Shown here piece after piece: positions 1-64,000 of a DNA stretch of 64,000 bases. How positions within the stretch are numbered: position 1 is the first letter of the stretch; each line of letters begins with the position of its first letter. The stretch comes from Holophagales bacterium UBA2201 (GTDB taxonomy: Bacteria; Acidobacteriota; Thermoanaerobaculia; UBA2201). Both the position numbers and the translations under genes were made by a program. The stretch covers positions 2,623 through 66,622 of the forward strand of contig DCUZ01000073.1 in NCBI GenBank assembly GCA_002327305.1. Direction: 5' to 3'. Under the pieces are notes generated by a model. That model was not told where the DNA came from and ran no database searches. It saw only the letters and a program-made list of their open reading frames with translations.

Positions 1-71
1 TCATGCCGGACTTGATCCGGCATCTCAGCCGCCTGAACCACTAAATATGAGCAGATTAGGTGGAAAGCCCG

Positions 72-392
72 CTATCCGGGCCTACCCGTCCCGCACTTCC
101 AGCACTCGGTGAATTGCGGCTCGGAGATCTCCCCGCACTGCGGGCAGGTCCAGGCGGCGCCCTGGACCGTGGGGCGGTCCCTGTTGAAGTCGGCCAACAG
201 GGCCTGGGCCTCCTCCGCCCGGGAATCGTCCTCGACCCAGACGGTGGGGTCGGTGTCGGGGCCCACCGGCACCTCCCCCCGCGCCCCCCACAGGTCCGTC
301 CCTTTCACCTCGGCGGCGATGCCGGCCGATTCCAGGATGCCGCGGACCAGTTCCGCTTCGGTGGGATTGTTGGCCGTGAAGATCTTCCTCAT
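72..392 (-). CDS. DUF2007-like small protein with C-terminal CxxC-x12-CxxC zinc ribbon
   Basis: 106-aa ORF. The N-terminal ~70 aa look like the DUF2007 putative signal-transducing fold. The C-terminus is CPQCGEISEPQFTECWKCG. A GGAGG sits 6 nt upstream of the ATG at 390-392. Confidence 0.6.
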   Translation of the reverse strand: MRKIFTANNPTEAELVRGILESAGIAAEVKGTDLWGARGEVPVGPDTDPTVWVEDDSRAEEAQALLADFNRDRPTVQGAAWTCPQCGEISEPQFTECWKCGTGRPG

Positions 393-419
393 TACTGCCT
401 CCGTTTCCGTCCGCCCGCG

Positions 420-482
420 GTTTCAAGTTTCAGGTTTCATGTTTCAGGTCCCGCCCACCCGGTTTCGAATCTACAGTTTCGA
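420..482. repeat. tandem heptanucleotide repeats GTTTCAR x4 (420-447) plus two spaced GTTTCGA copies (462-468, 476-482)
   Basis: Direct reading: gtttcaa gtttcag gtttcat gtttcag, and a seventh GTTTC at 403-407. The repeats lie 28-90 nt upstream of the ATG of the minus-strand gene 72..392, where they read TGAAAC at a 7-nt period. Confidence 0.8.
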
Positions 483-485
483 TTA

Positions 486-507
486 AAATAGGGACTGTCC
501 CTATTTT
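486..507. terminator. bidirectional intrinsic terminator hairpin AAATAGGGA-CTG-TCCCTATTT followed by TTTT
   Basis: Perfect 9-bp inverted repeat with T-runs on both strands, located downstream of the minus-strand gene 566..1063. Confidence 0.55.
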
Positions 508-565
508 CCCACAGTGCTTCCGCTGGAACGAGTTGTTAGGCAACGGGCTGTCGTTGACTCACGGA

Positions 566-1063
566 TCATGGCCGCTCAAACACCCACCGACTTCGCTGAA
601 TCTCGGCGAGTCGGCCACCGGCGAACGTCAGATAGACATCGTTGACCCACTTCGCTGGCATTTCGACATGCCATTGGTCCACCACAAGGAGAGGTTGCGG
701 TAGCTCCGAAAGGCCTGGAACCGCCGCGCGGTAGTAGCCGTATACGTCGCCGCTCATTTGACGAGACCCAGGATTCTCGAAGGGTTGTAGCGTTTCGTTG
801 TCCGCGGACGCACGCTTCCATGCGACGTACACCGTATTCCCAGGAGAAGAGTACCTCTCCTTGATTGCGGCGAATGCCTCCGCTCGGGTCGAACCGATTC
901 TAAAGCCGTAGGCAGCTCCTGACCGAACAACCCGATCACCTTCGACAAAGGGAATCCCGTGCTCCAATACGAAGAGGAGGCCGGCTGTGGCGACAACCGT
1001 CACTCCGACCACACCACCGACGCCCCAGAGCAACCATTTCCACCATCGCCTTTTCGTGGCCAT
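566..1063 (-). CDS. hypothetical N-terminally membrane-anchored protein
   Basis: 165-aa ORF with an N-terminal hydrophobic helix (WWKWLLWGVGGVVGVTVVATAGLLFVL) and a non-repetitive soluble domain. I do not recognise a family. Confidence 0.45.
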   Translation of the reverse strand: MATKRRWWKWLLWGVGGVVGVTVVATAGLLFVLEHGIPFVEGDRVVRSGAAYGFRIGSTRAEAFAAIKERYSSPGNTVYVAWKRASADNETLQPFENPGSRQMSGDVYGYYRAAVPGLSELPQPLLVVDQWHVEMPAKWVNDVYLTFAGGRLAEIQRSRWVFERP

Positions 1064-1142
1064 GCCGTTCCCGATGCCTAACGCGCCGGTTCAGCGGCGG
1101 CGCGCAGCGCGGTCCGCTGCAACCGGTTGTTCGACGGCCCGT

Positions 1143-1577
1143 TCACTGCTCCTCCACGTATTCGTCGGCATGTCTCGCGAGGTGTTGCTCCAGGGCCTCG
1201 GTGACAGTGGGCGTACATCGATGGAATGCGGCATCCAGTTCATCGATGAGGCTATCGTCGAGCGCATCCGCCCAGTCGGCCCCAGGCTCGGCGTCGGCCA
1301 GCGCCTCGACCGCGCGCGAAAGAAGCAGCGCCTGACACGTCAAGCCAAGGTCTCGCAGTGCAGCGACCGTCTCAGCAAGCCGGTTTACCCCGCGGTTCTC
1401 GAGGTACTGACCGTGGCCTCCATTCTGGACCTCCGAGTCGTACCAGAAGACCAGGTGAGCCTTGCGCTGGACTGAGGAAAGGTCGTCGTACTCCTCCATC
1501 GCAAGCAGGTCGACGAAGGCATTCCAGACGAGATGCGGCTCTTGCTTCAACCGTTGGCGCTCCACCACTCGCTTCAT
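1143..1577 (-). CDS. DUF4375 / DMP19-like family protein
   Basis: Carries the motif VQNGGHGQYLEN, which I recall as typical of the DMP19 C-terminal domain (DUF4375). The start was moved to the ATG at 1575-1577 (MKRVVERQ); the 1622 start in the track is a TTG. Confidence 0.5.
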   Translation of the reverse strand: MKRVVERQRLKQEPHLVWNAFVDLLAMEEYDDLSSVQRKAHLVFWYDSEVQNGGHGQYLENRGVNRLAETVAALRDLGLTCQALLLSRAVEALADAEPGADWADALDDSLIDELDAAFHRCTPTVTEALEQHLARHADEYVEEQ

Positions 1578-1802
1578 GTCTTCATTGCCTCGTGGGGCTC
1601 CGGCTTCAGGTCCGTCGAACAATGATTATGCGACATACTGAACACTCCCATTCCCAACCAGGGCGCACCGATAGCATAGTTCAATATCGGCAGGAATCCG
1701 CCCCCGCAAGACGGCATCTTGTCGCTTTTGCTGCTTATTACTATGATATACGGCATTTCGCATAATCATGGCTTTGACTAATCCCGAAGCCCGACTCCCC
1801 TA

Positions 1803-1832
1803 ACTTTGAACTTTGAACCTTGAACTTTGAAC
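1803..1832. repeat. tandem heptanucleotide repeats ACTTTGA x4
   Basis: Direct reading: actttga actttga accttga actttga, 4 nt after the stop of the minus-strand cyclase gene and about 200 nt upstream of the minus-strand gene 1143..1577. Confidence 0.8.
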
Positions 1833-1836
1833 GATT

Positions 1837-3411
1837 TCATTCTTCCCAAGCGACTTGGTACACGTTGATCTTCGCCGCGAGCCCTTTGAGGGCGTACTGC
1901 CCCATGTTGGAGAGGTTGTAGGTCCCCTTCAGCCGGTCCTTGGTCTGTTCGGAGATGACGATCCTGCCCGGCTCGGCCACGTGCTCCTCCAGGCGGCTGG
2001 TGACGTTGACCGTCGTTCCGAGGGCGGTGTATTCGAGGCGGCGCATGGAGCCGAAGTCGCCCACGATGGCGGGGCCCGAATGGACCCCCACGCGGAGCAG
2101 GATGGGCTGCTGCCCGGCGGATTCCCGCTCCCGGTTCCACGCGGCGATGCGGCGCTGGAGGTCCATGGCGGCGGCCAGGCCGCGGTCGGCGTGGTCCTTC
2201 TGCGGCAGGGGGGCGCCGAAGAAGGCCATGACGCAGTCGCCGATGAACTTGTCGAGGGTCCCCTCGTGGTCGAAGATGCACTCGGCGGCGAGGGAGAAGA
2301 ACTGGTTCAGCGTCTCGGTGGTCTTCTCCAGGGGGATCTTCTCGCACATGGTGGTGAAGCCGACGATGTCGGCGAAGAGGAGGGTGAGGTCGGGAACGCT
2401 GGAGGCGCTCAGGACCGAGGTGGTGTGCTCCTTGCCCTTGACGATCTCGTCCACGATGGCGGGGGAGTGGTAGCGGGCCAATTGCGTCCGGATGCGCTTC
2501 TCGTCCTCCACGCTCTTGGTGAGCATGGCGCGCTCGAGGGCCACGGCGGCGAGGTTGGCCAGGGCGGTGAGGATGTCCAGGTCCTCGGTGGAGAAGGTCC
2601 CCACGCGGGTGGGGCTGTCCACCCAGACCATGCCGATGACGTTGTCCTGGTTCCACAGCGGGGCGCACATGGCGGCCCGGATCTGGTGGATGCGGATGCT
2701 TTTGCCCTCCTCGAACCGGGCGTCGGCCAGGGCGTCGTGGGTGATGAGGGAGACCTTCTGGTTGACCACCTGGTCGCAGATGGTGCGGGAGAAGGGGAGC
2801 TCCTCCTTGGCCAGGGGGCCGGTGCGGGAGCGCACGAGCTTGGGCTCCAGGAGCCCCTCGATCTTGAGGAGGATGTAGGCCCGGTCGGCCGGGAGGGCGT
2901 CGAAGAGGACGTCCATGATCTTGTTGAGGACGCCGTCGAGGTCCAGGGTGGTGAGGAGCGTGCGCGCCATCCGGACCAGGATGGTGAGCATCTTGGCCCG
3001 CTTCTCCTCCTCTTCGCCGGGCTTGAGGGGCGCGGCGGCCGCCGGCGCCTTGGCGCCGGGGTCCATGAGGAAGTCCATCCGGAAGTCGGAGAGCGACCGG
3101 ACGAAGGTGCCGGAGGTGCTGACGAAGGGGGTGCTGGTGAGTTCGATCTTGAAATTGCCGATGGTGAGCTCGTCGCCCACCCGGAAGGGGCCGCGGGTGA
3201 CCTTCTGGCCGTTGACGAAGATGCCGTTGGTGGATTGATTGTCCTCCACGACCAGCTCCTCGCCCGCCTTTTCGATGAAGGCGTGGTGGCGGGAGACGGA
3301 AAAGTCGGCCAGGACGATGTCGTTGTCCTTGCTCCGCCCCAGCGACACCCGGTCCCGCGAAAGGGTCATCGTCTTCTCACCGGTCGGCCCGGTGATCTTG
3401 ATCTGGTTCAT
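1837..3411 (-). CDS. FHA domain - GAF domain - class III adenylate/guanylate cyclase
   Basis: The N-terminal FHA signature is GRSKDNDIVLADFSVSRHHAFI...TNGIFVNG. It is followed by a GAF-like middle region and a C-terminal cyclase core (LLFADIVGFTTMCE, FIGDCVMAFFGAP). The start is the ATG at 3409-3411; the 3420 start in the track is a TTG. Confidence 0.85.
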   Translation of the reverse strand: MNQIKITGPTGEKTMTLSRDRVSLGRSKDNDIVLADFSVSRHHAFIEKAGEELVVEDNQSTNGIFVNGQKVTRGPFRVGDELTIGNFKIELTSTPFVSTSGTFVRSLSDFRMDFLMDPGAKAPAAAAPLKPGEEEEKRAKMLTILVRMARTLLTTLDLDGVLNKIMDVLFDALPADRAYILLKIEGLLEPKLVRSRTGPLAKEELPFSRTICDQVVNQKVSLITHDALADARFEEGKSIRIHQIRAAMCAPLWNQDNVIGMVWVDSPTRVGTFSTEDLDILTALANLAAVALERAMLTKSVEDEKRIRTQLARYHSPAIVDEIVKGKEHTTSVLSASSVPDLTLLFADIVGFTTMCEKIPLEKTTETLNQFFSLAAECIFDHEGTLDKFIGDCVMAFFGAPLPQKDHADRGLAAAMDLQRRIAAWNRERESAGQQPILLRVGVHSGPAIVGDFGSMRRLEYTALGTTVNVTSRLEEHVAEPGRIVISEQTKDRLKGTYNLSNMGQYALKGLAAKINVYQVAWEE

Positions 3412-3419
3412 CTGACCCA

Positions 3420-3428
3420 ATTATAGCA
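3420..3428 (-). promoter_or_regulatory. extended -10 element TGcTATAAT 8 nt upstream of the cyclase ATG (candidate leaderless promoter)
   Basis: The minus strand reads ggTGcTATAATtgggtcagATG. Confidence 0.45.
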
Positions 3429-3593
3429 CCATGAAGGCGGAAGGCGGAAGGCGGAAGGGGGAAGGGGGAAGGGGGGGTGGACGATGAGCCCTTGGATCGG
3501 GTTGAAAACGGTCGCGCGGTCAACTATAATCGGGTCGTGCAATGGAATGGTCCGGCCGGAAGGATGCCGGCACCAACGCCGGGGAGGTGACCC

Positions 3594-3953
3594 ATGGCCC
3601 AATGTCCGAAGTGCAACAACCTGATTCCGTTCAACCTGACCGTCAAGTCGCTCTTCGTTTCGGAGGGAAAGCGGCGGCGCTTGGAGTGCCCGGTGTGCCA
3701 GGGGCCGCTCGTCGCCACGAAGAAGACCCTCGCGCTCGTTGTTCTGGCGGGGGCCATGCCCGCGCTGGTGACCCTTCCCAGACTGAGGCTCATGCAATGG
3801 GTCCAAGCGTTGTCGTTCGGGTGGGGCGTCATGGCCCTGTTCCTCCTGACTGCCCTGTCCTTCGCGCTGGCCGCCTGCGCCGTTGCCACGATGGCGGAAT
3901 TCGAGCCCGAGCCCCCTCCCCGCAAATTCTACGATCCCGACCGGTTGGACTGA
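3594..3953 (+). CDS. zinc-ribbon membrane protein (CxxC...CxxC N-terminus, two TM helices)
   Basis: Begins MAQCPKCNN...LECPVCQG, followed by hydrophobic helices. An SD GGAGGTG lies 5 nt upstream. Confidence 0.5.
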   Translation: MAQCPKCNNLIPFNLTVKSLFVSEGKRRRLECPVCQGPLVATKKTLALVVLAGAMPALVTLPRLRLMQWVQALSFGWGVMALFLLTALSFALAACAVATMAEFEPEPPPRKFYDPDRLD

Positions 3954-4015
3954 TCCTTCGCCTCTTCCCGTTTCTCTTCTCCCGTCCCCCTTTCCACGGA
4001 GGAGAGGGCCCGCCC

Positions 4016-4798
4016 CTACGGCAGGCAGGGGGTGTGGTAGAAGAGGAACATGGGGTCGCTGGTGGTCATGTCCGCCACGGAGACATAGGGGAACAGATCC
4101 TCCCCGGTGTCGTCGAGGGCCTCGATGACCACCTTGCCGGCCGCCGTTCCGATCATCCCCGCGTTCACGCCGTTGAGCTGGACCGATTCGGAGTTTCCGA
4201 GGGTAACGGTCTGGGCGCTCAGTTCGGTCCCGTCGCCGGCGATGACCCGGACCCGCAGGCGGGTCGTCATCGCGTTGCCGTAGGTGAACCCGACATTGAC
4301 GCGGGTGCGGGAGTAGTCCAGCGGGACGGGAAAGACGACCGTCTCCCCCTGGCCCATTCCCTGGTCTTCGTAGGCGACGGGGATGTGCTGGCCGTAGGTT
4401 CCGCTCCCGCCCGGCTCCGTGGTGTAGATGCGGGCGTTGACGTAAAACGGCGAGGTCCCCATGAGGTAGACCCAGAAGGTCCGCCCCTGGGGGAGTCCCA
4501 GGTCGCCGATGAGGTCGGCCGCCTCCACCGTCCCGCCCGGCGGCACGGTGTAATCCCGCGTGTACTCCGTGTAGCCGCTGAGGGCGTCCACGGCGAACGC
4601 CTGGACGGTGTTGGGCTGGCCCGAAACGGGGCCGGCGTCGGAAAGCCAGACGGCGGTGGTCCAGAAGGAGCCCTGGGCGCCGGGCCCGGAGGCCGCCACG
4701 GGGATGATCTGGTACTGTTGCGGCGAGCCGCAGGCGGCCGTGGCCTGGGACCCGGCGAGCGAAATCATGAAGCCAAGCAGGATGGGGGTGAGGCGCAT
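4016..4798 (-). CDS. secreted protein carrying one copy of an uncharacterised ~230-aa domain (motifs GSFWTT, GTYGQHIPVA, YVSVADMTTSDPMF)
   Basis: Has a signal peptide (MRLTPILLGFMISLAGSQATAAC). It shares an ordered motif set with both halves of the 39927..42677 protein. Confidence 0.7.
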   Translation of the reverse strand: MRLTPILLGFMISLAGSQATAACGSPQQYQIIPVAASGPGAQGSFWTTAVWLSDAGPVSGQPNTVQAFAVDALSGYTEYTRDYTVPPGGTVEAADLIGDLGLPQGRTFWVYLMGTSPFYVNARIYTTEPGGSGTYGQHIPVAYEDQGMGQGETVVFPVPLDYSRTRVNVGFTYGNAMTTRLRVRVIAGDGTELSAQTVTLGNSESVQLNGVNAGMIGTAAGKVVIEALDDTGEDLFPYVSVADMTTSDPMFLFYHTPCLP

Positions 4799-4887
4799 AG
4801 AACCTCCTTCGCGAAATCTGGGTCTAACCCTACACGCATCGCCGTTCCCTTGTCAAGTTTGCGGAGGGGCGGCCGGTTGAAAGCGGC

Positions 4888-5550
4888 CTACGCCCGCCGC
4901 GCCAGGATGAACGACTGCTGTCCGAAGAACCGCCACAGGAGCGGGACGCTCAGATACAGGCGCAGGGCCGCCGCGGGGAGGGCGATGCGGGTCTTGGTGG
5001 TGTAGGGGAGGAACCGGGGGATGGTTTTTTCCACGGCGAACCCGGCCAGGGCCAGGGCCTCCTCCAGGCTTCGCTCGGTGAGGGGGAGGTGGTGGTCGTA
5101 GAAGTCCCAGTAGGCCCCCCCGGTGTACCGGATGTTGGGCTGGATGACGAGGAGGGCGCCCCCCGGCCTGAGGACGCGGTGGAGTTCCGCCAGGCACCGC
5201 GACAGCGCCGCCTTGTCAGGGAAGTGCTCGAAGACATTGCTGGCCAGGACCGAGTCCACGGAGGCGTCGCGCAGGGGGAGGGGCCGGACGGCGTCGGCCG
5301 AGAGGGGCCGGACGCCCCCCGCGGCGTGCCGCAGGTGCTCCAGGTCGGGTTCCAGCGCCAGACGGGTCCGGGCGCGGAAGGCGTTGATCCCCTCGCACAG
5401 GCCCGCCCCCAGGTCGAGGAGGACGGCCTCGGGGGGGACGAAGCGCTGGAGGAACCGCCGGACGAGGATGGTCCACAGGGCCGCCTTGCGGCCCCGCTCC
5501 CCGGCGTCGAACCGGTGGCGGTAGAGGTCGGCGGCTTGGGTCTCCATCAT
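4888..5550 (-). CDS. class I SAM-dependent methyltransferase
   Basis: Motif I is VLLDLGAGLCEG, with an acidic post-motif II and DSVLASNVFEHF. The start was trimmed to MMETQ at 5548-5550; the upstream part of the 504-aa ORF is Pro/Gly/Arg-rich junk. Confidence 0.75.
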   Translation of the reverse strand: MMETQAADLYRHRFDAGERGRKAALWTILVRRFLQRFVPPEAVLLDLGAGLCEGINAFRARTRLALEPDLEHLRHAAGGVRPLSADAVRPLPLRDASVDSVLASNVFEHFPDKAALSRCLAELHRVLRPGGALLVIQPNIRYTGGAYWDFYDHHLPLTERSLEEALALAGFAVEKTIPRFLPYTTKTRIALPAAALRLYLSVPLLWRFFGQQSFILARRA

Positions 5551-6530
5551 TCTCCTTTCGCGGCGCGGAGCCAGGCCCGGCCCCGCAGAAGACGCCAGGC
5601 GTGGTACCACCCCTTGGCCCCCCACAGCATGAAGGAAAACAGCGGCGTGTCGAAGACCAGGGGGGCGAAGGGGGCGTGGCGCAGGGCCAGTTCGATCCGG
5701 GAGACGAAGTTGTGGCGCGCGGGGCGGAAGGGAGCGGCGCGGGGGAGCGTCCCCTCCACCGTGATGGCGGCCGCGTCGCGCGTCCCCAGTCCCGCCGCCT
5801 GCGCCCGCTCCAGGTGCTTGATGGCGGCGGGGTCGAACCCCATGATCCGGGCCCCCACCGCGTCCAGCGCCACCGGGTCGGCGGAGGCCAGGACCAGGTC
5901 CATCCGCCGGGGCCGGCCCGTCTTGGGGCCGTTCCCCTCCATGCACAGGGTGGCGTCCATGACGCCGAAGGCGGGCGGCGCGGCGCGGTTGATGTCGGCG
6001 ATGGCCTCGTTGACCACCAGGTGGTGGCGGTGGCGGCTCCGCGGCAGGAGGCCCCACTGGTTCTTCAGCGCCCCCGTGATCACGGTCTTGTCGTGGGTCT
6101 TGAGGACGGGCACCGTCACCAGGGTCCCCTCCCGGAGGATCTTCGGGATGGAGAGGCGGGGGAGGGCGAAGGCCCCGGGGATCTCCACCTCCACCACCTC
6201 CTGCAGGGACAGGTTCACCCACTCCACCCCGCGGCGCCGGCACACCCCGGCCATCCCGCTCCGGACGAAGGCCTTCTCCACCGATTCCAGGACCTGGTCC
6301 GCCTCCACCACCTTCACGGCGGCCCCCCCGTCCTGGAGGACCTCGATGACCGCCTCCACCACCGCCGCCGAGGTGACCGAGCCGGGAAGGGCGAAGTCCC
6401 ACCCCAGGTTGGGCTTGACCAGGACGGGCCGGCCGGGCGGAACGGCCTCCTGCCAGCGGGCGCGCTCCATGGCCTGGCGGACCGCTTCACGGATGCCGCG
6501 GCGGGCGTCGGCGACGACGACGAGGGACAT
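5547..6530 (-). CDS. DUF362 domain protein
   Basis: VLVKPNLGWDF and the following motifs are typical of DUF362. The start was trimmed to MSLVVVADA at 6528-6530. There is a 4-nt overlap with the downstream methyltransferase, so the two are probably an operon. Confidence 0.75.
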   Translation of the reverse strand: MSLVVVADARRGIREAVRQAMERARWQEAVPPGRPVLVKPNLGWDFALPGSVTSAAVVEAVIEVLQDGGAAVKVVEADQVLESVEKAFVRSGMAGVCRRRGVEWVNLSLQEVVEVEIPGAFALPRLSIPKILREGTLVTVPVLKTHDKTVITGALKNQWGLLPRSRHRHHLVVNEAIADINRAAPPAFGVMDATLCMEGNGPKTGRPRRMDLVLASADPVALDAVGARIMGFDPAAIKHLERAQAAGLGTRDAAAITVEGTLPRAAPFRPARHNFVSRIELALRHAPFAPLVFDTPLFSFMLWGAKGWYHAWRLLRGRAWLRAAKGE

Positions 6531-6605
6531 GGCGCTATTATCGCAGATTGCCGGGCGGCGTGCCGGCGGTGTCCCCCCGGCGGGGGGCTGTGCTACACTG
6601 GCCCC

Positions 6606-8258
6606 ATGGCCGTGATCCTGACGGTGACCGTGCTGGGATGCGTCCTCTGGGCGGGGGGGCGGGCCGTCGGCCGGCGCCTGGGCGACGATCCGCTGGAGCA
6701 GGGGGTCGTGGGGGCGGGGATCTGGCTGGCCGCCCTGCCGCCCGTGATGCTCCTGGCCTTCGCCGCCGGACTGCCCGTCCGGTGGAGCGCCCTCCTCTGG
6801 GCCGCGCCGATGGCCGCGGGCGCGGCGGCGTTGTGGAGGGACCCCAGGTCGTTCGGCCGGGCCGACGCCGCGGTGCTGGGGTGCGGCGGGGCGGTCCTGC
6901 TCTGGCTGACGGTCGTGCAGGCCCTCCTGCCGGTCTACGACGGGGCGGGGTGGGCGGGGGACTGGTACGAGCATTACCAGCGCGCCCGGTTCTTCCTGGA
7001 GGGATGGCCCCTCGATTTCCGGTTCCACGGCGATTACGCGCTGCCCTCCCGTCCCCCGTACTTCAACCTCCTCGCCGGTTCGATCCTCGCGGCGGCCGGG
7101 GAGGCGTTTTGGCGGTACCAGATCGCCGCCACCTTCCTCAACCTCCTGCCCCTGCTTCCCCTGGCCCTGATGGCGCGGCGCTGGTCGGGAGGGAGGACCC
7201 TTGCGGTCCTGGCGGGGGTCCTGCTGGCCCCTTCGTTCGTGCGCATGACCACCTACCCGTGGTCCCGGGGCCTGGCCGCCTTCTTCGTCCTCCTCGGCCT
7301 CCACTGCTACGCGCGCTCCGGGTTCGGCCGCCTCCGGCGGGACGCCCTCCTCGCCTTCGCCTTTCTGGGCACCGCGGTCCTGGTCCACTATTCGGCCCTG
7401 GTGTACTTCCTCCCCGCCGGCCTCCATTTCCTGTGGCGCTCGCTCGGGGACCGGAAGCGGGCGGCCGGGTTCGCCCTGGCCGTGGTTCTCTGTTGCGGGC
7501 TGGTCCTCCCCTGGGCGGGCTGGTCGGCCCTCCGGTTCGGGCCCGATTCCGGCTTCTCGAACACGACGACCGACTGGGCCTCGCGGCGGGGGCCCGCCGG
7601 GATGCACCGGGCCCTCCTCGAGAACCTCGGCCACACCCTTCTTCCCCCGGCGCTGTACGATCCGCTGTTTCGGGAACTGCGCGACCCCTTCTATCACATC
7701 ACCGTGGGCGTCTATTCCAACTCCCTGGTGGGGATCCTCACCCTCGCCTTTTCCCTGGCCCTCATCACGGCGGTCCTGGTCCGGCGGCGGGGGGCCGCCC
7801 GGGCCCTCCCGCCGGGGGCGGCGGGATTCTGGGGGTGGATGGTCCCGATGACGCTCTACCTGGGGCTCCTGGTCGTTCCGGAGGTGAACCGGTTCGTGGG
7901 ATCGGCGCAGGTGTGCCTCCAGCCGCTGGCGCTGGTCGGGATCGCGGCGGGGGCGGCCTGGGTGGTGCGCGCCTCCCCGAGATGGGCGGCCCTCCTCGCG
8001 GCCGGGATCCTCGCCGCCGAGAACGCCCTCTTCCACACGGCCTTCCTACTGAGGCAGAGCGCTTTGGACGCCCTGGAAGGACGGCCCGTGGACGGCCCCA
8101 CCCTCATCAACCTGGAACTGAAGGCCGGCGCCGGCGCGGAGTTCCTCTTCGACCGCGCCCGGCACGCCTGGTCGCTCTTGGCGGCGGCGGCGGTGGCGGG
8201 GCTCCTGTTCCTGATGGTCCTTTTCGTCCGGGGCGCCCTGGCGCCCCGGCGCCCCTGA
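6606..8258 (+). CDS. polytopic membrane glycosyltransferase-like protein (GT-C / GT39-ArnT-like)
   Basis: About 550 aa with at least 10 predicted TM helices. The start was trimmed to MAVILTV at 6606. The family assignment is from architecture only. Confidence 0.55.
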   Translation: MAVILTVTVLGCVLWAGGRAVGRRLGDDPLEQGVVGAGIWLAALPPVMLLAFAAGLPVRWSALLWAAPMAAGAAALWRDPRSFGRADAAVLGCGGAVLLWLTVVQALLPVYDGAGWAGDWYEHYQRARFFLEGWPLDFRFHGDYALPSRPPYFNLLAGSILAAAGEAFWRYQIAATFLNLLPLLPLALMARRWSGGRTLAVLAGVLLAPSFVRMTTYPWSRGLAAFFVLLGLHCYARSGFGRLRRDALLAFAFLGTAVLVHYSALVYFLPAGLHFLWRSLGDRKRAAGFALAVVLCCGLVLPWAGWSALRFGPDSGFSNTTTDWASRRGPAGMHRALLENLGHTLLPPALYDPLFRELRDPFYHITVGVYSNSLVGILTLAFSLALITAVLVRRRGAARALPPGAAGFWGWMVPMTLYLGLLVVPEVNRFVGSAQVCLQPLALVGIAAGAAWVVRASPRWAALLAAGILAAENALFHTAFLLRQSALDALEGRPVDGPTLINLELKAGAGAEFLFDRARHAWSLLAAAAVAGLLFLMVLFVRGALAPRRP

Positions 8259-8319
8259 ACCCCCTTTCCAAGGCCCGCGGGGGCTGGGTTTTCCGGTCCA
8301 TCCCCCCGGGGCGCCGTGG

Positions 8320-8325
8320 TATAGT
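8320..8325 (+). promoter_or_regulatory. TATAGT -10 box 6 nt upstream of the ATG at 8332 (candidate leaderless promoter)
   Basis: Sequence ggTATAGTgtgccgATG. Confidence 0.4.
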
Positions 8326-8331
8326 GTGCCG

Positions 8332-9615
8332 ATGAACGTCGCCGTCCTGGGGGGGGGATTTTCAGGGCTCTATGCCGCCCACCGCCTGGCGGGGCGCGCC
8401 CGGGTCGAGGTGTTCGAGGCCTCGTCGGCCCCGGGCGGGCTGGCGGGGCCCGGGGCGGACGGCGGCGGCTTCGACCGCTATTATCATTTCATCTGCCGCA
8501 CGGACGGGGCCTACCTGGCCCTCCTGGACGAACTGGGGCTGAAGGGGCGCCTGGCCTTCCGCCGCGTCCGGACCGGCCAATTTTGCGACGACCGCCTCCA
8601 CCCCTTCTCCACCCCCTTGGACCTCCTCGGGTTCTCTCCCGTCCGACTGCCCGACCGGCTCCGTTTCGTCCTCGGGACCTTCGCGGCGCGCAATCGGAAG
8701 GAGTGGCTTGACCTGGACCGCGTTCCCGCGCGCCGGTGGCTGGAGCAGACCTTCGGGCGCAAGGGGTACGACGTCATCTGGGCCCCGCTCCTGCGGGCCA
8801 AGTTCGGTCCCGAGGCGGAGGAGGTCTCGGCGGCGTGGATCTGGCACCGGATCCACCGCGTCACCCGCTCCCGCCGCGTCCCCTGGGCCCGCGAATCGTT
8901 CGCGGCGCTCCACCCCGGGACGGCCGTGGCGCTGGAGGCCCTGGCCGGGCGGCTGGAGGCCCGGGGGGGGCGCCTGCGCCTCTCGGCGCCGGTGGAGCGG
9001 ATCGCCCCCGTGGACGGCCGATGGACGCTGTGGTCGGGGGGGGAGGCGTTCGGTCCCTACGATGCCCTCCTTTCCACCCTCCCCCTGCCGGTCCTGGGAC
9101 AAGCGGTGGAGGCGGCGGAGCCGGCCCTGGCCGCGCGGCTGGGCGCCTTCAAGTACCTGGCGGTGCGGTGCGCCGTCCTGCGGCTCAAGCGGCCCGCCAG
9201 CCCCTACTTCTGGATCAACGTGAACGACCCCCGCGTCCCGTTCGCCGGCGTCATCGAACTTTCCCACCTCCATCCCCCCGGCCCCTTCCGCCTGGTCTAC
9301 CTGCCCGCCTATCTGGCCCCCGACGATCCGCTGGCGCGGATGCCGCAGGAGGAGTTCCTGGCGCGGTGCCTGGAGCCCCTGCCGCGCATCCTGGACGGCT
9401 TCGACCCCGGAGGGATGATCGAAGCGCGGGTCTTTGGCGACCGGTACGCCCAGCCGGTCTGCACCGTGGGGACGGGCGCGGCCCTCCCCCCGATCGCCCT
9501 CCTTCCGGGGCTGTTCGCGTTCGATTCGTTCCATCTGTATCCCGAGGACCGCACCCTCAACGGGATGATCGGCGTGGCCGACCGGGCCGTGGCGGCCCTG
9601 GCCGGGGATCAGTAG
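8332..9615 (+). CDS. FAD/NAD(P)-binding oxidoreductase (amine oxidase / phytoene desaturase-like)
   Basis: N-terminal dinucleotide-binding motif VAVLGGGFSGLYAA...VEVFEASSAPGG. Confidence 0.75.
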   Translation: MNVAVLGGGFSGLYAAHRLAGRARVEVFEASSAPGGLAGPGADGGGFDRYYHFICRTDGAYLALLDELGLKGRLAFRRVRTGQFCDDRLHPFSTPLDLLGFSPVRLPDRLRFVLGTFAARNRKEWLDLDRVPARRWLEQTFGRKGYDVIWAPLLRAKFGPEAEEVSAAWIWHRIHRVTRSRRVPWARESFAALHPGTAVALEALAGRLEARGGRLRLSAPVERIAPVDGRWTLWSGGEAFGPYDALLSTLPLPVLGQAVEAAEPALAARLGAFKYLAVRCAVLRLKRPASPYFWINVNDPRVPFAGVIELSHLHPPGPFRLVYLPAYLAPDDPLARMPQEEFLARCLEPLPRILDGFDPGGMIEARVFGDRYAQPVCTVGTGAALPPIALLPGLFAFDSFHLYPEDRTLNGMIGVADRAVAALAGDQ

Positions 9616-10055
9616 GACTCCGCCGAGCGCTCCCGAGACAGTTCCCGCTTCTTGATGGCCTCGCGCTTGTCGTAGAGGCGCTTCCCCTTGGCCAGGGCGA
9701 TCTCGATCTTGATCTTCGGCGGCTTCATGTAGATCTTCAAGGGCACGATGGTGAGCCCCTTCTCCCGGACTTTGCCCTGCCAGCGCTCGATCTCCTTCTT
9801 GTGCATCAGCAATTTGCGGTCCCGGTCGGGGTCCACGGGGTCGTGGTGGGCGTGGGGGTAGGGGGAGATGTGGGCGCCGACGAGAAAGATCTCGCCGCCC
9901 CGGATCTGGACGAAACTCTCCTTGAGGTTGCCGCGGCCGTCCAGAAGCGACTTCACCTCGGGGCCCAGGAGGGCGATGCCGCACTCCAGGGTCTCGAGGA
10001 TGAAGAACTCATGAAAGGCTTTGCGGTTCTGGACCAGGACCTTTGATTCCTTCAT
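9609..10055 (-). CDS. smpB: SsrA-binding protein SmpB
   Basis: VLVQNRKAFHEFFILETLECGIALLGPEVKSL and the basic C-terminal tail match SmpB. Confidence 0.9.
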   Translation of the reverse strand: MKESKVLVQNRKAFHEFFILETLECGIALLGPEVKSLLDGRGNLKESFVQIRGGEIFLVGAHISPYPHAHHDPVDPDRDRKLLMHKKEIERWQGKVREKGLTIVPLKIYMKPPKIKIEIALAKGKRLYDKREAIKKRELSRERSAESY

Positions 10056-11622
10056 GGGTCTGGATGAAGGCGATGAACTGGGGGGTCAGTTCGGGGTCGA
10101 ACTGCACCCCCGCCTTGCTCTTGAGGATGTCGAGGGCCTGCGAGGTCTCCACCCGGGGGCGGTAGGAGGTCTTGCTGGTCATGGCGTCGTAGGCCTCGAT
10201 GAGGTGGATGATGCGCGACCCGAAGGGGATGGCCTCGCCGAGGAGCTGGTCGGGGTAGCCGCTGCCGTCCCACCGCTCGTGGTGGTGGAGGACGAGGGAA
10301 TAGACCTCGTGGGGGAAGGGGACGTCCTGGATGAGGTGGGCGCCCACCTTGGGGTGCTGCTGGAGGAGGCGGTACTCGTCGTCGGCGAGGGACTTCTTGT
10401 GGTAGAGCTTGGTGTAGTCCAACTCCCGCATCCCCACGTCGTGGAGGAGCCCCGCCAGGGTGATGCGCTCCGTTTCCCGCGGGTCCACCCGCAGGGCGGC
10501 GCAGAAGTTGCGGACGATGTCCGCCACCATCAGGGAGTGGAGCTTGAGGGAGGAGCAGGAGGTGAGGCCGGGCTCCAGAAACTTCTCGAGGATGGCGTAG
10601 AAGCTCTGCCCGACGAGGAAGTTGTCCACTTCCAGGCGGACCAGGTGCTTGGTGACGGTCAGCATGGGGCCCAGGGCCTGCACCTGGTCGCGGTCCAACT
10701 GCTTGATGGTGAAGTAGTTGAAGAAGATCTGCACCTCGGGCTGGAGGACCAGGGCGTGGTTGAGGACGCGGAAGGCGTGGAGTTCGTTCTGCCCCTCGCC
10801 CAGGGGGAAGTGCTTCTTGACGAACAGCCCCCCGCCCGGCTCCGCCTTGAGCCGCTGGGTGATGGCGGCGCGCCCCTCCGCGGCGATGCGCTGGAGGATC
10901 TCCTGCGGCAGGGCGTGTTTCCCCCCCGTGACCAGGTAGCACCCCTTGGAGGTGTAGATGGAGTAGACCGCCACCAGGAAGTCGGGGTCGGTGAGGTAGA
11001 GCTCCACGAGGCGGCAGCAGGCGGTCTGCAGGGCCGCCGTGGGCTCGGTGAAGGGGTTCTGGGTGCGGGGGTCGGGGGCGGTGGTCAGCGCCGCCACCTT
11101 GCTGTAGATGTTCTCGATGATGGGGATCTCCTGGGAGGGGCGTCCGATGGGGGGCGCGTCCAGGGAGGGGGGCGGGAGGATCTCCTTGCGCTTGAGGGAG
11201 GCCAGGTGCTTGCCGATCTTCATGGAGATCCCGTCGGCGATCTGCAGATCGCCGTCCTCGAACGGGACGCGGCCCGCCTTGTCCCGGATGTCCAAAAAGC
11301 CGGCGATCCTCTCCAGATAGACGGGGCAGACCAGCATGCGCGAGGTGTTGGTCATCACGAGGAGGGGCTTGAGGTCCCCCGCCTCGGTGATGCTGTTGAT
11401 GCAGAAGGGTTTCCGCTCCATGTACAGCGTCTCCACCAGGGCGCCGCTCTTGTGGTGGATCGCGGGGAGCTGGTCGGCCTTGGTGAAGCCGTAGAAGGCC
11501 TTGAGATGGAAATCGCCCTCCGGCCCGATGAGGTAGCAGGCGGCCTTGGTCGCCCGCATCTCCTCCAGGCAACTGTACAGGATCTCCTTGAATTTCAGTT
11601 CGGCGCTCTTATCCTCGGACAT
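10009..11622 (-). CDS. HD-GYP domain c-di-GMP phosphodiesterase with N-terminal GAF-like region
   Basis: HDVGM...HHERWDGSGYP is the HD-GYP signature. Its 3' end overlaps smpB by 47 nt. Confidence 0.85.
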   Translation of the reverse strand: MSEDKSAELKFKEILYSCLEEMRATKAACYLIGPEGDFHLKAFYGFTKADQLPAIHHKSGALVETLYMERKPFCINSITEAGDLKPLLVMTNTSRMLVCPVYLERIAGFLDIRDKAGRVPFEDGDLQIADGISMKIGKHLASLKRKEILPPPSLDAPPIGRPSQEIPIIENIYSKVAALTTAPDPRTQNPFTEPTAALQTACCRLVELYLTDPDFLVAVYSIYTSKGCYLVTGGKHALPQEILQRIAAEGRAAITQRLKAEPGGGLFVKKHFPLGEGQNELHAFRVLNHALVLQPEVQIFFNYFTIKQLDRDQVQALGPMLTVTKHLVRLEVDNFLVGQSFYAILEKFLEPGLTSCSSLKLHSLMVADIVRNFCAALRVDPRETERITLAGLLHDVGMRELDYTKLYHKKSLADDEYRLLQQHPKVGAHLIQDVPFPHEVYSLVLHHHERWDGSGYPDQLLGEAIPFGSRIIHLIEAYDAMTSKTSYRPRVETSQALDILKSKAGVQFDPELTPQFIAFIQTHEGIKGPGPEPQSLS

Positions 11623-11664
11623 CCTCTATATGATAGCAGTATTTCCTTTTCAATTTCAAAGGGG

Positions 11665-11670
11665 TATAAT
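11665..11670 (+). promoter_or_regulatory. GGGGTATAAT -10 box 10 nt upstream of the ATG at 11681
   Basis: Sequence aaaGGGGTATAATtcgggacggtATG. Confidence 0.4.
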
Positions 11671-11680
11671 TCGGGACGGT

Positions 11681-12220
11681 ATGGCGCGCCCCCTTCTCCT
11701 GGCGGGTCTCCTGTGCCTGGCGGCCCTTCCGGCCGCCGCCCAGGAACCCCGCATCGCCGAATTCTCCCTCGCCGTGGAGCACCGGGTCGTCTCCATGACC
11801 CTCCAGGTGGAGGACGCCTTCGTCCCGGAGGTGATGGCGCGCATCCGGAGCGGCTTTCCCGTCACCTTCACCTACGATTTCGCCCTTCGGTCGGCCCGGC
11901 GGTTCCGCGACCGCACCTGGGCCAGGACCCGCCTCACCGTCACCTGCAAATACGACCCGGTGCGGGTGGAGTACCGGATCAACTACCGCCGAGACGGCCA
12001 GCTCTTCGACACCCGCTATTTCCACCAGTGGCCGGAGGCGTCCAGGGCCATGGTCCGGCTGGACCGTCTCGCTCTGTTCGACATTCCGGAGGAGGCGCGG
12101 GGGCGGCAGGTCTTCGTCACCGTGGAGGCGCACCTCCTCTCCCGCTCCAAGTGGCTTGTCCTCCCGGACGACCTGAAGGCCCCGGAGGTGTCCTCCACCA
12201 TCTTCACCACGCATGAGTAG
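11681..12220 (+). CDS. DUF4390 domain protein (periplasmic, signal peptide)
   Basis: Starts MARPLLLAGLLCLAALPAAAQE. I recall DUF4390 as a common upstream partner of ntrY-type kinase genes. Confidence 0.65.
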   Translation: MARPLLLAGLLCLAALPAAAQEPRIAEFSLAVEHRVVSMTLQVEDAFVPEVMARIRSGFPVTFTYDFALRSARRFRDRTWARTRLTVTCKYDPVRVEYRINYRRDGQLFDTRYFHQWPEASRAMVRLDRLALFDIPEEARGRQVFVTVEAHLLSRSKWLVLPDDLKAPEVSSTIFTTHE

Positions 12221-14303
12221 CCGCCCCCCGAAGGTCCCCCTCTATCGCAACCTCACCTTCCTCGTGGGGCTGGTCCTCCTCCTGCTGGTGGTCTCCACCA
12301 CCTTCTACGCGTTCATCCTCCGCGCCCGGGACCTGCCGGTGTGGCTGGCGGCCAACCGGGTGCTGGTCTTCGTCCTCTGGTACGCCAACATCACCTTCCT
12401 CCTGGTTCTGGCCTTCATCATCCTGCGGCAGTTCGTCAAACTGGTCCTGGAGCGCCGCGGGCGCATCCTGGGCTTCCGGCTCCGCACCAAGCTCATCCTC
12501 TCCATGATGGCCCTGGTCCTGGTGCCCATCGTCTATCTCTTCATCGTGGCCTCCGACCTCGTCGTGCGGGCCAGCGACCTCCCCCCCGACCTTCCCCGGG
12601 TCCTGGAGGGGGGCGAGGCCCTCATCGCCGACTGGGACCGCGCCCGGGTGGAGGGGGCCGCCGCGATGGCCGGGGAGCTGAGGGCCCGCCTGGAGGCGGC
12701 GCCGGTGGGGTCCTGGTACCGCGAACTGGAGGCCTTCACCGCCTCCCGGGCGCCCATCGCCGAGGTGTACGAGGAGCGCCAGCTCCTGCTCGCCCTCAGC
12801 CGGGTCCCGGAGGTCTCCCCCCACGCCTTCCGCCTGCCGGGCGATTTCCTGGGTGAGGTGGAGCGGGCCGGCGACAGCTTCCTGTGGCTGGAACAGCGGG
12901 GCGCCTGGGTCCTGCGGGCGGGGACGGCCATGACCCACCGGGGGCGCGCCTACCAGGTCGTCGCCGGGGAGGTTCCCCCCCCCGCCCTGGCGCGGGCCCG
13001 GGCCGACTATCTCGCCTCGGCGCAGTCCCTTTCGCAGGTGGTCCTGCAGAAGGGGCTCCTGGACACCACCCGCACCCTCACCCTCCTCCTCCTCACCCTC
13101 AGTGTGGCGTTCGCCGGGGTGTGGATGGGGGCCTATCTCTCCCGTCAATTCACCCACCCCCTGCGGGAACTCCTCAAGGGCACCCGCCTGATCCGGCAGG
13201 GGGACCTGGATGTGCGGCTGGAAGCCCCCGCCATGGACGAGTGGGGGGTCCTCTTCAACGACTTCAACGCCATGGCCGAGGAACTGAAGCGCTACCGGGC
13301 CCTCCTGGCCGCCGAGCGGGAATACCTTTCCTCCCTCATCGCCCATCTCGCCCACGGCTTGGCCAGTTTCGAGCCCGACGGCACGATCGTCACCGCCAAC
13401 CCCGCCGCCCGGAGGACGCTCCGCCTGCCGGAGGGCGAGCCCAACCTCTACGCGGGGCTCGCGCGGGCCTGCCCCGTCCTGCTCGCCCCCGTGAAGGAGG
13501 CCGTCGAAACGGGCCGGGAGATGCGGAGCGGTGAGCTCGACATCACCCTCCAGGAGGGGATGCGGGCGGCCGTCTCCGTGGTGCGCCTCCCCGGCCGGCG
13601 GTGGCTCCTGGTGGTGGAGGACATCACCGCCCTCGTGCGCGTCCAGAAGCAGGCCACCTGGAAGGAGGCCGCCCAGCGCATCGCCCACGAGATCAAGAAC
13701 CCCCTCACCCCCATCCGGCTGATGGCGGAGCGGCTGAAGAAAAAGCTCGCCGCCGGAGAGCCGGCGCCCCCGGACGCCCAGGGGTCGCTGGACACCATCC
13801 TGGAGGAGGTGTCCAATCTCAAGAGCATGCTGGATGCCTTCTCCCAGTTCGCCCGGATGCCCCTCCCCAACCCCCAGCCCTTCGATCTGCGGGAGCTGTT
13901 CGCCCAGTTGGAGGAGGTGTACCGGGGCCTCCACCCCGCCCTGCGGTTCACTTTCGCCGTGGCGGAGGGGTTCCCTTCCCTGAAAGCCGACCGGGAGCTG
14001 GTCCGCCGCGCCCTGGTGAATCTGCTCGACAACGCGGCCGAGGCGTGCGCCATGGAGGGGGAGGTGAGGGTGGAGGCCGAGGTGGAAGGGGGATGCGCCG
14101 TCCTGCGGGTGGCCGACACCGGCCCGGGGGTCCCCGATGAAAACAAGGAGCGCGTCTTCCAGCCCTATGTCTCCAGCAAGGGGAGGGGGTCGGGGATGGG
14201 GCTCTCCATCGTGGACCGCATCGCCCGCGACCACGGCGGAAGCGTCCGCGTCTCCGACAATGCCCCCCGCGGGGCGGTGTTCATCCTGACGCTGCCCTTG
14301 TAA
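12213..14303 (+). CDS. NtrY-like sensor histidine kinase (TM - HAMP - PAS - HisKA - HATPase_c)
   Basis: AHEIKNPLTPI is the H-box. The ATP-binding region has the DNAAEA N-box (ALVNLLDNAAEA) and the G-boxes DTGPGVP and GSGMGLSIV. Confidence 0.85.
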   Translation: MSSRPPKVPLYRNLTFLVGLVLLLLVVSTTFYAFILRARDLPVWLAANRVLVFVLWYANITFLLVLAFIILRQFVKLVLERRGRILGFRLRTKLILSMMALVLVPIVYLFIVASDLVVRASDLPPDLPRVLEGGEALIADWDRARVEGAAAMAGELRARLEAAPVGSWYRELEAFTASRAPIAEVYEERQLLLALSRVPEVSPHAFRLPGDFLGEVERAGDSFLWLEQRGAWVLRAGTAMTHRGRAYQVVAGEVPPPALARARADYLASAQSLSQVVLQKGLLDTTRTLTLLLLTLSVAFAGVWMGAYLSRQFTHPLRELLKGTRLIRQGDLDVRLEAPAMDEWGVLFNDFNAMAEELKRYRALLAAEREYLSSLIAHLAHGLASFEPDGTIVTANPAARRTLRLPEGEPNLYAGLARACPVLLAPVKEAVETGREMRSGELDITLQEGMRAAVSVVRLPGRRWLLVVEDITALVRVQKQATWKEAAQRIAHEIKNPLTPIRLMAERLKKKLAAGEPAPPDAQGSLDTILEEVSNLKSMLDAFSQFARMPLPNPQPFDLRELFAQLEEVYRGLHPALRFTFAVAEGFPSLKADRELVRRALVNLLDNAAEACAMEGEVRVEAEVEGGCAVLRVADTGPGVPDENKERVFQPYVSSKGRGSGMGLSIVDRIARDHGGSVRVSDNAPRGAVFILTLPL

Positions 14304-14840
14304 AGGCGCGGGAACGCTCCCCCACCCGCCCGCCCGGCGTGAAGGCGGATTGGGAATGTGGCGCCGACTCTCCAGTCGGCGGTTTCCCGATCATCCAAAA
14401 CCGCAGGTCGGAGGACCTGCGCTACACCGCGGGAAGGCAAAATGCGGGAACGCTCCCCCACCCGCCCGCTCGGCGTGAAGGTGGATTGGGAATGTGGCGC
14501 CGACTCTCCAGTCGGCGGTTTCCCGATCATCCAAAACCGCAGGTCGGAGGACCTGCGCTGCACCGCGGGAAGGCAAAATGCGGGAACGCTCCCCCACCCG
14601 CCCGCCCGGCGTGAAGGCGGATTGGGAATGTGGCGCCGACTCTCCAGTCGGCGGTTTCCCGATCATCCAAGGCCCCAGGTCGGAGGACCTGCGCTATACC
14701 GCGGGAAGGCCAAATGCGGGAACGCTCCCCCACCCGCCCGCTCGGCGTGAAGGTGGATTGGGAATGTGGCGCCGACTCTCCAGTCGGCGGCTTCCCGATC
14801 ATCCAAGGCCGCAGGTCGGAGGACCTGCACTACATCCCAC
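14302..14840. repeat. tandem array of a 136-bp non-coding repeat, about 4.3 units
   Basis: Units start at 14341, 14477, 14613 and 14749, with few mismatches. Each contains the hairpin CGCCGACT-CTCC-AGTCGGCG followed by TTT. The period is not a multiple of 3. Confidence 0.9.
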
Positions 14841-14878
14841 CCACCCCCGAAACTGAATTGGGGTGGGTGGGGGAACTT
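14836..14878. terminator. 12-bp GC-rich stem-loop CCCACCCACCCC...GGGGTGGGTGGG closing the repeat array, 26 nt downstream of the TonB-like gene stop
   Basis: Inverted repeat with no clear U-tract. Confidence 0.35.
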
Positions 14879-14903
14879 GAAACCTGGAACTGTTTCTTAT
14901 GCG

Positions 14904-15659
14904 CTACTGCAGTTTGAACGACATCGTGACGAGATAATCCATGGCCACGGGGTTGCCGTCCTTGGCGCCCGGTTCGAACTCCCACCGCATCGCCGCCTCG
15001 CACGCGGGGGCGACGAACCGGTCGTCGTCGGCCTTGGCCTTTTCGCATTTCACCACCTTTCCCTTTTCATCGATTCGCAACTTCAACGCCACGGTGCCCT
15101 GGGCCCGTTCCTTTTTCAAGTCCTCCGGGTAGTTCAGGGCGACCTTGGTCACTACGCGGGGCGGGACCTCGCCTTTCCGGGTGAGGGGGTTGAGGATGCC
15201 GATGAGGAAGATCAGGTGGCCGTCGAGGCGGGAGGAGAGGGTGAAGGGTTGGCCCGGCCTGACGACCAGTTCGGCCCCGGAAGGGTCTTTGCCATTGGTG
15301 GAGAATTGAAGTGAGATGTGGGCCGTCTCCTTGTCCATGGAAATGGGCTTGAAAGTCGTCTGCACGGTCTCGACCGGAGACCCGTCAGGCATCCCGCTCT
15401 GCACCTTGGCGGTCATGCCCACGGGGGTGACGATCCGCGGCGCGCTGACCAGATCCAGGGTCTTGAGATGGAACGTTCGCATGATCTCCTCGGCCACGCC
15501 GGGGCCCGCCATGGGGGTCAGTTTCCCCTCGGGAAGGGAGATGACGACGCTCCCGGCCTCCTTTGCATCGTAACCGCCGACGTAGACCTTCAGATCGAGC
15601 ACCACATCCTGGGCCAACAGCAGGGATGGAAGAAGCAGGATCAAGCAGGTGATTTTCAT
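14904..15659 (-). CDS. secreted TonB C-terminal domain protein
   Basis: Has a signal peptide (MKITCLILLLPSLLLA). The C-terminal ~80 aa (YPEDLKKERAQGTVALKLRIDEKGKV...) match the TonB_C fold pattern. Confidence 0.7.
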   Translation of the reverse strand: MKITCLILLLPSLLLAQDVVLDLKVYVGGYDAKEAGSVVISLPEGKLTPMAGPGVAEEIMRTFHLKTLDLVSAPRIVTPVGMTAKVQSGMPDGSPVETVQTTFKPISMDKETAHISLQFSTNGKDPSGAELVVRPGQPFTLSSRLDGHLIFLIGILNPLTRKGEVPPRVVTKVALNYPEDLKKERAQGTVALKLRIDEKGKVVKCEKAKADDDRFVAPACEAAMRWEFEPGAKDGNPVAMDYLVTMSFKLQ

Positions 15660-15668
15660 GGGGTCCTC

Positions 15669-15968
15669 CTAAGGGGTTTGGATGAAGATGACGGAGCGGG
15701 AAGTATTGAGGTTGAAGACGATGACCGACGCGTCGCGGTCCCCGCTCCAGGCGCGGGTGACGACGGGGGTCTGTGTGAAGGGGACGGGGGGCGGGGGTTG
15801 GGGGGCGGGGGAGTAGAGCCACACCCCGCCCAGGACGAGCAGGACCAGGCCCGCGGTCGAGGCCAGGCCGGCCCGGACCCGGGCCCGCTTCCGGGCCCGG
15901 CCGCGGATGCCGGCCAGCACGGCGTCGGGATCGCGTTTCGGTTCGAAGGTCTCAAAGGGATGCGGCAT
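15669..15968 (-). CDS. candidate anti-sigma factor (single TM helix)
   Basis: 99 aa, with a basic N-terminus, one TM helix and a Pro-rich C-terminus. Its start overlaps the end of the sigma factor gene. Confidence 0.4.
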   Translation of the reverse strand: MPHPFETFEPKRDPDAVLAGIRGRARKRARVRAGLASTAGLVLLVLGGVWLYSPAPQPPPPVPFTQTPVVTRAWSGDRDASVIVFNLNTSRSVIFIQTP

Positions 15969-16431
15969 GGCTCTCCTCCTCCCACTTCAGGATTTTTTGG
16001 CGGACGCGGTGGCGGTGGACCCTCAGCGTCGCCTCCGCCATCCCCAGGGTGCGGGCGGCCTCGGGGTCGGTGAAATTGCGGTATTCCGTCAGAAGGAACA
16101 CCGCCCGTTCCCTTGGGGAAAACGAGCGGAACACGGTCGCGGCCCCCTCGGGGTCCGCCGCCTCCCGACCCTTCCGGACGGGGAGGAGGTGGCGAACGGC
16201 GGCCCACAGGCGGCGCCGCCTGAGGGTTTTGAGGCAGGTCCGCGCCAGGATCTTGTAGAAATAGGGGGCCGGGTCCGTTCCTTCGCGCAGGCGGCCGCGG
16301 ACGAGATAGAACTTGTAGAAGGCGTCCTGGGCGGCGTCCTCGGCCCCGTCCGGCCCCACCATCCCGGCGGCGAACCGGCAGGCCTCGGTGTATCTCTGTT
16401 CGAAGAAAGCCCCGAATTCCGCGTCGCTCAC
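15952..16431 (-). CDS. ECF-type RNA polymerase sigma-70 family factor
   Basis: Region 2 (FFEQRYTEACRFAAGMV...AQDAFYKFY) and region 4 (ERAVFLLTEYRNFTDPEAARTLGMAEATLRVHRHRVRQKI). The start is uncertain: a GTG at 16431 with AGGTG upstream was chosen, but in-frame ATGs exist at 16536 and 16554. Confidence 0.7.
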   Translation of the reverse strand: MSDAEFGAFFEQRYTEACRFAAGMVGPDGAEDAAQDAFYKFYLVRGRLREGTDPAPYFYKILARTCLKTLRRRRLWAAVRHLLPVRKGREAADPEGAATVFRSFSPRERAVFLLTEYRNFTDPEAARTLGMAEATLRVHRHRVRQKILKWEEESHAASL

Positions 16432-16593
16432 ACCTGTATTATCCCGCAGAAGTGCGGCTTGTTTACAGAAGAGGGGACGGATGGGCCCTTGAGGGCCGGA
16501 AGGCGAAAAGGCCGGGGCCTCGCTCCGGCGGGGCATTCCGCGGAATTTCCCCATGCCGGGGGGGCGCCGCCATGTTCGTTAAAAAATCGGCCC

Positions 16594-16599
16594 AAACAG
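16594..16599 (+). promoter_or_regulatory. TATAAT -10 box 6 nt upstream of the GTG at 16606
   Basis: Sequence gcgTATAATaatggaGTG. Confidence 0.4.
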
Positions 16600-16605
16600 G
16601 CGTAT

Positions 16606-17193
16606 AATAATGGAGTGAGCGAATCGCTGGAAACCCTGCGGGTGGAGGACCGGGACGCCTGGCGCCGCTGGTTGCGCGCGCACAATAATTCCAGTCCCGG
16701 CGTGTGGATCCTCTTTTTCAAGAAAAACACGGGAAAGCAGAAATTCACCTATGAGGAGGCGCTGGAGGAGGCCATCTGCATGGGATGGATCGATTCCATC
16801 GTCAAGAGGGTCAATGAGGACCGGTATATGCAGAAATTCACCCCCCGCCGGCCGGGAAGCGACTGGTCGCTGGTCAACCGGAACCGCGCCCGCCGGCTCC
16901 AGAAGGCGGGGCGGATGATGCCCTCGGGGCTCGCCGTGGCGGGGCCGTGGATCCACGGCCCCGAGGAGACGCCCCCGGCGCCATCCCCGGATGAGCCGGA
17001 GATCCCCCCCGTCCTCGCCTCGGCCTTGAAGGCGCGGAAGCGGGCGGAGGGCGCCTTTGCCAACCTCCCTCCCGGAGAACGGCGCAAGATCGCGCGATGG
17101 GTGATGGACGCCAAGCGGGAGGAGACCCAAAAGCAGCGGGCCGCCGAGGCGGCGAAAACACTGGCCGCCGGCGGGCGCCTCGGCCTGAAATGA
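16606..17193 (+). CDS. YdeI/OmpD-associated family protein
   Basis: PGVWILFFKK...YEEALEEAICMGWIDSIVKRVNEDRYMQKFTPRRPGSDWS matches the family pattern. The start is a GTG at 16606, in frame. Confidence 0.7.
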   Translation, partial: NNGVSESLETLRVEDRDAWRRWLRAHNNSSPGVWILFFKKNTGKQKFTYEEALEEAICMGWIDSIVKRVNEDRYMQKFTPRRPGSDWSLVNRNRARRLQKAGRMMPSGLAVAGPWIHGPEETPPAPSPDEPEIPPVLASALKARKRAEGAFANLPPGERRKIARWVMDAKREETQKQRAAEAAKTLAAGGRLGLK

Positions 17194-17477
17194 CCGCCGT
17201 TCCCCCGGAGGAGCAAGCGACCGGGTCCCGCCTCACCCTGCGCGACGAACTGGCCCTCGACCGCACCCTGCTGGCCAACGAGCGGACGCTCCTGGCCTAC
17301 ATCCGCACGGCCCTGGCCCTGCTCATCGTCGGGCTCACCTTCCTCCATTTCATCGAAACCGGGTTCCTCCGGGCGGCCGGGATGGTCTTCATCCCGGCCG
17401 GCCTCCTGGCCGGCGCCATCGGCATGGCCAGGTTCCTCCGCGTCAAGCGGGCGATCGCGCAGGCGCGGCGGAATTAG
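17190..17477 (+). CDS. DUF202 (YidH-like) small membrane protein
   Basis: LANERTLLAYIRTALAL followed by two TM helices. Its start overlaps the upstream stop. Confidence 0.6.
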   Translation: MTAVPPEEQATGSRLTLRDELALDRTLLANERTLLAYIRTALALLIVGLTFLHFIETGFLRAAGMVFIPAGLLAGAIGMARFLRVKRAIAQARRN

Positions 17478-17560
17478 TTCTGCGGTTTCCTTTGATCGGC
17501 GGCGATTTCCGGCTCCGCGCGGAGCGGGCCCGGGACGCGGCCGGGAGATCAGCCCCCCTC

Positions 17561-18670
17561 TTATAGCTCTTCCATGGATTCCCTGAACGGAAGGACCAGT
17601 TGGACGGGGACCACCCGCCGCTCCTTGCGGGTGAAGGTGGAAAGGGTGATGCCCGCCAGCCGGACGGGGACCCGTCCGGCGTCCGTGCGGTCGAGGAGGG
17701 TGCGGGCGAGGGCAAAAACCTCCTCGGCCGAGCGGACGAACTCGTCGAGGGTGCGGCGGCGGGTGATGGAGCGGAAGTCGTGATACTTCAGTTTGAGGGT
17801 GACGGTGCGGGCCCGGTTCCCCTCTTCCGTCAATTCGGCGAAGACCCGGCGCGCGCACTGCTTCAAATAGTCCTCGATGGCCGAGCGGTCGGTCAGATCG
17901 CGCTCGAAGGTGGCCTCCGCGCCCAACGACCTGCGCTCCCACACCGGCGTCACCTCCCGCTCGTCGATGCCGCGGGCGATGTCGTGCAGGTACCGGCCGA
18001 AGGAGCCGAATTGCTCCTCGAGGAATTCGAGGGTTTTCGCCGCCAGTTCGGCCACCGTGCGGATGTCCAGGGAGGCGAGGTGGCGGTCGGTCACCTTTCC
18101 GATGCCGGGGATCCGGATGACGGGGAGGGGGCGGATGAAGGCCAGCGCCCGCTCGGGGGGGACCACGGTCAGGCCGTCGGGCTTGCGGAAGTCGGAGGCG
18201 ATCTTGGCCACGAACATCGTCGAGGCCACCCCGGCCGAGGCGGTCAGGCGCGTCCTCTCCAGGATCTTCTTCTTGACGGCCCTGGCGATGCGCGTGGCGC
18301 TGGGCTCGCCGGTCTTGTTGGCGGTCACGTCGAGGTAGGCCTCGTCGAGGGAGACGGGCTCAACCAGGTCGGTGACCTCGTGGAAGATCTCCCGGATCAC
18401 CTCCGAGACCGCGTGGTACTTCTTGAAATCGGGCGGCAGAAAGACGCAGGTCGGGCACCGGCGGTACGCTTCGGCGCACGGCATGGCGGAGCGGATGCCG
18501 AACTTGCGCGCGACATAATTGGCGGTGGTCACCACCGAGCGGCTGTTGGGCGGTCCTCCCACCACCACCGGCCGCTCGCGCAGGTCGGGGCGGTCCAGCA
18601 GTTCCACGGCGGCATAGAACATGTCCATGTCCACGTGGATGATCTTGCGGACGGGGGCGGGGCTGGTCAC
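17561..18670 (-). CDS. dinB: DNA polymerase IV
   Basis: IIHVDMDMFYAAVE, SLDEAYLDVT and the palm/little-finger organisation are those of a Y-family polymerase. Confidence 0.9.
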   Translation of the reverse strand: MTSPAPVRKIIHVDMDMFYAAVELLDRPDLRERPVVVGGPPNSRSVVTTANYVARKFGIRSAMPCAEAYRRCPTCVFLPPDFKKYHAVSEVIREIFHEVTDLVEPVSLDEAYLDVTANKTGEPSATRIARAVKKKILERTRLTASAGVASTMFVAKIASDFRKPDGLTVVPPERALAFIRPLPVIRIPGIGKVTDRHLASLDIRTVAELAAKTLEFLEEQFGSFGRYLHDIARGIDEREVTPVWERRSLGAEATFERDLTDRSAIEDYLKQCARRVFAELTEEGNRARTVTLKLKYHDFRSITRRRTLDEFVRSAEEVFALARTLLDRTDAGRVPVRLAGITLSTFTRKERRVVPVQLVLPFRESMEEL

Positions 18671-18671
18671 A

Positions 18672-19140
18672 ACAAGTGGAGTTATTAGGAAAAATTGGGG
18701 ATGCTTATTCCCAAAACGATCAATAGAATCAATGACACTCCCAAGAAAGTAATTGCATGCTTTATTTTGTTGTGTGCGCTGCGCTTTTTAAAGAGATCGT
18801 AGGCCATCAACAGCAACAAACCAATTAGAATGGTCACAAAATAACAGCCCATAATGAGCACGCTTGGTTCCGCATCAGAGCCGCGCAGCAAGTAGCCGCC
18901 CAGATAGATCGTTCCAGGGAAAATAATAGCTGAAGAGATAATCGCATAAATAAGCATCGGCACAAATCCCAAGAAGTCTCCGACATCAGGCAATGCGCCC
19001 CATTGATCCTTATTAATCTCCATCCGGTCATTCTTCTTGTCGTCCATAAGATATGCTGATCATAGAACTTTAGAACAAAGAAGTCAAAGCAATCGGCCTG
19101 GTCTCGGACTAACTCTTTGATAGAATAATCCAATGTCCGA
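18672..19140. other. low-GC islet (roughly 40% GC in a 70% GC background)
   Basis: There is an abrupt compositional shift between dinB and the aldehyde dehydrogenase gene. The islet contains one membrane-protein ORF. Confidence 0.6.
18685..19047 (-). CDS. hypothetical 3-4 TM membrane protein encoded in the low-GC islet
   Basis: 120 aa with AT-rich codon usage and hydrophobic segments. Confidence 0.5.
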   Translation of the reverse strand: MDDKKNDRMEINKDQWGALPDVGDFLGFVPMLIYAIISSAIIFPGTIYLGGYLLRGSDAEPSVLIMGCYFVTILIGLLLLMAYDLFKKRSAHNKIKHAITFLGVSLILLIVLGISIPNFS

Positions 19141-19180
19141 GTGCCAATGCTTCGATATCGGGCTCTAAAGGAGTTCCATC

Positions 19181-20806
19181 ATGACCGACCATCCCGACCT
19201 TTTCACCCTGTTCCCCGCCGCGGAGGAGATCCCCGCGGCCCACCGCCTGACCCTACCCCTCGACCAGCGGCGGTGGCTGGTGGACGGGGAGTTGCGGACC
19301 TGGGACGGCCCCGTCCAGTCCGTGGTCTCCCCCATCCGCCTGCGCGGGGGCGGCGCCTTGAGTCCGTGCGTCCTCGGAAGTGTGCCGTCCCTTTCGGAAA
19401 CAGAGGCCCTGGGGGCTCTCGATGCCGCGGTCCGCGCCTGGGACTGCGGGCGGGGCGCGTGGCCCACCATGCCGGTGGAGGGGCGCATCCGGTGCGTGGA
19501 GGAGTTCGTCTTCCGGATGGGGGAGCGCCGGACCGAAGTGATCAACCTCCTGATGTGGGAGATCGGGAAAACGCTCAAAGATTCCGAGAAGGAATTCGAC
19601 CGGACCGTCGAGTACGTGCGCGACACGATCGAGGCGCTTAAGGAGCTGGACCGCGCCTCCTCCCGGTTCACCATAGAGCAGGGGATCCTGGGGCAGATCC
19701 GCCGCGCCCCCCTGGGGGTGACCCTCTGCATGGGCCCCTTCAACTACCCGCTCAACGAAACCTTCACCACCCTCATCCCCGCCCTCATCATGGGCAACCC
19801 GGTGGTCTTCAAGCCCCCCAAGCACGGCGTGCTCCTGTTCGGCCCGCTCCTGGAGGCGTTCCGGTCGGCCTTCCCGAAGGGGGTGGTCAACACCGTCTAC
19901 GGCGAGGGGCGCATCGTCATCCCGCCGTTGATGAGCTCGGGCCGGTTGGACGCCTTCGCCTTCATCGGGACGAGCCGGGTGGCGAACCAATTGAAACAAC
20001 AGCACCCCAAACCCCACCACCTCCGTTCGGTCCTCGGGCTCGACGCCAAGAACCCCGCCATCGTCCTCCCCGACGCCGACCTGGACCTGGCGGCGGCCGA
20101 GTGCGTCCTGGGAGCGCTCTCGTTCAACGGCCAGCGGTGCACGGCGCTGAAGATCCTCTTCGTCCATTCTTCGGTGGCGGAGAAATTCCTCGAGAAGCTC
20201 GCCGCCGGGGTGGACGCCCTGAGGCCGGGGATGCCGTGGACGCCGGGGGCGGCGATCACCCCCCTGCCGGAAGAAGGCAAGACGGAGAAGCTGGCCGCTT
20301 TCGTGGACGAGGCGCGGGGGTTCGGCGCCCGCGTCGTGAACCCCGGCGGGGCGCGGGCGTGCGAGTCGCTCTTCACTCCGGCGGTCGTCTATCCGGTGGA
20401 CCGGAGGGCACGCCTCTGGAACGAGGAGCAGTTCGGGCCCATCGTCCCCGTGGTCCCCTTCGGCGATGTCGCCGAGCCGTTGGAGTATGTCGTGGAGTCC
20501 GACTTCGGCCAGCAGGTGAGTTTGTTCGGCAATGATCCGAAGGCGCTGGCGCGCCTCATCGACCCCCTCGTCAACCAGGTGTGCCGCGTTAACCTCAACA
20601 GCCAGTGCCAGCGCGGCCCCGACACCTTTCCCTTCACCGGGCGCAAGGACTCGGCCGAGGGGACGCTCTCGGTGACCGACGCGCTCAGGGTCTTCACCAT
20701 CCGCACGCTGGTGGCGGCCAAGGCGACGGGGCCGAACAAGGCGATCCTGAAGGAGATCCTGGAGAAGAGCCACTCGCGGTTCCTGTCGACGGATTTCATT
20801 TTTTAG
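19181..20806 (+). CDS. aldehyde dehydrogenase family protein (GapN-like non-phosphorylating NADP-dependent type)
   Basis: LGALSFNGQRCTALK contains the catalytic Cys, alongside the general ALDH fold pattern. An AAGGAG RBS lies upstream. Confidence 0.85.
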   Translation: MTDHPDLFTLFPAAEEIPAAHRLTLPLDQRRWLVDGELRTWDGPVQSVVSPIRLRGGGALSPCVLGSVPSLSETEALGALDAAVRAWDCGRGAWPTMPVEGRIRCVEEFVFRMGERRTEVINLLMWEIGKTLKDSEKEFDRTVEYVRDTIEALKELDRASSRFTIEQGILGQIRRAPLGVTLCMGPFNYPLNETFTTLIPALIMGNPVVFKPPKHGVLLFGPLLEAFRSAFPKGVVNTVYGEGRIVIPPLMSSGRLDAFAFIGTSRVANQLKQQHPKPHHLRSVLGLDAKNPAIVLPDADLDLAAAECVLGALSFNGQRCTALKILFVHSSVAEKFLEKLAAGVDALRPGMPWTPGAAITPLPEEGKTEKLAAFVDEARGFGARVVNPGGARACESLFTPAVVYPVDRRARLWNEEQFGPIVPVVPFGDVAEPLEYVVESDFGQQVSLFGNDPKALARLIDPLVNQVCRVNLNSQCQRGPDTFPFTGRKDSAEGTLSVTDALRVFTIRTLVAAKATGPNKAILKEILEKSHSRFLSTDFIF

Positions 20807-20818
20807 CGTTATCTTGTA

Positions 20819-20840
20819 GGGGCACAGCATGCTGTGCCCC
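20819..20840 (+). terminator. perfect 10-bp GC-rich palindrome GGGGCACAGC-AT-GCTGTGCCCC after the aldehyde dehydrogenase gene
   Basis: Inverted repeat 13 nt after the stop, preceded by TTTT. Confidence 0.5.
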
Positions 20841-20870
20841 CACGGGGTCATCGTTGCGCTGGAGGTGTTC

Positions 20871-21443
20871 ATGGAAATCGTCCTGGAGATCATGCTCGGC
20901 ATCGCCCTGGCGGCGGCGTGCGGGTTCCGTGTCTTCGTCCCCATGCTGGTGATCAGCATCGCCGCGCTGTCGGGGCACCTGCAGTTGTCGGGCGGGTTCG
21001 AGTGGCTGGGGACCTGGCCCGCCCTGGTCGTCTTCGCCGTGGCCACGGTGCTGGAGATCGCCGCCTACTACATCCCCTGGCTGGACCATCTCTTCGATTC
21101 CGTCGCCGGCCCCGCGGCGGTGGTGGCGGGGATCGTGGCCGCCTCCTCGGTGATGCATGGGATGGAGCCGTGGCTGAAGTGGACGCTCGCGGTCATCGCC
21201 GGGGGCGGGGCGGCGGGGATCGTCCAAGGGCTGACCACGGTCACCCGGCTGGCCTCCACGGCGACGACCGGTGGGCTGGGCAATCCCGTGGTGGCGACCG
21301 GGGAGGCGGCGGGGGCGGTCGGGCTCTCGGTTCTGGCGGTCGCGCTCCCGGTGGCGGCGTTCTGCGCGGTGATGATCGTCCTGTTCCTTACGGTCCGCTG
21401 GGGGGTGCGCCGGCTGAGGCGCGAGAAGGCGGCGTCCCCTTAA
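20871..21443 (+). CDS. DUF4126 domain membrane protein
   Basis: MEIVLEIMLGIALAAACGFRVFVPMLVISIAAL. The start was trimmed to 20871. Confidence 0.6.
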   Translation: MEIVLEIMLGIALAAACGFRVFVPMLVISIAALSGHLQLSGGFEWLGTWPALVVFAVATVLEIAAYYIPWLDHLFDSVAGPAAVVAGIVAASSVMHGMEPWLKWTLAVIAGGGAAGIVQGLTTVTRLASTATTGGLGNPVVATGEAAGAVGLSVLAVALPVAAFCAVMIVLFLTVRWGVRRLRREKAASP

Positions 21444-21479
21444 GACGCGCAAACGGGCAAGGGTCGAGTCGCGAATGGG

Positions 21480-21499
21480 CGCCCCCTCGCCCGGGGGCG
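21480..21499 (+). terminator. weak hairpin CGCCCCC-TCGCCC-GGGGGCG
   Basis: Inverted repeat with no U-tract. Confidence 0.3.
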
Positions 21500-21604
21500 G
21501 TCGTCCATGTCGGGATGGGCGGGGGAGCGTTCCGGCCTTCCGGCTTTCTGGCTTTCCGGCGGTTTGATGTACAATGCCGCGATGATTGAAATTCCGGGGG
21601 CCGG

Positions 21605-22798
21605 ATGAGGTCCCTGCTCCGTTTCGCCTTCCCCGGCGGTTTCGTCCTGGCCGCGGCGGCTCTCTTCTGGAGGCCGGTGGCCGCTTCCGATTGGATGGCC
21701 TCCGTGGGGCCCCTCTTCGCCACCCTCCTGTGGGGCCTCGGCGTCCTCCTGGCGCTTCTGTTCAAGCAGGTGCGGGCAGCCGTCATCCAGGGGGGGCTCA
21801 TCCTCCTTTGGGCCGCCATCGGCGCGGTGGGGTTGGGGGACGACGCCCTCCTCTACCGCTTCCTCCTGGTCCACCTCCCCCTTGCCGCCCTTCTCGTCCT
21901 GGTCCTTCCCCAGCAGGGTCTCCTGCGCGCGGACAAGGGGCTCGCGGTCCTCGTATTCGTCCTTCATCCGGCCGCGGTGACGCTCCTCCTCACCTCCCGT
22001 CCCGAATGGGCGGCCGCCGTGGTGGACTGGCCCCCCCTGCTGTGGACGGCGCGCCTCCTCGCCGGGGCCCTCCTCTGGCTCCCCGCCCTGGCCCTCGCCC
22101 TTTGGCGGTGGCGCCGCAGGGGGGATGTCATGGATGCGGGGCTGTTCTGGGCTTTTCCCGCGGTATGGCTGGGCCTGCTGTGGATGCCCCGGCTGGACGC
22201 CGCGCGGATGGCGTGGCTGGCCGGCGGCGTCATCCTCATCCTCGCGGTACTGGAAAAGGCCTACCGGTTCGCCTACCGGGACGAACTGACGGGGATCCCC
22301 TCGCGCCGGGCGATGGCGGAGCAGGTGGAGTCGCTCGGCGGGCAGTTCGCCGTGGCCATGGTGGACATCGACCATTTCAAGGCGATCAACGATACCTACG
22401 GTCACGCGGTGGGGGACCAGGTCCTGCGCAAGGTGGCCTCCCGGGTGGAGGCCGTGGGCGGGGGCGGGAAGGCGTTCCGGTACGGGGGGGAGGAGTTCGC
22501 CGTCCTCTTCCCGGGCAAGACCCGGCGGGAGGCCATTCCCCACCTGCAGGCGATGCGCCAGGCCGTGGAGAAGGACCTCTTCGTCCTCCGCCACTGGACC
22601 CGCCCGTCGAAACAGCCCAAACGGCCCATGAAGACCTCGGGGCGAAAGGCCTCCTCGCAGAACATCAAGGTCACGGTCAGCGTCGGGGTGGCCGAATCGG
22701 GCGGGGAACTGGCCGCACCCCACGAGGTGGTCAAGGCGGCGGATAAGGCCCTCTACCGGGCCAAGGACGCGGGGCGCAACTGCCTGGTGACGGGGTGA
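21605..22798 (+). CDS. membrane-anchored diguanylate cyclase (multi-TM N-terminus plus GGDEF domain with GGEEF active site)
   Basis: RYGGEEFAVLF and DIDHFKAINDTYGH. Confidence 0.85.
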   Translation: MRSLLRFAFPGGFVLAAAALFWRPVAASDWMASVGPLFATLLWGLGVLLALLFKQVRAAVIQGGLILLWAAIGAVGLGDDALLYRFLLVHLPLAALLVLVLPQQGLLRADKGLAVLVFVLHPAAVTLLLTSRPEWAAAVVDWPPLLWTARLLAGALLWLPALALALWRWRRRGDVMDAGLFWAFPAVWLGLLWMPRLDAARMAWLAGGVILILAVLEKAYRFAYRDELTGIPSRRAMAEQVESLGGQFAVAMVDIDHFKAINDTYGHAVGDQVLRKVASRVEAVGGGGKAFRYGGEEFAVLFPGKTRREAIPHLQAMRQAVEKDLFVLRHWTRPSKQPKRPMKTSGRKASSQNIKVTVSVGVAESGGELAAPHEVVKAADKALYRAKDAGRNCLVTG

Positions 22799-23331
22799 GC
22801 CGGCCGGCGGCCCCCTCGCTCCTTGGCGTGATCGGGTGGAGCATGCTGGCCGGGGCCCTCGCCCTCCTCCTGTCGGGTTGGCTGGGTTTCAAACTCGTCG
22901 CGCTGGCGCGGACGCCCGGCGCCCTAATGGTTCCTCACGGTCCCGGAGAGGGGATTGATCTCAAGGGGCTGATCCGGCCGGTCGAGGGGGCCCTGCTCGT
23001 CCTCTCCTGGGTGCAGGTCCTCCTCGCGCTCCCATCGGCCGTGATAAGCGTGGAGTTCCTCAAGCGCAAGCGCTGGGCCCGGGCGGGGATGGAGGGGCTG
23101 ACCTGGGCCGTCATCCTCTTCACGGCCGCCCTCCCCCTGTTGGTGGTCCCGTTCTGGAACGGCCTGCTCCGGGAGGCCCTGTTGCTGGGCCCGGGCTCCC
23201 CCCTGCCCGGGCCCCTGCGGATGGTCACCCTCTCGGCGGCGGTCCTCCTGGTCGTCCTCCTGGAGATTCCCCTGTTCATGATGCTCCGGTCCCTTCGGTC
23301 TTCCGGTTTGCGCAGGGCCTGCGTGCTATAA
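22795..23331 (+). CDS. hypothetical 4-5 TM membrane protein
   Basis: GTG start overlapping the GGDEF gene stop. Predicted TM helices; no family recognised. Confidence 0.45.
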   Translation: MSRPAAPSLLGVIGWSMLAGALALLLSGWLGFKLVALARTPGALMVPHGPGEGIDLKGLIRPVEGALLVLSWVQVLLALPSAVISVEFLKRKRWARAGMEGLTWAVILFTAALPLLVVPFWNGLLREALLLGPGSPLPGPLRMVTLSAAVLLVVLLEIPLFMMLRSLRSSGLRRACVL

Positions 23332-23391
23332 TTTGCAAAATCCCCCAAATGGGGGATGAGGCGCGACGAATAATGATGTACCCTTGGGGTC

Positions 23392-24129
23392 ATGACGCAC
23401 GCGCCGGGAGGCCGATTGCCCGTGGGCGAACGCCGGAACCACAAGCGCTATCCCGTGGAGGAGAAACAGGTCCTCTGCAAGATGCTTTATGCCTCCGAGG
23501 CCCGCCTGGGCAACATCAGCGTGGGCGGGGCCCTCATCCATCTCAACAAACGCCTGCGGATCGGCCAGGAGTATGTCGTGGCCCTCGGGACGGGGGACGC
23601 CGCCGTCACCCTCAAGGCCGCCGTGGTGCGCGAGCGCCTCGCGGGTTTCGACAAGAACGAGAAGGGGGAGTCGGTCCCCCGGTACGAGGTGGGGCTCCAG
23701 TTCGAGAACGTCCTCACGGGCGAGGGGGCGAGGCTGGTGGAATTCATCCAGGACAGCCCCGGCGTCCGCAAACTGAACGTCCGACTGCGCGGGACCCGCG
23801 TGGAATTGGGGCGGCCCGAGACCTCCGCCGTGGTGGGGCTCCACGATTTCTTCCAGGTGAAAAAAATCGGGGTGGGGGGGATGCTCATCGAGACCCCCGC
23901 GCGGCTGGAGGCCGACGCCCGGTTCCACATGGAGATGCGTTTGTCGGACGAGGACGGGGAGGTGAGTTTCCTCGGGCGGGTGACCGGTTCCAAGCCGGTG
24001 GCGGGGAGCAAACCGCCGGTGTACGACACCGGGATCCAGATCCTCCACATCGCGGCGCGCGACCGGAAGGTCCTGGAGGGCTTCGTCAATTCCCTCAAGG
24101 ACAACGGCCGGAACGGGCCCCGGACTTGA
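23392..24129 (+). CDS. tandem PilZ domain protein (c-di-GMP receptor)
   Basis: Two RxxxR ... D-x-S-x-G-G-like PilZ signatures: RRNHKRYPV...NISVGGALI and RLRGTRVEL...KIGVGGMLIE. Confidence 0.7.
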   Translation: MTHAPGGRLPVGERRNHKRYPVEEKQVLCKMLYASEARLGNISVGGALIHLNKRLRIGQEYVVALGTGDAAVTLKAAVVRERLAGFDKNEKGESVPRYEVGLQFENVLTGEGARLVEFIQDSPGVRKLNVRLRGTRVELGRPETSAVVGLHDFFQVKKIGVGGMLIETPARLEADARFHMEMRLSDEDGEVSFLGRVTGSKPVAGSKPPVYDTGIQILHIAARDRKVLEGFVNSLKDNGRNGPRT

Positions 24130-24185
24130 CCCGCGGCCCCGCCGGTGCGCTATAATCATCATCCGATCATCCACAAGGAGGCCCC

Positions 24186-24746
24186 ATGACCCAGGACCGT
24201 TGGTTCGTGACCCAGGACGGCGCCCAACTGCCGGGCGACTACGACCGCGAACAGGTGGCCCGGATCCTCGCGGAACGGGCGCAGTGCGTCTTCCTCGTCT
24301 GGAAGGAGGGGATGGGGCAGTGGGCCGATCCCCGCCAGTTGCCGGAATTTGCCCCCGCCCCCCCGGCCGCGGCCCCCGCGGCCCCTCCACCCGCGCGCCC
24401 CTACGCGCCCCGCCCGGCCCCGGCCATGGAGCCGGCCGGCTTTTTCAAGGCCCTCTTCGACATCCGGTTCAACGAGTTCATCACCCCCAAGATCATCGGC
24501 ATCGTCTATGTGATCGCCATGGTCCTGGTGGCGGTGGGGTTCCTCTTCATGGTCTATTCGGGGGGAAAGAGCATCGTCCTCTCCATCAAGTACGAGATGG
24601 CGCGGATGGCCGTGGTCGGGTTGTTCGTGCTCATCCTGGCGCCGGTCCTCTCCGTCCTCTATCTCGCCCTGATCCGGATGCTCCTGGAATTGACCATGGT
24701 CCTTTTTAAGATCAAGGACAACACGACCGCGCTGTTGAAAAAGTAG
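24186..24746 (+). CDS. GYF-like DUF4339 domain protein with C-terminal membrane region
   Basis: WFVTQDGAQLPGDYDREQVARI...VWKEGMGQWADP matches the DUF4339 pattern. A Pro/Ala linker and two TM helices follow. An AAGGAGG RBS lies upstream. Confidence 0.55.
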   Translation: MTQDRWFVTQDGAQLPGDYDREQVARILAERAQCVFLVWKEGMGQWADPRQLPEFAPAPPAAAPAAPPPARPYAPRPAPAMEPAGFFKALFDIRFNEFITPKIIGIVYVIAMVLVAVGFLFMVYSGGKSIVLSIKYEMARMAVVGLFVLILAPVLSVLYLALIRMLLELTMVLFKIKDNTTALLKK

Positions 24747-24766
24747 CGGAGGGCGGTCAGCGGTCG

Positions 24767-25765
24767 CTACCGCGTCTTCACCACCGTCGTCCCGGCGATC
24801 ATGTCGTGAAGGCCGCGCTTGCGGTCGGTGAAGGCGATCATGATGAAGCCGATGTAGAGGGTGAACCCGTCCACGATGTAGCCCAGGAAGCGCATGAAGG
24901 CCGTCCCCCATCCCATTGGCTCCATCCCGTCCTCCCGGACGATGCGCAAGCCGAGGATCTTCTTGCCCGGCGTCCCGCCCTTGACGGCCCAGAAGTAGAG
25001 GATGTAGAAAAGGCCCAGAAGCGAGACCAGACCGTAGATCGCCACGGTGGCGGCGATGAAGGGGCCGGGCTGTTGGCGCAGTTTGGCCAGGATCACCATG
25101 CCGGGGACCATGACGATGCCCACTGCGACCCCCAGGATCAGCGAGTCGAGAACATAGGCCAGGAGCCGGATCCAGAACCCGGCGTATTCCCGCGGGCCGG
25201 CCGCGGGGAGGGGCGGGCGCGGATAGGCGGGACGGATCTGGGGCGGAAGGGGAGGGGTCGGGTGGCTGGCGTAAGGCGGGGGGGGAGGGGCCGCCATCGT
25301 CTGGAGCGGCGGGGCGGCGGGTCTGGGCGGGGGTGGAGAGGGTGGGGGGGCGTATGCCGGAGGCGGGGGAGGCGGGGGAGCGGCCACGGCGGCCGGCTGC
25401 GGCGGGGGGGAGGGCGGGAGGTAGGATTTCAGGGCCTCCACCCCCATCATCACCGTCCTGGCCTGGTCGGGGGGGAGGACGAAGCGCAGGGTACAGCCGC
25501 CCAGGCGGATCTCGTCGCCGTCCTGCAGGAGGACCTCGGTCACGCGCCGGCCGTTGACCCAGGTGCCGTTGGAACTCCCCAGGTCCCTCAGCATCATCCC
25601 TTGCGGGGTGGGGACGAGGCGGGCGTGGTTGCGGGAGACGGCTTTGTCGTCGAGGGGGATGGCGCACCCCTTGTCCCGGCCCAGGCCGACCTCCCTCTCC
25701 CCCACCTCGACGGTCCAGGTTTTGGGTCCTCCTTCGAGGGACTGAGTGATCTGCAAGACCGGCAT
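24767..25765 (-). CDS. FHA domain - proline-rich linker - RDD family membrane domain protein
   Basis: FHA signature GRDKGCAIPLDDKAVSRNHARL...SSNGTWVNG. The C-terminus is RDD-like (GKKILGLRIV...GLHDMIAGTTV). Confidence 0.8.
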   Translation of the reverse strand: MPVLQITQSLEGGPKTWTVEVGEREVGLGRDKGCAIPLDDKAVSRNHARLVPTPQGMMLRDLGSSNGTWVNGRRVTEVLLQDGDEIRLGGCTLRFVLPPDQARTVMMGVEALKSYLPPSPPPQPAAVAAPPPPPPPAYAPPPSPPPPRPAAPPLQTMAAPPPPPYASHPTPPLPPQIRPAYPRPPLPAAGPREYAGFWIRLLAYVLDSLILGVAVGIVMVPGMVILAKLRQQPGPFIAATVAIYGLVSLLGLFYILYFWAVKGGTPGKKILGLRIVREDGMEPMGWGTAFMRFLGYIVDGFTLYIGFIMIAFTDRKRGLHDMIAGTTVVKTR

Positions 25766-25867
25766 CGCGGCCTCCTTCGGCGGCCGGCCCGGCCGGCCTT
25801 AAGTCGTTGTAAGGCAAGGATATCAGATGCGGGGGCCCCGGTCAATCCCCCACCGCTCCAAACCCGA

Positions 25868-25896
25868 TTGACAAGGGGAGGGAATCGTGATATAGT
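25868..25896 (+). promoter_or_regulatory. consensus sigma-70 promoter TTGACA-17-TATAGT for the cold-shock gene
   Basis: Exact -35 hexamer with a 17-nt spacer; the predicted leader is about 115 nt. Confidence 0.7.
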
Positions 25897-25934
25897 ATCG
25901 CTGGGTCAACAGAGGTATCCGGGTTGTAGAGACA

Positions 25935-25969
25935 AACCGCAACGGCGCCTCGTTCGCGGTTATTTTTTT
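25935..25969 (+). promoter_or_regulatory. terminator-like hairpin plus U7 tract inside the cold-shock 5' UTR (candidate attenuator or thermosensor)
   Basis: AACCGCAACGGCGCCTCGTTCGCGGTT followed by ATTTTTTT, with no plus-strand gene upstream. Confidence 0.5.
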
Positions 25970-26018
25970 ACCCCGAAGCCATCTGGACCTGAAAAAAAAT
26001 AAAGGAGATTCACGCAAC

Positions 26019-26219
26019 ATGGCAAATGGTAAAGTGAAGTGGTTCAACGACGCAAAGGGCTACGGTTTCATTACCGGCGACGACGGCACCGACGTCTTCG
26101 TGCACTACAGCTCGATCCAGGGCCAGGGCTTCAGGTCCCTCTCCGAGGGACAGGCCGTCACCTACGACGTGGAGAACGGCCCCAAGGGGCCTCAGGCCAC
26201 CAACGTCCGCAAGCTGTAA
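26019..26219 (+). CDS. cspA: cold-shock protein, CspA family
   Basis: [14 protein letters not shown] (RNP1) and DVFVHYS (RNP2). AAAGGAG RBS. Confidence 0.9.
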
Positions 26220-26240
26220 CCCCCGACCACGACAGCCCAA

Positions 26241-26270
26241 AACCCCTCCCTTCGGGAGGGGTTTTTTGTT
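26241..26270 (+). terminator. rho-independent terminator AACCCCTCCC-TTCG-GGAGGGGTT plus TTTTTGTT
   Basis: Canonical GC stem, tetraloop and U-tract. Confidence 0.85.
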
Positions 26271-26334
26271 GTAATTTTCCTCCATTTGTGGCAGAATTCA
26301 CACGCGCCAAACCAACGAAAAGGAGGTTGTCAGA

Positions 26335-27456
26335 ATGGCCAAGTATAAAATCGCCCTGATGCCCGGTGACGGCGTCGGCAACGACGTCATGGAGGCGGCC
26401 CGGATCGTCCTGGACAAGATGGGCCTGGACGCCGTGTACAGCCATGTGGACATCGGCTGGGAGTTCTGGTGCAAGGAGGGCAACCCCCTGCCCGACCGGT
26501 CGATCGAGGCCCTGAAGAAAACGGATGCCTGCCTATTCGGCGCCATCACCTCCAAGCCCAAGGAGGAGGCCGAGCTGGAGCTGGTTCCCGAGCTGAAAGG
26601 GAAGGGACTGGTCTACTTTTCCCCCATCGTCCGCCTGCGGCAGGAGTTCAACCTGCGCACCAATCTCCGCCCCTGCAAGGCCTTCAAGGGGAACCCCCTC
26701 AACTACAAGGAGGGGATCGACATGGTGGTGTTCCGCGAGAACACCGAGGGGCTCTATGTCGGCATGGAGTACCACCCCGTTCCGCAGAAGGTGTGGGATG
26801 TGATGGTCGAGACCCTGCCCAAGCAGACGAAGCGGTTCGCGGAGATGCCCCTCAAGGACGCCGCCATCTCCATGCGCTATATGACCCGCCCGGGATGCCG
26901 GAACATCGTCACCGACGCCTTCGAGTTCGCCAAGAAACACAACCGCAAGAGCGTGACACTGGTGGAGAAGCCCAATGTCCTGCGCGAAACCGGGGGCCTG
27001 ATGACCCGCACGGCCCGCGAGGTGGCCAAAGGGTATCCCAGGATCCCCTTCTATGAGGCCAACATCGACGCCATGTGCATGTGGCTCCTCAAGAACCCCT
27101 TCGATTACGACGTTCTGGTGTGCGAGAACATGTTCGGCGACATCATCTCCGACCTCTGCGCCCAATTGGTCGGCGGCCTGGGGTTCGCCGCCAGCGGCAA
27201 CATCGGGGACCAGTACGCCGTCTTCGAGCCCACCCACGGCTCGGCCCCCAAGTACGCCGGCAAGTACAAGGTCAACCCCATGGCCATGATGTTGACGGTG
27301 AAACTGATGCTGGACTGGCTGGGGGAGTCGGCCGCTGCCGACGCCCTGGAAAACGCCATCGCCGGGGTCATCGCCGAGGGACAGGTGCGCACCTACGACA
27401 TGGGCGGGTCCTCCACCACGCTCGATGTCGGGAAGGCGGTGGCGGCGCGGCTGTAA
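26335..27456 (+). CDS. isocitrate / isopropylmalate dehydrogenase family protein
   Basis: MPGDGVGNDV, NLRP, GDIISD...GGLGFAASGNIG. The substrate cannot be assigned from sequence alone. Confidence 0.85.
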   Translation: MAKYKIALMPGDGVGNDVMEAARIVLDKMGLDAVYSHVDIGWEFWCKEGNPLPDRSIEALKKTDACLFGAITSKPKEEAELELVPELKGKGLVYFSPIVRLRQEFNLRTNLRPCKAFKGNPLNYKEGIDMVVFRENTEGLYVGMEYHPVPQKVWDVMVETLPKQTKRFAEMPLKDAAISMRYMTRPGCRNIVTDAFEFAKKHNRKSVTLVEKPNVLRETGGLMTRTAREVAKGYPRIPFYEANIDAMCMWLLKNPFDYDVLVCENMFGDIISDLCAQLVGGLGFAASGNIGDQYAVFEPTHGSAPKYAGKYKVNPMAMMLTVKLMLDWLGESAAADALENAIAGVIAEGQVRTYDMGGSSTTLDVGKAVAARL

Positions 27457-27524
27457 CTGCGGAAGCCGGAAGCTGGGTGGGGGTGGGAGCGTCCCCTTTT
27501 CGCCGCCGGACGGCAGACAAGCAT

Positions 27525-27558
27525 CCGGGGAGGCCTTGGGCCTCCCCGGATTTGTGTT
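27525..27558 (+). terminator. rho-independent terminator CCGGGGAGGCC-TTG-GGCCTCCCCGG plus ATTTGTGTT between convergent genes
   Basis: 11-bp perfect stem with a T-rich tail. Confidence 0.7.
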
Positions 27559-27571
27559 CAGGCCGGCAGAA

Positions 27572-28225
27572 CTATTTCAAGGTGATCGTCGCCTCGGCCG
27601 TCCCCGGGTAGGGAAAGGCGTCGTTGCAGAGGTCCACCACCCCGGTGACGCGGACCTTCTGGCCCGGCTTCAATTCCAGCGCCTCCATCGGCAGGCGCAG
27701 GCGCATGCGGCGGGAGTCCGGCGGTTTCACCCAGTCCGCGCTTTTGAACGCCCCGTCCACCTCCAGTTCCCACGCCGGATAGACCCCCTCGGGAAGCTCG
27801 GCGTAGTCGTCCCCCTTCTCCACCATCGCCTCCAGCATGGGGCCGTCGATCCATCCGCCCTGGTCGCCGCGGGCGAGGGAGGTGGAGATCTCGTCGGCCC
27901 GCAAGCACCACTCCGCCCCGTTCATCCCCGGATCGAACTGGGGGTCCCCCTCGAGTCCGGTCTTGGGATTGGCGTCGGCGTCGAGATAGATCTTGACGCC
28001 CGCGCTGTAGTTCTTGACGCCGTCCTTGCCGAACCCTCCGAGGTATTCCCGGATGGGCTTCGGATAGGCGACGACGGCGACGAGGTCGGTCCCTTCCGCC
28101 TCCACCGTGAAGGCCACGGCGCCCATCTTCTTGCACTTCACCGTGAGCGTGGGCTCCCCGGCGGCCGCACCGGCGGCGATCAGGAAAGCAACGATGACCA
28201 TCACCAGGATCCATTGAGTTCTCAT
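27572..28225 (-). CDS. secreted hypothetical protein
   Basis: Signal peptide MRTQWILVMVIVAFLIAAGAAAG. The start was trimmed to 28223-28225. It lies last in a minus-strand run of three secreted-protein genes. Confidence 0.55.
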   Translation of the reverse strand: MRTQWILVMVIVAFLIAAGAAAGEPTLTVKCKKMGAVAFTVEAEGTDLVAVVAYPKPIREYLGGFGKDGVKNYSAGVKIYLDADANPKTGLEGDPQFDPGMNGAEWCLRADEISTSLARGDQGGWIDGPMLEAMVEKGDDYAELPEGVYPAWELEVDGAFKSADWVKPPDSRRMRLRLPMEALELKPGQKVRVTGVVDLCNDAFPYPGTAEATITLK

Positions 28226-28293
28226 GGGACCTCCTTTCATCCTTCGACTGGTTCTAATGTAGCACAACCGCACGCCCGCAGACGGGCGCGGTC

Positions 28294-31200
28294 TCACCGG
28301 GTGCGCTGATCGACGCGGCGAACGGCGAGTCCGGAAGGGTCGTCGATGGAGTCCAGATAAAGGACCTCGCCCGTGGCAGAATCGAAGATCCAAGCCCCTT
28401 CCGTCGCGCCGTTGCCCGCCACTTTGGGCACCGCCGTCCAGACGCGGGGACGGCCCACCCCGGCGGGCAGATGGTCGTAGAGGTTCTTCCGGACGGGCTG
28501 CACCTTCGCCTTGCGCGGCTGGAGTGCCCCCTTCAGAACCGCCATCGCTCCCGTGCCCGTGTCCAGGATGAGGACATCCTGGGTGGCCCCGCTCCCGTTG
28601 AAGAGAGGGACGGGGACGAAGCGCCGGGGGGTCTTGACGGCGGCCTGGTGAGGGAAGTGATCGAAAAGGTTGATCGGGTACCGGGTAACGGTCAACTGAT
28701 CGGGTCGGCGCTCCACCCCGCCGACATGGTAGAGGACGCCGGCGGCGTTGTCGGCCAGGAGAAAGGCCTCCGTGGCCTCGTTCCCCGCCTGAAGGTCCAG
28801 GGCGGAGACCGTCCCCTCCATGCGCGGAAGGGAGGTCACGGATGAGGCGGCGGGCGTTGAAGGGAGATTCCCCATCTTCGGAAAGTACAGGGCCCTCCCC
28901 GTGGCGGCGTGGTAGAGATAGGCCCCCTGGGTCTCTCCCGACGAGGCCCTCTGCATCAGGAGGGCGAAGTTGCCGTCGGGAGCGGCCAGGGCGGCAGCCA
29001 AGTTCCCCGCAATCTTCCGCACGGTCCCCCGGTAGGACTGGCTCTTCAGATCGGCGTAGTAGGCCATGGCCCCGGTGGTCGAATCCACGAGGAGGAGGGC
29101 CGTGACATTCCCGCTGCCGTCCCGGATCTCCCCCGCGAGAACCTGGCCCGGCCCGGCCGGGGTTCCCGGCGTTCGGTCCAGGGCCGCGAAAATGTTCTGG
29201 TTCATGGTGCGGGTCCTCACGGAGAGGGGATCGCGCTTGACCCGGTCGATGAAGAAGGCATTCCCCGTGTCCAGGTTGATGAAAAAGATCCCCTTGGTGG
29301 AGTCGTCGTTGTCGTACTTGGGGAGGGCGAGGATGGGACATACCAGGGAGGGGGAGGCGGCGGATTCGATATCCGTCGGTGAGGCGGCTGCTGCCGCCCC
29401 GGGCTGGAAGTCCCCCGTGATTGTGAGGTCCAAGGTCCCGGTGTTGTCGTGGAATAAATCGTCGTTGAATCCGAAATGGAGCCAGCCGTCGGCGGGAGCC
29501 GTGAAGGTGACGCCGGTCACCCCCGCGTCGAACACCGTCCCGTTGAACTGGCCGAGAAGGCGCATCAGGGGAAGGCCCTGGATCGGCATGCACGGCTTGT
29601 TCATCGGATAGGAGCCCTGGCCGGCGGGGCCCACCTTAGGGAAGGCGCCGCCTGCCTGGACGGCGCCTTCGGCCCGGAGGGCCACCATCTGGCCCGCGCG
29701 GAGAAAAACCGTCTGGACGGGGGGCGTTCCGTTGCGGCTGCACATGTCCTTCAGAGGCATGGCCGTGGCGGGGATGGTGAAGGCGGTTCCCGGAGAGGCC
29801 GGCACCATCACCCACCCTTCCGCAACTTCCTCCGGCCTGGCCGTGGGGGCAGTGGCCGATGACGGGGGAGGGGGGGAGGGGACCGCAGCGGAAGGTGGCG
29901 TCTCCCCGGCGGCGGGCGCAGCCGCCGAGGCCCTGCATTGGCGGTCCAGCTCCCCCCGGGCCTCCTCATACGACGCGAAGGTGCCGTAGACGACATCGCC
30001 CGGCCGAATGCCCTCCACGCCGACGACGACAAGGCATCCCCCGGGGGCCGGACGGTTCAGGGCGATGAACTGCTGAGGAGGTGGGGGTGGTTGGGACGGG
30101 GGGACGGGAGCGGCGGTTGGGCGGCCGGCCGGTACGGGGGATGGGGGTTCGAACGCCGGGACGGCCGCGGCGGGGGCGGCAAAGAGCGCCGGATCATCAA
30201 ACAATGGCTCGGGTGCGGGAAGGTCAAAGAGGGACCGGGCTGGGGAGGAGGCCGGATCGAACGGGGTCTCCATCACGCCGGAGGCGAGCACCGTCGCGGC
30301 CTTCCCCGCGGTGAAGACGGTCTCGGATCGCGCTGTCTTGGCCCGGACGCGTCCCTCCAGGACCTGGACCTTCACGCTTCCCCCTTCCCGGACCTCCACC
30401 GTCCAGAGCGTCCCCTCGGAGGTGAAGGAGCCGGCCGGGGTGACCACCGTGATCCTACCGCTCACCCCCATCAGGCCCTGCAGGACCTGGACCTCGGTGG
30501 GGGAATTGAACCGGAAGGCGGTGCCCTCGGGAACGGAAAGCTGGACCAGTTCCCCCCGTTCCGTGTCCGCCATCATAACGAGGAAGGAATTTTTCACGAC
30601 CTGGATCTCTTCCCCGGGCAGGAGTGCGTGGAGCGTCGCCGTTCCCGCCGCGGTGACGGCGCGACCGTTGACGGTGAAGACGCCCCCCGCGGCGGTGCGG
30701 GGCATGATGGAGATCTCGGGCTGGTCCGTGCAGGGGACGATGTTGAACCGGCGGGCCGTTTCCAACACCGCGCCCGAAGCGGGACTGCCGTGCTTCTCCT
30801 TCAGGACGATCCACTCGCGCATCGTTCGGGCGGGGACCCACTGCGCGAACCAGGCGTCGTCCTTTTTCGCGAGCATCACCCGGAGATAATCCCCGAAGAC
30901 GAGGGGCGCGCCGAAGGCGATCCCGGACCCGTAGAGGGATTTGAGAAAGGTCGTCTGGATCCCCTCGATCCGGCACCCCCCCGAATGGGCCAGGGTCCGG
31001 GCCCTTTCGTCGGTGTCGAAGTCGGTGAGATAGCCGCGGTCGTAATAGACCGATTCCTTGAACTCCGGATGGCGGGTCTTCAGGAAATGGAACATCAGGA
31101 ACGCGAAGAAATCGGCGGTAGCCTCGTTGAAGGAGGCGACCCTTTGGGCCAGGTCCGAGGTGTTCTCCGGAGGTTTCCATGTGGTGTGTTTCGATCCCAT

Positions 31201-32406
31201 TCCCTTGAGCAGGTTGTAAAAGAGCTTCAGTTTGGCCGCCTCCACCAGGCGGGTGTGGATGAAATGCCCCATCTCGTGGAAGAGGATGGCGTAGGCCGGG
31301 TCGGCGTCGTGGAGGGGGGAGGCGACCAGGTAGGGGTTGGCGTCCCAATAGTCCCTCCGGGTCCCGGGGATCTGGATCCGCTCGGGGGGATCGAACTCCG
31401 TCATCGAGTAGTTGGGGACCGTGCCGGTGTACCCCTCGGCGAATCGCAGGCGGTCCAGGTCCCCCAGAAGGCCGCCGCGGGCCGCCGGAGTGAGGGGCAT
31501 GGCTTCGATGAACTCCCGGACATAGCCCTTGACGCGCGCCTCGTGTTCGAGGGGGGTGAGCAGGTCCACCTTGCCCATCTCCAGGACCGTCCCCGCCTTC
31601 AGTTCCCCTTTGAGGGGGATGTCGAGGCGGCCCCGCGCACCCTCGGCCCAGTAAAGATGGAAAACGTCCCGGATCTTCGGATACTCCCCCGAAGCGGGGA
31701 TTCGGGCCAGGACAAAGAACTCCCCCTCCGGGACGGTCCGGCGCTCGCCGGAGGCGAGGTTCGACCCGAGGATGTGGGCCGTGGGGGGCATGAGCCGGGG
31801 CGGCGATTCGTTGTACCGGGACTCCATGTCCGGTCCCACGGTGACGCCGCGAATGAGGGCCAGGCCCAGGGGAAAGGCATCGGATCGCGATCGAACCGGA
31901 GGACTGGCGGTGCTCTCGTCCAGGGAGGCTTCCAGGACCACGGCCAGCGGCACGGCGTCCAGGAAGGCGGCGTCGTCCTCTATCGGCTTGCGGATCGTCA
32001 GTGTGGTCGTGAAGGTTCCCGAGGCGTCCAGCCGGAAGGTGCGGTCCGCCAGCGAGACGAATGGGGCCCGGTGGCCGTCCACGATCGCCAGCGTTCCCGT
32101 CGCCCCCGCCAGGGGGCGCCCCGCCGCGTCCCCGCCGCGGACCATGATGGCGGCCCGGCCCGGCACCGGGATGAATCCCGCTTCACCGCAGGTGATCGTG
32201 AGGGCGGCCGGGTCGGCCTCCCCGAGGGCGAGGACTCCCTCCGCCGTCTCGAAACCGTCGTCGGCGGCGCGCACCCGTACGGAGGCCTCCGACGGCGCCT
32301 GGGCCAGGGCGGCGGCGGGAAAGCCGGCCGGAACAAAGAGAACGACGATAATAAGCCCGGCCAACGCGTTGGCGTTGGATCGGATGTGGCAGGATCCGGC
32401 GGTCAT
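28294..32406 (-). CDS. giant (~1370 aa) secreted protein with HExxH motif (putative zinc metallopeptidase)
   Basis: Signal peptide LAGLIIVVLFVPAGFPAAALAQA. FHEMGHFIH. The start is uncertain, and the most plausible ATG overlaps the upstream gene end by 27 nt. Confidence 0.65.
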   Translation of the reverse strand: MTAGSCHIRSNANALAGLIIVVLFVPAGFPAAALAQAPSEASVRVRAADDGFETAEGVLALGEADPAALTITCGEAGFIPVPGRAAIMVRGGDAAGRPLAGATGTLAIVDGHRAPFVSLADRTFRLDASGTFTTTLTIRKPIEDDAAFLDAVPLAVVLEASLDESTASPPVRSRSDAFPLGLALIRGVTVGPDMESRYNESPPRLMPPTAHILGSNLASGERRTVPEGEFFVLARIPASGEYPKIRDVFHLYWAEGARGRLDIPLKGELKAGTVLEMGKVDLLTPLEHEARVKGYVREFIEAMPLTPAARGGLLGDLDRLRFAEGYTGTVPNYSMTEFDPPERIQIPGTRRDYWDANPYLVASPLHDADPAYAILFHEMGHFIHTRLVEAAKLKLFYNLLKGMGSKHTTWKPPENTSDLAQRVASFNEATADFFAFLMFHFLKTRHPEFKESVYYDRGYLTDFDTDERARTLAHSGGCRIEGIQTTFLKSLYGSGIAFGAPLVFGDYLRVMLAKKDDAWFAQWVPARTMREWIVLKEKHGSPASGAVLETARRFNIVPCTDQPEISIMPRTAAGGVFTVNGRAVTAAGTATLHALLPGEEIQVVKNSFLVMMADTERGELVQLSVPEGTAFRFNSPTEVQVLQGLMGVSGRITVVTPAGSFTSEGTLWTVEVREGGSVKVQVLEGRVRAKTARSETVFTAGKAATVLASGVMETPFDPASSPARSLFDLPAPEPLFDDPALFAAPAAAVPAFEPPSPVPAGRPTAAPVPPSQPPPPPQQFIALNRPAPGGCLVVVGVEGIRPGDVVYGTFASYEEARGELDRQCRASAAAPAAGETPPSAAVPSPPPPSSATAPTARPEEVAEGWVMVPASPGTAFTIPATAMPLKDMCSRNGTPPVQTVFLRAGQMVALRAEGAVQAGGAFPKVGPAGQGSYPMNKPCMPIQGLPLMRLLGQFNGTVFDAGVTGVTFTAPADGWLHFGFNDDLFHDNTGTLDLTITGDFQPGAAAAASPTDIESAASPSLVCPILALPKYDNDDSTKGIFFINLDTGNAFFIDRVKRDPLSVRTRTMNQNIFAALDRTPGTPAGPGQVLAGEIRDGSGNVTALLLVDSTTGAMAYYADLKSQSYRGTVRKIAGNLAAALAAPDGNFALLMQRASSGETQGAYLYHAATGRALYFPKMGNLPSTPAASSVTSLPRMEGTVSALDLQAGNEATEAFLLADNAAGVLYHVGGVERRPDQLTVTRYPINLFDHFPHQAAVKTPRRFVPVPLFNGSGATQDVLILDTGTGAMAVLKGALQPRKAKVQPVRKNLYDHLPAGVGRPRVWTAVPKVAGNGATEGAWIFDSATGEVLYLDSIDDPSGLAVRRVDQRTR

Positions 32407-32431
32407 GCAGTCCCTCCTTCGGCCCTTTCCC

Positions 32432-35290
32432 TCATCGAAGCCACGGGTAGGTGCTCCGCAATCGTTCAACGAGGGGAAGGAGTTCGCCCTTCTCGGCGGC
32501 CCAGTAGGCTTCCACGTCCTTCAGCGCCTTCCTGCAGGGTTCGATCCTCGAAAACTCCTCCCGCATCCACTCGATCTGCCCCCGGAGCTTCGCTTCGTCG
32601 GAGAAGGTGCACTTGCCCGGATTGGCACGGCAGGTCTTGTTGGCGGATTCGACCCTATGCGGTTGGATGGGAAAGCTGCCCTTGTCAAAGAGGCCGCGAA
32701 GTCCGTTCATGTACTCCCCCACGGAGAACATGCAGTTGAGGTTCAGGGCATGCAGCTGCTGGGAAGCATCCCTAATCCGGGATATTCCGGCCCGGTCCGA
32801 ATCCTGGATCGTGTTGCCCGGTTCAAAGCGTTTTTCGATGTATGTGGCGAGTGTTCTGAAAAGTGCATCCGCCTCATCCTCAATTTTTATCCTCCGTCCC
32901 TCCAGGGTGACCATGGCCTCCTCTTTCGGCGCATATTCCGCTGCAGCCGCTGCGAGCTGATCCTTGCACTGGGGGCAGAACTCCTCGAAGTGGGACCTGT
33001 CGGAGGAGAGACTACCCACCCAAGCGGGGAGAGCACGAAGAAGCGTATGGTAGTAGGTCTCGATGGCGCTGGTAGAGACGGGGGCCGAGCCGTAGTCCGG
33101 AACCTCCTCTTTTTTCCTTAACGCACATTTGACCTCCATCATCCCTTTTGCGCGGGCGTCGGCCAGAGTGGGGTCATCTCCCAGTCCCACGGGGACCGCG
33201 GTGAGGAGGAGTGCCCTCGTGTCCTTCTTGAAGGGCAGCGTCGCCGACACCGGTCCGGACGATCCGGTGACGGATCCGTGAAAGACATGCGGCTGGGGGA
33301 TGTAGGCCTGCGATCCGAATTTCTCCATCGAAAAGACGGGCACCTGGAAGGGCAGCGTCGCGCCGTCCCCCGGCGTGAAGGTGACGGTGCAGTCCACCGT
33401 CGCCGCACCGTCCGGGTCGCGCTCGGCCGGAGTGACCTTGAATATCCGGGCCTCCCCGGGGGGCATCGACAGGGGGGGAAGATCCATCGGCCAGGGATTG
33501 GAGACGCCTGCCGTCGATACGGACAGATCCTGGGGATTACCCATGAGAAAGGGTATCTTGCGGTTCAACCGCGGATCGATTGCCTTCCCTCCATCGAGGA
33601 GAAAGGCGAAGGAAAAGGCCTTCCACGCCTCGGAGAGCGAGACGGGGTCACCCCCCTCCTTCGGCATCTGCCTTCCCCGCCGGGCGACGGCCCGTCTCAC
33701 CGCCATATAGGCCGAACGGGCGGCATTATTCTCGACCTGCCTCTGGCACTCGCCCAGGATGTCGGCCATGATCTCCTTCCCGTAGCGGCGGGTCAGAAAG
33801 TTGAAAAAGAGGCCGGTGCTGTAGCCATCCGAAGGATTCGAGAGGCGCTGAAGCCCCGCGGGGTAGAGTTCCTGGTTCAGGATGGGGTCGTTGTTGCCGG
33901 GGATGAAGGCGGGGTCGTCCACGAAGGAGATTTCCGCGGCGGTGGAGAGGGCTTCGTTGAGCCAGCCGTAGTGATTCCCGCCGCCGGCGAGCGTCCATGA
34001 CGACAGGTTCCCCTGGTACAGGGGCTGAACGTGATGAAAGAGTTCATGAACGAGACTGGCCCCCAGGCGTCGACGGTCGTATTCCGGAATATTGGACGGC
34101 AGGTTCAAGTCGATCCACTTTCCCCCGGTCTTGCCCTGCCAGTAAAAGCCATAGATCACCTCATGGGATTGGATCCCCACATAATAGACGTCCAGTTTGG
34201 AGGGCACGGGAGGATAACGGAGGCCGAGGCCGTCCGTGAGAAAGGTCCTGGCCTTTTCCAGTTCGGAAAGGGTGACGGCGACCGTCTCCCCGGGGATGAG
34301 ATTCTTTTTGTAGTGGAGGACGAAATGGTCGCTTTCTTCCTTGTCCAACAGGCACCGGCTGGCCTCGTCCCAGACCAGATAGGTGACGCCGGCGGCCAGG
34401 GTCACGAGACCCCAGACCACGAAAGAGTGATGATGGAGGGTGGCTTCCCAGGTGTCGGTCCCCGGGTCATAGTCCGCCCCGTGAAGGCGCCATCGTCCCT
34501 CCGTGGTTCCGGCGCTGACGCTGTGCCCCTCCTCGAAAAAGGCCAGGGCGACCCGCGCGCGGTCCTGCGGCGGAACGGCCGTGCCTTTGGGCAGGGTGAC
34601 CCGGACCGCCCCGGCGGTCGAACCCTCGCGACGGGGGGTGATCGATACGACCGGGGAGAGTGCATCGAGGGGAACCTCGGGAGGGGCGTCTTCAACCACG
34701 ACCTTGGCCTCCACCTCGGACCCTTCGGGGACGAACACCTCCACCCAATCGACGCCGGTCTTCTTCCACTCCATGCCGGGGGCGGGTCGCGGGGGCGGGA
34801 GGGGTTCCTCCGGGATCGGGGAGGGCTTCGGGGCGGGGGGAGGGGCTCCCCGCTCCGGGGCCGGGAAGGATCCGCACTTTTCATAGAGAAGGATCTCCGC
34901 CATCAAGCGGGAGAGATTCCCTTCCAGAATCGTATCGCCCCGTTGCAGTCCTTCCTTCCCCCGGACGAGCCGGCACTCGTTTTTCCGGTTGACGGCGAAC
35001 CACTCCCCCCTCTCCTCAACCGGCACCGGGCACTCCCGTCTCAGGACCGCCAACCCCTCCAGGATGGGATAGGGGCCTCCGTAGACATGGTCGCCCGACT
35101 GGAACTCCGCCACATTCCTGACGAGAAGGCACCGCGCCTCGGAGGCGCGGTAGGCGGCGTAGTAGCCCGAAGGGCTTTCCCCGAGGGAGGATGACGGCGG
35201 AAAGAATGTTAGAAAGGCCAGAAACAGCGTCACTGGAGAGGCGGGAAAACCAAACCGCACGGGAACGGGGGGCCTCGCGGCGATCCTCAT
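32432..35290 (-). CDS. giant (952 aa) secreted protein with HExxH motif (putative zinc metallopeptidase)
   Basis: Hydrophobic N-terminus and VHELFHHVQ. Same strand as, and immediately upstream of, the other HExxH giant. Confidence 0.65.
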   Translation of the reverse strand: MRIAARPPVPVRFGFPASPVTLFLAFLTFFPPSSSLGESPSGYYAAYRASEARCLLVRNVAEFQSGDHVYGGPYPILEGLAVLRRECPVPVEERGEWFAVNRKNECRLVRGKEGLQRGDTILEGNLSRLMAEILLYEKCGSFPAPERGAPPPAPKPSPIPEEPLPPPRPAPGMEWKKTGVDWVEVFVPEGSEVEAKVVVEDAPPEVPLDALSPVVSITPRREGSTAGAVRVTLPKGTAVPPQDRARVALAFFEEGHSVSAGTTEGRWRLHGADYDPGTDTWEATLHHHSFVVWGLVTLAAGVTYLVWDEASRCLLDKEESDHFVLHYKKNLIPGETVAVTLSELEKARTFLTDGLGLRYPPVPSKLDVYYVGIQSHEVIYGFYWQGKTGGKWIDLNLPSNIPEYDRRRLGASLVHELFHHVQPLYQGNLSSWTLAGGGNHYGWLNEALSTAAEISFVDDPAFIPGNNDPILNQELYPAGLQRLSNPSDGYSTGLFFNFLTRRYGKEIMADILGECQRQVENNAARSAYMAVRRAVARRGRQMPKEGGDPVSLSEAWKAFSFAFLLDGGKAIDPRLNRKIPFLMGNPQDLSVSTAGVSNPWPMDLPPLSMPPGEARIFKVTPAERDPDGAATVDCTVTFTPGDGATLPFQVPVFSMEKFGSQAYIPQPHVFHGSVTGSSGPVSATLPFKKDTRALLLTAVPVGLGDDPTLADARAKGMMEVKCALRKKEEVPDYGSAPVSTSAIETYYHTLLRALPAWVGSLSSDRSHFEEFCPQCKDQLAAAAAEYAPKEEAMVTLEGRRIKIEDEADALFRTLATYIEKRFEPGNTIQDSDRAGISRIRDASQQLHALNLNCMFSVGEYMNGLRGLFDKGSFPIQPHRVESANKTCRANPGKCTFSDEAKLRGQIEWMREEFSRIEPCRKALKDVEAYWAAEKGELLPLVERLRSTYPWLR

Positions 35291-35455
35291 GGGGTCAGTT
35301 TACCGACCGGGTTGGAAGATGTCAATGATGTAAAGAATCCCGTCCGCCCGCGGCAGCGAGGCGTCCAAGGTTATGATCTCCTGGCGAAAAACCCGGCCAA
35401 GCGCTCGTTCGGCGGGTTCTCTCCCCTTTTGTCCCGGGGATTGCTCGACCGCGGC

Positions 35456-37477
35456 TCATGCCTTCTCCAGCAGTTCGTCGATGGCCTCCGCCGGGACGGG
35501 GTGGCAGAAATAGAACCCCTGGGCGTAATTGCAGCCCAGGCCGCGCAGCAGTTCGAGCTGGGCCTCCGTCTCCACCCCCTCGGCCAGCACCTCCATGTGG
35601 AGGTTCTGGGCGAGGAGGATGATGGTCTTCACGATCTCCAGGCTCTCCTCGTCCGCCCCCAGGCGGTGGATGAACGAGCGGTCGATCTTGAGGGAGTCGA
35701 TGTGGAACCGCTGGAGATAGCTGAGGGAGGAGTAGCCGGTCCCGAAGTCGTCGATCTGGAGGCGCACGTCCAGGGCCTTGAGCCGCAGCAGCATGGCCGT
35801 CGTGTTCTCGGGGTTGCTCATCGCCACGCTCTCGGTGATCTCCAACTTGAGGTCGCCGGCCTCGAGGCCCGATTCGGTCAGGGCCTTCTGGATGAAATCG
35901 ATCAGTTCGGGCTTGAGGAACTGCTTGCTGGAGACGTTCGCGCTCAGCGTGGTCTTCCGGTGCCGGGGATGGCGTTTGTGCCACGCCGCCACCTGCAGGC
36001 ACGCCTCCCACATCACGCGGCGGTCGATGGCGATGATGAGCCCCGTCTCCTCGGCCAGGGGGATGAAATCCTCCGGGAGGATCAGCCCCCGCTCGGGATG
36101 CTGCCACCGGGCCAGCGCCTCGAACCCCACGATGCGGCGGTCGGCCAGGGTGATGATCGGCTGGTAGTGGACCACGAATTCGTCCCGTTCGACGGCCCGC
36201 CGCAGGTCCATCTCCAGGGCGAGCAGGTCCATCGCGCGGGCGTGCATCTCCCGGCCGAACACCTCGTAGCGGGCCCGGCCCTGGGCCTTGGCCCGGTACA
36301 TGGCGAGGTCGGCGTCGCGCAGGACCTCCTCGGGCTTGGCGTAGTGCGGCTCGCTGTAGGCGATCCCGATGCTGGCGGTGGCGTACACCTCGTGGTTCTC
36401 CAGGGGGAAGGGCTCGGTCAGCGACTCCAGGACCCGTTTGGCCACCCGCGTGGCGTCCTGAAGCCCGGCGATGTCGTCGAGCAGCATGGCGAACTCGTCC
36501 CCTCCCAGGCGGGCGACCGTGTCCCCGGGGCGCAGGCAGGCGGCCAGCCGCTGGGAGAAACCAACCAGGAGCTCGTCGCCGAAGAGGTGCCCCAGGCTGT
36601 CGTTGACGATCTTGAACCGGTCCACGTCCAAAAAAAGGACCGCGAAGGCGTAGGTCGCGCGGCGCTTCCTGATCTCCAGGGCGTGGCTGAGGCGGTCCAT
36701 GAAGAGGGAGCGGTTGAAGAGGCCGGTGAGGCCGTCGTGGAAGGCGTCGTGGAGCAGTTGCTGTTCCGCCGCCCTGCGCTCGGTGATGTCCATGGCGTAG
36801 ACGCGCAGGACGCTCCGTTCGGGGAACGGGGAGAGGGTCTCGTGGAACCACGACTCGCCGCATTGCACCTCCCGCGCCGTCACCGTCGCCCGTCCGCCGG
36901 AGTGGGGGGCGAGCCCCTCCAGCAGGGGATGGGCCGTCCCCAGCCGCGCCAGGTCGGGGAACCGGCGGGCCGCCTCCGGGTTCTGGTAGGTGATCGCGCC
37001 GTCGCCGTCGAGTTCGATGATGGGGTGGGGGCTCAACTCGGGGAAGGTGGCCAGCCAGGCCACCTTCTCCTCCGCCGCCTTGGCCCGGATGGCGAATTCC
37101 ACGCTCTTGTCCAGGGCCTCGGGGGAGAGCATCCCCTTGGAGAGGTAGTCGGAGGCGCCCGCCTTCATGATCTCCACGGCCACCTGCTCGTCGCCCTGCC
37201 CCGTCAGCATGATGACGGGAGGGTGGAACCCCGCCGCCCGCATCTCGGTCAGCACCTTCAGGCCGTTCCAGCGGGGGAGGCGGTAGTCCAGCAGGACGCA
37301 GTCGCAGGTCTGCCGCCGCAGGACCGCGAGGCCCTCCTCGCCGTCGCCGGCCTCCTCGATCGCCGCGCCGGGCCGGGTCTGGAGGATCGCCTTCCGGATG
37401 GCGAGCCGGTCCACCAGGTCGTCGTCGATGATCAGGATGCTCAGGGGAGGGGCCGCCCGGTCGCCCACGGCCGTCAC
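35456..37477 (-). CDS. response regulator receiver - PAS - GGDEF - EAL protein
   Basis: ILIIDDD...LDYRLP (REC), GGDEF with an RLGGDEF site, and EAL (EALARW...QIDDFGTGYSSL). Confidence 0.9.
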   Translation of the reverse strand: MTAVGDRAAPPLSILIIDDDLVDRLAIRKAILQTRPGAAIEEAGDGEEGLAVLRRQTCDCVLLDYRLPRWNGLKVLTEMRAAGFHPPVIMLTGQGDEQVAVEIMKAGASDYLSKGMLSPEALDKSVEFAIRAKAAEEKVAWLATFPELSPHPIIELDGDGAITYQNPEAARRFPDLARLGTAHPLLEGLAPHSGGRATVTAREVQCGESWFHETLSPFPERSVLRVYAMDITERRAAEQQLLHDAFHDGLTGLFNRSLFMDRLSHALEIRKRRATYAFAVLFLDVDRFKIVNDSLGHLFGDELLVGFSQRLAACLRPGDTVARLGGDEFAMLLDDIAGLQDATRVAKRVLESLTEPFPLENHEVYATASIGIAYSEPHYAKPEEVLRDADLAMYRAKAQGRARYEVFGREMHARAMDLLALEMDLRRAVERDEFVVHYQPIITLADRRIVGFEALARWQHPERGLILPEDFIPLAEETGLIIAIDRRVMWEACLQVAAWHKRHPRHRKTTLSANVSSKQFLKPELIDFIQKALTESGLEAGDLKLEITESVAMSNPENTTAMLLRLKALDVRLQIDDFGTGYSSLSYLQRFHIDSLKIDRSFIHRLGADEESLEIVKTIILLAQNLHMEVLAEGVETEAQLELLRGLGCNYAQGFYFCHPVPAEAIDELLEKA

Positions 37478-37906
37478 CTACGGGATCTCGCTGAGGGTCC
37501 AGTAGAGGTTAAGCGTGGCCATGGCCTGGAGGAACTTGTCGAAGGTGACCGGCTTGATGATGTAGCCGGCCACGTTGAGGTTGTAGGCCGAGAGGACATC
37601 CTTCTCGTCGTCGGAGGTGGTGAGGACGACGACGATCAGTTTCTTCAATTCCGGGTCGGCCCGCAGTTCCCGCAGGAACTCGATCCCGCTCATTTTGGGC
37701 ATCCGCAGGTCCAGGAGGATGAGGTTGGGCAGGTGGACCATCTCCGCCCGCCGGGGGCCCCGCAGAAGGTCCAGGGCCTCCTGGCCGTTGCCCGCCACGA
37801 AGAGGGGGTTGGTGATGTTGCTCTTCTGGAACGCCCGCTTCACGTTCATCACATCGACATCGTCGTCCTCCACCAGGAGAATGCTCATGGACTGCGTTTT
37901 GGTCAC
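37478..37906 (-). CDS. single-domain CheY-like response regulator
   Basis: ILLVEDDDVD...ILLDLRMP...K. The start is at 37906 or at the MSILL at 37888. Confidence 0.8.
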   Translation of the reverse strand: MTKTQSMSILLVEDDDVDVMNVKRAFQKSNITNPLFVAGNGQEALDLLRGPRRAEMVHLPNLILLDLRMPKMSGIEFLRELRADPELKKLIVVVLTTSDDEKDVLSAYNLNVAGYIIKPVTFDKFLQAMATLNLYWTLSEIP

Positions 37907-39819
37907 GGGGGGGGCCTCCCTTCATGGGTCGGCCCGCCCTCGGCGCGGGGCGCCGGGCGGGGTTGGGGGGTTTGGGGCCATAGAAACTGGATGCGGGTGC
38001 CCTGCCCCTCGGAGGATTCCAGGAGGATGTTCCCCCCCTGGTCCTCCACGATCTTTTTTACCAGCGTCAGACCGATGCCGGTGCTCTCCATCTTGTCCCG
38101 CGCCACCAGGGTCTGGAAGATCTCGAACACCTTTTCATGGTACTCGGGGGCGATGCCGGGTCCGTCGTCGGAGACCGTGAACCGGTAGAAGTCCCCCTCT
38201 TCCTGTGCTTCCACGACGATGGTGCCGCCGCCCTTGTCGTGGTGCTTGACGGCGTTGCCGATGAGGTTGAAGAAGACCTGGTGCAGGCGGACCCGCTCGC
38301 ACGCGAGGACGGGGAGGCGTTCCGGGAGGCGGATGGTGAACCCCTTCGGAGGGTCCAGGAGGTCGAGCACCTCCCCGAGGAGCACGCGCACGTCCACGGT
38401 TTCGTGGGCCTGGCGGATGCGCCCGATGCGGGAGTACTCGAGGATGCCGTTGATCAGCCCCTCCATCCGGGCCACCCGCCCCCGCAGGAGGTCCAGGTGG
38501 CGCCGCGTCTCGTCCCCCAGCTTGTCCTGCAGGTCCTCCTCGATCCAGAGGGAAAGGTTGGCGATGGCGCGCAGGGGCGCCTTCAGGTCGTGCGAGGTGA
38601 CATAGGCGAACTGGTCCAGTTCCCGGTTGCTGCGCTCGAGCTGGCGGGCGTAGAGGGCCAGCTCCTCCTGCTGTTTCTGGAGCCGGGCCTCGGAGTTCTT
38701 GCGCTCGGTGACGTCCCGCAGGGCGCCCAGGACGGCGGGGGCGCCGTCCCATTCGATCGAGGAGAGGGAGACCTCGAAGCAGTACTGCCGGCCCGTTTTG
38801 GACTGCCCCCAGAAGGTGTACCGGGAGGGGAGCGGCTCCCCCCGCTCGCGCCCCGCGGCCCGCTCCCGGATGAAATCGCGGTCCCGGGGGGCCACCAGGT
38901 GGATGAAGTTGAATTCCGGGGCGATGGTCTCGGCCTGGCCGTACCCGAAATACTGCTCGAACCTGGGGTTGATGAAGACGAACCGCTCGTTCTTGAGGAC
39001 GTACATGGCGTCGTTGGACTGCTCGATGATGTGCCTAAACCGCGCCTCGCTCTTCTTGAGGGCCCCCTCGGCCGCGTCCCGTTCCCGCTGGCGCTCCTCC
39101 AGCCGCCCCAGCATCCGGTTGAAGGCGTCGCACAGGACGCCGATCTCGTCGTTGGAGGTCTTGGCGGCCCGGACGGAGTAGTCCTCCTCCTCGGTGATGC
39201 GGCGGGCGGCGGCGGTGAGGTTGACGAGCGGCCGGGTGATCTTCTTCTGGAGGCGCAGGGCGGCGAAGAGGGAGACCAGGAGGAGGGCCCCCAGGACCGA
39301 GGACATGGTGATGTGGTACTGCCGGACCTTGTCGCGGAGCGGTTGGGCGCTCGCCGTCAGGTAGAGGGTTCCCACCCGTTCGCCCTTGTAGTGGATGGGG
39401 TGCTCCACGCGGAGGAGGTCGTCCGGGAAGGCGCCGGAGGCCGGCCCCGGGACCCGCGGCGGGATGCCCGAGCGGCTGAAGGAGGAGAACGGCCGGCCCA
39501 GGGCGTCGGTGATGAGGGCCTGTTCGATCAGGGAGATGTCCTTGAGGCCGTTCAGGCGCTTCTGCGATTCGGACCGGATGTTGAAGATGAGGTCGTAGGA
39601 GCTGTAGTCGCCGATGACGCGGGCCAGCAGTTCGGTGCTCTCCCGCATCTCGCGCTTGAACACCCTCACGTCCTGGAGCATGATGAACGCGAACCCGGCG
39701 ATCAGCGACCCCAGCGTCACGGACAGGATGATGCCGATCAGCTTGCCCCTCAGCGAGAGCATATGGCGGCGGAACATCATGGTCATCCCAATCGGAGCGG
39801 ATTCCCCCGCGACCTTCAC
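37903..39819 (-). CDS. sensor histidine kinase (TM - HAMP - PAS - HisKA - HATPase_c)
   Basis: H-box: VTSHDLKAPLRAI. N-box: NLIGNAVKHHDKG. G-boxes: DDGPGIAPE and GIGLTLV. It overlaps the CheY gene by 4 nt. The start is uncertain among the N-terminal Mets. Confidence 0.85.
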   Translation of the reverse strand: MKVAGESAPIGMTMMFRRHMLSLRGKLIGIILSVTLGSLIAGFAFIMLQDVRVFKREMRESTELLARVIGDYSSYDLIFNIRSESQKRLNGLKDISLIEQALITDALGRPFSSFSRSGIPPRVPGPASGAFPDDLLRVEHPIHYKGERVGTLYLTASAQPLRDKVRQYHITMSSVLGALLLVSLFAALRLQKKITRPLVNLTAAARRITEEEDYSVRAAKTSNDEIGVLCDAFNRMLGRLEERQRERDAAEGALKKSEARFRHIIEQSNDAMYVLKNERFVFINPRFEQYFGYGQAETIAPEFNFIHLVAPRDRDFIRERAAGRERGEPLPSRYTFWGQSKTGRQYCFEVSLSSIEWDGAPAVLGALRDVTERKNSEARLQKQQEELALYARQLERSNRELDQFAYVTSHDLKAPLRAIANLSLWIEEDLQDKLGDETRRHLDLLRGRVARMEGLINGILEYSRIGRIRQAHETVDVRVLLGEVLDLLDPPKGFTIRLPERLPVLACERVRLHQVFFNLIGNAVKHHDKGGGTIVVEAQEEGDFYRFTVSDDGPGIAPEYHEKVFEIFQTLVARDKMESTGIGLTLVKKIVEDQGGNILLESSEGQGTRIQFLWPQTPQPRPAPRAEGGPTHEGRPPP

Positions 39820-39914
39820 CCCCCTTCCCCACCGTCCCGGGCTGATACCATAATAACATATCGGCGGGTGCGGGCCGCGCCTGCGGCAGGGGTGGCCGAG
39901 GGCCGCATAAGGGG

Positions 39915-39920
39915 TATAAT
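39915..39920 (+). promoter_or_regulatory. GGGGTATAAT -10 box 6 nt upstream of the GTG at 39927 (candidate leaderless promoter)
   Basis: Sequence aaGGGGTATAATcggggGTG. Confidence 0.4.
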
Positions 39921-39926
39921 CGGGGT

Positions 39927-42677
39927 GTGGACCTTGCGCGTTTTTCCCTCGCCCTCCTGCTTGCGGCCGTTCCGCTGGCGGCCGAGACCTGGTTCATCCC
40001 CGCGGCGGCCAATATCGGCGGCGCCTATGGGACCAACTGGCGGACGGAGGCGGTCTTCGTCAATCCGGGATCGGAGGCCGTCTGCGCGGACCTGTTCTTC
40101 CTCGAGGCGGGGAAGGACAACGCGGGCGCCGCGCCGCACCCGCTGGAAGTGCCCGCCGGCCATTCCGTCACCCTCGAAGACCTGGTGGGGACCTTCTTCG
40201 CCTCTCCCGGCCGCGCGGGCGCGGTGAAGGTGGAGGCCGACGGCCCCCTGGTCATCACGACACGGACCTACAACGACCTCGGTGAGAGCGGCACCTACGG
40301 GCAATCGGTCCCGGCGCTCTCGCCGGCGTCGGTGCTCAACCACGGCGGTCCCCGCACCCTGTTCCCCCTGGTCCAGACGGAGGCGTACAGGACCAATCTC
40401 GGGCTGGTCAACGCGGGCCCCGTGCCCGTCCGCGTCGTGGCCGGGTTCTTCGACGGCGCGGGCGACGGCCGGGAGCCCTGGAGCGTGCTGGAGTGGGACC
40501 TCGCCGCCTTCGAGTACCGGCAGGTCAACCTCGTTCTGGAGCAGGCGGGGCTCGGCGGGGCCGAACGGGCCTACGCCCGCCTCTCCGTCTCCACGCCCGG
40601 CGGCGCCGTCTTCCCCTGGGTCTCCATTGCGGACCGTCTCACCGGCGATCCCGTCTTCACCCCCGCCGTGGAAGCCGCGGACCTGACCGCGCCCCCCGTG
40701 CGGGAGTGGATCCGGGCCGTCGGCTGGAGCGGCGATGACCTGGCCCACGCGGTCACGCCCGCCGGCGACGGGGGGCTGTGGGTGGGGGGGGAGACCGGCT
40801 CGACCGGTGAGGGGACCGGCGACGCATGGATTTTCAAGGTGGACCCCCAGGGGCGGATTGGGCCGATGGCGGTCCTGGACGGGGCCGGACAGGACAAGCT
40901 CTTCGGCCTCCAGCCCCTGCCGGGGGGCGGTGCGGTGCTCTGCGGCGCCGCCACCGGGCCGGAGTCCCCCTTCTGGTACGGCTGGGCCCTGGCCGTGGAC
41001 GGGGACGCACGCCCGATGTGGAGCCGGCGGTTCGACCGGCCCGAGAGCGCCTGGCTGTACGCCATCCTTCCCATGGCGGACGGCACCTTTCGCGCCTGCG
41101 GCCAGCTGATCCCGGCCGACGGGACCCCCGACGACGCCTGGGTCCTCTCCTTCGATGCTTCCGGGGCCGTCCTGTGGCAGAAGCGGTTCCGCGGTCCCCG
41201 GCTGGATTGGTTCTACGCCATCGCTCCGGCCGGGGACGGCGGAGTGGTGGTCGCGGGGGCCACCCAGTCATTCGGCGGTCCCGATTACGACGCCTGGCTG
41301 GTCCGGTTGGACGCGGACGGAGGCGTGGCGTGGGAGCGCACCTACGGGGGGGACGGGCAGGACGCGGCCTACGCCATCGTCCGGCGTCCCGACGGCGGCT
41401 GGGCGGTGGCGGGGCAGACCGATTCCTGGGGCGAGGGGGGGGGCGACCTTTGGCTCTTCGCCGTGGATGACGACGGCCTGTTTCAATGGGGGCGGACCCT
41501 GGGGACGAAGGATTGGGACACCGCCTACGCCCTCGCGGCCGCCCCCGACGGCCGACTCCTGACGGGGGGGCAGAAGGGCTCGGCCATGGCGGGCAAAGGG
41601 GACGCCTGGCTGGCCGAGTGGGACGACGGGGGCTCCCTCCTGGCCCGCTCCGTCCTCGGCGGCGCCCTGCCCGAGCGCCTCTACGGCGCCTCGGTCCGGC
41701 CCGATGGGGGATGGCTGGCGGCGGGGCGCACCGAATCCGCAGGAGCGGGGCGCAAGGACCTCCTGCTGATCTCCTGGCCGGTCGGCTTGGTGCCCGCCGA
41801 GCCCTGCCCGTTCCAGGCGACCGGCGATTGGACTCCGAAGCCGACTCCTCCGGTCGGGCAGGCGGTCGGCTCCCTTATTCTGGTGGAAGAGGCAGACCCC
41901 CGTCCGTGGATGGAGCCCCTCCCGCCGGCTTCGGCGCCGGCCGACACGATTCTTTGCGGCCAAATCCACGCGGGCCCGTTCCGTTCCCTGGTCCCGGCGG
42001 CGGCCCGGACCGACGGGGCCTACGGCACCCGCTGGCGGACCGACCTCTTCCTCCTCCTCCCTTCCGACGGAGCCGCCGCCCGGGTGTTCTTCCTCCGTTC
42101 CGGCCAGGACAACCCCGATCCCGCGGTCGCCGCCGTGGCCGGAGGGGCCTCGGAATTAGTCCGCGTCCCCGATGTGCTGGGCTCGCTCTTCTCGGAGGAA
42201 TCGGCCTTCGGGGCCCTCCTCATCGAGGCGGACGATCCCGTGGAGGCATGGACCGTCACTTACACCGAAGGCGAAGAGGGGGGGACCCACGGGCAGTCCA
42301 TCCCGGCCTTCGCGGAGGGGGCCTGTCTGGGGAATGGGGAGGCCGCCGTCCTGGCCGGCCTGGTCCGCTCGCCCCATTACCGGACCAACCTCGGCTTTGC
42401 GGGGCCGGGGACCGCGGCGACGGAGGTCGGGGTGGAGGTGTTCGCCTCCGACGGGGCCCCGCTCGGGACCCGCTCGTTCACGCTCCCCGCGGCGGGCCAC
42501 CTGCAATTCAACGATTTCCTGCTGGCGTTCGGGGAGCGGGTGGAGGGCGCCTGGGCCGTCGTCCGTCCGGCCGGCGAAGGGGCGTGCCTGTTCGCCTACG
42601 CCTCCGTGGCCGACAACCGCACGGGGGACCCGGTGTACATTCCCGCGGCCCGGACGGCGACCCGGCCGCCCGATTAG
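39927..42677 (+). CDS. secreted 916-aa protein: two copies of an uncharacterised ~230-aa domain flanking beta-propeller-type (SBBP-like) repeats
   Basis: Signal peptide. The N- and C-terminal domains share the motifs GAYGTxWRT, GTYGQS(V/I)PA, YRTNLG and S(V/I)ADxxTGDPV(F/Y)xPA. The middle has about 6 repeats of the WGGxGxDxAYAIxxxxDGG type. Confidence 0.75.
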   Translation: MDLARFSLALLLAAVPLAAETWFIPAAANIGGAYGTNWRTEAVFVNPGSEAVCADLFFLEAGKDNAGAAPHPLEVPAGHSVTLEDLVGTFFASPGRAGAVKVEADGPLVITTRTYNDLGESGTYGQSVPALSPASVLNHGGPRTLFPLVQTEAYRTNLGLVNAGPVPVRVVAGFFDGAGDGREPWSVLEWDLAAFEYRQVNLVLEQAGLGGAERAYARLSVSTPGGAVFPWVSIADRLTGDPVFTPAVEAADLTAPPVREWIRAVGWSGDDLAHAVTPAGDGGLWVGGETGSTGEGTGDAWIFKVDPQGRIGPMAVLDGAGQDKLFGLQPLPGGGAVLCGAATGPESPFWYGWALAVDGDARPMWSRRFDRPESAWLYAILPMADGTFRACGQLIPADGTPDDAWVLSFDASGAVLWQKRFRGPRLDWFYAIAPAGDGGVVVAGATQSFGGPDYDAWLVRLDADGGVAWERTYGGDGQDAAYAIVRRPDGGWAVAGQTDSWGEGGGDLWLFAVDDDGLFQWGRTLGTKDWDTAYALAAAPDGRLLTGGQKGSAMAGKGDAWLAEWDDGGSLLARSVLGGALPERLYGASVRPDGGWLAAGRTESAGAGRKDLLLISWPVGLVPAEPCPFQATGDWTPKPTPPVGQAVGSLILVEEADPRPWMEPLPPASAPADTILCGQIHAGPFRSLVPAAARTDGAYGTRWRTDLFLLLPSDGAAARVFFLRSGQDNPDPAVAAVAGGASELVRVPDVLGSLFSEESAFGALLIEADDPVEAWTVTYTEGEEGGTHGQSIPAFAEGACLGNGEAAVLAGLVRSPHYRTNLGFAGPGTAATEVGVEVFASDGAPLGTRSFTLPAAGHLQFNDFLLAFGERVEGAWAVVRPAGEGACLFAYASVADNRTGDPVYIPAARTATRPPD

Positions 42678-42822
42678 GGACCAGGGACGGAAGGGGGCTG
42701 AGGTTAGCGTTAGAGGCCTGGGGTTGGGATAAACCGTCAGCGACCACGGACCCCGGCCTACGGCCCACAGACGGGGTATAATTCACAGGACCGGCCCCAG
42801 CGCCGCGCGAGGAGGTCCAACC

Positions 42823-43056
42823 ATGCGGTATCTCTACATCACCCTCATCGTCCTGTTCACCGCCGTCATCCTCATCTTCATGTTCCAGAACCTGGAGGTG
42901 GTTTCGGTCTCCCTCTTCTCGGCCGGCGTCACCCTCCCCGTCTCCCTGCTCGTGCTGGTCTCATACATCCTGGGGATGTTCACCGGCGGATTCGTCCTCT
43001 CGCTCGTCAAGAGCATGGTGCACGGCGCCATTCCACCCCCGGATTCCCAAAAGTAG
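42823..43056 (+). CDS. small membrane protein (LapA / DUF1049-like)
   Basis: 77 aa with two TM helices. A GAGGAGG RBS lies upstream, and a TATAAT is present at 42777-42782. Confidence 0.55.
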   Translation: MRYLYITLIVLFTAVILIFMFQNLEVVSVSLFSAGVTLPVSLLVLVSYILGMFTGGFVLSLVKSMVHGAIPPPDSQK

Positions 43057-43103
43057 GACAATCCCGCCCTCACGGGTTCATCAGGTCTTCGTATGGCAAT
43101 GTT

Positions 43104-43125
43104 GCGCCGACTCTCCAGTCGGCGG
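43104..43125. repeat. dispersed copy of the 136-bp repeat hairpin core GCGCCGACTCTCCAGTCGGCGG followed by ATTTT
   Basis: Identical 22-mer, plus the shared upstream AATGT, as in each unit of the 14302..14840 array. Here it is positioned as a terminator after the small membrane protein gene. Confidence 0.6.
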
Positions 43126-43218
43126 ATTTTACAACGCATGAAGAACACTTTGGACAACGGACTGGTGACCATAGATCAGCGACCCCGACGAGGGACACCG
43201 GACCGATCCTTCCGCGTG

Positions 43219-43224
43219 TATAAT
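43219..43224 (+). promoter_or_regulatory. TATAAT -10 box 10 nt upstream of the second ATG (43235) of the hemolysin III gene
   Basis: Sequence gtgTATAATggatccatccATG. The first ATG (43223) overlaps the hexamer, so 43235 is the more likely leaderless start. Confidence 0.4.
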
Positions 43225-43882
43225 GGATCCATCCATGCAAGCCGAATACACGCAGCGCAAGCCCTACTCGACGGGCGAAGAGGTCGCTCACGCCGTCACC
43301 CACGGCGTCGGGGCGGCGCTGGCGGTGGCCGCCCTGGTCATCCTCGTCGTCCTCGCGGCGGGGCGGGCCGACGCCTGGCGCATCGTTGCCTTCAGCGTCT
43401 ACGGCGCCACCCTCATCCTCCTGTATCTGGCCTCCACCCTCTATCACGCCTTCCCGTGGCCCCGGGTGAAGCGGGTCTTCAAGGTCCTCGACCACTCCTC
43501 CATTTACCTGCTCATCGCCGGCACCTACACCCCCATCTGTCTGGTGGCGATGCGCGGCCCGTGGGGCTGGACCCTCTTCGGCCTCATCTGGGCCATGGCC
43601 GTCGGGGGGATCTGCTACAAGATCTTCCTGATCGGGCGGGCGAAGATATTATCGGTCGTCTTTTACATCGCCATGGGGTGGCTGGCGGTGATCGCCGTCA
43701 AGCCCATGTGGATCATGCTGCCGAAGAGCGCCATCGCGTGGATCTTCGCCGGCGGGCTCTTCTACACCCTGGGGGTCGTCTTCTACGCCATGAAGGGGGT
43801 GCGCTACCACCACGCCGTGTGGCACGGCTTCGTTCTGTGCGGTAGCGTCTGCCACTTCTTCGCGATGCTGGTCCTGGCGTAG
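43223..43882 (+). CDS. hemolysin III family (PAQR/YqfA-like) 7-TM protein
   Basis: KPYSTGEEVAHAVTHGVG, DHSSIYLLIAGTYTP and HAVWHGFVL. The true start is probably the ATG at 43235. Confidence 0.85.
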   Translation: MDPSMQAEYTQRKPYSTGEEVAHAVTHGVGAALAVAALVILVVLAAGRADAWRIVAFSVYGATLILLYLASTLYHAFPWPRVKRVFKVLDHSSIYLLIAGTYTPICLVAMRGPWGWTLFGLIWAMAVGGICYKIFLIGRAKILSVVFYIAMGWLAVIAVKPMWIMLPKSAIAWIFAGGLFYTLGVVFYAMKGVRYHHAVWHGFVLCGSVCHFFAMLVLA

Positions 43883-43886
43883 ATCC

Positions 43887-45986
43887 CTACGGGTTGAGCA
43901 GGGCCTGGGCCGCGGCGCGGAGATATTTGTTCTCCGACGCGGTCACCGTCCGCAAATCTTCGGGGACAAGGGGCTTGAGAATTTCCCCGCAGATCCCCAC
44001 GGTATCGATCGCGGCGTTGTTGTGCTTGATCCACGCTTCGTTGACGAGGGGGAGGCGGTCGTCGAACGCCTGCCCCTTGCCGGGCTTGTTCCCCCGGGAG
44101 AAGCGCTCCGCGAGGAGCCGGCCATCGCCAGCGAGGACTTGGACCGTCAACCGTTCCACGAGCACCCGGCCCCGCAGGGGCGGATAGCCCCCACCCTCCC
44201 GTTCGCGCACATAGCGCCGCTCCATCATTTCCCGGTCGACCCGGACCTCCAGGGGACCGAACCGCTGCATCATCACGGGTTGGGAGAGCGCGGCCTTCAG
44301 GCGGGCCACCCTGGGATCGGGAAGCGGGACCGCCTCCTGGTTGAACCGGCGGACGCGATCTCGCAAACCCTCGTCCTCGATGGCGTCCAGGCGGTCCATT
44401 TCGTACAGGCGGCGCCAGAGCGCCTCGCGCACATCCTCGTCCGGTTCCGTCGCCGCCCTGCGGGCCAGGACGACGGGATCGCGCACCATGGAGACGGCCT
44501 CGGTCCGCAGGCGCCAGTCGGGGCCGTTCTCAAGATAGGCGGCCAGCAGCGCCGGGTCGCTCAGGCGGCGAAGGGCGGTTTCGCGGACCCCGGTGCTGGG
44601 GTCGTCCCGAAGAATGCGATCGAGAAGGGGAGGGTCGAGCAGGCGGCTGACCGCATATTTTCGAACCAGCGCGGAGGGGTCCTCTTGGGCCGTCCGGGCG
44701 AAGATCGCCGGAGTCCCCGGGAGGGACCGGACCGCTTCGGCCCTCACCTCCCCGTCGGGATCCAGAAGGATCCAGTTCAGCGCGTTCGGGTCGGTCAGGC
44801 GCACCACCGCCTCCTTCCGCGCCTCGGGCGAGGGGTCGCGCCGCGCGATCTCCTCCAGCAGGACCTGATTCGACAGCCGGGAAGCCGCCCGGGCCCGGGT
44901 CCCTCCGTCCCCATCCTCGCGGGCCACGCGGGCCAGAAAGGCCTGGTCCTCCACGCGGGAAGTGGCGGCCCGCCGCACTTCGGGAGCGGGGTCCCCATCG
45001 GCCAGCCGGTAAAGGAGGTCCGGGTCCCGGACGGCCGCGACCGCGGCGCGGCGGACCTCGGCCGGTTGGCTGGGGTCATCCAGCAGCCGGAGCGCGTCCA
45101 CGCCGGAAAGCCGGGCCGCCGCGGCGGCGCGCACGGGGAGAGGCGCGGAGGGATCGAAAGCCGTCCGGCGGAGGACCTCCCCGTCCTCCGTCCGACCGAG
45201 GGCCAGAATGCGCGCGTCCGGCGCCGTTTCCAAAAGGGCCAGCCGGGCCAGGGTCCCGGGATCGCGGATCCCCATCACGGCCCTTTTCCGGACTGCCGGG
45301 TCTCTTGTCTCCCTGGCCAGCCGGGCCAGGCCCTCCGCGTCGTCCAGCGCCGTCGCGGCCGCCAGGCGGAGGTCGGGATCGGGATCGTCGAGGGCGATGG
45401 GGATCAGGGATTGCGGAAGGGTCAGACGGCGGACCGCGGTCTCGCGGACCTCGGGGTCCGGATCGGTTTGGATGATCTCGAGAAGAACGGTTTCGTTGGA
45501 AAGACGCCCCGCCGTTTCCTGACGGATGAAGGGCTCTTCGTCTGAGCGGGCCGTTTCCGCCAGAAGGAGGGGGTCCGTCACCCGGGCCAGGGCCTTCTGC
45601 CGGAGGAACCAGTCCCCCTTTCGCGCGAGACGGGCAAGGGCTTCCGGGTCGTCCAGATGGTCGATGGCCTCGACCCGGACATCCTTCCATCGCGACTCCC
45701 ACGCCACGCGCTCCAGGTCGGCCGGGTCCTTCAGCCGGTCCACGGCCGCCAGGGCCAGGTGGATGTCGGGTGCGGCGATGGCCAGCCGCAGGGCGCCGGG
45801 GTCCGGGGCGGTTTCCGTTTTGACGGGCAGAGGGGCGGTGGTGCAGGACAGGACCAGAGCCCATAGGATGACGGCGGCGGCCCTGCGCAGCCCCGCGGGA
45901 GGCGCGGCGGGACGGAGGGGATCGGGGGAGGCGGAACGGGAGGAAGAGGATCGCAAGAGGTCTCCTTTACGGGGCGCGTCCTTCAT
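43887..45986 (-). CDS. secreted HEAT / PBS-lyase-like repeat protein (paralog of 54993..57239)
   Basis: Many DPDPEVRETAVRRL-type repeats, a signal or lipoprotein-like sequence (AVILWALVLSC), and a conserved non-repeat C-terminal domain (ERRYVREREGGGYPPLRGR...). The start is uncertain; the ATG at 45984-45986 was chosen. Confidence 0.7.
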   Translation of the reverse strand: MKDAPRKGDLLRSSSSRSASPDPLRPAAPPAGLRRAAAVILWALVLSCTTAPLPVKTETAPDPGALRLAIAAPDIHLALAAVDRLKDPADLERVAWESRWKDVRVEAIDHLDDPEALARLARKGDWFLRQKALARVTDPLLLAETARSDEEPFIRQETAGRLSNETVLLEIIQTDPDPEVRETAVRRLTLPQSLIPIALDDPDPDLRLAAATALDDAEGLARLARETRDPAVRKRAVMGIRDPGTLARLALLETAPDARILALGRTEDGEVLRRTAFDPSAPLPVRAAAAARLSGVDALRLLDDPSQPAEVRRAAVAAVRDPDLLYRLADGDPAPEVRRAATSRVEDQAFLARVAREDGDGGTRARAASRLSNQVLLEEIARRDPSPEARKEAVVRLTDPNALNWILLDPDGEVRAEAVRSLPGTPAIFARTAQEDPSALVRKYAVSRLLDPPLLDRILRDDPSTGVRETALRRLSDPALLAAYLENGPDWRLRTEAVSMVRDPVVLARRAATEPDEDVREALWRRLYEMDRLDAIEDEGLRDRVRRFNQEAVPLPDPRVARLKAALSQPVMMQRFGPLEVRVDREMMERRYVREREGGGYPPLRGRVLVERLTVQVLAGDGRLLAERFSRGNKPGKGQAFDDRLPLVNEAWIKHNNAAIDTVGICGEILKPLVPEDLRTVTASENKYLRAAAQALLNP

Positions 45987-46075
45987 CGCCCTGTTCCGGA
46001 ACGGGAACGAAGGCGAGGGGACGCAAACGCCCCCGGCGGGTCGCCGGGGGCGGATGAACATGGCAAAACGGAGGG

Positions 46076-49000
46076 TCACCGGTTGCAGTAGCTGTCGGCC
46101 GTGCGCACCACCGGGCCCGTGGCGAAGCCCAGGGGCCCCTCGGCCGCAAAACCGTTGTCGCCGGTCACCAGGAAGAAGAGGGCGGGGGCTTCGCCCGTCA
46201 GTCCGGCATCCAGGTCCACGCCGGTCAGGGTGAGCATCCCTTCCGCGTCGGGGCCCGTCCATCCGGACAGCGAACACAACGCGTCCCCTTCGGCGGGATT
46301 GGTGACCAGGAACGGCGCCGTGGCGGCCGTCTTGGAGACATAGACCTGATAATGCGAGGCCCCCACTTCCTCGAACCGAAGGTCCACGAGGGCGGGGTCG
46401 GTGTTCTTGGCCGCCTTCAGCCGATGGTCCGGAATGCCGGAAACTTCCGGAGGGGCGGCCGCGGCGCAGGTGCCGGCCGCAACGTCGGAGCAGTCCCATC
46501 CGCCGCCGGGAGGCGTGTAATTGATGCGAAGGATGGGTTGGTAGGCCGGATTGGTCGTGTAGTCGTTGGAGGCGAACTGATAGGTCCGTTCACCTTGGTT
46601 GTTTTCGGTGTTGTCCTGGAGCATGAGTCCGTGGTTGGCGACTGCGCCGTCGTGCCAGTTTTGCACCAGCGTTGCGAGGCCGGTCCAGATCTTCCACCCG
46701 GTCGTGATCCCGGCTGCTATTGATGACTGGACCGTGGCGTTATAATTAGCGCTCATGTTCGTCCAGGTGGCGCCTGTCTCCGTCCAAGCGGTACTCAGAT
46801 AATGGACATTCAGCGTTCGGGTGTCCGAGGCCGCCGCCGTGCAGTACAGTTCCAGTTGGGCCGTGTTAATGGTGGATCCGGCCGGAATGGAGGAGAGGTC
46901 GAAATTAAGCAGCGCCCTCCGGTTCCTTTGCGTGCCCTGTTGGCGCAAACTCGTGACATACAGAGTGGAGGCTGTACCGTAGTTGGTGCTCGAGCTGTCC
47001 TGCTGGATATAGGTGTCGGCAATCGAGGGCTGGATGGCCAAATCAACGGGCGTTCCTCCCCCAAGGTTCTCTCCCACGGTGGCGCTGAACGCGTCGGATT
47101 CATTCGCCCCGGCCGGGGTCAGCTCGGTGCAGGTCTTGGTGACGATGTCGAAGCCGATGTCGGTTCCGCATCCAAAGGACGCCTCAAAGTCGTCGTCAAT
47201 GACGAATTCGAAGGTATAGACCGCGGTTCCGCCGACGGCCATGGCGCCGTAGAGGCCCGGATTGTTGCACACGGTGATCCCGTTGCCGGCCAGTTGCGCC
47301 GTGACGGCGGTGGCCCCGGCGTCGCCCGTGTTGCGCAGGGTCACCACGACGCTGTATTTCTCGCCCGGTTCGGCGTTCCCGTCGCCGTCGCCGGTGATCT
47401 GGGCCGGCACACCGTGCGAGAGATAGACGATGTTCGGAAGGCAGACGGTTGTGGTGGTGGAACAGGCCCCGTTGGCGCTGGTTCCGCAGGCGTTCTTGGC
47501 CTTGATATAGTAGCTGTATTGCGCATTCCCGGTCAGGCCGGTGTTGGTGTAGGTGGTGGCGCCGCCGGTGGTGGAGACGACCTGCGTCGCGCCGGTGCAG
47601 TTCGCGCCCGGGTTGCGCCACACCTCGTAGTCGGAAGCGCCGGAGACGGCGCTCCAGCTCAGGGCCACGCTGGTGCAGCCGGGGGTCAGCGCCGGGGCGC
47701 CGGGCGCGGCGGGAGTGGCGAGCGTGGTGGTGGTGGCGCAGGCCCCGTTGGCGCTGGTTCCGCAGGCGTTCTTGGCCTTGATGAAGTAACTGTATTGCGT
47801 GCCGGTGGTCAGGCCGGTGTTGGTGTAGGTGGTGGCGCCGCCGGTGGTGGAGACGACCTGCGTCGCACCGGTGCAGTTCGCGCCCGGGTTGCGCCACACC
47901 TCGTAGTCGGAGGCGCCGGAGACGGCGCTCCAGCTCAGGGCCACGCTGGTGCAGGAGGGGGTGAGGGCGGGGGCGGCGGGGGCCGTCGGAACGGCCAGGC
48001 GCACGCCGGCGTCGCAGGCGCTGGCGGGGCCGGCGCACGAACCGTTCAACGCCACGACCCAGTACTGGTAGGAGGTCCCGGCCACGGCGCTGGCGTCGGT
48101 ATACGGGCTGGTAACGCCGGTGAAGGTGTTCTGGGCCGTGCCGCAGACTGTGCCGCGCAGGACATTGTAACCGGTGGCGCCGGAGGCGGTGTTCCAAGTC
48201 ACCTGCACGTCGGTGCACCGGCTGTCGGTGGCCGCTACGCCCGTGGGGGCGGCGGGGGTGGCGAGGCGGGTGGCGGTGCGGCAATTGCTGTAGGCCGATT
48301 CGTTGACACCGCCGCCGTCGCAGGCGCCCTTGATGACATAGGCGTATTGGGTCCCGCCCACGGCGGAAGTATCGGCATACGTGGTGCCGGTGACGGGGCC
48401 GGCGATCTTGGCATAGGTCCCGCCGCAGGTTCCCTCCTTGCGGTAGACATTGTAGGAAAGGGTGGTGCCGGTTCCGGCGGACCAGGCCAGGTTCACGCCG
48501 CTGCAGTCCCCGGCGGCGGCGGTGAGGTTCGGGGCTCCCGGGGCGGTGCAGGTGCCGCACTGATCGAATTTGAAGGAGGCGATGTTTGTGGCGCTGTTGT
48601 TCGCCCCCTCTTCGTACATCCCGAAGAACCAGAAGGTGCAGTCGTCCGCCGGATCAACGCCCATGCCGGCATAGTCGCCCCAGCGGTCATAGGTGCTCTG
48701 GTAGCTGGTGCCGGCCTGGATGGTGTTGTCGACGGAGGAGAGGGTGCCGAGGGTGTCGGTGGAGAGGCGTCCGGCGTAGTAGGCCCCCGCGTAGGAGGAA
48801 CCGCTGGTGCGGGTATAGCCCAGGGCGATGTTGCCGCTTCCGTCCATCGCCACGCTGGTGACGCCCCGGTGGTAGGCGTCGTTGGCCAGGACCCCCTCCT
48901 GGTACTTGGTCCAGTTACCGCTTCCGGGAGGGGTGCGGCGCAGTTCGAACCAGTGGACGGCGGACTGGTTGGTGCCGTCCACGTCCTCCACGAATCCCCC

Positions 49001-50164
49001 CACGAGGGTCTCGTGCGTGGACCAGTTGCGGTATTGCAGGGGGAAATGGATGGGCTCGCGGATGGGGTCCAGCAGGCGCGTGGTCCCCGACTGAGGCATA
49101 CAGCCGAACTGGGTGGTGCCGCACACCGTCTGGTCCCAATCGGTCAACTGGGCGCTCGTCAGCTGGGTGAACGAGCCGGTGGGGGTGGAGCCCCAGGTGA
49201 CCTTGAACTCCCAGATCTCCATCAGGTCGCAGTTGGTGCAGGTGCCGCCGTGGATCTCGGTGTCCCGGGGGCGGAGGAAGAAGCCGCCGGAAGAGGAGGG
49301 CGGCAGGGTGGCGCCGGCGTGGTTGGCGGGCATCGTCAATTGGAAGCCCCAGCCCGAAAGACCGGTGACGGTGAATGAGAGGAGCCGGGCCGTCTGGCCG
49401 GCCAGCATCTTGTCGCGTTCGAGGGCGATGACATAGCCGCCGTTGTTGGCCCCCACGAAATAGGCGCTATTGTCGGCCGCGGGCCAGACGCCGTAGTGGG
49501 GGTAGTCCTGGTCGGTTCCTGGGGGGTTGAAAGGGTAATAGTAATAGGTGCCGGTAGGATCGGGCGAGGTGGAAACATAGACACAGAGGTTGTCGATGGA
49601 GGAGTCGAATTCGCTGATCAACCACCGGTCAGCGGCCCGGTCGTAGAGGATGATGGGGTCGCAGTAGCCGTTGGTGCAGGGGGAGGCGGTGGCCAGAGTT
49701 TCCATGGACTTGTTGGCCAGGAGGGTTGCGCCGGTCTTGTCGAGGACCCGGACCACCGACCCGCTGCTGCCGTTGACTCCCTGAACCACATGGTTGGGCC
49801 CCACATCCCCGGTGGGATCCGGGGGGGGGACGCCGTAGTCGAGCCCTTTGACGTTGACGATGGTGGTCCCAAAGGCCTTCTGGGTCCTGGAGTCGGCGGG
49901 TTGGGCCTCCGACTGCAGTTTGGCGAGAGGGTTGTCGTGAGGCGGGAAATCCAGTTCCGGGACGAAAATGCCGTGGGTGTCCCTCTGCTTCCCTTCGATG
50001 CTCATCAGGTTTTCCATGTCGGGAGTGTCGGGCAGATCCCGCAGGGCTGGGGTGATGGACGGCACCACGGGTTCGGAAACATAGACGGGCTCGTCGGCTG
50101 TTGCCGGGAACGCTCCCGTCATCAGGAAGAACACGGCGAGGATAATCGATGGACGAAACGGCAT
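46076..50164 (-). CDS. giant (~1360 aa) cysteine-rich secreted multidomain protein, paralog of 50711..54979
   Basis: Signal peptide MPFRPSIILAVFFLMTGAFPATA with an AAGGAG RBS. A conserved ~520-aa N-terminal domain (TGDVGPNH, GYCDPI, YPHYGVWP, RWGDYAGMGVDP, DDCTFWF) is followed by FN3-like repeats and a C-terminal domain ending in Cys. Confidence 0.75.
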   Translation of the reverse strand: MPFRPSIILAVFFLMTGAFPATADEPVYVSEPVVPSITPALRDLPDTPDMENLMSIEGKQRDTHGIFVPELDFPPHDNPLAKLQSEAQPADSRTQKAFGTTIVNVKGLDYGVPPPDPTGDVGPNHVVQGVNGSSGSVVRVLDKTGATLLANKSMETLATASPCTNGYCDPIILYDRAADRWLISEFDSSIDNLCVYVSTSPDPTGTYYYYPFNPPGTDQDYPHYGVWPAADNSAYFVGANNGGYVIALERDKMLAGQTARLLSFTVTGLSGWGFQLTMPANHAGATLPPSSSGGFFLRPRDTEIHGGTCTNCDLMEIWEFKVTWGSTPTGSFTQLTSAQLTDWDQTVCGTTQFGCMPQSGTTRLLDPIREPIHFPLQYRNWSTHETLVGGFVEDVDGTNQSAVHWFELRRTPPGSGNWTKYQEGVLANDAYHRGVTSVAMDGSGNIALGYTRTSGSSYAGAYYAGRLSTDTLGTLSSVDNTIQAGTSYQSTYDRWGDYAGMGVDPADDCTFWFFGMYEEGANNSATNIASFKFDQCGTCTAPGAPNLTAAAGDCSGVNLAWSAGTGTTLSYNVYRKEGTCGGTYAKIAGPVTGTTYADTSAVGGTQYAYVIKGACDGGGVNESAYSNCRTATRLATPAAPTGVAATDSRCTDVQVTWNTASGATGYNVLRGTVCGTAQNTFTGVTSPYTDASAVAGTSYQYWVVALNGSCAGPASACDAGVRLAVPTAPAAPALTPSCTSVALSWSAVSGASDYEVWRNPGANCTGATQVVSTTGGATTYTNTGLTTGTQYSYFIKAKNACGTSANGACATTTTLATPAAPGAPALTPGCTSVALSWSAVSGASDYEVWRNPGANCTGATQVVSTTGGATTYTNTGLTGNAQYSYYIKAKNACGTSANGACSTTTTVCLPNIVYLSHGVPAQITGDGDGNAEPGEKYSVVVTLRNTGDAGATAVTAQLAGNGITVCNNPGLYGAMAVGGTAVYTFEFVIDDDFEASFGCGTDIGFDIVTKTCTELTPAGANESDAFSATVGENLGGGTPVDLAIQPSIADTYIQQDSSSTNYGTASTLYVTSLRQQGTQRNRRALLNFDLSSIPAGSTINTAQLELYCTAAASDTRTLNVHYLSTAWTETGATWTNMSANYNATVQSSIAAGITTGWKIWTGLATLVQNWHDGAVANHGLMLQDNTENNQGERTYQFASNDYTTNPAYQPILRINYTPPGGGWDCSDVAAGTCAAAAPPEVSGIPDHRLKAAKNTDPALVDLRFEEVGASHYQVYVSKTAATAPFLVTNPAEGDALCSLSGWTGPDAEGMLTLTGVDLDAGLTGEAPALFFLVTGDNGFAAEGPLGFATGPVVRTADSYCNR

Positions 50165-50180
50165 TTTACACTCCTTAACA

Positions 50181-50201
50181 ATCAGGCGATATCTGCCTGA
50201 T
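50181..50201. promoter_or_regulatory. perfect inverted repeat ATCAGGC-GATATCT-GCCTGAT 17 nt upstream of the giant-protein start codon (candidate operator)
   Basis: 7-bp arms around a palindromic GATATC centre, inside an AT-rich 545-bp intergenic region. Confidence 0.35.
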
Positions 50202-50644
50202 TGCAAATGAACTTTGCGTAATCAATTGAAAGGGTAGCACTAAATGATATCTTATGTCAAGGATGTATTATGATTGTTGAAGGGTGTTTAGGAATTTCAT
50301 GGATTTGGAGGCGCCGGGGGCAAGCTTTGTGTGATCGTTCTCCGGGTGGAGCACTTTCGCGCTTATCGTTCGGCCAACGCCTTCAGGAACGATTCATTTT
50401 GATGGAGTCGCTGAGGGCTTCGTAATAGTACTCCGACTTGCAGGAGCGGCCGAACGCCTGGCTGTGTCGCTGGCGGTGCCGGACCGGAGCAGGTCACCGC
50501 CTTTGGACCTGGCTTTGATTTTCAGAGAAAGGTCGCCCTGACAGGAGGAGGTCTCCATGACGAACAACCCATTATTTTCCAGCAGTTTTTATGGAAGTAC
50601 CGGGTGGTTGGCCCTTGTCTCATTCGCCCGTTGAGACAAGCAAT

Positions 50645-50670
50645 TGCCCCCGCCGATGGTCCGGCGGGGG
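50645..50670 (-). terminator. GC-rich hairpin GCCCCCGCCG-ATGGTC-CGGCGGGGGC downstream of the 50711..54979 gene
   Basis: 10-bp perfect stem about 40 nt after the stop. Confidence 0.5.
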
Positions 50671-50710
50671 CAGGGGCGTTCGGGAGGAGCGGGGGGGGGC
50701 GCAGCGCCTG

Positions 50711-53700
50711 CTAACAGGGGCCTGAGGAGTTGAGGACGCGGGGGCCGGTGGAGGCGGCGCCGAAGGGGCCCGATCCGCCGGAGCCCTCGCCGCGGATGAG
50801 ATACCAGTAGAAGCCGCCGCTCACCCCTGAGGGATCGTCGGCGGAGAGGTCCACCGAGGTCTGGTCGGGAGCGGGGGTGGTGGCGCGGAGGCAGGCATCG
50901 GGGACGCCGTCCACCAGGAGGGATGGCAGGTCGGCCGGGACGCCGCGAAAGACGCTGTAGCCGTTGGTCGCCTTGGGGTCGGCCGCCCAGGCCAGCGCCC
51001 CGCCCGTCCAATGGGCGGTCTGCACCGCCGCCGGGTAGGGGGCGCCGGTGACGCAGGGGTTGTCCACGATGCCGGTGACCTTGACGTTGTCCAGTTCCCA
51101 GTACCAGTCGTCCTGCGCCACATAGCGGAAGCGCACCTTGCAGTTGGTCTGCCCGGCGTAGGGGAGCAGATTGAGGGTGCCGTGATTGTAAAGCGAGGTG
51201 GTGCCCGTGGTGGCCGTGTAGGTGATCAGGTTGGTCCAGGATGGCGTCTGGTCCGACATGAAGTCCACGTAGCCGTACTCGTCGGGGGTGCTATAGACGT
51301 AGAAATAATGGTCGTATTCCAGGTTGGCCGATGAGGCGCCGGCCGGGAGGTTGAAGGCCGGCGTGATCAACCACTCGTCCTGGTTTTCGACCGGGCTGTA
51401 GTTGACCCGGGCGATGTAACCGTAGGAACCGCCCTTGTTATAGCGGTACCAATCGTTGGTATTCCAGGTTCCCGGGATGCTTCCGTGGTCCTCGATCGTC
51501 CACCCGGCGGGCGGATTGTCGCCATAGGTGCCCCAGGCGCCCTCGAAGTTCTCCAGCGCCAGGGCGGTGAAGGGCCCCCCGCCGCTTCCCGTGGGGGCGC
51601 CGGAGCGCTCCACGGTGTTGGTCTCCTCAATTCCGTTCTGGACGGTGACGGCGCGGGTCTTGTAGTAGTAGGGGGTCCCGCTTTCGAGAGAGTCGGTGTC
51701 CTGGTAGGTGGTGCCGGTGACCCCGGCGGCGATGCGGTTGCCGATGGCCGGCGTAAAGCCGGGCGAGGTGTCGCGGTAGACATTGTAGGTGACGCCCCCC
51801 GGGCAGGGGGTCGTGCCGGCGTCCCAGTCCAGGTCGAGGGTGCAGGTGGCCTCGCCGGGGTTGGTGACGGAGCCCAGTCCGACGAAGGTGGGCTCGGCCT
51901 GCCAGGTGATCTGCGTGGGGAGGGCGTCCGACATGGCGGAGGAACAGCCCGACCCCTTGATATGGCAGTTGTAGAGGTGCGTCCCGGTGTCGTTGGCGCT
52001 GTAGGTGGAGGCCGTGGCTCCGCCGATGGGGTTGAGGCCGTCGTACCACTGATAGGTCATTCCCACGCCGCCGGTGGGGCTGGCACTCAGGAGTTGGGCC
52101 GTCCCCGCGCACAGCGTCAGCGGCCCGTCCGGGATGACGCTCACAAGAGAGGGGTTGTTGGCACAGGATGAGCCGGTGGAGCAGGGCACGGGAACGAACC
52201 CAGTGACGAGCACGTTGTCCACCATCCAGTACCAGCCATAGGTCCCCGTGTATCGGAACCGGACCTTGACCTGGGCGGCCGTGCCCGCCAGGGCTGTGAT
52301 GTCCAGCGTCCTGTGGCTGGCCGTCGAGGAGGTTCCTACGGTCGTTGTCCAAGAGGTATGGGTCGTCCAGGTGCTCCCGTTGTTGTTGGACACATCGATG
52401 TAGGCCACGCTGCCGCTGTAGTGATAGTAGTAGGTGTCGAACTCCAGCGTCACCGTGGACGCTCCCGTGCAGTCAAAGGCCGGCGTGATCAGGCTATCAT
52501 CCTGCGAGACCCCGCTTCCATCCCTGTCGCTGTCGATGATCTCGATGGGGGCGGTCATCCCGGCGGGGATGGTCCTCCCGCCAGGATTGAGCGTCGTCCA
52601 CCGTTGCGTGCCGGTGCCGCCGTTCGCGATCGTCCAGCCCGCGGGAGGGTCGCCGGTCCCAAAGGCCTCGTCGATGTAGGTCTGGGGCCCCCCGCCGGGC
52701 CCGAAGGGGGCACCACTCTCCTCATGAGTGTTGGCCTCCTCGAAGCCGTTGACGCTGTCCACCGAGCGGACCACGTAGTAATAGGTGGTGCCGCTCGCGA
52801 GATTGTCCAGGTCCTGGTAGGTGGTTCCGGTGACGCCCGCGGCGATGCGGTTGCCCTCCCCGGGGGTGAAGCCGGAGGTAGTGGAGCGGTAGATGTTGTA
52901 GGTGACCGAACCGGAGCAGTTGGAGGTGCCTGAGCTCCAGGAGAGGTTGAGGATGCAGGTGGCGGAAGCCGGGTTGATTACGCTCGCAATGCCGGCGAAA
53001 GTCGGGGACAGGGTGCACGCGCCTGTGGCGAGGGCGTTGACCTCGCTGGAGGTGGGGGAGGTGCAGGCCGCGCCGTCGTTGGACTTGACGACATAGTAAT
53101 AGCGGGTCCCGCCGGAGACGGTGCCGTCCGTGTAGATGTAGGTGGGGCTGTTGTCGTCCGCAACCTCGGCGATCTGCTCGTAGGGGCCGCCCGCTGTGGT
53201 GGAACGGTACACCCAATACCGTGTGATGGTGGAGGTGGCGGAGTCGTTCCACGAAATGTTGATCTCGTTGTCGCCGGGGACCCAGGCCGATGCCGTCGGG
53301 GCCGGCGGGACGGCGAGACAGCCGCAGGCGTCGAACTTGAAGGCGGCGATCTTGGTCTGGCCGCTTCCGCCGTATTCGGTGACGAACCAGAAGGTGCAGC
53401 CGTCGGAGGGATCCACACCGATGCCGGCGTAGTCGCCCCACCGCTCGTTGTTGGTCTTGGAGGTGGAGGCGTCCTGGATCACATACTCGTAGTAGGGCAT
53501 GGTCCCCAGGGGGTCGGTGGCGAGGCGTCCGGCGTAGTAGATGGAAGGGTAGTAGGGGGCGAGCGAACCCGTGCGGGTATATCCGACGGCGATGTTGCCG
53601 GAGGAGTCCATGGCGGCCGAGCACACGGAGCGGTTGATGGTGTTGGACCCGGAGGTGGTGGCCAGGACCCCCTCCTGGTGGGAGACCCAGGCGCCGCTTC

Positions 53701-54979
53701 CGGTCTTGCGCATTTCAAACCAGTGGACCCCGGCTCGGTCACTGCCGACGTCCTCGGCGAAGCACCCGACGAGGGTCTGATAGTCTCCCCAGTTGCGGTA
53801 TTGGAGGGGGAAGTGGAGGGGCTCGCGGATGGGGTCAATCTTCTGGCTTGTCCCGGGTTGGGGCATACAGTTCCAATTGCCGGAACTTCCGCAGAGGGTG
53901 TGGTCGTACTCGGCGATCTTGATGTCCGGCAGCTTGGTCATGACGGAGTTGCCCGGCGTGGCCCAGTCCACCAGGACGGAATAGATCTCCATGATGTCGC
54001 ACGGTTCCGGGGAACACGATTTGCCGGTATGGATCTCGGTGTCCACGGGGCGGAGGAAGTAGCCCGGCTGGTTGCCGGCGGGAGGAAGCCCGTCCCCCTC
54101 GTGTCCGCCCGGAAGGAAGAGCTGAAAGCCGAAGGCCGACAGGGAGGGGGGGGTGAACTTCATGAAGGTGGCGGGAAGGCCCTGGAGCATCTTGGCCCGG
54201 TCCAGGGCCACCAGGTCCCTTCCGCCGCTTCCCGCGTTGAGGCCGATGAGGTAGGAGCCCTCCAGGTACTGGCCGTCGCCGTTGGTGTCAAGGGGCCAGA
54301 CGCCGTATTTGGGATAATCGGGAGTACCGGTCTCCACGTTCAGGAACTGGTAGGCGTACCAGGTTCCCGTGGGATCGGGTGTGGTGGAGACATAGACGCA
54401 CAGATGGCCGCCACTGGAGGGGAACTCGCTCAAGATCCACCGGTCGGCGGCCTCGTCGTAGTTGACGATGGGGTCGCAGTAACCGGTGTTGCAAGGCGAG
54501 CCGCTTGCGAGGGAGTCGAGCTCGAAGTGGGCCTGCTGGGTCCCGCTTTTGTTGAAGATGCGGGCGATGGAGGTGCCGCCGCTGTTGGATCCCTGAACGA
54601 AGTGGTTCGGGCCCACGTCGCCGGTGGTGTCGGGGGGGGAGGAGGAGGACTGGTACCCCGCGAAGTTGAGGATGGGGGTGCCGAAGGCCAGCGCCTGGGG
54701 CGGGTCGGGGGCGGGGGCGCGGTCCTGCAGGTCGATGAGGGGATTGTAAAAGGGCTTGCCGTCCTGGCTGGGGCCGGAAAAACCGTAGTCCTGCCGCCTC
54801 GCCGCCTCAGGGCCGTAAGGGGTCCACGATTCGTCTATCGGGGGGAGGTCGCGGACGGCGGTGCTGATGGTCGGGGCGAACGGTTCGCTCACATAGGTGG
54901 GGCCGCTGTCGGCGCCGAGCCACGCGGCGCACGCCAAGGCGAGGCAGATCACAAATGTGCGGAATACCGGATGGTTCAT
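50711..54979 (-). CDS. giant (~1420 aa) cysteine-rich secreted multidomain protein with two MAM-like / jelly-roll domains, paralog of 46076..50164
   Basis: Signal peptide MNHPVFRTFVICLALACAAWLGA with a GGAGG RBS. The N-terminal ~520 aa are homologous to the Big1 N-terminal domain. It also has FN3-like repeats and two domains with WTTL...RFRY...WYW(M/E)(V/L)DNV motifs. The last residue is Cys. Confidence 0.75.
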   Translation of the reverse strand: MNHPVFRTFVICLALACAAWLGADSGPTYVSEPFAPTISTAVRDLPPIDESWTPYGPEAARRQDYGFSGPSQDGKPFYNPLIDLQDRAPAPDPPQALAFGTPILNFAGYQSSSSPPDTTGDVGPNHFVQGSNSGGTSIARIFNKSGTQQAHFELDSLASGSPCNTGYCDPIVNYDEAADRWILSEFPSSGGHLCVYVSTTPDPTGTWYAYQFLNVETGTPDYPKYGVWPLDTNGDGQYLEGSYLIGLNAGSGGRDLVALDRAKMLQGLPATFMKFTPPSLSAFGFQLFLPGGHEGDGLPPAGNQPGYFLRPVDTEIHTGKSCSPEPCDIMEIYSVLVDWATPGNSVMTKLPDIKIAEYDHTLCGSSGNWNCMPQPGTSQKIDPIREPLHFPLQYRNWGDYQTLVGCFAEDVGSDRAGVHWFEMRKTGSGAWVSHQEGVLATTSGSNTINRSVCSAAMDSSGNIAVGYTRTGSLAPYYPSIYYAGRLATDPLGTMPYYEYVIQDASTSKTNNERWGDYAGIGVDPSDGCTFWFVTEYGGSGQTKIAAFKFDACGCLAVPPAPTASAWVPGDNEINISWNDSATSTITRYWVYRSTTAGGPYEQIAEVADDNSPTYIYTDGTVSGGTRYYYVVKSNDGAACTSPTSSEVNALATGACTLSPTFAGIASVINPASATCILNLSWSSGTSNCSGSVTYNIYRSTTSGFTPGEGNRIAAGVTGTTYQDLDNLASGTTYYYVVRSVDSVNGFEEANTHEESGAPFGPGGGPQTYIDEAFGTGDPPAGWTIANGGTGTQRWTTLNPGGRTIPAGMTAPIEIIDSDRDGSGVSQDDSLITPAFDCTGASTVTLEFDTYYYHYSGSVAYIDVSNNNGSTWTTHTSWTTTVGTSSTASHRTLDITALAGTAAQVKVRFRYTGTYGWYWMVDNVLVTGFVPVPCSTGSSCANNPSLVSVIPDGPLTLCAGTAQLLSASPTGGVGMTYQWYDGLNPIGGATASTYSANDTGTHLYNCHIKGSGCSSAMSDALPTQITWQAEPTFVGLGSVTNPGEATCTLDLDWDAGTTPCPGGVTYNVYRDTSPGFTPAIGNRIAAGVTGTTYQDTDSLESGTPYYYKTRAVTVQNGIEETNTVERSGAPTGSGGGPFTALALENFEGAWGTYGDNPPAGWTIEDHGSIPGTWNTNDWYRYNKGGSYGYIARVNYSPVENQDEWLITPAFNLPAGASSANLEYDHYFYVYSTPDEYGYVDFMSDQTPSWTNLITYTATTGTTSLYNHGTLNLLPYAGQTNCKVRFRYVAQDDWYWELDNVKVTGIVDNPCVTGAPYPAAVQTAHWTGGALAWAADPKATNGYSVFRGVPADLPSLLVDGVPDACLRATTPAPDQTSVDLSADDPSGVSGGFYWYLIRGEGSGGSGPFGAASTGPRVLNSSGPC

Positions 54980-54992
54980 GATCCCTCCTGTG

Positions 54993-57239
54993 TTAGGGCT
55001 GGAGCAGGGCGTCGGCGGCGGAGCGGAGATACTTGTCCCTCCCTCCCGCGAACGCCTTCCAGAGTTCCGGGCCCCCGGGCTCGATGAGCGCGGCGGCGAT
55101 GGCCTCGAAATCGAAATCAGCGGCATTATACCTTAGATAATAGTCATCAAGCCGGGGGTAATGCTCGTCGAAGACCTGGACTTTGCCGGCCTTTGCGCCG
55201 CGGAATTCCCGATCGAGGACCGGCTTCCCGTCCGAACCGACAACCCGGACCACCCACTGTTCCACGCGGGTCCGGCCCCGCAGGGGCGGGTAGCCGCCCT
55301 CCGGCCGCTCCTGGGAATAGCGGCGCTCGTCGAAGCGCAGGGTTGCGTCCACGGAGAGCGGTCCGAGGCGTTCCTGAACGGCCGGATCGAGGAGGGCCTC
55401 CATCAGGCGGACGAGGCGGGGGTCCGTGACCTGGCCGTCGAGCTCCAGCATGCGGAACGCTACGGCCCGGCGGATTGGAGCCGGGCCCTCGGCGAAGGCC
55501 TTTTGGAGGGCGGTGTGGTCCTGGAACTCCAGCACCTCAGCGACCCTCCCTCCCAGGGGCCCATCCGGGGGATGGAGATCCGCCCGGACGAGGGGACGGA
55601 CCGGGTGGACCAGGTCGCGCCATATCCGCTCCCGCAGGCCGGGGTCGGCCACATGGCCGACCACCCGCATTTCATACAGCCGCTTGCACGCGGCACGCCG
55701 TACATCCTCATCGGCGTCTGTCAGCGCCACCCGCTCCAGCACGGCGGGGTCGCTCATCTGCAGGGCCGCCTGTTTTCTCAGCTTCCAGTCCGATCCGTCG
55801 GACAGGTAGGCCTCCAGGGTCTCGGGGTCGGTCAGCCGCCCCATGGCCGCGGAGCGGACGGAGGCGCTCGCGTCGGTCCGGATGACCCGGCTCAGGATGG
55901 CCGGGTCCAGCAGGCGGACGCAGGCGTTTTTGCGGACCAGCGGCGAGGGGTCCTTCAGCGCCAGGTCCTGGAACAGCGCCGGTTCGTCCGGCAGTTCCAG
56001 GACGGCCCTGGCCCGGACGGCACCGTCGGGGTCCTCCAGGGCCGACCTCAGCGCGGCGGGGTCGCCCACCCGGGCGACGGCCTCCCGTCTCACCAGGGGC
56101 GAAGGGTCCTCCCGGAGGATCCGGGCCAACAGAGCGCGATCGTTCAGCCGCCCCGCGGCGCGGGCGCGGACGGCCTCGCTCCCGTCCTCCCGAGCGAGGC
56201 GGCCCAGGGTCCTGGGGTCTTCCAGCCGTCCCACCGCCGCGAGCCGGATCCCGGGGTCGTCCGTTCCTTCAGCGAGTTTGGCCAAAAGCGCCGGGTCCTT
56301 AACCTGTCCGATGGCCGCCAGGCGGACCGGTAGGGGCTGGTCGGGCCGGGTCAGTTGGGTCAGGAGGGCGGCATCGTCCAGGCGCGCGGCAGTCGCGGCG
56401 CGCACGGCCGGATCCTCGTCGCCCTTCCGGGCGATGGCGCGAAAGAGTTCGGGATCGTCCATCATCCGGATCGCCAGGACCCTCAGGGCGGGGGCGTCCT
56501 TCCCCATGGCCACCGCTCCGTAGAGCGCCGGGTCGCCGATCTTTGCCATGGCCTGTTCGCGGAATTCGGCGTCGCTCGTCTCCCCGGCGATGGCCAGGAG
56601 GAGGTACTTGTCGGTCAGGGCGCCCAGGGCGGCCTTCCGGACGCCGCGGTCATCGGAGGCGCGGACGATGGAGGCCAGCACCTCAGGGTCGCGGATGCTC
56701 CAGGCCGCCGCCTCGCGCACGCGGGGCTCGGGGTCGCGCGCGACGATGTCCCGCAGGACGGCCGGGTCCTTCAACAATTTCGCCGCGTTCTCACGCACCA
56801 GCGCGTCGGGGTCGGTCCGGGCCGCCTCCGCCAGAAGATCCTGGTTCCGCACCCGTCCGAGGGCCAGGTCGCGCAGGTACCAGTCGCCCTCGCGGAGTAC
56901 CTTTTCAACGAGGGCGGCGTCCGTGAGGCGTCGGATGGCGTCGGCCCGCACCGCCTTGCGCGGCGCCTCCAGCGCCAGCCGGCCCAGAAGGCCCTGGTCC
57001 TCCAGGCGAAGGACGGCTTCGAGGGCCACCTGCAGGGCGGGGTCGTTCATGGCCAGGTCGAACAGCTTCTCCGGGTCGTTTAGCCCGCGCACCTCCTCCA
57101 GCCGGTCCAGGACGGCATAGGTGGCCAGCGGCGCGGAGGGATGCCCCTCCTCGGGTTCCATCTCCTGGGCGGTCAGAGGCGCGGCGCCGGCCAGGAGCAG
57201 GCCCAGGACGGAAGAGAGGAAGACGGTGAGCAATCGCAT
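54993..57239 (-). CDS. secreted HEAT / PBS-lyase-like repeat protein (paralog of 43887..45986)
   Basis: Signal peptide MRLLTVFLSSVLGLLLAGAAPLTAQE. HEAT-like repeats. The C-terminal domain is conserved with the paralog (ERRYSQERPEGGYPPLRGR...). It ends 13 nt before the Big2 start. Confidence 0.75.
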   Translation of the reverse strand: MRLLTVFLSSVLGLLLAGAAPLTAQEMEPEEGHPSAPLATYAVLDRLEEVRGLNDPEKLFDLAMNDPALQVALEAVLRLEDQGLLGRLALEAPRKAVRADAIRRLTDAALVEKVLREGDWYLRDLALGRVRNQDLLAEAARTDPDALVRENAAKLLKDPAVLRDIVARDPEPRVREAAAWSIRDPEVLASIVRASDDRGVRKAALGALTDKYLLLAIAGETSDAEFREQAMAKIGDPALYGAVAMGKDAPALRVLAIRMMDDPELFRAIARKGDEDPAVRAATAARLDDAALLTQLTRPDQPLPVRLAAIGQVKDPALLAKLAEGTDDPGIRLAAVGRLEDPRTLGRLAREDGSEAVRARAAGRLNDRALLARILREDPSPLVRREAVARVGDPAALRSALEDPDGAVRARAVLELPDEPALFQDLALKDPSPLVRKNACVRLLDPAILSRVIRTDASASVRSAAMGRLTDPETLEAYLSDGSDWKLRKQAALQMSDPAVLERVALTDADEDVRRAACKRLYEMRVVGHVADPGLRERIWRDLVHPVRPLVRADLHPPDGPLGGRVAEVLEFQDHTALQKAFAEGPAPIRRAVAFRMLELDGQVTDPRLVRLMEALLDPAVQERLGPLSVDATLRFDERRYSQERPEGGYPPLRGRTRVEQWVVRVVGSDGKPVLDREFRGAKAGKVQVFDEHYPRLDDYYLRYNAADFDFEAIAAALIEPGGPELWKAFAGGRDKYLRSAADALLQP

Positions 57240-57344
57240 CGAAGCACCTCCGTTGGCGGGGATCGGACCGGCGGGGGGGCCGGGGAGCCCTTAGATTACC
57301 ATGTCCGGTGCCGGCCGTGCGACGGCGCGGGGCGTCCGCCCGGC

Positions 57345-59867
57345 CTATTCTCTCGGGTCCTCGAAGAACGCCCTGATCCGCATGCGCCCGGCCTCGTTTT
57401 TCCAAGTCTCGTGGAAGAGGCGGATCTCGGCGTCGTCCCAATTCGTCCGCCGCGCCTCCCCCGCCAGGGAGGCCGCCATTTCCAGCTCCCCCCGGCCCTT
57501 CAGGATGGAAGCGCGCATGAACAGCGTCCGGGCCTCGAAGAACCGGTCCAGCAGGGTCACGAACTCCGGGTCGGCGCCGGCGGGGAAAGCGAGGAGCCGG
57601 TCCAGGGCCTTCCGGTTGCGCCCGGCCAGGAGCTCCTCCATGTTGGCGGACCATGTGAAGGGGTGGAGGGAGGCGCCGGCCGGGTATTCGAGGACCGGCC
57701 GATCGTCGGTGACGGGGGGGACATCGGCCGTCCAGGCCTCCAGGTCCCGCGCCTCCATCAGCAAAAGCGCCAGCCAGTCCGCGCTCCGGGCCAGCCCTGA
57801 CCGGAGCAGGTCCTGCCGCACGGGGAGCCGTTCCAGGTTCCGGTCCCAATCGCCGGGATCGACGCGCAGGGGTTCGGTCCCCCCCAGGAGGATGGCGTGG
57901 GCGTGGCCCAGCCAGAGGGAGGATTCGGGGAAGACGCGGCGGAAGGTGGCCGCGGCCCTTTGCAGGTCCTCCGCCGTGATCCACCGAAGAGGCAGGTACT
58001 GCGCAACCCTACCCCCGGGTTTCAAGCGGCGCCGGACGAGTTCGAAATACTCCCGCGTGTAGAGGTTGCCCGACCCCAGGGCCGGGTGGGTGGGGTCGCA
58101 GGTGATGACATCGTAGGACCGGTCGTTCCGCAGGAGCCACTGCCGCCCGTCCCCCGGGATGAGGCGCACGCGCGGGTCCTCCAGCACCCCGCGGTTGTAG
58201 GCCTCGTAAAGAGGGGCCGCCCCGGCGATCTCCGGGCACAGTTCCACGCAGTCCACCCGCTCCACGGGCCAGGCCAGGACATGACGGGCCGTCACCCCCA
58301 GGCCGAACCCGACGACCAGGACCTCCCCGGCGTCGGGTGAGGCCAGGAGGGGGAGGTGGGCCAGCATCCGGACCACCTTCAGGGCGTCGTAGGTGGTGCC
58401 GCACACCGCGCTGTTGTTGATGTAACTCCACCGGACGCCCGTCCGGGCGTCCTCCACGACGGCGATGGTCCCCTCCACGGCGTCCCGGTGGAAAAGGAGC
58501 CGGTCGCTCCGATGGGCGTCGCGGAACACGGAGATGGGGAGGGGTTTGGGGAGATGGTCGTGGAGAAACAATGCCCCCGCCGTCAGGGCCACGGCGGCGG
58601 TGACCCAGAGGCCCGCCCGCGTGCGTTCCGCATCGCCGGCCGCACGGCGCGTCGCCAGGGCCAGGACGCCGTAGGCGATGCCGATGAGGAGGATGGAGCG
58701 CAGGGGGCCCGCCGCCGGCATCAGGAGGAACGCCGCCGCGGGGGCGCCGAGGACGGCGCCAAGGGTGTTGAGGCCGTAGAGCGTCCCCATCTCCCCGCCG
58801 GGCGGTTCCTTTCTGCCGGGGTGGAGGGCCACCAGGAGGGGGAGGAGGGTCCCCATGAGAAAGGCGGAAGGGAGAACGAGAAGGCCGGAGAGCATCAGGG
58901 GCGGGATCCAAATCTGCCGCCAGGGCGCCAGCAGAAGGGAGCGGAACCGGAAGAGGAGATCGGGACCCCAGACTGAGAGGGGGATGGTGGCCAGGGCCAA
59001 AACGGCAAGCCCCCCCAGAACCGCGGTCAGCCGGGCCGCCGCCCGTCCTTCGCGCCTGGAGAGGCGGCCGCCCCAGAGGCATCCCAGGCCGTATCCGGCC
59101 AGATAGGCGGCTAGGGTGAGGCCGAATGCCGTGTGGCGGTTGGGCAGGTAAACGGCCAGCAGACGCATCCAGTTCGTCTCCAGGGCCATGCCCAGAAACC
59201 CCAGGAGGGCCGCGGCGGCCGGGAGGAGGAAGGGGGAGGGGGCGTCGGGCCGGTCAAGGCGCGCCGGTTCCCGAAGTGGAGGGCCGGCGGCGATGGGGAT
59301 GGCGGAGAGGAACAGGACGGCGCCGGTGAAGAACGACGCGGTGATCCCCAGCCGGGGGATCAGGAGGAAGGTGGCGGTGAGGACCCCGGCGACCCCCCCC
59401 AGGGTGTTCCAGCCCAGGATGCGCCCCGTGCGGGTGCCGCGGTCCCCCTCTGCAGCGGTGGAGCGGTAGAGGAGGGGGAGGATGGCGCCCAGGAACAGGC
59501 CGGCGCCCGAAAGCAGAAGCCAGGCGATGGCGGCCTCCGCCGCCCAGGGCAGACGCCCGGTCACGAGAAGGGGGAGGAGGAAGGGGAGCATGGCCATCCA
59601 TGCGGCCCCGGCCGACTGGTTCCACGAAATGGCGGATCGGCCGAGGCGCCCCGCCAACGGGAGGCGTCCGGCTGCCCACGCCCCGAGCCCCATTCCGCCG
59701 AGGATGCCGGAAAGGACCACGGCCCAGGCCCCGGCGGTGGTCCCCAGCAGGACGGCCAGGCGGCGGGCCGCCGCCGGTTCAAGGCAGAACAGGGCGAAGC
59801 CGCACAAAAACGCGGCCGTCGCCATGCGCCGCGGATGCATGATCTTCATGGGTTGAAAGTGTACCAC
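57345..59867 (-). CDS. fused polytopic membrane domain (MFS-like) / spermidine-synthase-like aminopropyltransferase
   Basis: About 12 TM helices at the N-terminus. The C-terminal PABS-like fold motifs are VLVVGFGLGVTARH and ITCDPTHP. The exact start among the N-terminal Mets is uncertain. Confidence 0.8.
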   Translation of the reverse strand: MVHFQPMKIMHPRRMATAAFLCGFALFCLEPAAARRLAVLLGTTAGAWAVVLSGILGGMGLGAWAAGRLPLAGRLGRSAISWNQSAGAAWMAMLPFLLPLLVTGRLPWAAEAAIAWLLLSGAGLFLGAILPLLYRSTAAEGDRGTRTGRILGWNTLGGVAGVLTATFLLIPRLGITASFFTGAVLFLSAIPIAAGPPLREPARLDRPDAPSPFLLPAAAALLGFLGMALETNWMRLLAVYLPNRHTAFGLTLAAYLAGYGLGCLWGGRLSRREGRAAARLTAVLGGLAVLALATIPLSVWGPDLLFRFRSLLLAPWRQIWIPPLMLSGLLVLPSAFLMGTLLPLLVALHPGRKEPPGGEMGTLYGLNTLGAVLGAPAAAFLLMPAAGPLRSILLIGIAYGVLALATRRAAGDAERTRAGLWVTAAVALTAGALFLHDHLPKPLPISVFRDAHRSDRLLFHRDAVEGTIAVVEDARTGVRWSYINNSAVCGTTYDALKVVRMLAHLPLLASPDAGEVLVVGFGLGVTARHVLAWPVERVDCVELCPEIAGAAPLYEAYNRGVLEDPRVRLIPGDGRQWLLRNDRSYDVITCDPTHPALGSGNLYTREYFELVRRRLKPGGRVAQYLPLRWITAEDLQRAAATFRRVFPESSLWLGHAHAILLGGTEPLRVDPGDWDRNLERLPVRQDLLRSGLARSADWLALLLMEARDLEAWTADVPPVTDDRPVLEYPAGASLHPFTWSANMEELLAGRNRKALDRLLAFPAGADPEFVTLLDRFFEARTLFMRASILKGRGELEMAASLAGEARRTNWDDAEIRLFHETWKNEAGRMRIRAFFEDPRE

Positions 59868-59902
59868 GGCCCCGCCGGTGGCTCAAGGCGGGCGCAACCC
59901 CT

Positions 59903-59930
59903 TGACACAAGCGTGGCCTACCTATATATT
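59903..59930 (+). promoter_or_regulatory. sigma-70-like promoter TTGACA-16-TATATT for the gingipain-like gene
   Basis: Exact -35 hexamer with an AT-rich -10, about 80 nt upstream of an AAGGAGG RBS and the ATG at 60017. Confidence 0.55.
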
Positions 59931-60016
59931 GTATGCAATTACTTGGGTGAACAATCGAATCCATCGTTCGTCATAGACCCTGTAATTCCATGGGTCGGCA
60001 GATCAAGGAGGCAACC

Positions 60017-63000
60017 ATGAGGATCTGGATTTTCGTCTTCGTCATCGCATTGTCGGGTTTGACCGCCATGGCCGATGGAGGGGTTTGGTACCCCCTCGAC
60101 AAGGGGACCCCCCAACCCGAAGCGCCCCTGGTGTCCACCACCACGCAAGGGACCCAGCGCATCGAATTCGAGATCGACATTCCCGGGATCCTCGTCCGGG
60201 ATTTCGTCACGAAGGGGGGGACCTTCAAGGAACTCACCCTCCCCGGCCAGACCTTCGCGGGGGAATTGGGGCAGGCCAAGCTCCCCGCCCTGCGTCTTCT
60301 GGTGGAAGTGCCCTACCAGGCCTCCCTTTCCCTGCGGATGGGCGCCTCGGACACCCTGGACTATTTCCAGACCCAATTCGGCATCGCCGATTTCATCGTC
60401 CCCGTCCAGGAATCCATCCTCAAGACCCCGGACGGCTGGGACAACTGGCCCTACCACAAGGACGAGGCCTACTACGCCACCGATGCCTTCATGCCCGAGC
60501 CGGTCGCCCGCGTGACGGGCGTCTCGTTCCACCGCGGCCACCGCGTGGCCGTCGTGGAGGTCCAACCCTTTTCCTACAACCCAGCGAAAGGGATCCTCCG
60601 CGTCGCGACGCACCTCCGGTTCGACCTGGTCATGGAGGGGGGCGACGACGCGGCCACGCGCGCGGAACTGGCGCGCACCTTCTCCCCGGCCTACGAGGCC
60701 AACTTCTCGGAAATGGTTCTCAACTACGGCATGCTGAACGAGGCCCCGGCCCGCGGGGAGACCCGGACGAGCCACTGGGACGGCATCCTGGTCATCTCCG
60801 CCCCGGCCTATTACAGCTATGCGGAACCCCTCGTCCAATGGCGCCGGAAGATGGGCTACTTCGTCCAGCACGTGGACACGGGCACGACCGGGAGCACGAC
60901 CACGGCCATCAAGGCCTACATCCAGAGCGCCTACAACACCTGGACCAACCCGTCCCTCTCCTATGTCATCCTGGTCGGAGACACCGACACCATCCCCTCC
61001 CCCAACGGATCGGCCTGTTCCAGCTGCGCTTCCGACAGCGACTACGCCTGCCTCTCCGGCGGCGATAACCTGCACGACGCCTACATCGGCCGCATCTCGC
61101 TCGCCTCCACGGCGCAGGCCGCCGAGGTGTTCGACCGGTTCATGACCTACGCCAAGGCGGATTTCGTCCAGACGCCGTGGATCAAAAAGGCCTGTTTCTC
61201 CTCCTCCTGCGACTCCACCTACAACACCTACCACACCCATGAAGCCGTCCAGGCCGCCTACACCAAACCCGCCGGCTACACGGGGGAATATTATCCCGGC
61301 GGGACCGACCCGGGCGGCGACCTCATCCGGTGCATCGAGGACTATGGCGGCAGCGCTTCTGCCTCCGGTGACGATGTGGTGAATGCCCTCAACCACGGCC
61401 GCTCCATGATCGTCTACTCGGGCCACGGCAGCGTCAGCGACTGGTCCGGTCCCACCGTGACCCAGTCGAACCTTGCGGCCGCGACCTGCGGCGAGATGGC
61501 CCCCTTCATGGTGGGCCACTGCTGCGTCGCCCACAGCATCCGTTCCGCCTCCTTCGGCGAGGCCTGCGTGCGGGAGGTGGCCATCGGCTACTGGGGGTCG
61601 TCCGAAAGTTCCTACTGGGGCGAAGACGACTACATCGAGAAAGAGTGGTTCGAGAAGATCTTCACGAGCGGCCAGCACCGGATCGGGGAGTTCATGATCA
61701 ACACCATGCTCGATTTCTACGCCAACTTCTCCACGAGCCGGGCTGACTACTACATGGACATGTGCCTCCTGGGCGGCGACCCAACCATGGAGCTTTACAC
61801 CGAAGTGCCGCTCGCGCTCTCCGCGACGCACGCCTCCGCCCTCCCCGTGGGGTCCACCTCTTTCACCGTGACGGTCACCCGCTCCGGTTCTCCCCTGGAG
61901 GGCGCCCGTGTCTGCCTGACCAAGAGCGACGGCGGGGACGCCATCCATGAGTTCGGCACCACCGACGCCAACGGGGATGTCACGATCGCCATCAGCCCGG
62001 CCCTGGCGGGCGTGGGAGTGCTGAATGTCACCGCCACGGCCATCAATTCCATCCCCTACGAAGGGACGGCCAATGTCATCGTTCCCGAGGGGCCCTGGCT
62101 GACGCATGCCGGCCACGCCATCGACGATTCGGCGGGGAACGGGGACGGGATCGCCAACCCGGGCGAGACGATCGTGATGGCGGTGACGCTGACCAACATC
62201 GGGGCGGACGCGGGGACGGGGATCGCGGGGACGCTGACGGAGAGTTCGGACTTTGCCGCCGTCACGGACGGGGCGGCCGCCTGGCCGGACATCGCGGTGT
62301 CGGGCTCGGCACAGTCGAACGCCAACCACTTCGCGTTCACGGTGGGGGCGGGGGCGCTGAACGGTCATGTCATCCCGTTTTCGGTGGCGTGGAGCGCCGA
62401 CGGCCCCTACACGGGGGACACGGGGTTCGGCGTGCCGGTGTGCGCGCCGCTGGTCATATCGAGCGTGCAAGTGACGGCCATTACGGACAGCACGGCGACG
62501 GTGACCTGGACGACCAATGTGCCGGCGAATGCGCTGGTGACCTACGGGACGGGGGTGCCGCCGAATCTGACCCAGGGCAACCTGACGACCTACGGGACGA
62601 GCCACAGCGTGATGCTGACCGGCCTGACGGGGTGCACGAATTATTATTTCTCGGTGACCTCGCAAAGCGCGGGGTGCTACACGGCCACGGCCGACAACGG
62701 GGAGGCCTATTTCACCTTCAAAACCTACGGCCGGGTGTATGCCATGGGGCCCGACGATGTCGAGAGCGGAGCAGGGTACTGGGTAGGGTCTGGGGCGCCG
62801 AACGCCTGGCACATCAGCACCTGCCGGGCCAATTCCGGAACCCATGCGTGGAAGGCGGGCAACACTTCCTGTTCCTTGGATTATTCCGATGAGGGCGACG
62901 ACTATCTAACCTGGAGCCAAGATATCAATCTCGGTTCCGCCGGCCACGGGGCCCTTCTGATGTGGATGGAGTGGTATGACACGGAATCGGGCTTTGATTA

Positions 63001-64000
63001 CTGCCGGCCCCAGATCAGCACGGACGGCGGGAGCAACTGGACGACCCTGGGGACGCAATATGCCGGTTTCAGCGGCGGGTGGATCCAGAAGGAGATGGAT
63101 CTCGCGGCATACACCGGCAATGTCAAGATCCGGTTCTGGTTCCATTCCGACTCCTCCAACACCGGCGAGGGGTGGTATATCGACGACATCAACATCAGCC
63201 GCTCGGCTCCCTGCGGGCCCGAATTGCATCACCAGGGGCACACCGTGGCGGACGACTGTTCGACGGGGGGGGCGGGGGACGGGGACGGGGTGCTGGACGC
63301 GGGGGAGACGGCGGTGGTGCAGGTGACGGCGATCAACACGGGGACGGAAGCGGCGACGGGGGTGAGCGCGACGCTGTCTACGGTGACGCCGGGCGTAGCG
63401 GTGACCGACGGCTCGGTTTTTTTCCCGAACATCGCCGCCAACGGCGGGACAGGGGTCTCCATCGCCCCGCATTTCGCCATCGCGGTGGGCCCGACCGTGC
63501 TTTGCGGGACGGAGGTTGACTTTACCCTGACCTTCACATCGGCGAAGGGGACCTGGAGCGACACATTCAGCCAGGAGGTGGGGGACGTGGTGGCGGGGGG
63601 CGATATTACGGTGTTCAGCGAGGCGTTCGGGGGGGTGACGCCGCCGGCGTTGCCGACGGGGTGGACGGTCAGCCACACGGGGAGCGGAAACGACTGGGCG
63701 ACAAGCACCACGGGATGCCCGACGAACGCGCTGTACTACCACTACAACTACACCTACGCGGCGAACGCCTGGGCTTTCTCGCCGGGGATCCCCCTGACGG
63801 CGGGGGTGACCTACAGGCTGAGCTTCGACCAGAAGGTCTATTCAGGATCGTATCCGGAGATTTTCGAGGTGAAGTGCGGCACATCGGCGACGCCGGCAGG
63901 GCAGAACATCACGATCCTGGCGTCGGCGAGCTACACCAACACGACCTGCGAGACGCGGACGCCGACCTTCACCGTGCCCTCGGATGGGACGTACTACATC
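60017..64000 (+). CDS. gingipain-like peptidase C25 family protein with C-terminal FN3-like and MAM-like domains (partial; runs off the window end)
   Basis: I translated this by hand from the ATG at 60017 with no stop to position 64000. It is absent from the ORF track because it is incomplete. It has a signal peptide, a propeptide and a catalytic region with His (IVYSGHGS) and Cys (FMVGHCCVAHS) in the spacing seen in clan CD C25 enzymes. A MAM-like domain (WYIDDINIS) follows. Confidence 0.8.
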   Translation, partial: MRIWIFVFVIALSGLTAMADGGVWYPLDKGTPQPEAPLVSTTTQGTQRIEFEIDIPGILVRDFVTKGGTFKELTLPGQTFAGELGQAKLPALRLLVEVPYQASLSLRMGASDTLDYFQTQFGIADFIVPVQESILKTPDGWDNWPYHKDEAYYATDAFMPEPVARVTGVSFHRGHRVAVVEVQPFSYNPAKGILRVATHLRFDLVMEGGDDAATRAELARTFSPAYEANFSEMVLNYGMLNEAPARGETRTSHWDGILVISAPAYYSYAEPLVQWRRKMGYFVQHVDTGTTGSTTTAIKAYIQSAYNTWTNPSLSYVILVGDTDTIPSPNGSACSSCASDSDYACLSGGDNLHDAYIGRISLASTAQAAEVFDRFMTYAKADFVQTPWIKKACFSSSCDSTYNTYHTHEAVQAAYTKPAGYTGEYYPGGTDPGGDLIRCIEDYGGSASASGDDVVNALNHGRSMIVYSGHGSVSDWSGPTVTQSNLAAATCGEMAPFMVGHCCVAHSIRSASFGEACVREVAIGYWGSSESSYWGEDDYIEKEWFEKIFTSGQHRIGEFMINTMLDFYANFSTSRADYYMDMCLLGGDPTMELYTEVPLALSATHASALPVGSTSFTVTVTRSGSPLEGARVCLTKSDGGDAIHEFGTTDANGDVTIAISPALAGVGVLNVTATAINSIPYEGTANVIVPEGPWLTHAGHAIDDSAGNGDGIANPGETIVMAVTLTNIGADAGTGIAGTLTESSDFAAVTDGAAAWPDIAVSGSAQSNANHFAFTVGAGALNGHVIPFSVAWSADGPYTGDTGFGVPVCAPLVISSVQVTAITDSTATVTWTTNVPANALVTYGTGVPPNLTQGNLTTYGTSHSVMLTGLTGCTNYYFSVTSQSAGCYTATADNGEAYFTFKTYGRVYAMGPDDVESGAGYWVGSGAPNAWHISTCRANSGTHAWKAGNTSCSLDYSDEGDDYLTWSQDINLGSAGHGALLMWMEWYDTESGFDYCRPQISTDGGSNWTTLGTQYAGFSGGWIQKEMDLAAYTGNVKIRFWFHSDSSNTGEGWYIDDINISRSAPCGPELHHQGHTVADDCSTGGAGDGDGVLDAGETAVVQVTAINTGTEAATGVSATLSTVTPGVAVTDGSVFFPNIAANGGTGVSIAPHFAIAVGPTVLCGTEVDFTLTFTSAKGTWSDTFSQEVGDVVAGGDITVFSEAFGGVTPPALPTGWTVSHTGSGNDWATSTTGCPTNALYYHYNYTYAANAWAFSPGIPLTAGVTYRLSFDQKVYSGSYPEIFEVKCGTSATPAGQNITILASASYTNTTCETRTPTFTVPSDGTYYI

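Follow-up and report, generated by a model that had tools for sequence, protein, structure and literature searches.

In the LipA–Lif operons of Pseudomonas and Burkholderia, a secreted lipase is encoded with a dedicated, non-catalytic periplasmic partner, which is all-alpha-helical and either tethered or soluble. Lif embraces the lipase before export across the outer membrane, and these operons are limited to diderm bacteria. Periplasmic inhibitors available for comparison are AprI/Inh (serralysins), PliC/MliC (lysozymes), T6SS Tsi and Imm-HEAT (polymorphic toxins), the last being a precedent for HEAT repeats as immunity proteins (PMC3482391). The Toastrack domain (DUF4097, PF13349) has been put forward as a platform for protein docking (PMC11237479). 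Here we describe a two-gene module in which an exported HEAT-repeat protein is encoded beside a large secreted protein, found twice in a window of 64,000 nucleotides (the whole stretch of DNA analysed) from Holophagales bacterium UBA2201.

The ORF list for positions 43,887–57,239 has four genes on the minus strand, which in the direction of transcription read HEAT1, Big1, Big2, HEAT2, with a terminator between Big1 and Big2. HEAT1 (57239–54993, 748 aa) has GGAGG 7 nt 5' of its ATG and an SPI-type signal peptide. The reading frame of Big1 (54979–50711, 1,422 aa), a secreted multidomain protein, is open from 55126; the chosen ATG at 54979 is preceded by AGGAGG and lies 13 nt past the TAA of HEAT1. 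Big2 (50164–46076, 1,362 aa; AAGGAG upstream) is a secreted paralogue of Big1, and downstream of it lies HEAT2 (45986–43887, 699 aa), an exported solenoid protein with the lipobox LVLSC. A longer HEAT2 reading frame (870 aa, from 46499) runs into the end of Big2 and probably overextends the gene. Since a terminator-like hairpin (50672–50645, minus strand; 12-bp stem with 10 GC pairs) follows Big1, the four genes are divided into two transcription units.

HEAT1 and HEAT2 are 41% identical over 687 aa, which is full length (E 1e-133). Big1 and Big2 share 43% identity over 747 aa (E 4e-163), rising to about 48% in their N-terminal ~545 aa; they contain 30 and 35 cysteines, respectively. An earlier note, made from the letters and ORFs of the window, had described a duplicated HEAT/Big module with both pairs on the minus strand in mirror order, HEAT repeats and a common C-terminal domain (RY..ER..GGYPPLRGR...ALL.P) in the smaller proteins, and a common N-terminal domain with invariant cysteines in the giants. 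The ORFs, alignments and Pfam matches confirm this description.

Both HEAT proteins exceed the Pfam gathering cut-offs for HEAT (PF02985, 23.5 bits) and HEAT_2 (PF13646, 27.7 bits): HEAT1 scores 46.5 and 44.9 bits, HEAT2 32.7 and 31.2. The HEAT1 repeat region (55650–57107, minus strand) holds about 19 repeats of 26 aa with the pattern DPxxLxxIAxxDxDxxVRxxAxxRLx, with autocorrelation maxima at 26, 52 and 78 residues. This period does not fit the canonical two-helix HEAT unit of 37–47 residues, and we take it to be nearer to the short repeats of the PBS-lyase-like or LRV-like type. HEAT, PBS-lyase HEAT-like and LRV solenoids share with these proteins the HEAT/HEAT_2 matches, the D-P..L..IA..D.D..VR..A signature and a short period; HEAT1 and HEAT2 differ in being exported, in the period of 26 aa and in their unique C-terminal domain. 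No sequence relative of the HEAT1 repeat region was found in the PDB. At 700 aa, the solenoid is large for a simple inhibitor.

The C-terminal non-repeat alpha/beta domain of HEAT1 (54996–55487, minus strand; 164 aa) carries the motif ERRY...GGYPPLRGR...KYLRxAAxALLxP. Its HEAT2 counterpart (43890–44339, minus strand) is 42% identical, and the domain has 63 invariant columns. It had no match in Pfam, NCBIfam, PADLOC or PDB sequences, and a fold search returned nothing; the domain is modelled as a four-strand meander with helices, not a beta-helix. HEAT1 has an orthologue directly upstream of a Big gene in Holophagales locus L004 (59% identical), and HEAT2 has one in locus L089 (P0122, 63% identical); P0121 is a near-identical fragment. 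Lipoboxes are present in about 6 of 13 HEAT proteins, and the others, HEAT1 included, have ordinary cleavable signal peptides.

Big1 and Big2 are predicted to be Sec-exported, disulfide-rich extracellular proteins, with an N-terminal propeller as the working head. In Big1, the signal peptide and the predicted seven-bladed beta-propeller, of a large unnamed family (53335–54979, minus strand), are followed by two choice-of-anchor J (MAM-like) copies at about 52196–52678 and at 51077–51553, both on the minus strand (NCBIfam NF038128; E 2.2e-22, 80 bits over two stretches, above the curated cut-off). The chain ends in a clade-specific domain of ~110 aa whose final residue is Cys (50714–51052, minus strand). 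This domain is 60% identical in L085, where Big1 has a full-length orthologue at 62% identity; its Big2 equivalent matches in L086 and L087, and it is absent from all other proteins of the window. In Big2, the signal peptide and predicted propeller (48530–50164, minus strand; 48% identical to the Big1 N-domain) are followed by a fibronectin-III array (47435–48517, minus strand; Pfam fn3, E 9.9e-21, 74 bits, above the curated cut-off), in which a 276-nt unit was recently duplicated in tandem (47448–47998; direct repeats D1/D7, 92% nucleotide identity). Beyond it lies a DNRLRE/CBM96-like domain (46523–47020, minus strand) above the curated cut-offs of both NCBIfam NF033679 (E 4e-30, 105 bits) and Pfam CBM96 (E 1.7e-20, 74 bits); the founding CBM96 member binds alginate (PMC9971899).

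The Big N-domain (residues ~25–545) had no match in Pfam-A, NCBIfam, PADLOC or PDB sequences, and 54 members of its family had no Pfam match in this domain even at E up to 1. As the earlier note supposed, neither conserved domain falls in a characterised family; the profile search that it suggested for the Big N-domain gave no hydrolase family, and a fold search with the model recovered only a generic seven-bladed propeller. In the model, seven blades of four strands each surround a central axis and the structure superposes on known propellers, as expected of a seven-bladed beta-propeller. We compared it with WD40 scaffolds, integrin alpha, Sema, the PL42 and PL24-25 lyases, virginiamycin B lyase and YncE, and found no family-level match: identities are 5–12% and Foldseek TM-scores only 0.2–0.43. 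Unlike these propellers, the Big N-domain has about 170 additional residues in insertions, conserved disulfides and a conserved N-terminal segment that packs on the propeller in the model. WD40 repeats were not detectable by profile. Sialidases (GH33) and other propeller glycosidases, recognised by a BNR/Asp-box profile and a six-bladed fold, were likewise rejected, with no BNR or GH profile match and Foldseek matches to NanH and other sialidases at TM-scores of 0.24–0.35 only. Across the 54 sequences there are 32 invariant columns, many of them Asp or Arg; several cysteines (C163, C194, C363, C371 and C528) vary hardly at all in the N-domain family as a whole. Family members never carry a fused catalytic domain other than the propeller, and C-terminally they have only PKD, PPC, P-domain, CarboxypepD_reg, fn3, MAM and similar modules.

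A survey of HEAT/Big co-occurrence, also suggested in the earlier note, found the pairing well beyond the window: Holophagales, Thermoanaerobaculia and other Acidobacteriota together gave 13 HEAT–Big pairs on 12 different contigs, whose GC content runs from 36 to 67%. Genes with the HEAT C-domain directly adjoin Big-clade genes in 11 further contigs, from very divergent genomes, and among the 12 loci at which the flank of such a gene is readable, 11 have a Big-clade neighbour. The sole exception seen is a HEAT1 orthologue without an adjoining Big gene on a 1.7-kb contig (L084); L002 lies inside the HEAT-linked clade and has no HEAT gene. Both count against an escort or inhibitor. HEAT usually precedes Big, the two genes being separated by 13–90 nt or overlapping by 4–20 nt. 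This order is reversed in the second pair of the window and in L089, so HEAT being made first is not essential. Flanking genes vary and only the pair is kept, except in L089, where the synteny Big2, HEAT2, HlyIII is retained and the Big2 orthologue is 68% identical. In a neighbour-joining tree of 87 sequences, the HEAT-linked propellers form a single clade, with the Big2 N-domain as its deepest branch. The trees of HEAT and Big broadly agree; HEAT is the faster to evolve (mean distance 0.75 versus 0.45), and identity of its C-domain falls to about 21–25%. The two-gene module is real and vertically conserved.

In sister clades, an exported Toastrack/DUF4097 gene lies immediately upstream of the propeller gene on the same strand, with a gap of 8–340 nt, at 26–30 loci. 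This partner shows no homology with the HEAT C-domain in a profile–profile comparison (hhalign probability 0.1%). Signal peptides are found in both partner types alike, and lipoboxes in about 11 of 30 Toastrack partners. Most of the larger propeller family has a Toastrack partner or none instead of HEAT, so what is conserved is a slot upstream for an exported partner, which HEAT fills in one clade. The functional coupling proposed in the earlier note is supported, with HEAT as the partner in only part of the larger family; chaperone, anchor and regulator, the roles named there, are candidates. A partner was found at none of the 20 Chloroflexota and Actinomycetota loci that have 1 kb or more of sequence upstream, against 29 of 47 loci in other phyla, a contrast between single- and double-membrane phyla that is confounded by phylogeny. 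A whole partner-less half of the tree also holds diderms such as Vicinamibacterales, Nitrospirae, Methylomirabilota and Geobacteraceae, and the two taxonomically assigned HEAT-less loci nearest the HEAT clade are both Chloroflexota: L006, which the tree places within that clade, and L013, whose sequence is too fragmented for placement.

We tentatively favour a reading in which Big is a secreted propeller enzyme or binder and HEAT its dedicated envelope partner, acting as escort, inhibitor or tether. The Big head would most likely act as a secreted enzyme or bind an extracellular polymer tightly, and is carried in front of fn3 spacers and modules of carbohydrate-binding type (choice-of-anchor J/MAM-like and DNRLRE/CBM96-like). 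HEAT would be a non-catalytic exported protein made from the same mRNA, usually before Big, and a lipoprotein in about half of the family. In a two-membrane host it would bind Big at the envelope or in the periplasm and keep it folded, inactive or export-competent until Big leaves the cell, acting sterically as a chaperone or inhibitor, as in lipase–foldase or periplasmic-inhibitor pairs. HEAT would then fill the partner slot that is taken by the unrelated exported Toastrack protein in sister clades and is vacant in single-membrane phyla.

An unlikely but possible alternative is that HEAT, as a lipoprotein or outer-membrane-associated solenoid, anchors Big on the cell surface. In its favour, roughly one HEAT protein in two and one Toastrack partner in three has a lipobox, and monoderm phyla lack a partner, as expected for a function tied to the outer membrane. 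Big also carries choice-of-anchor modules, and choice-of-anchor J, by its NCBIfam description (NF038128), usually belongs to proteins that are anchored C-terminally, yet both Big proteins end in the clade-specific domain with its terminal Cys, with no recognisable membrane or sorting motif. A tether fits poorly with HEAT1 and the remaining half of the partners, whose signal peptides are of the ordinary cleavable kind and which have no lipid anchor, and with the Toastrack-linked homologues, which are often short (550–950 aa) and without choice-of-anchor modules.

We consider it improbable that the propeller is an antibacterial effector that attacks the diderm envelope, with HEAT or Toastrack as a periplasmic immunity protein. 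The mix of soluble and lipoprotein partners resembles PliC/MliC lysozyme inhibitors and T6SS immunity proteins, the HEAT partner is the faster-evolving member, monoderm phyla have no partner, and the family occurs commonly in genera of lytic or predatory habit (such as Lysobacter, Dokdonella, Myxococcales, Streptomyces and Aliikangiella). But no toxin domain, polymorphic C-terminus, RHS/T6SS/CDI context or orphan immunity array was seen, many diderm homologues are partner-less, and the immunity gene would lie upstream, whereas immunity genes of known systems are usually downstream. Quite improbable, too, is an obligate extracellular hetero-complex, with HEAT co-secreted as the substrate-binding or scaffolding subunit of a polymer-degrading machine, like SusD-like binders or scaffoldins. 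Long solenoids can bind extended polymers, Big carries modules of carbohydrate-binding type, and the two genes are tightly coupled and co-inherited. However, propellers are partner-less in many lineages and have a structurally unrelated partner in others, which places the partner outside any conserved catalytic or binding site, and the neighbourhood has no conserved TonB-dependent receptor or transporter, the single case seen being in L092. That the two are lineage-specific secreted proteins and neighbours through common inheritance only is highly improbable: the module is restricted to one phylum-level lineage, so shared ancestry alone accounts for part of the synteny, but adjacency outlasts changes of flank, GC content and C-domain sequence, the stop codon of one gene overlaps the start of the next or precedes it by 13 nt, nearly every readable HEAT locus has its Big neighbour, and an independent partner family holds the same position in sister clades.

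Like LipA–Lif, HEAT–Big is a diderm-restricted two-gene operon of a secreted protein and a helical partner. HEAT is twice as large as Lif, has 26-aa repeats and an additional alpha/beta domain, and is usually encoded first, and its client is a multidomain beta-propeller rather than an alpha/beta-hydrolase. HEAT1 and HEAT2 are unrelated to Lif in sequence, with no Pfam Lipase_chap match, and their neighbour is not a lipase; the analogy to Lif is functional only. With periplasmic inhibitor and immunity pairs the module shares an exported or lipoprotein partner beside a secreted protein, here a putative enzyme, and the faster evolution of that partner; the known inhibitors are small (100–200 aa), unlike HEAT. 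Imm-HEAT is cytoplasmic and encoded after the toxin genes, unlike the exported, usually upstream HEAT. A polymorphic toxin system was rejected, as conservation lies in the N-terminal propeller, binding-type modules make up the C-terminal parts and the partner is usually upstream. The Toastrack partner is a ~290-aa beta-helix, unlike the HEAT C-domain, and published Toastrack contexts are intracellular Psp/Lia stress systems, not exported proteins (PMC11237479). The Toastrack–propeller pairs nevertheless share with HEAT–Big the client family, the upstream same-strand position, the signal peptide or lipobox and the absence of the partner from monoderm phyla.

Four genes occupy positions 43887-57239, all on the minus strand, with starts refined by ribosome-binding sites and signal peptides. 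HEAT1 (57239..54993, 748 aa) and HEAT2 (45986..43887, 699 aa, lipobox LVLSC) encode exported alpha-solenoid proteins that end in a non-repeat alpha/beta domain (the HEAT C-domain). Big1 (54979..50711, 1,422 aa) and Big2 (50164..46076, 1,362 aa) encode giant secreted proteins with an N-terminal seven-bladed beta-propeller (the N-domain). The ATG of Big1 is preceded by AGGAGG and lies 13 nt past the HEAT1 TAA; AAGGAG precedes the start of Big2. A strong terminator-like hairpin with a 12-bp stem (50672..50645, minus strand) follows Big1, and an AT-rich region and a good ribosome-binding site lie upstream of Big2, so the genes form two units, HEAT1-Big1 and Big2-HEAT2. The earlier note had described a duplicated module in which the HEAT proteins share both repeats and C-domain and the giants are cysteine-rich and have a ~520-aa N-terminal domain in common; this description is correct. 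HEAT1 and HEAT2 align along nearly their whole length, C-domain included, at 41% identity (E 1e-133); Big1 and Big2 are 43% identical across 747 aa (E 4e-163) and have 30 and 35 cysteines. An Rfam scan of 43000-58000 gave zero matches, and no inverted repeats were found at the locus. A 346-aa fragment in a public collection (P0121) differs from HEAT2 by one residue, so a near-identical genome has already been sampled. At 57345-59867 (minus strand), 105 nt upstream of HEAT1, lies a gene for a polytopic membrane protein with a fused spermidine-synthase-like domain (Pfam Spermine_synth, E 4e-19).

The co-localization of HEAT and Big genes, checked in other genomes, proved conserved: with the window included there are 13 pairs on 12 distinct contigs. 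In each of the loci listed next, a HEAT-plus-C-domain gene lies immediately upstream of a gene of the Big clade, on the same strand. These loci are a Holophagales MAG (L004; Big 77% and HEAT 59% identical to the window), two Acidobacteriota MAGs (L005 and L007), a Thermoanaerobaculia MAG (L086, GC 39%), an NCBI MAG (L092, GC 45%), three ENA metagenome contigs (L001, with a frameshifted HEAT gene; L003; and L085, Big 62% identical over its full length) and Logan contigs (L087, GC 36%; L090/L091, GC 63%). Stop and start codons overlap by 4-13 nt in L086, L087, L090 and L092. In the most distant pairs the HEAT C-domain is down to ~21-25% identity, with Big still at 50-59%. L089 has exactly the gene order of the window's second unit (a Big1 fragment, then Big2, HEAT2 and a convergent HlyIII gene). 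The flanks are not conserved: neither the spermidine-synthase-like gene nor the window's C25 peptidase, histidine kinase or HExxH proteins recur next to the pair elsewhere.

The sole exception is a 1.7-kb contig (L084) where the gene after the HEAT1 orthologue (72% identical) encodes a small lipoprotein and Big1 is missing. The window's Big1-Big2 intergenic region contains a 3' remnant of such a lipoprotein-like gene (50404-50569, minus strand; 74% nt identity to L084 1043-1209), and the two arrangements point to insertion or deletion of Big1 between close relatives. In L005, positions 1-135 are the 3' end of another Big-type gene, with HEAT and then Big following (629-6630); tandem Big-HEAT-Big arrays therefore exist in other genomes too. 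Big genes are split into several ORFs in L001, L002 and L013, as is the HEAT gene of L001; these look like frameshift errors of long-read MAGs rather than genuine pseudogenes.

The earlier note could place neither the Big N-domain nor the HEAT C-domain in a characterized family, and database searches agree. Scanned against Pfam, NCBIfam and PADLOC, the four proteins matched accessory-domain and HEAT models only. The N-terminal ~545 aa of Big had no match in Pfam, NCBIfam, PADLOC or PDB sequences, the N-domains of 54 propeller homologues had none in Pfam at E up to 1, and searches of PDB sequences with single propeller sequences and a profile found nothing. No curated family, solved relative or publication was found for either domain. 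The propeller family nonetheless comprises >1,500 homologous protein clusters, and tblastn confirmed at least 583 matches among GTDB species-representative genomes; those listed come from Acidobacteriota, Chloroflexota, Gammaproteobacteria, Actinomycetota, Myxococcota and others. Across 54 diverse members, five Cys are nearly invariant and 32 columns fully so, with Asp and Arg frequent among the latter (including D117, D169, D175, R180, D221, D313, D328, D382, E422, R450 and R485).

In other family members, all modules that follow the propeller are non-catalytic (PKD, PPC, P-domain, CarboxypepD_reg, cadherin-like, MAM-like, dockerin and RTX), so the propeller is the functional head. Big1 carries fn3-like domains, two choice-of-anchor J (MAM-like) domains and a clade-specific C-terminal domain; Big2 carries an fn3 array, a DNRLRE/CBM96-like domain and a C-terminal domain of the Big1 type. 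The founding CBM96 member binds alginate (PMC9971899). Because of the invariant acidic and basic residues, the disulfides and the carbohydrate-binding-type accessory modules, the propeller is most likely a secreted polymer-active enzyme, as a candidate class. Should it turn out to be an enzyme that acts on a cell-envelope component or on a polymer from the environment, it would found a new CAZy- or MEROPS-type family. The fn3 array of Big2 includes a 276-nt (92-aa) unit duplicated in tandem very recently (47448-47998, minus strand; 92% nt identity). The ~110-aa C-terminal domain of Big was considered as a general sorting tag and rejected, as it is absent from the window's other secreted proteins.

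Several of those proteins are large. One is a gingipain-family cysteine peptidase (60014-64000, plus strand, extending past the window end) with Pfam matches to Peptidase_C25 (E 7e-52), its propeptide, an Ig-like domain, fn3 and an InhA-like MAM domain; this MAM-like part is similar to modules at the C-terminal end of Big homologues (38% identity in L005). Two proteins of about 1,390 and 952 aa (28294-32469 and 32432-35290, both minus strand) have HExxH motifs (HEMGHF and HELFHH) and no Pfam match, and may be novel metallopeptidases. A ~940-aa protein (39846-42677, plus strand), also without a Pfam match, has N- and C-terminal parts that resemble each other; weakly related sequences (24-34% identity) occur just downstream of the Big gene in L085 (10798-11613) and near a Big homologue in L072 (14969-16552). 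A signaling cluster at 35456-39993 (minus strand), assigned from translations alone, encodes a PAS histidine kinase (37903-39993), a single-domain response regulator (37478-37921) and a REC-GGDEF-EAL protein (35456-37477).

Both HEAT proteins exceed the Pfam thresholds for HEAT and HEAT_2, with ~19 repeats of a 26-residue period. Neither whole HEAT1 nor its repeat region matched PDB sequences, as a single sequence or a profile. In a word-indexed protein search, a single HEAT C-domain sequence had no match and a profile found two fragments only; the family was recovered by exhaustive representative search. A metagenome locus scan with a 6-sequence alignment found two loci. The C-domain is rare and, as modeled, has no fold neighbor; we count it among the new points.

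Partners, meaning exported proteins encoded beside the propeller gene, differ between branches of the propeller family. In a neighbor-joining tree of 87 propeller domains, all HEAT-linked propellers form a single clade with Big2 as its deepest branch. The only HEAT-less members inside it are L002 and L006 (Anaerolineae); the partial L013 (Chloroflexia), too fragmented for placement, also lacks HEAT. In sister clades, the gene immediately upstream encodes instead an exported ~290-aa Toastrack/DUF4097 protein, on the same strand with a gap of 8-340 nt, at 26-30 loci (L012, L016-L020, L022, L025-L027, L029, L031-L034, L037, L038, L042, L050, L059, L060, L066, L069-L071, L073 and L078). These neighbors surfaced unexpectedly through unsupervised clustering of ORFs near propeller genes, and come from Lysobacterales, Dokdonella, Aliikangiella, Alteromonadaceae, Halomonas, Thermoanaerobaculia, Holophagae and others. 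The HEAT C-domain as a remote Toastrack homologue was ruled out (hhalign probability 0.1%). Toastrack has been published as an intracellular domain and proposed as a protein-docking platform (PMC11237479); the exported versions are a context absent from that work. Where 1 kb or more of upstream sequence could be read, a partner is present at 0/20 loci from Chloroflexota/Actinomycetota versus 29/47 from other phyla. Phylogeny partly confounds this contrast, since one large half of the tree that lacks partners also includes diderm taxa. At no fewer than three points in the tree, partner-less Chloroflexota sit among partner-bearing diderm lineages. What is conserved is thus the upstream partner position of the propeller gene, which two unrelated non-catalytic scaffolds fill and which is vacant in single-membrane phyla.

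HEAT and Big are both exported, predicted to be co-transcribed, probably translationally coupled, and co-inherited. Because of this shared export, co-transcription and co-inheritance, and the conserved partner position, we tentatively favor, at somewhat short of even confidence, a partner that would bind the propeller protein within the envelope or periplasm and serve as its dedicated escort, as steric chaperone or inhibitor, up to the export of Big. A bolder form, which we consider unlikely, makes the propeller the catalytic head of a new, widespread secreted-enzyme family, dangerous or unable to fold unaided in a two-membrane envelope, with HEAT and Toastrack as its guardians. HEAT-plus-C-domain and exported Toastrack would then have been recruited independently into a new periplasmic immunity or steric-chaperone class, which would give an exported Toastrack protein and the new alpha/beta fold their first assigned roles.

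Other roles for the partner rank lower. Both partner types always carry export signals, a mix of SPI-type and lipobox, the lipobox in ~6/13 HEAT and ~11/30 Toastrack proteins; a surface tether for Big is an unlikely alternative to the escort. There is precedent for HEAT repeats as immunity modules (PMC3482391), and Big as an antibacterial effector with its partner as immunity protein is somewhat less likely again. An obligate extracellular subunit is slightly more doubtful still. The HEAT tree is broadly congruent with the Big tree, HEAT evolving faster. We regard mere co-inheritance as a very improbable account of the adjacency.

The HEAT-Big pair is real, conserved and undescribed; nothing specific to it, or to the Toastrack-propeller link, was found in the literature. 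What is new is the unannotated, widespread propeller family, and the replacement of Toastrack by HEAT, along with the lack of partners in monoderm phyla. This pattern yields a testable hypothesis on periplasmic handling of large secreted proteins in poorly studied diderm phyla, and the window identifies targets for structure determination and activity screening. The folds themselves, solenoid and propeller, are common types, and the pair resembles known secreted-protein-plus-accessory operons in its logic. As functional analogues, the LipA-Lif lipase-foldase pairs come closest, together with periplasmic inhibitor and immunity proteins.

Follow-up and report, generated by a model that had tools for sequence, protein, structure and literature searches.

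In Bacteroidota, the C-terminal domain (CTD) of type IX secretion (T9SS) cargo is a beta-sandwich found at the end of large exported proteases and adhesins whose heads are unrelated, and one genome encodes many of these proteins. The choice-of-anchor J naming in NCBIfam refers to a domain whose members end in different sorting signals. The founding module of CBM96 is described, in the account cited here, as an alginate-binding module in an alginate lyase (PMC9971899).

The window, which is the whole 64,000-nucleotide stretch of DNA analysed, harbors Big1 and Big2, two neighbouring paralogues that are modular and extracellular. The genome that encodes them is probably of Acidobacteriota origin (Holophagae/Thermoanaerobaculia-like). 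The earlier note had reported both reading frames, and its observation as a whole was confirmed: both are present on the minus strand. Its interpretation was supported in part. The features are as follows.

43887..45986, minus strand: HEAT-B, exported HEAT-repeat protein, 699 aa (699-aa gene call)
46076..50164, minus strand: Big1, complete gene of an exported multidomain protein, 1362 aa (ORF call)
46079..46429, minus strand: Big1 tail, subtype a, residues ~1246-1362, ...LFFLVTGDNG..EGPLG...RTADSYCNR (tail profile E 4e-33)
46523..47026, minus strand: Big1 DNRLRE/CBM96 module, residues 1047-1214 (NF033679 E 4e-30; PF24517 E 2e-20)
47075..47422, minus strand: weak CARDB-like beta-sandwich of Big1, residues ~915-1030 (Pfam CARDB E 0.018, below cutoff)
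47450..48544, minus strand: four fn3 units of Big1, residues ~541-905 (Pfam fn3 E 9.9e-21; repeat analysis)
48551..50095, minus strand: predicted seven-bladed beta-propeller head of Big1, residues ~24-538, unannotated family
50096..50164, minus strand: putative signal peptide of Big1, residues 1-23, MPFRPSIILAVFFLMTGAFPATA, typical n-h-c layout
50645..50672, minus strand: GC-rich, terminator-like hairpin ~40 nt past the Big2 stop, 12-bp stem with 10 GC pairs
50711..54979, minus strand: Big2, complete gene of an exported multidomain protein, 1422 aa (ORF call)
50714..51034, minus strand: Big2 tail, subtype b, residues ~1316-1422, ...GGFYWYLIRG...GPRVLNSSGPC
51053..51895, minus strand: Big2 repeat unit B, fn3-like plus choice-of-anchor J, residues 1029-1309
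51896..52180, minus strand: putative Cys-containing Ig-like linker of Big2, residues ~934-1028 (read from sequence)
52181..53008, minus strand: Big2 repeat unit A, fn3-like plus choice-of-anchor J, residues 658-933
53009..53314, minus strand: fn3-like unit of Big2, residues ~556-657 (aligns to the Big1 fn3 units)
53315..54910, minus strand: predicted seven-bladed beta-propeller head of Big2, residues ~24-555, paralogue of the Big1 head
54911..54979, minus strand: putative signal peptide of Big2, residues 1-23, MNHPVFRTFVICLALACAAWLGA
54993..57239, minus strand: HEAT-A, exported HEAT-repeat protein, 748 aa (Pfam HEAT/HEAT_2)

An identical 1362-aa public gene call exists for Big1 (NCBI GCA_002402485.1 and JGI/ENA contigs), and a 1422-aa gene call on four public contigs matches Big2. 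Judged from the signal peptides, both proteins are probably Sec-exported. A lower-GC spacer of about 500 bp lies between the hairpin and Big1. The proteins had been read as exported and modular with variable binding modules, and both export and modularity are borne out.

Big1 and Big2 exhibit 43% identity over 747 columns (BLASTP, E 4e-163), identity over the first ~540 residues is likewise 43%, and the Big2 head matches the N-domain profile at E 4e-231. Every N-terminal block listed earlier as shared is visible in this alignment; the ERWGDY block stands as written in Big2 only, and Big1 reads DRWGDYAGMGVDPADDCTFWF. The head family is large, with at least 1172 protein clusters. Species-representative genomes from many phyla contribute at least 585 matching stretches, among them genomes of Acidobacteriota, Chloroflexota, Gammaproteobacteria, Myxococcota, Streptomyces, Kiritimatiellae and Planctomycetes. 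In 60 members (Big1, Big2 and 58 relatives) Pfam gave zero matches at E<=0.1 and NCBIfam none, and neither sequence nor profile search of the PDB gave a match to the head. The core was thus rightly called unassigned at the sequence-family level, and it appears from these searches to be a widespread family named in no library searched. Among the relatives, the accessory modules include P-domain, PPC, PKD, CarboxypepD_reg and InhA-like MAM, all of types characteristic of secreted hydrolases.

Modelling predicts that the head, of about 520 aa, adopts a generic seven-bladed beta-propeller and not a new fold. About 45 positions are invariant at ~40% family identity, many of them acidic or charged. 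In nearly every blade, acidic or aromatic residues immediately precede the inner strand (blade-start residues D116, D169, D220/Y221, E370, R433 and D497/Y498), and the 'D-P' that recurs ahead of the inner strands may belong to a structural repeat motif and not to an active site. The N-terminus displays a conserved V-S-x-P-V-x-P...DLRDLP segment. The head has been called Cys-rich and disulfide-rich, which is overstated: it contains 10–12 Cys in ~545 aa, three invariant and two to three nearly so, and the conserved Cys probably pair into about three disulfides.

Our best guess is that the head performs the catalysis or ligand binding of an extracellular protein with a degradative role. As the working head, the propeller would most likely be a hydrolase or lyase, or at least offer a site for a specific ligand; the conserved polar residues ringing the top of the central channel would form this site. 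Its target is probably an extracellular polymer, which the downstream modules would help to bind. It is conceivable, if somewhat doubtful, that the head is instead a non-catalytic, lectin- or receptor-like binding or adhesion module, making Big1 and Big2 surface adhesins. The nearest structures in Foldseek are generic scaffold propellers, and integrin alpha, semaphorin and sortilin are also touched; the many fn3 and Ig-like spacers give an adhesin-style architecture. A binding role is equally compatible because Kelch and sortilin heads bear the identical tail family. However, 45 invariant and often charged positions are more what one expects of an active site or a highly specific pocket, and most of the accessory modules and tail partners are of kinds found in secreted hydrolases.

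Foldseek also lists PL25 ulvan lyase, sialidases and GH32/43/62 enzymes with E values of 1e-5 to 1e-3, and an Asp-box-like S-x-T-P-D-P-x-G-x-W string occurs once in the head. Both would suit a highly divergent GH33-type sialidase, PL24/PL25 ulvan lyase, GH145 or Vgb-type lyase missed by sequence methods. We consider such an origin quite improbable: TM-scores are only 0.2–0.44 at identities of about 10%, the head has seven blades where sialidases have six, and neither the Pfam search of the 60 members, which covered BNR and sialidase, nor the profile search against PDB sequences returned anything.

The middle modules appear from their family matches to be ordinary ones, fn3, DNRLRE/CBM96 and choice-of-anchor J. 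The FN3-like repeats described earlier in Big1 are matched by the Pfam fn3 model, and repeat analysis resolves four units, of which units 3 and 4 are a 276-bp tandem duplication (47451-47980, 92% identical). The block likened to a DNRLRE carbohydrate-binding module scored 105 bits with NF033679 (cutoff 34) and 74 bits with PF24517. The substrate of the CBM96 founder would not be transferable to Big1 by analogy alone. In Big2, residues 658–933 and 1029–1309 are an internal duplication (48% identity, E 4e-75). The earlier note's pair of MAM/jelly-roll-like domains is present in two copies, yet their identity is choice-of-anchor J: NF038128 matches two stretches, the best being residues 1143–1301 with 80 bits (cutoff 30). 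The linker at residues ~934–1028 has no family match in Pfam or NCBIfam.

Two HEAT-repeat genes flank the pair. Only 13 bases separate the HEAT-A stop from the Big2 start, and at five loci (L003, L004, L006, L087 and L092) a HEAT-A homologue immediately precedes the propeller gene. HEAT-A is a conserved partner gene of the propeller gene in the Big1/Big2 clade. HEAT-B, which starts 89 bases downstream of the Big1 stop, is a paralogue of HEAT-A (41% identity, E 7e-134) with a lipoprotein-like N-terminus (...VILWALVLSC). In many other clades the propeller gene has an exported Toastrack/DUF4097 protein as its partner instead. The propeller protein probably acts together with the exported partner encoded next to it, or is held or controlled by that partner.

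The C-terminal ends of Big1 (...TADSYCNR) and Big2 (...NSSGPC) had been described as similar. Pairwise, the two tails do not match significantly (BLASTP, E 3.3), yet at the profile level they fall into one domain family: hhalign joins subtypes a and c (97.5% probability, E 6e-12), b and c (98.2%, E 3e-14) and a and b (E 1.6e-4). The family, of about 105 aa, has 369 representatives at E<=1e-3 and no entry in Pfam or NCBIfam. Its invariant residues are two Cys and one Gly. The tail ends 14 aa or less from the C-terminus in 141 of 150 members, and its last Cys lies 1–3 residues from the chain end in 139.

Whether other exported proteins bear the tail was a check put forward earlier, and many do, almost always at the C-terminus. 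The heads are mostly peptidases (S8, S1, M4-like, M6, M14 and M64), together with Kelch, sortilin, beta-helix and the propeller of Big1 and Big2, and an N-terminal hydrophobic signal is found in 39 of the 48 full-length members. One Thermoanaerobaculia MAG encodes at least four tail proteins, two of them adjacent, and one metagenome contig carries three tail genes consecutively. The tail is a separate mobile module, almost always the last domain of exported proteins. In the propeller family, all 79 species-representative loci lack it, so the head and the tail are separable in function.

Most likely, a disulfide joins the terminal Cys to the invariant mid-domain Cys and pins the chain end to the sandwich, although this bond is not seen in the model, in which the last 13 residues have pLDDT <50. 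With its end so fixed, the tail would be a C-terminal handle common to these large exoproteins, holding them at the cell surface or, alternatively, flagging them for a step of export or retention that they share. It may represent a new tag for retention or sorting. That it is a true sorting or attachment signal like the T9SS CTD, recognised by a dedicated machinery which may cleave it or link it via the terminal Cys, seems rather unlikely. Such a role is suggested by its terminal position on many unrelated exported heads, by several clustered tail proteins per genome, by the choice-of-anchor J domains in Big2, and by a cargo range (proteases, adhesin-like modules and a neighbouring C25 peptidase gene) resembling that of T9SS. 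Against it, T9SS CTD, PEP-CTERM, LPXTG and other sorting models are unmatched in Big1, Big2 and 39 tails, and the tail, which lacks a hydrophobic helix and a basic end, bears no hallmark of known sorting signals. No sorting enzyme, secretion component or T9SS component was found within the window, where the C25 protein scores 30 bits against PorU (cutoff 420), and the taxonomic range of the tail rests on one named MAG lineage.

Since cognate sorting machinery did not turn up, the tail is about as likely to be a purely structural end-cap as a sorting signal, a possibility to which we give limited credence. The tail would then be the last, disulfide-stapled fn3 module, its terminal Cys guarding against carboxypeptidases. 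An fn3-like fold, weak profile cross-matches to internal fn3 units of Big1 and Big2 (four in Big1), two invariant Cys that fit an intradomain disulfide and the presence of Cys in the internal fn3 units of Big1 agree with an end-cap. The terminal position and a distinct family common to very different heads are unexpected for an ordinary fn3 spacer. As a whole, we regard as fairly probable the explanation that joins a propeller working head, polymer-binding modules, a partner protein and a Cys-stapled tail as common handle.

Differences between the head and described propellers were observed. Seven-bladed propellers, both WD40-type scaffolds and enzymes such as virginiamycin B lyase and PL25 ulvan lyase, share ~10% identity with the head, which lacks WD or GH sequence repeats and aligns over ~300 of its residues, indicating large decorations. 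The N-terminal segment, the three probable disulfides and export also set it apart. Sialidase/BNR (GH33) proteins likewise place a secreted propeller head before beta-sandwich modules and give weak Foldseek matches, but TM-scores are 0.2–0.33 and the RIP, Arg-triad and Tyr-Glu layout is not recognisable in the sequence of the head. DNRLRE/CBM96 and the two choice-of-anchor J modules are shared with multimodular secreted enzymes, whereas in Big1 and Big2 they follow an uncharacterised propeller and not a known catalytic domain.

The tail, which looks to be an fn3 domain of divergent type, resembles the fn3 domains of bacterial exoenzymes in predicted fold and in the W...Y.V.RG...Y[YF]L[VI] strand pattern, but it is not recognised by the Pfam fn3 model and differs in an extra helix, a C-terminal extension ending in Cys and restriction to the chain end. 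Like the T9SS CTD, it is a beta-sandwich of ~80–110 aa placed last behind unrelated protease or adhesin heads. Its host lineage is Thermoanaerobaculia/Acidobacteriota-like in contrast to the Bacteroidota of the CTD, whose models do not match it, and the invariant Cys pair with a terminal Cys is a feature of the tail and not of the CTD.

Big1 and Big2 are exported, modular proteins with an unnamed seven-bladed propeller head and an fn3-like last domain that ends in Cys.

46076-50164, minus strand: Big1, complete gene, 1362 aa
50711-54979, minus strand: Big2, complete gene, 1422 aa

Matching gene calls are present in NCBI assembly GCA_002402485.1, and several contigs from JGI, ENA and Logan carry them too. 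Judged from the sequence, each protein would begin with a typical signal peptide. A GC-rich hairpin lies at 50645-50672, 3′ of the Big2 stop, and a lower-GC spacer of ~500 bp precedes Big1 on its 5′ side; the two genes are therefore probably transcribed separately. A search of the window against Rfam gave no RNA.

The first ~540 residues of Big1 and Big2, the head, display 43% identity (BLASTP E 4e-163). All the N-terminal motif blocks listed in the earlier note are present in both proteins, the one difference being DRWGDY in Big1 versus ERWGDY in Big2. The note regarded this domain as without a family and proposed profile searches; these matched no named family in Pfam, NCBIfam or PDB chains, and neither Pfam nor NCBIfam holds a match to the head of either protein. 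A search of all PDB chains with phmmer and a 68-sequence profile gave noise only. The WD40 repeat family was rejected, since the heads of 60 family members have no WD40 or other Pfam match at E≤0.1; matches are confined to the C-terminal accessory modules. In these 60 sequences, ~40% identical, 45 head columns are invariant. The six conserved Cys residues, C163, C194, C348, C355, C509 and C536, fit three probable disulfides. The description of the domain as Cys-rich holds to this extent only, the head being otherwise not rich in Cys.

The head family comprises at least 1172 clusters at E≤1e-3 among the candidates scored, and at least 585 confirmed stretches in species-representative genomes. 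Its carriers belong to Acidobacteriota, Chloroflexota, Gammaproteobacteria (Lysobacterales, Aliikangiella and Pseudoalteromonas included), Myxococcota, Streptomyces, Kiritimatiellae, Planctomycetes and others. Their database names all derive from accessory modules, such as "P-domain-containing", "PKD domain-containing" and "DUF11 domain-containing". No paper relevant to the head motifs, RWGDY and GDVGPN among them, was found.

The AlphaFold2 model of the head, built on a 68-sequence alignment, is confident and all-beta (pLDDT 89.9, pTM 0.90), and its predicted strands form seven four-stranded blades, that is, a seven-bladed beta-propeller. Foldseek matches to inulinase, PL25 ulvan lyase, neuraminidases, semaphorins and integrin alpha are weak (E≥1.5e-5, TM 0.2-0.44). 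With seven blades in the model and only such matches, the head has a predicted fold that is known and common, and to which no specific family can be assigned. The six-bladed GH33 sialidase/BNR group was rejected: the modelled head has seven blades, no BNR or sialidase model of Pfam or NCBIfam matches, and the Foldseek TM is 0.2-0.33. The PL24/PL25 ulvan lyases and other propeller lyases bear a weak Foldseek likeness to the head (E 4e-5, TM 0.33-0.40, 10% identity), and the head family profile has no sequence match among PDB chains.

The inner strand of nearly every predicted blade is preceded by an invariant acidic, basic or aromatic residue, namely D116, D169, D220/Y221, E370, R433 and R494/D497/Y498. 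Further invariant residues, N131, E185, N240, D301, D313 and D394, are located at strand ends. Residues so placed in a propeller usually surround the upper mouth of the central channel. We infer that the propeller is the functional head. For it a catalytic role is more probable than a purely adhesive one, with binding as another possible role, because many polar residues are invariant and because the accessory modules and the companions of the tail belong to secreted hydrolases.

A conserved exported partner gene accompanies the propeller gene. In the window two exported HEAT-repeat proteins adjoin the propeller genes.

54993-57239, minus strand: HEAT-A, upstream of Big2 with a 13-base gap
43887-45986, minus strand: HEAT-B, following Big1, 41% identical to HEAT-A

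Five further independent loci likewise place a HEAT homologue immediately 5′ of the propeller gene; at some of them the two genes overlap by 4 bp.

L003, 350-2527: HEAT homologue
L004, ~3789-5960: HEAT homologue
L006, ~3825-5843: HEAT homologue
L087, 8476-10878: HEAT homologue
L092, 355-2553: HEAT homologue

HEAT and propeller genes form a conserved two-gene module. The HEAT proteins have in common a C-terminal region of ~130 aa (GGYPPLRGR...) without family assignment.

In other clades and phyla, 32 of the 79 species-representative loci carry an exported Toastrack/DUF4097-like protein in the upstream slot; antisense shadow ORFs were excluded from the neighbour clustering by an overlap test. 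This protein is ~280 aa, exported or a lipoprotein, carries the motif NP[YFW]GD[VI]R[LV]R, and is encoded on the same strand as the propeller gene. One such protein matches Pfam Toastrack DUF4097 (E 3.5e-7). The taxa are Lysobacterales, Aliikangiella, Pseudoalteromonas, Acidobacteriota and Kiritimatiellae; the window has no Toastrack/DUF4097-like protein. Two examples from loci L011-L072, each directly upstream of a propeller gene at ~6001, are as follows.

L039, 4954-5868: Toastrack-slot protein
L013, 4993-5802: Toastrack-slot protein

Different modules fill the middle of the two proteins. Big1 has four fn3 units, with three stretches above the Pfam gathering score (PF00041, 74 bits versus cutoff 25), a weakly assigned CARDB-like sandwich, and a full-length DNRLRE/CBM96 module (NF033679 positions 1-163 of 164, 105 bits versus cutoff 34; PF24517, 73.9 bits versus cutoff 26). 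Carbohydrate (alginate) binding was established by experiment for the CBM96 founder alone (PMC9971899). Fn3 units 3 and 4 of Big1 are a 276-bp tandem duplication at 47451-47980 (1.9 copies, 92% identical). It looks like a recent module duplication, and is one probable reason why short-read contigs break.

The middle of Big2 is composed of an fn3-like unit followed by a duplicated unit of fn3-like plus choice-of-anchor J domains, the copies being 48% identical and separated by an Ig-like linker. The choice-of-anchor J model NF038128 matches two stretches, the best at 1143-1301 (80 bits versus cutoff 30). The earlier label "MAM-like" is formally unmet, as Pfam gives no MAM match and only Reelin_subrepeat-B at E 0.024; it is close though inexact, since relatives and neighbours match InhA-like_MAM. 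Nothing relevant was found in the literature on "choice-of-anchor".

The C-terminal segments of Big1 and Big2 had been described as similar. This does not stand as a direct comparison: BLASTP finds no significant pairwise similarity between the final 140 residues of Big1 and those of Big2, and direct pairwise homology was therefore dropped as evidence. It stands as membership of a common profile family. A profile of three sequences, the Big1 tail, the Big2 tail and a look-alike from the propeller family member P0075, was compared with 1.84 billion representatives and matched 369 proteins at E≤1e-3, 38 of them at E≤1e-10. The Big1 and Big2 domains score E 4e-33 and 6e-26, both tails having been in the profile; independent support for the family comes from subtype cross-comparisons. 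There are three subtypes, a (Big1 type), b (Big2 type) and c (two extra Cys), joined by profile-profile comparison (a-c 97.5% probability, b-c 98.2%, a-b directly E 1.6e-4). The family was reached by exhaustive search of the representatives and lies beyond word-indexed search, which found nothing with the Big2 tail and only 9 short fragments with the 39-tail alignment.

The tail family is ~105 aa long, and in the 39-sequence alignment its only invariant columns are a mid-domain Cys, a Gly and the terminal Cys. Of the best 150 among the 369 proteins, 141 have no more than 14 residues after the domain, and in 139 the last Cys is 1-3 residues from the end; the usual endings are -CP and -YCxR. The internal fn3 units of Big1 and Big2 are weakly matched by the tail profile. 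For the Big2 tail AlphaFold2 gives a model of moderate confidence (pLDDT 73, with the last 13 residues below 50). The terminal Cys would pair most simply with the invariant internal Cys.

A search for the same tail elsewhere, as the earlier note had advised, found it on exported proteins with diverse heads. Full-length carriers have Peptidase_S8, Trypsin_2, M4-like, M6, M14, M64, Kelch, Sortilin-Vps10, NosD/beta-helix or propeller heads, and 39 of 48 have an N-terminal hydrophobic signal. Of the 53 carriers that reach 600 aa or more, 12 have the propeller head. At least four different tail proteins are encoded in a single Thermoanaerobaculia MAG, where two of the genes are neighbours. The metagenome loci were searched with the subtype-a tail alignment; one contig bears three consecutive tail genes, one of which encodes a propeller protein. 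The tail is absent from all 79 species-representative loci of the propeller family. Since the tail occurs on other heads and the propeller in loci without the tail, head and tail are independent modules.

At L085, on an 860-kb long-read contig, a Peptidase_M64 gene with a subtype-a tail (8646-10381) is broken into three frame-shifted gene calls, and P0129, a "protein" of 126 aa, is no more than the tail piece of this gene. Short database entries that consist of the tail alone are thus for the most part fragments.

The window region seems enriched in large uncharacterised exoproteins. Other genes there include the following.

59990-64000, plus strand, running off the window end: gingipain-like Peptidase_C25 protein with propeptide, fn3, InhA-like MAM and choice-of-anchor-J-like modules
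28294-32469, minus strand; 32432-35290, minus strand; 39927-42677, plus strand; 5601-8258, plus strand: further large ORFs with high GC3 and almost no family matches
57345-59867, minus strand: fused membrane (MFS-like)/spermidine-synthase-like protein (NF037959, 103 bits)
35456-39819, minus strand: response-regulator-GGDEF-EAL protein and CHASE8-HAMP-PAS histidine kinase, adjacent

The C25 protein reaches at least 1480 aa on other contigs, and every public contig breaks inside the gene. A relative, 34% identical, adjoins the tail-gene cluster of locus L089. The further large ORFs include one weak MXAN_6640-type HExxH metalloprotease match and one delta-60 repeat match. The MFS-like/spermidine-synthase-like gene lies immediately upstream of HEAT-A, an order kept on three other contigs. 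Together the GGDEF-EAL protein and the histidine kinase make up a pair for c-di-GMP signalling; the exoprotein genes are a few kb away.

The head and the tail are both undescribed in the libraries searched, each being a new family of a familiar kind, a propeller and an fn3-like end domain. Pfam, NCBIfam and PDB sequences thus lack two components that recur in bacterial exoproteins. The head occurs in hundreds of species from different phyla, among them the cultivable Aliikangiella, Dokdonella and Streptomyces, and combines a conserved exported partner gene with a polar centre predicted to be highly conserved. The tail is common to many secreted peptidases of poorly studied Acidobacteriota-like bacteria. 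Naming and testing both modules would improve the annotation of thousands of proteins now called "hypothetical" or mis-named after accessory modules. Such work could reveal a new enzyme activity, and could show how extracellular degradative enzymes are retained or sorted in these abundant soil, sludge and sediment bacteria.

That the tail is strictly terminal on cargo of diverse kinds points to a shared handle for retention or sorting. That the tail is instead a structural end-cap is about equally likely, because no sorting machinery has been identified and the tail does not resemble known signals. The T9SS C-terminal sorting domain was rejected, as no NCBIfam or Pfam model of it matches Big1, Big2 or 39 tails at E≤1; indeed no model of either library matched the 39 tails at this level. 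The C25 protein of the window scores 30 bits against the PorU model, whose cutoff is 420. Exosortase/sortase-type signals consist of a short motif, a hydrophobic helix and basic residues at the C-terminus, whereas the tail ends of Big1 (...RTADSYCNR) and Big2 (...VLNSSGPC) have no hydrophobic stretch. PEP-CTERM, LPXTG, MYXO-CTERM and GlyGly-CTERM signals were rejected on this ground and for want of an NCBIfam match. Returning to the handle, its furthest extension seems to us rather improbable. The propeller would then represent a secreted enzyme of a new class that acts together with its own exported HEAT or Toastrack partner. In function the tail would be a counterpart of the T9SS C-terminal domain or of the exosortase signals. 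This Cys-terminated fn3-like domain, its near-terminal Cys serving as the processing or attachment site, would mark a whole extracellular degradome (S8, S1, M6, M14 and M64 peptidases, Kelch, sortilin and the unnamed propeller) as cargo of an undescribed system by which Thermoanaerobaculia/Holophagae-like Acidobacteriota sort proteins or attach them to the surface.
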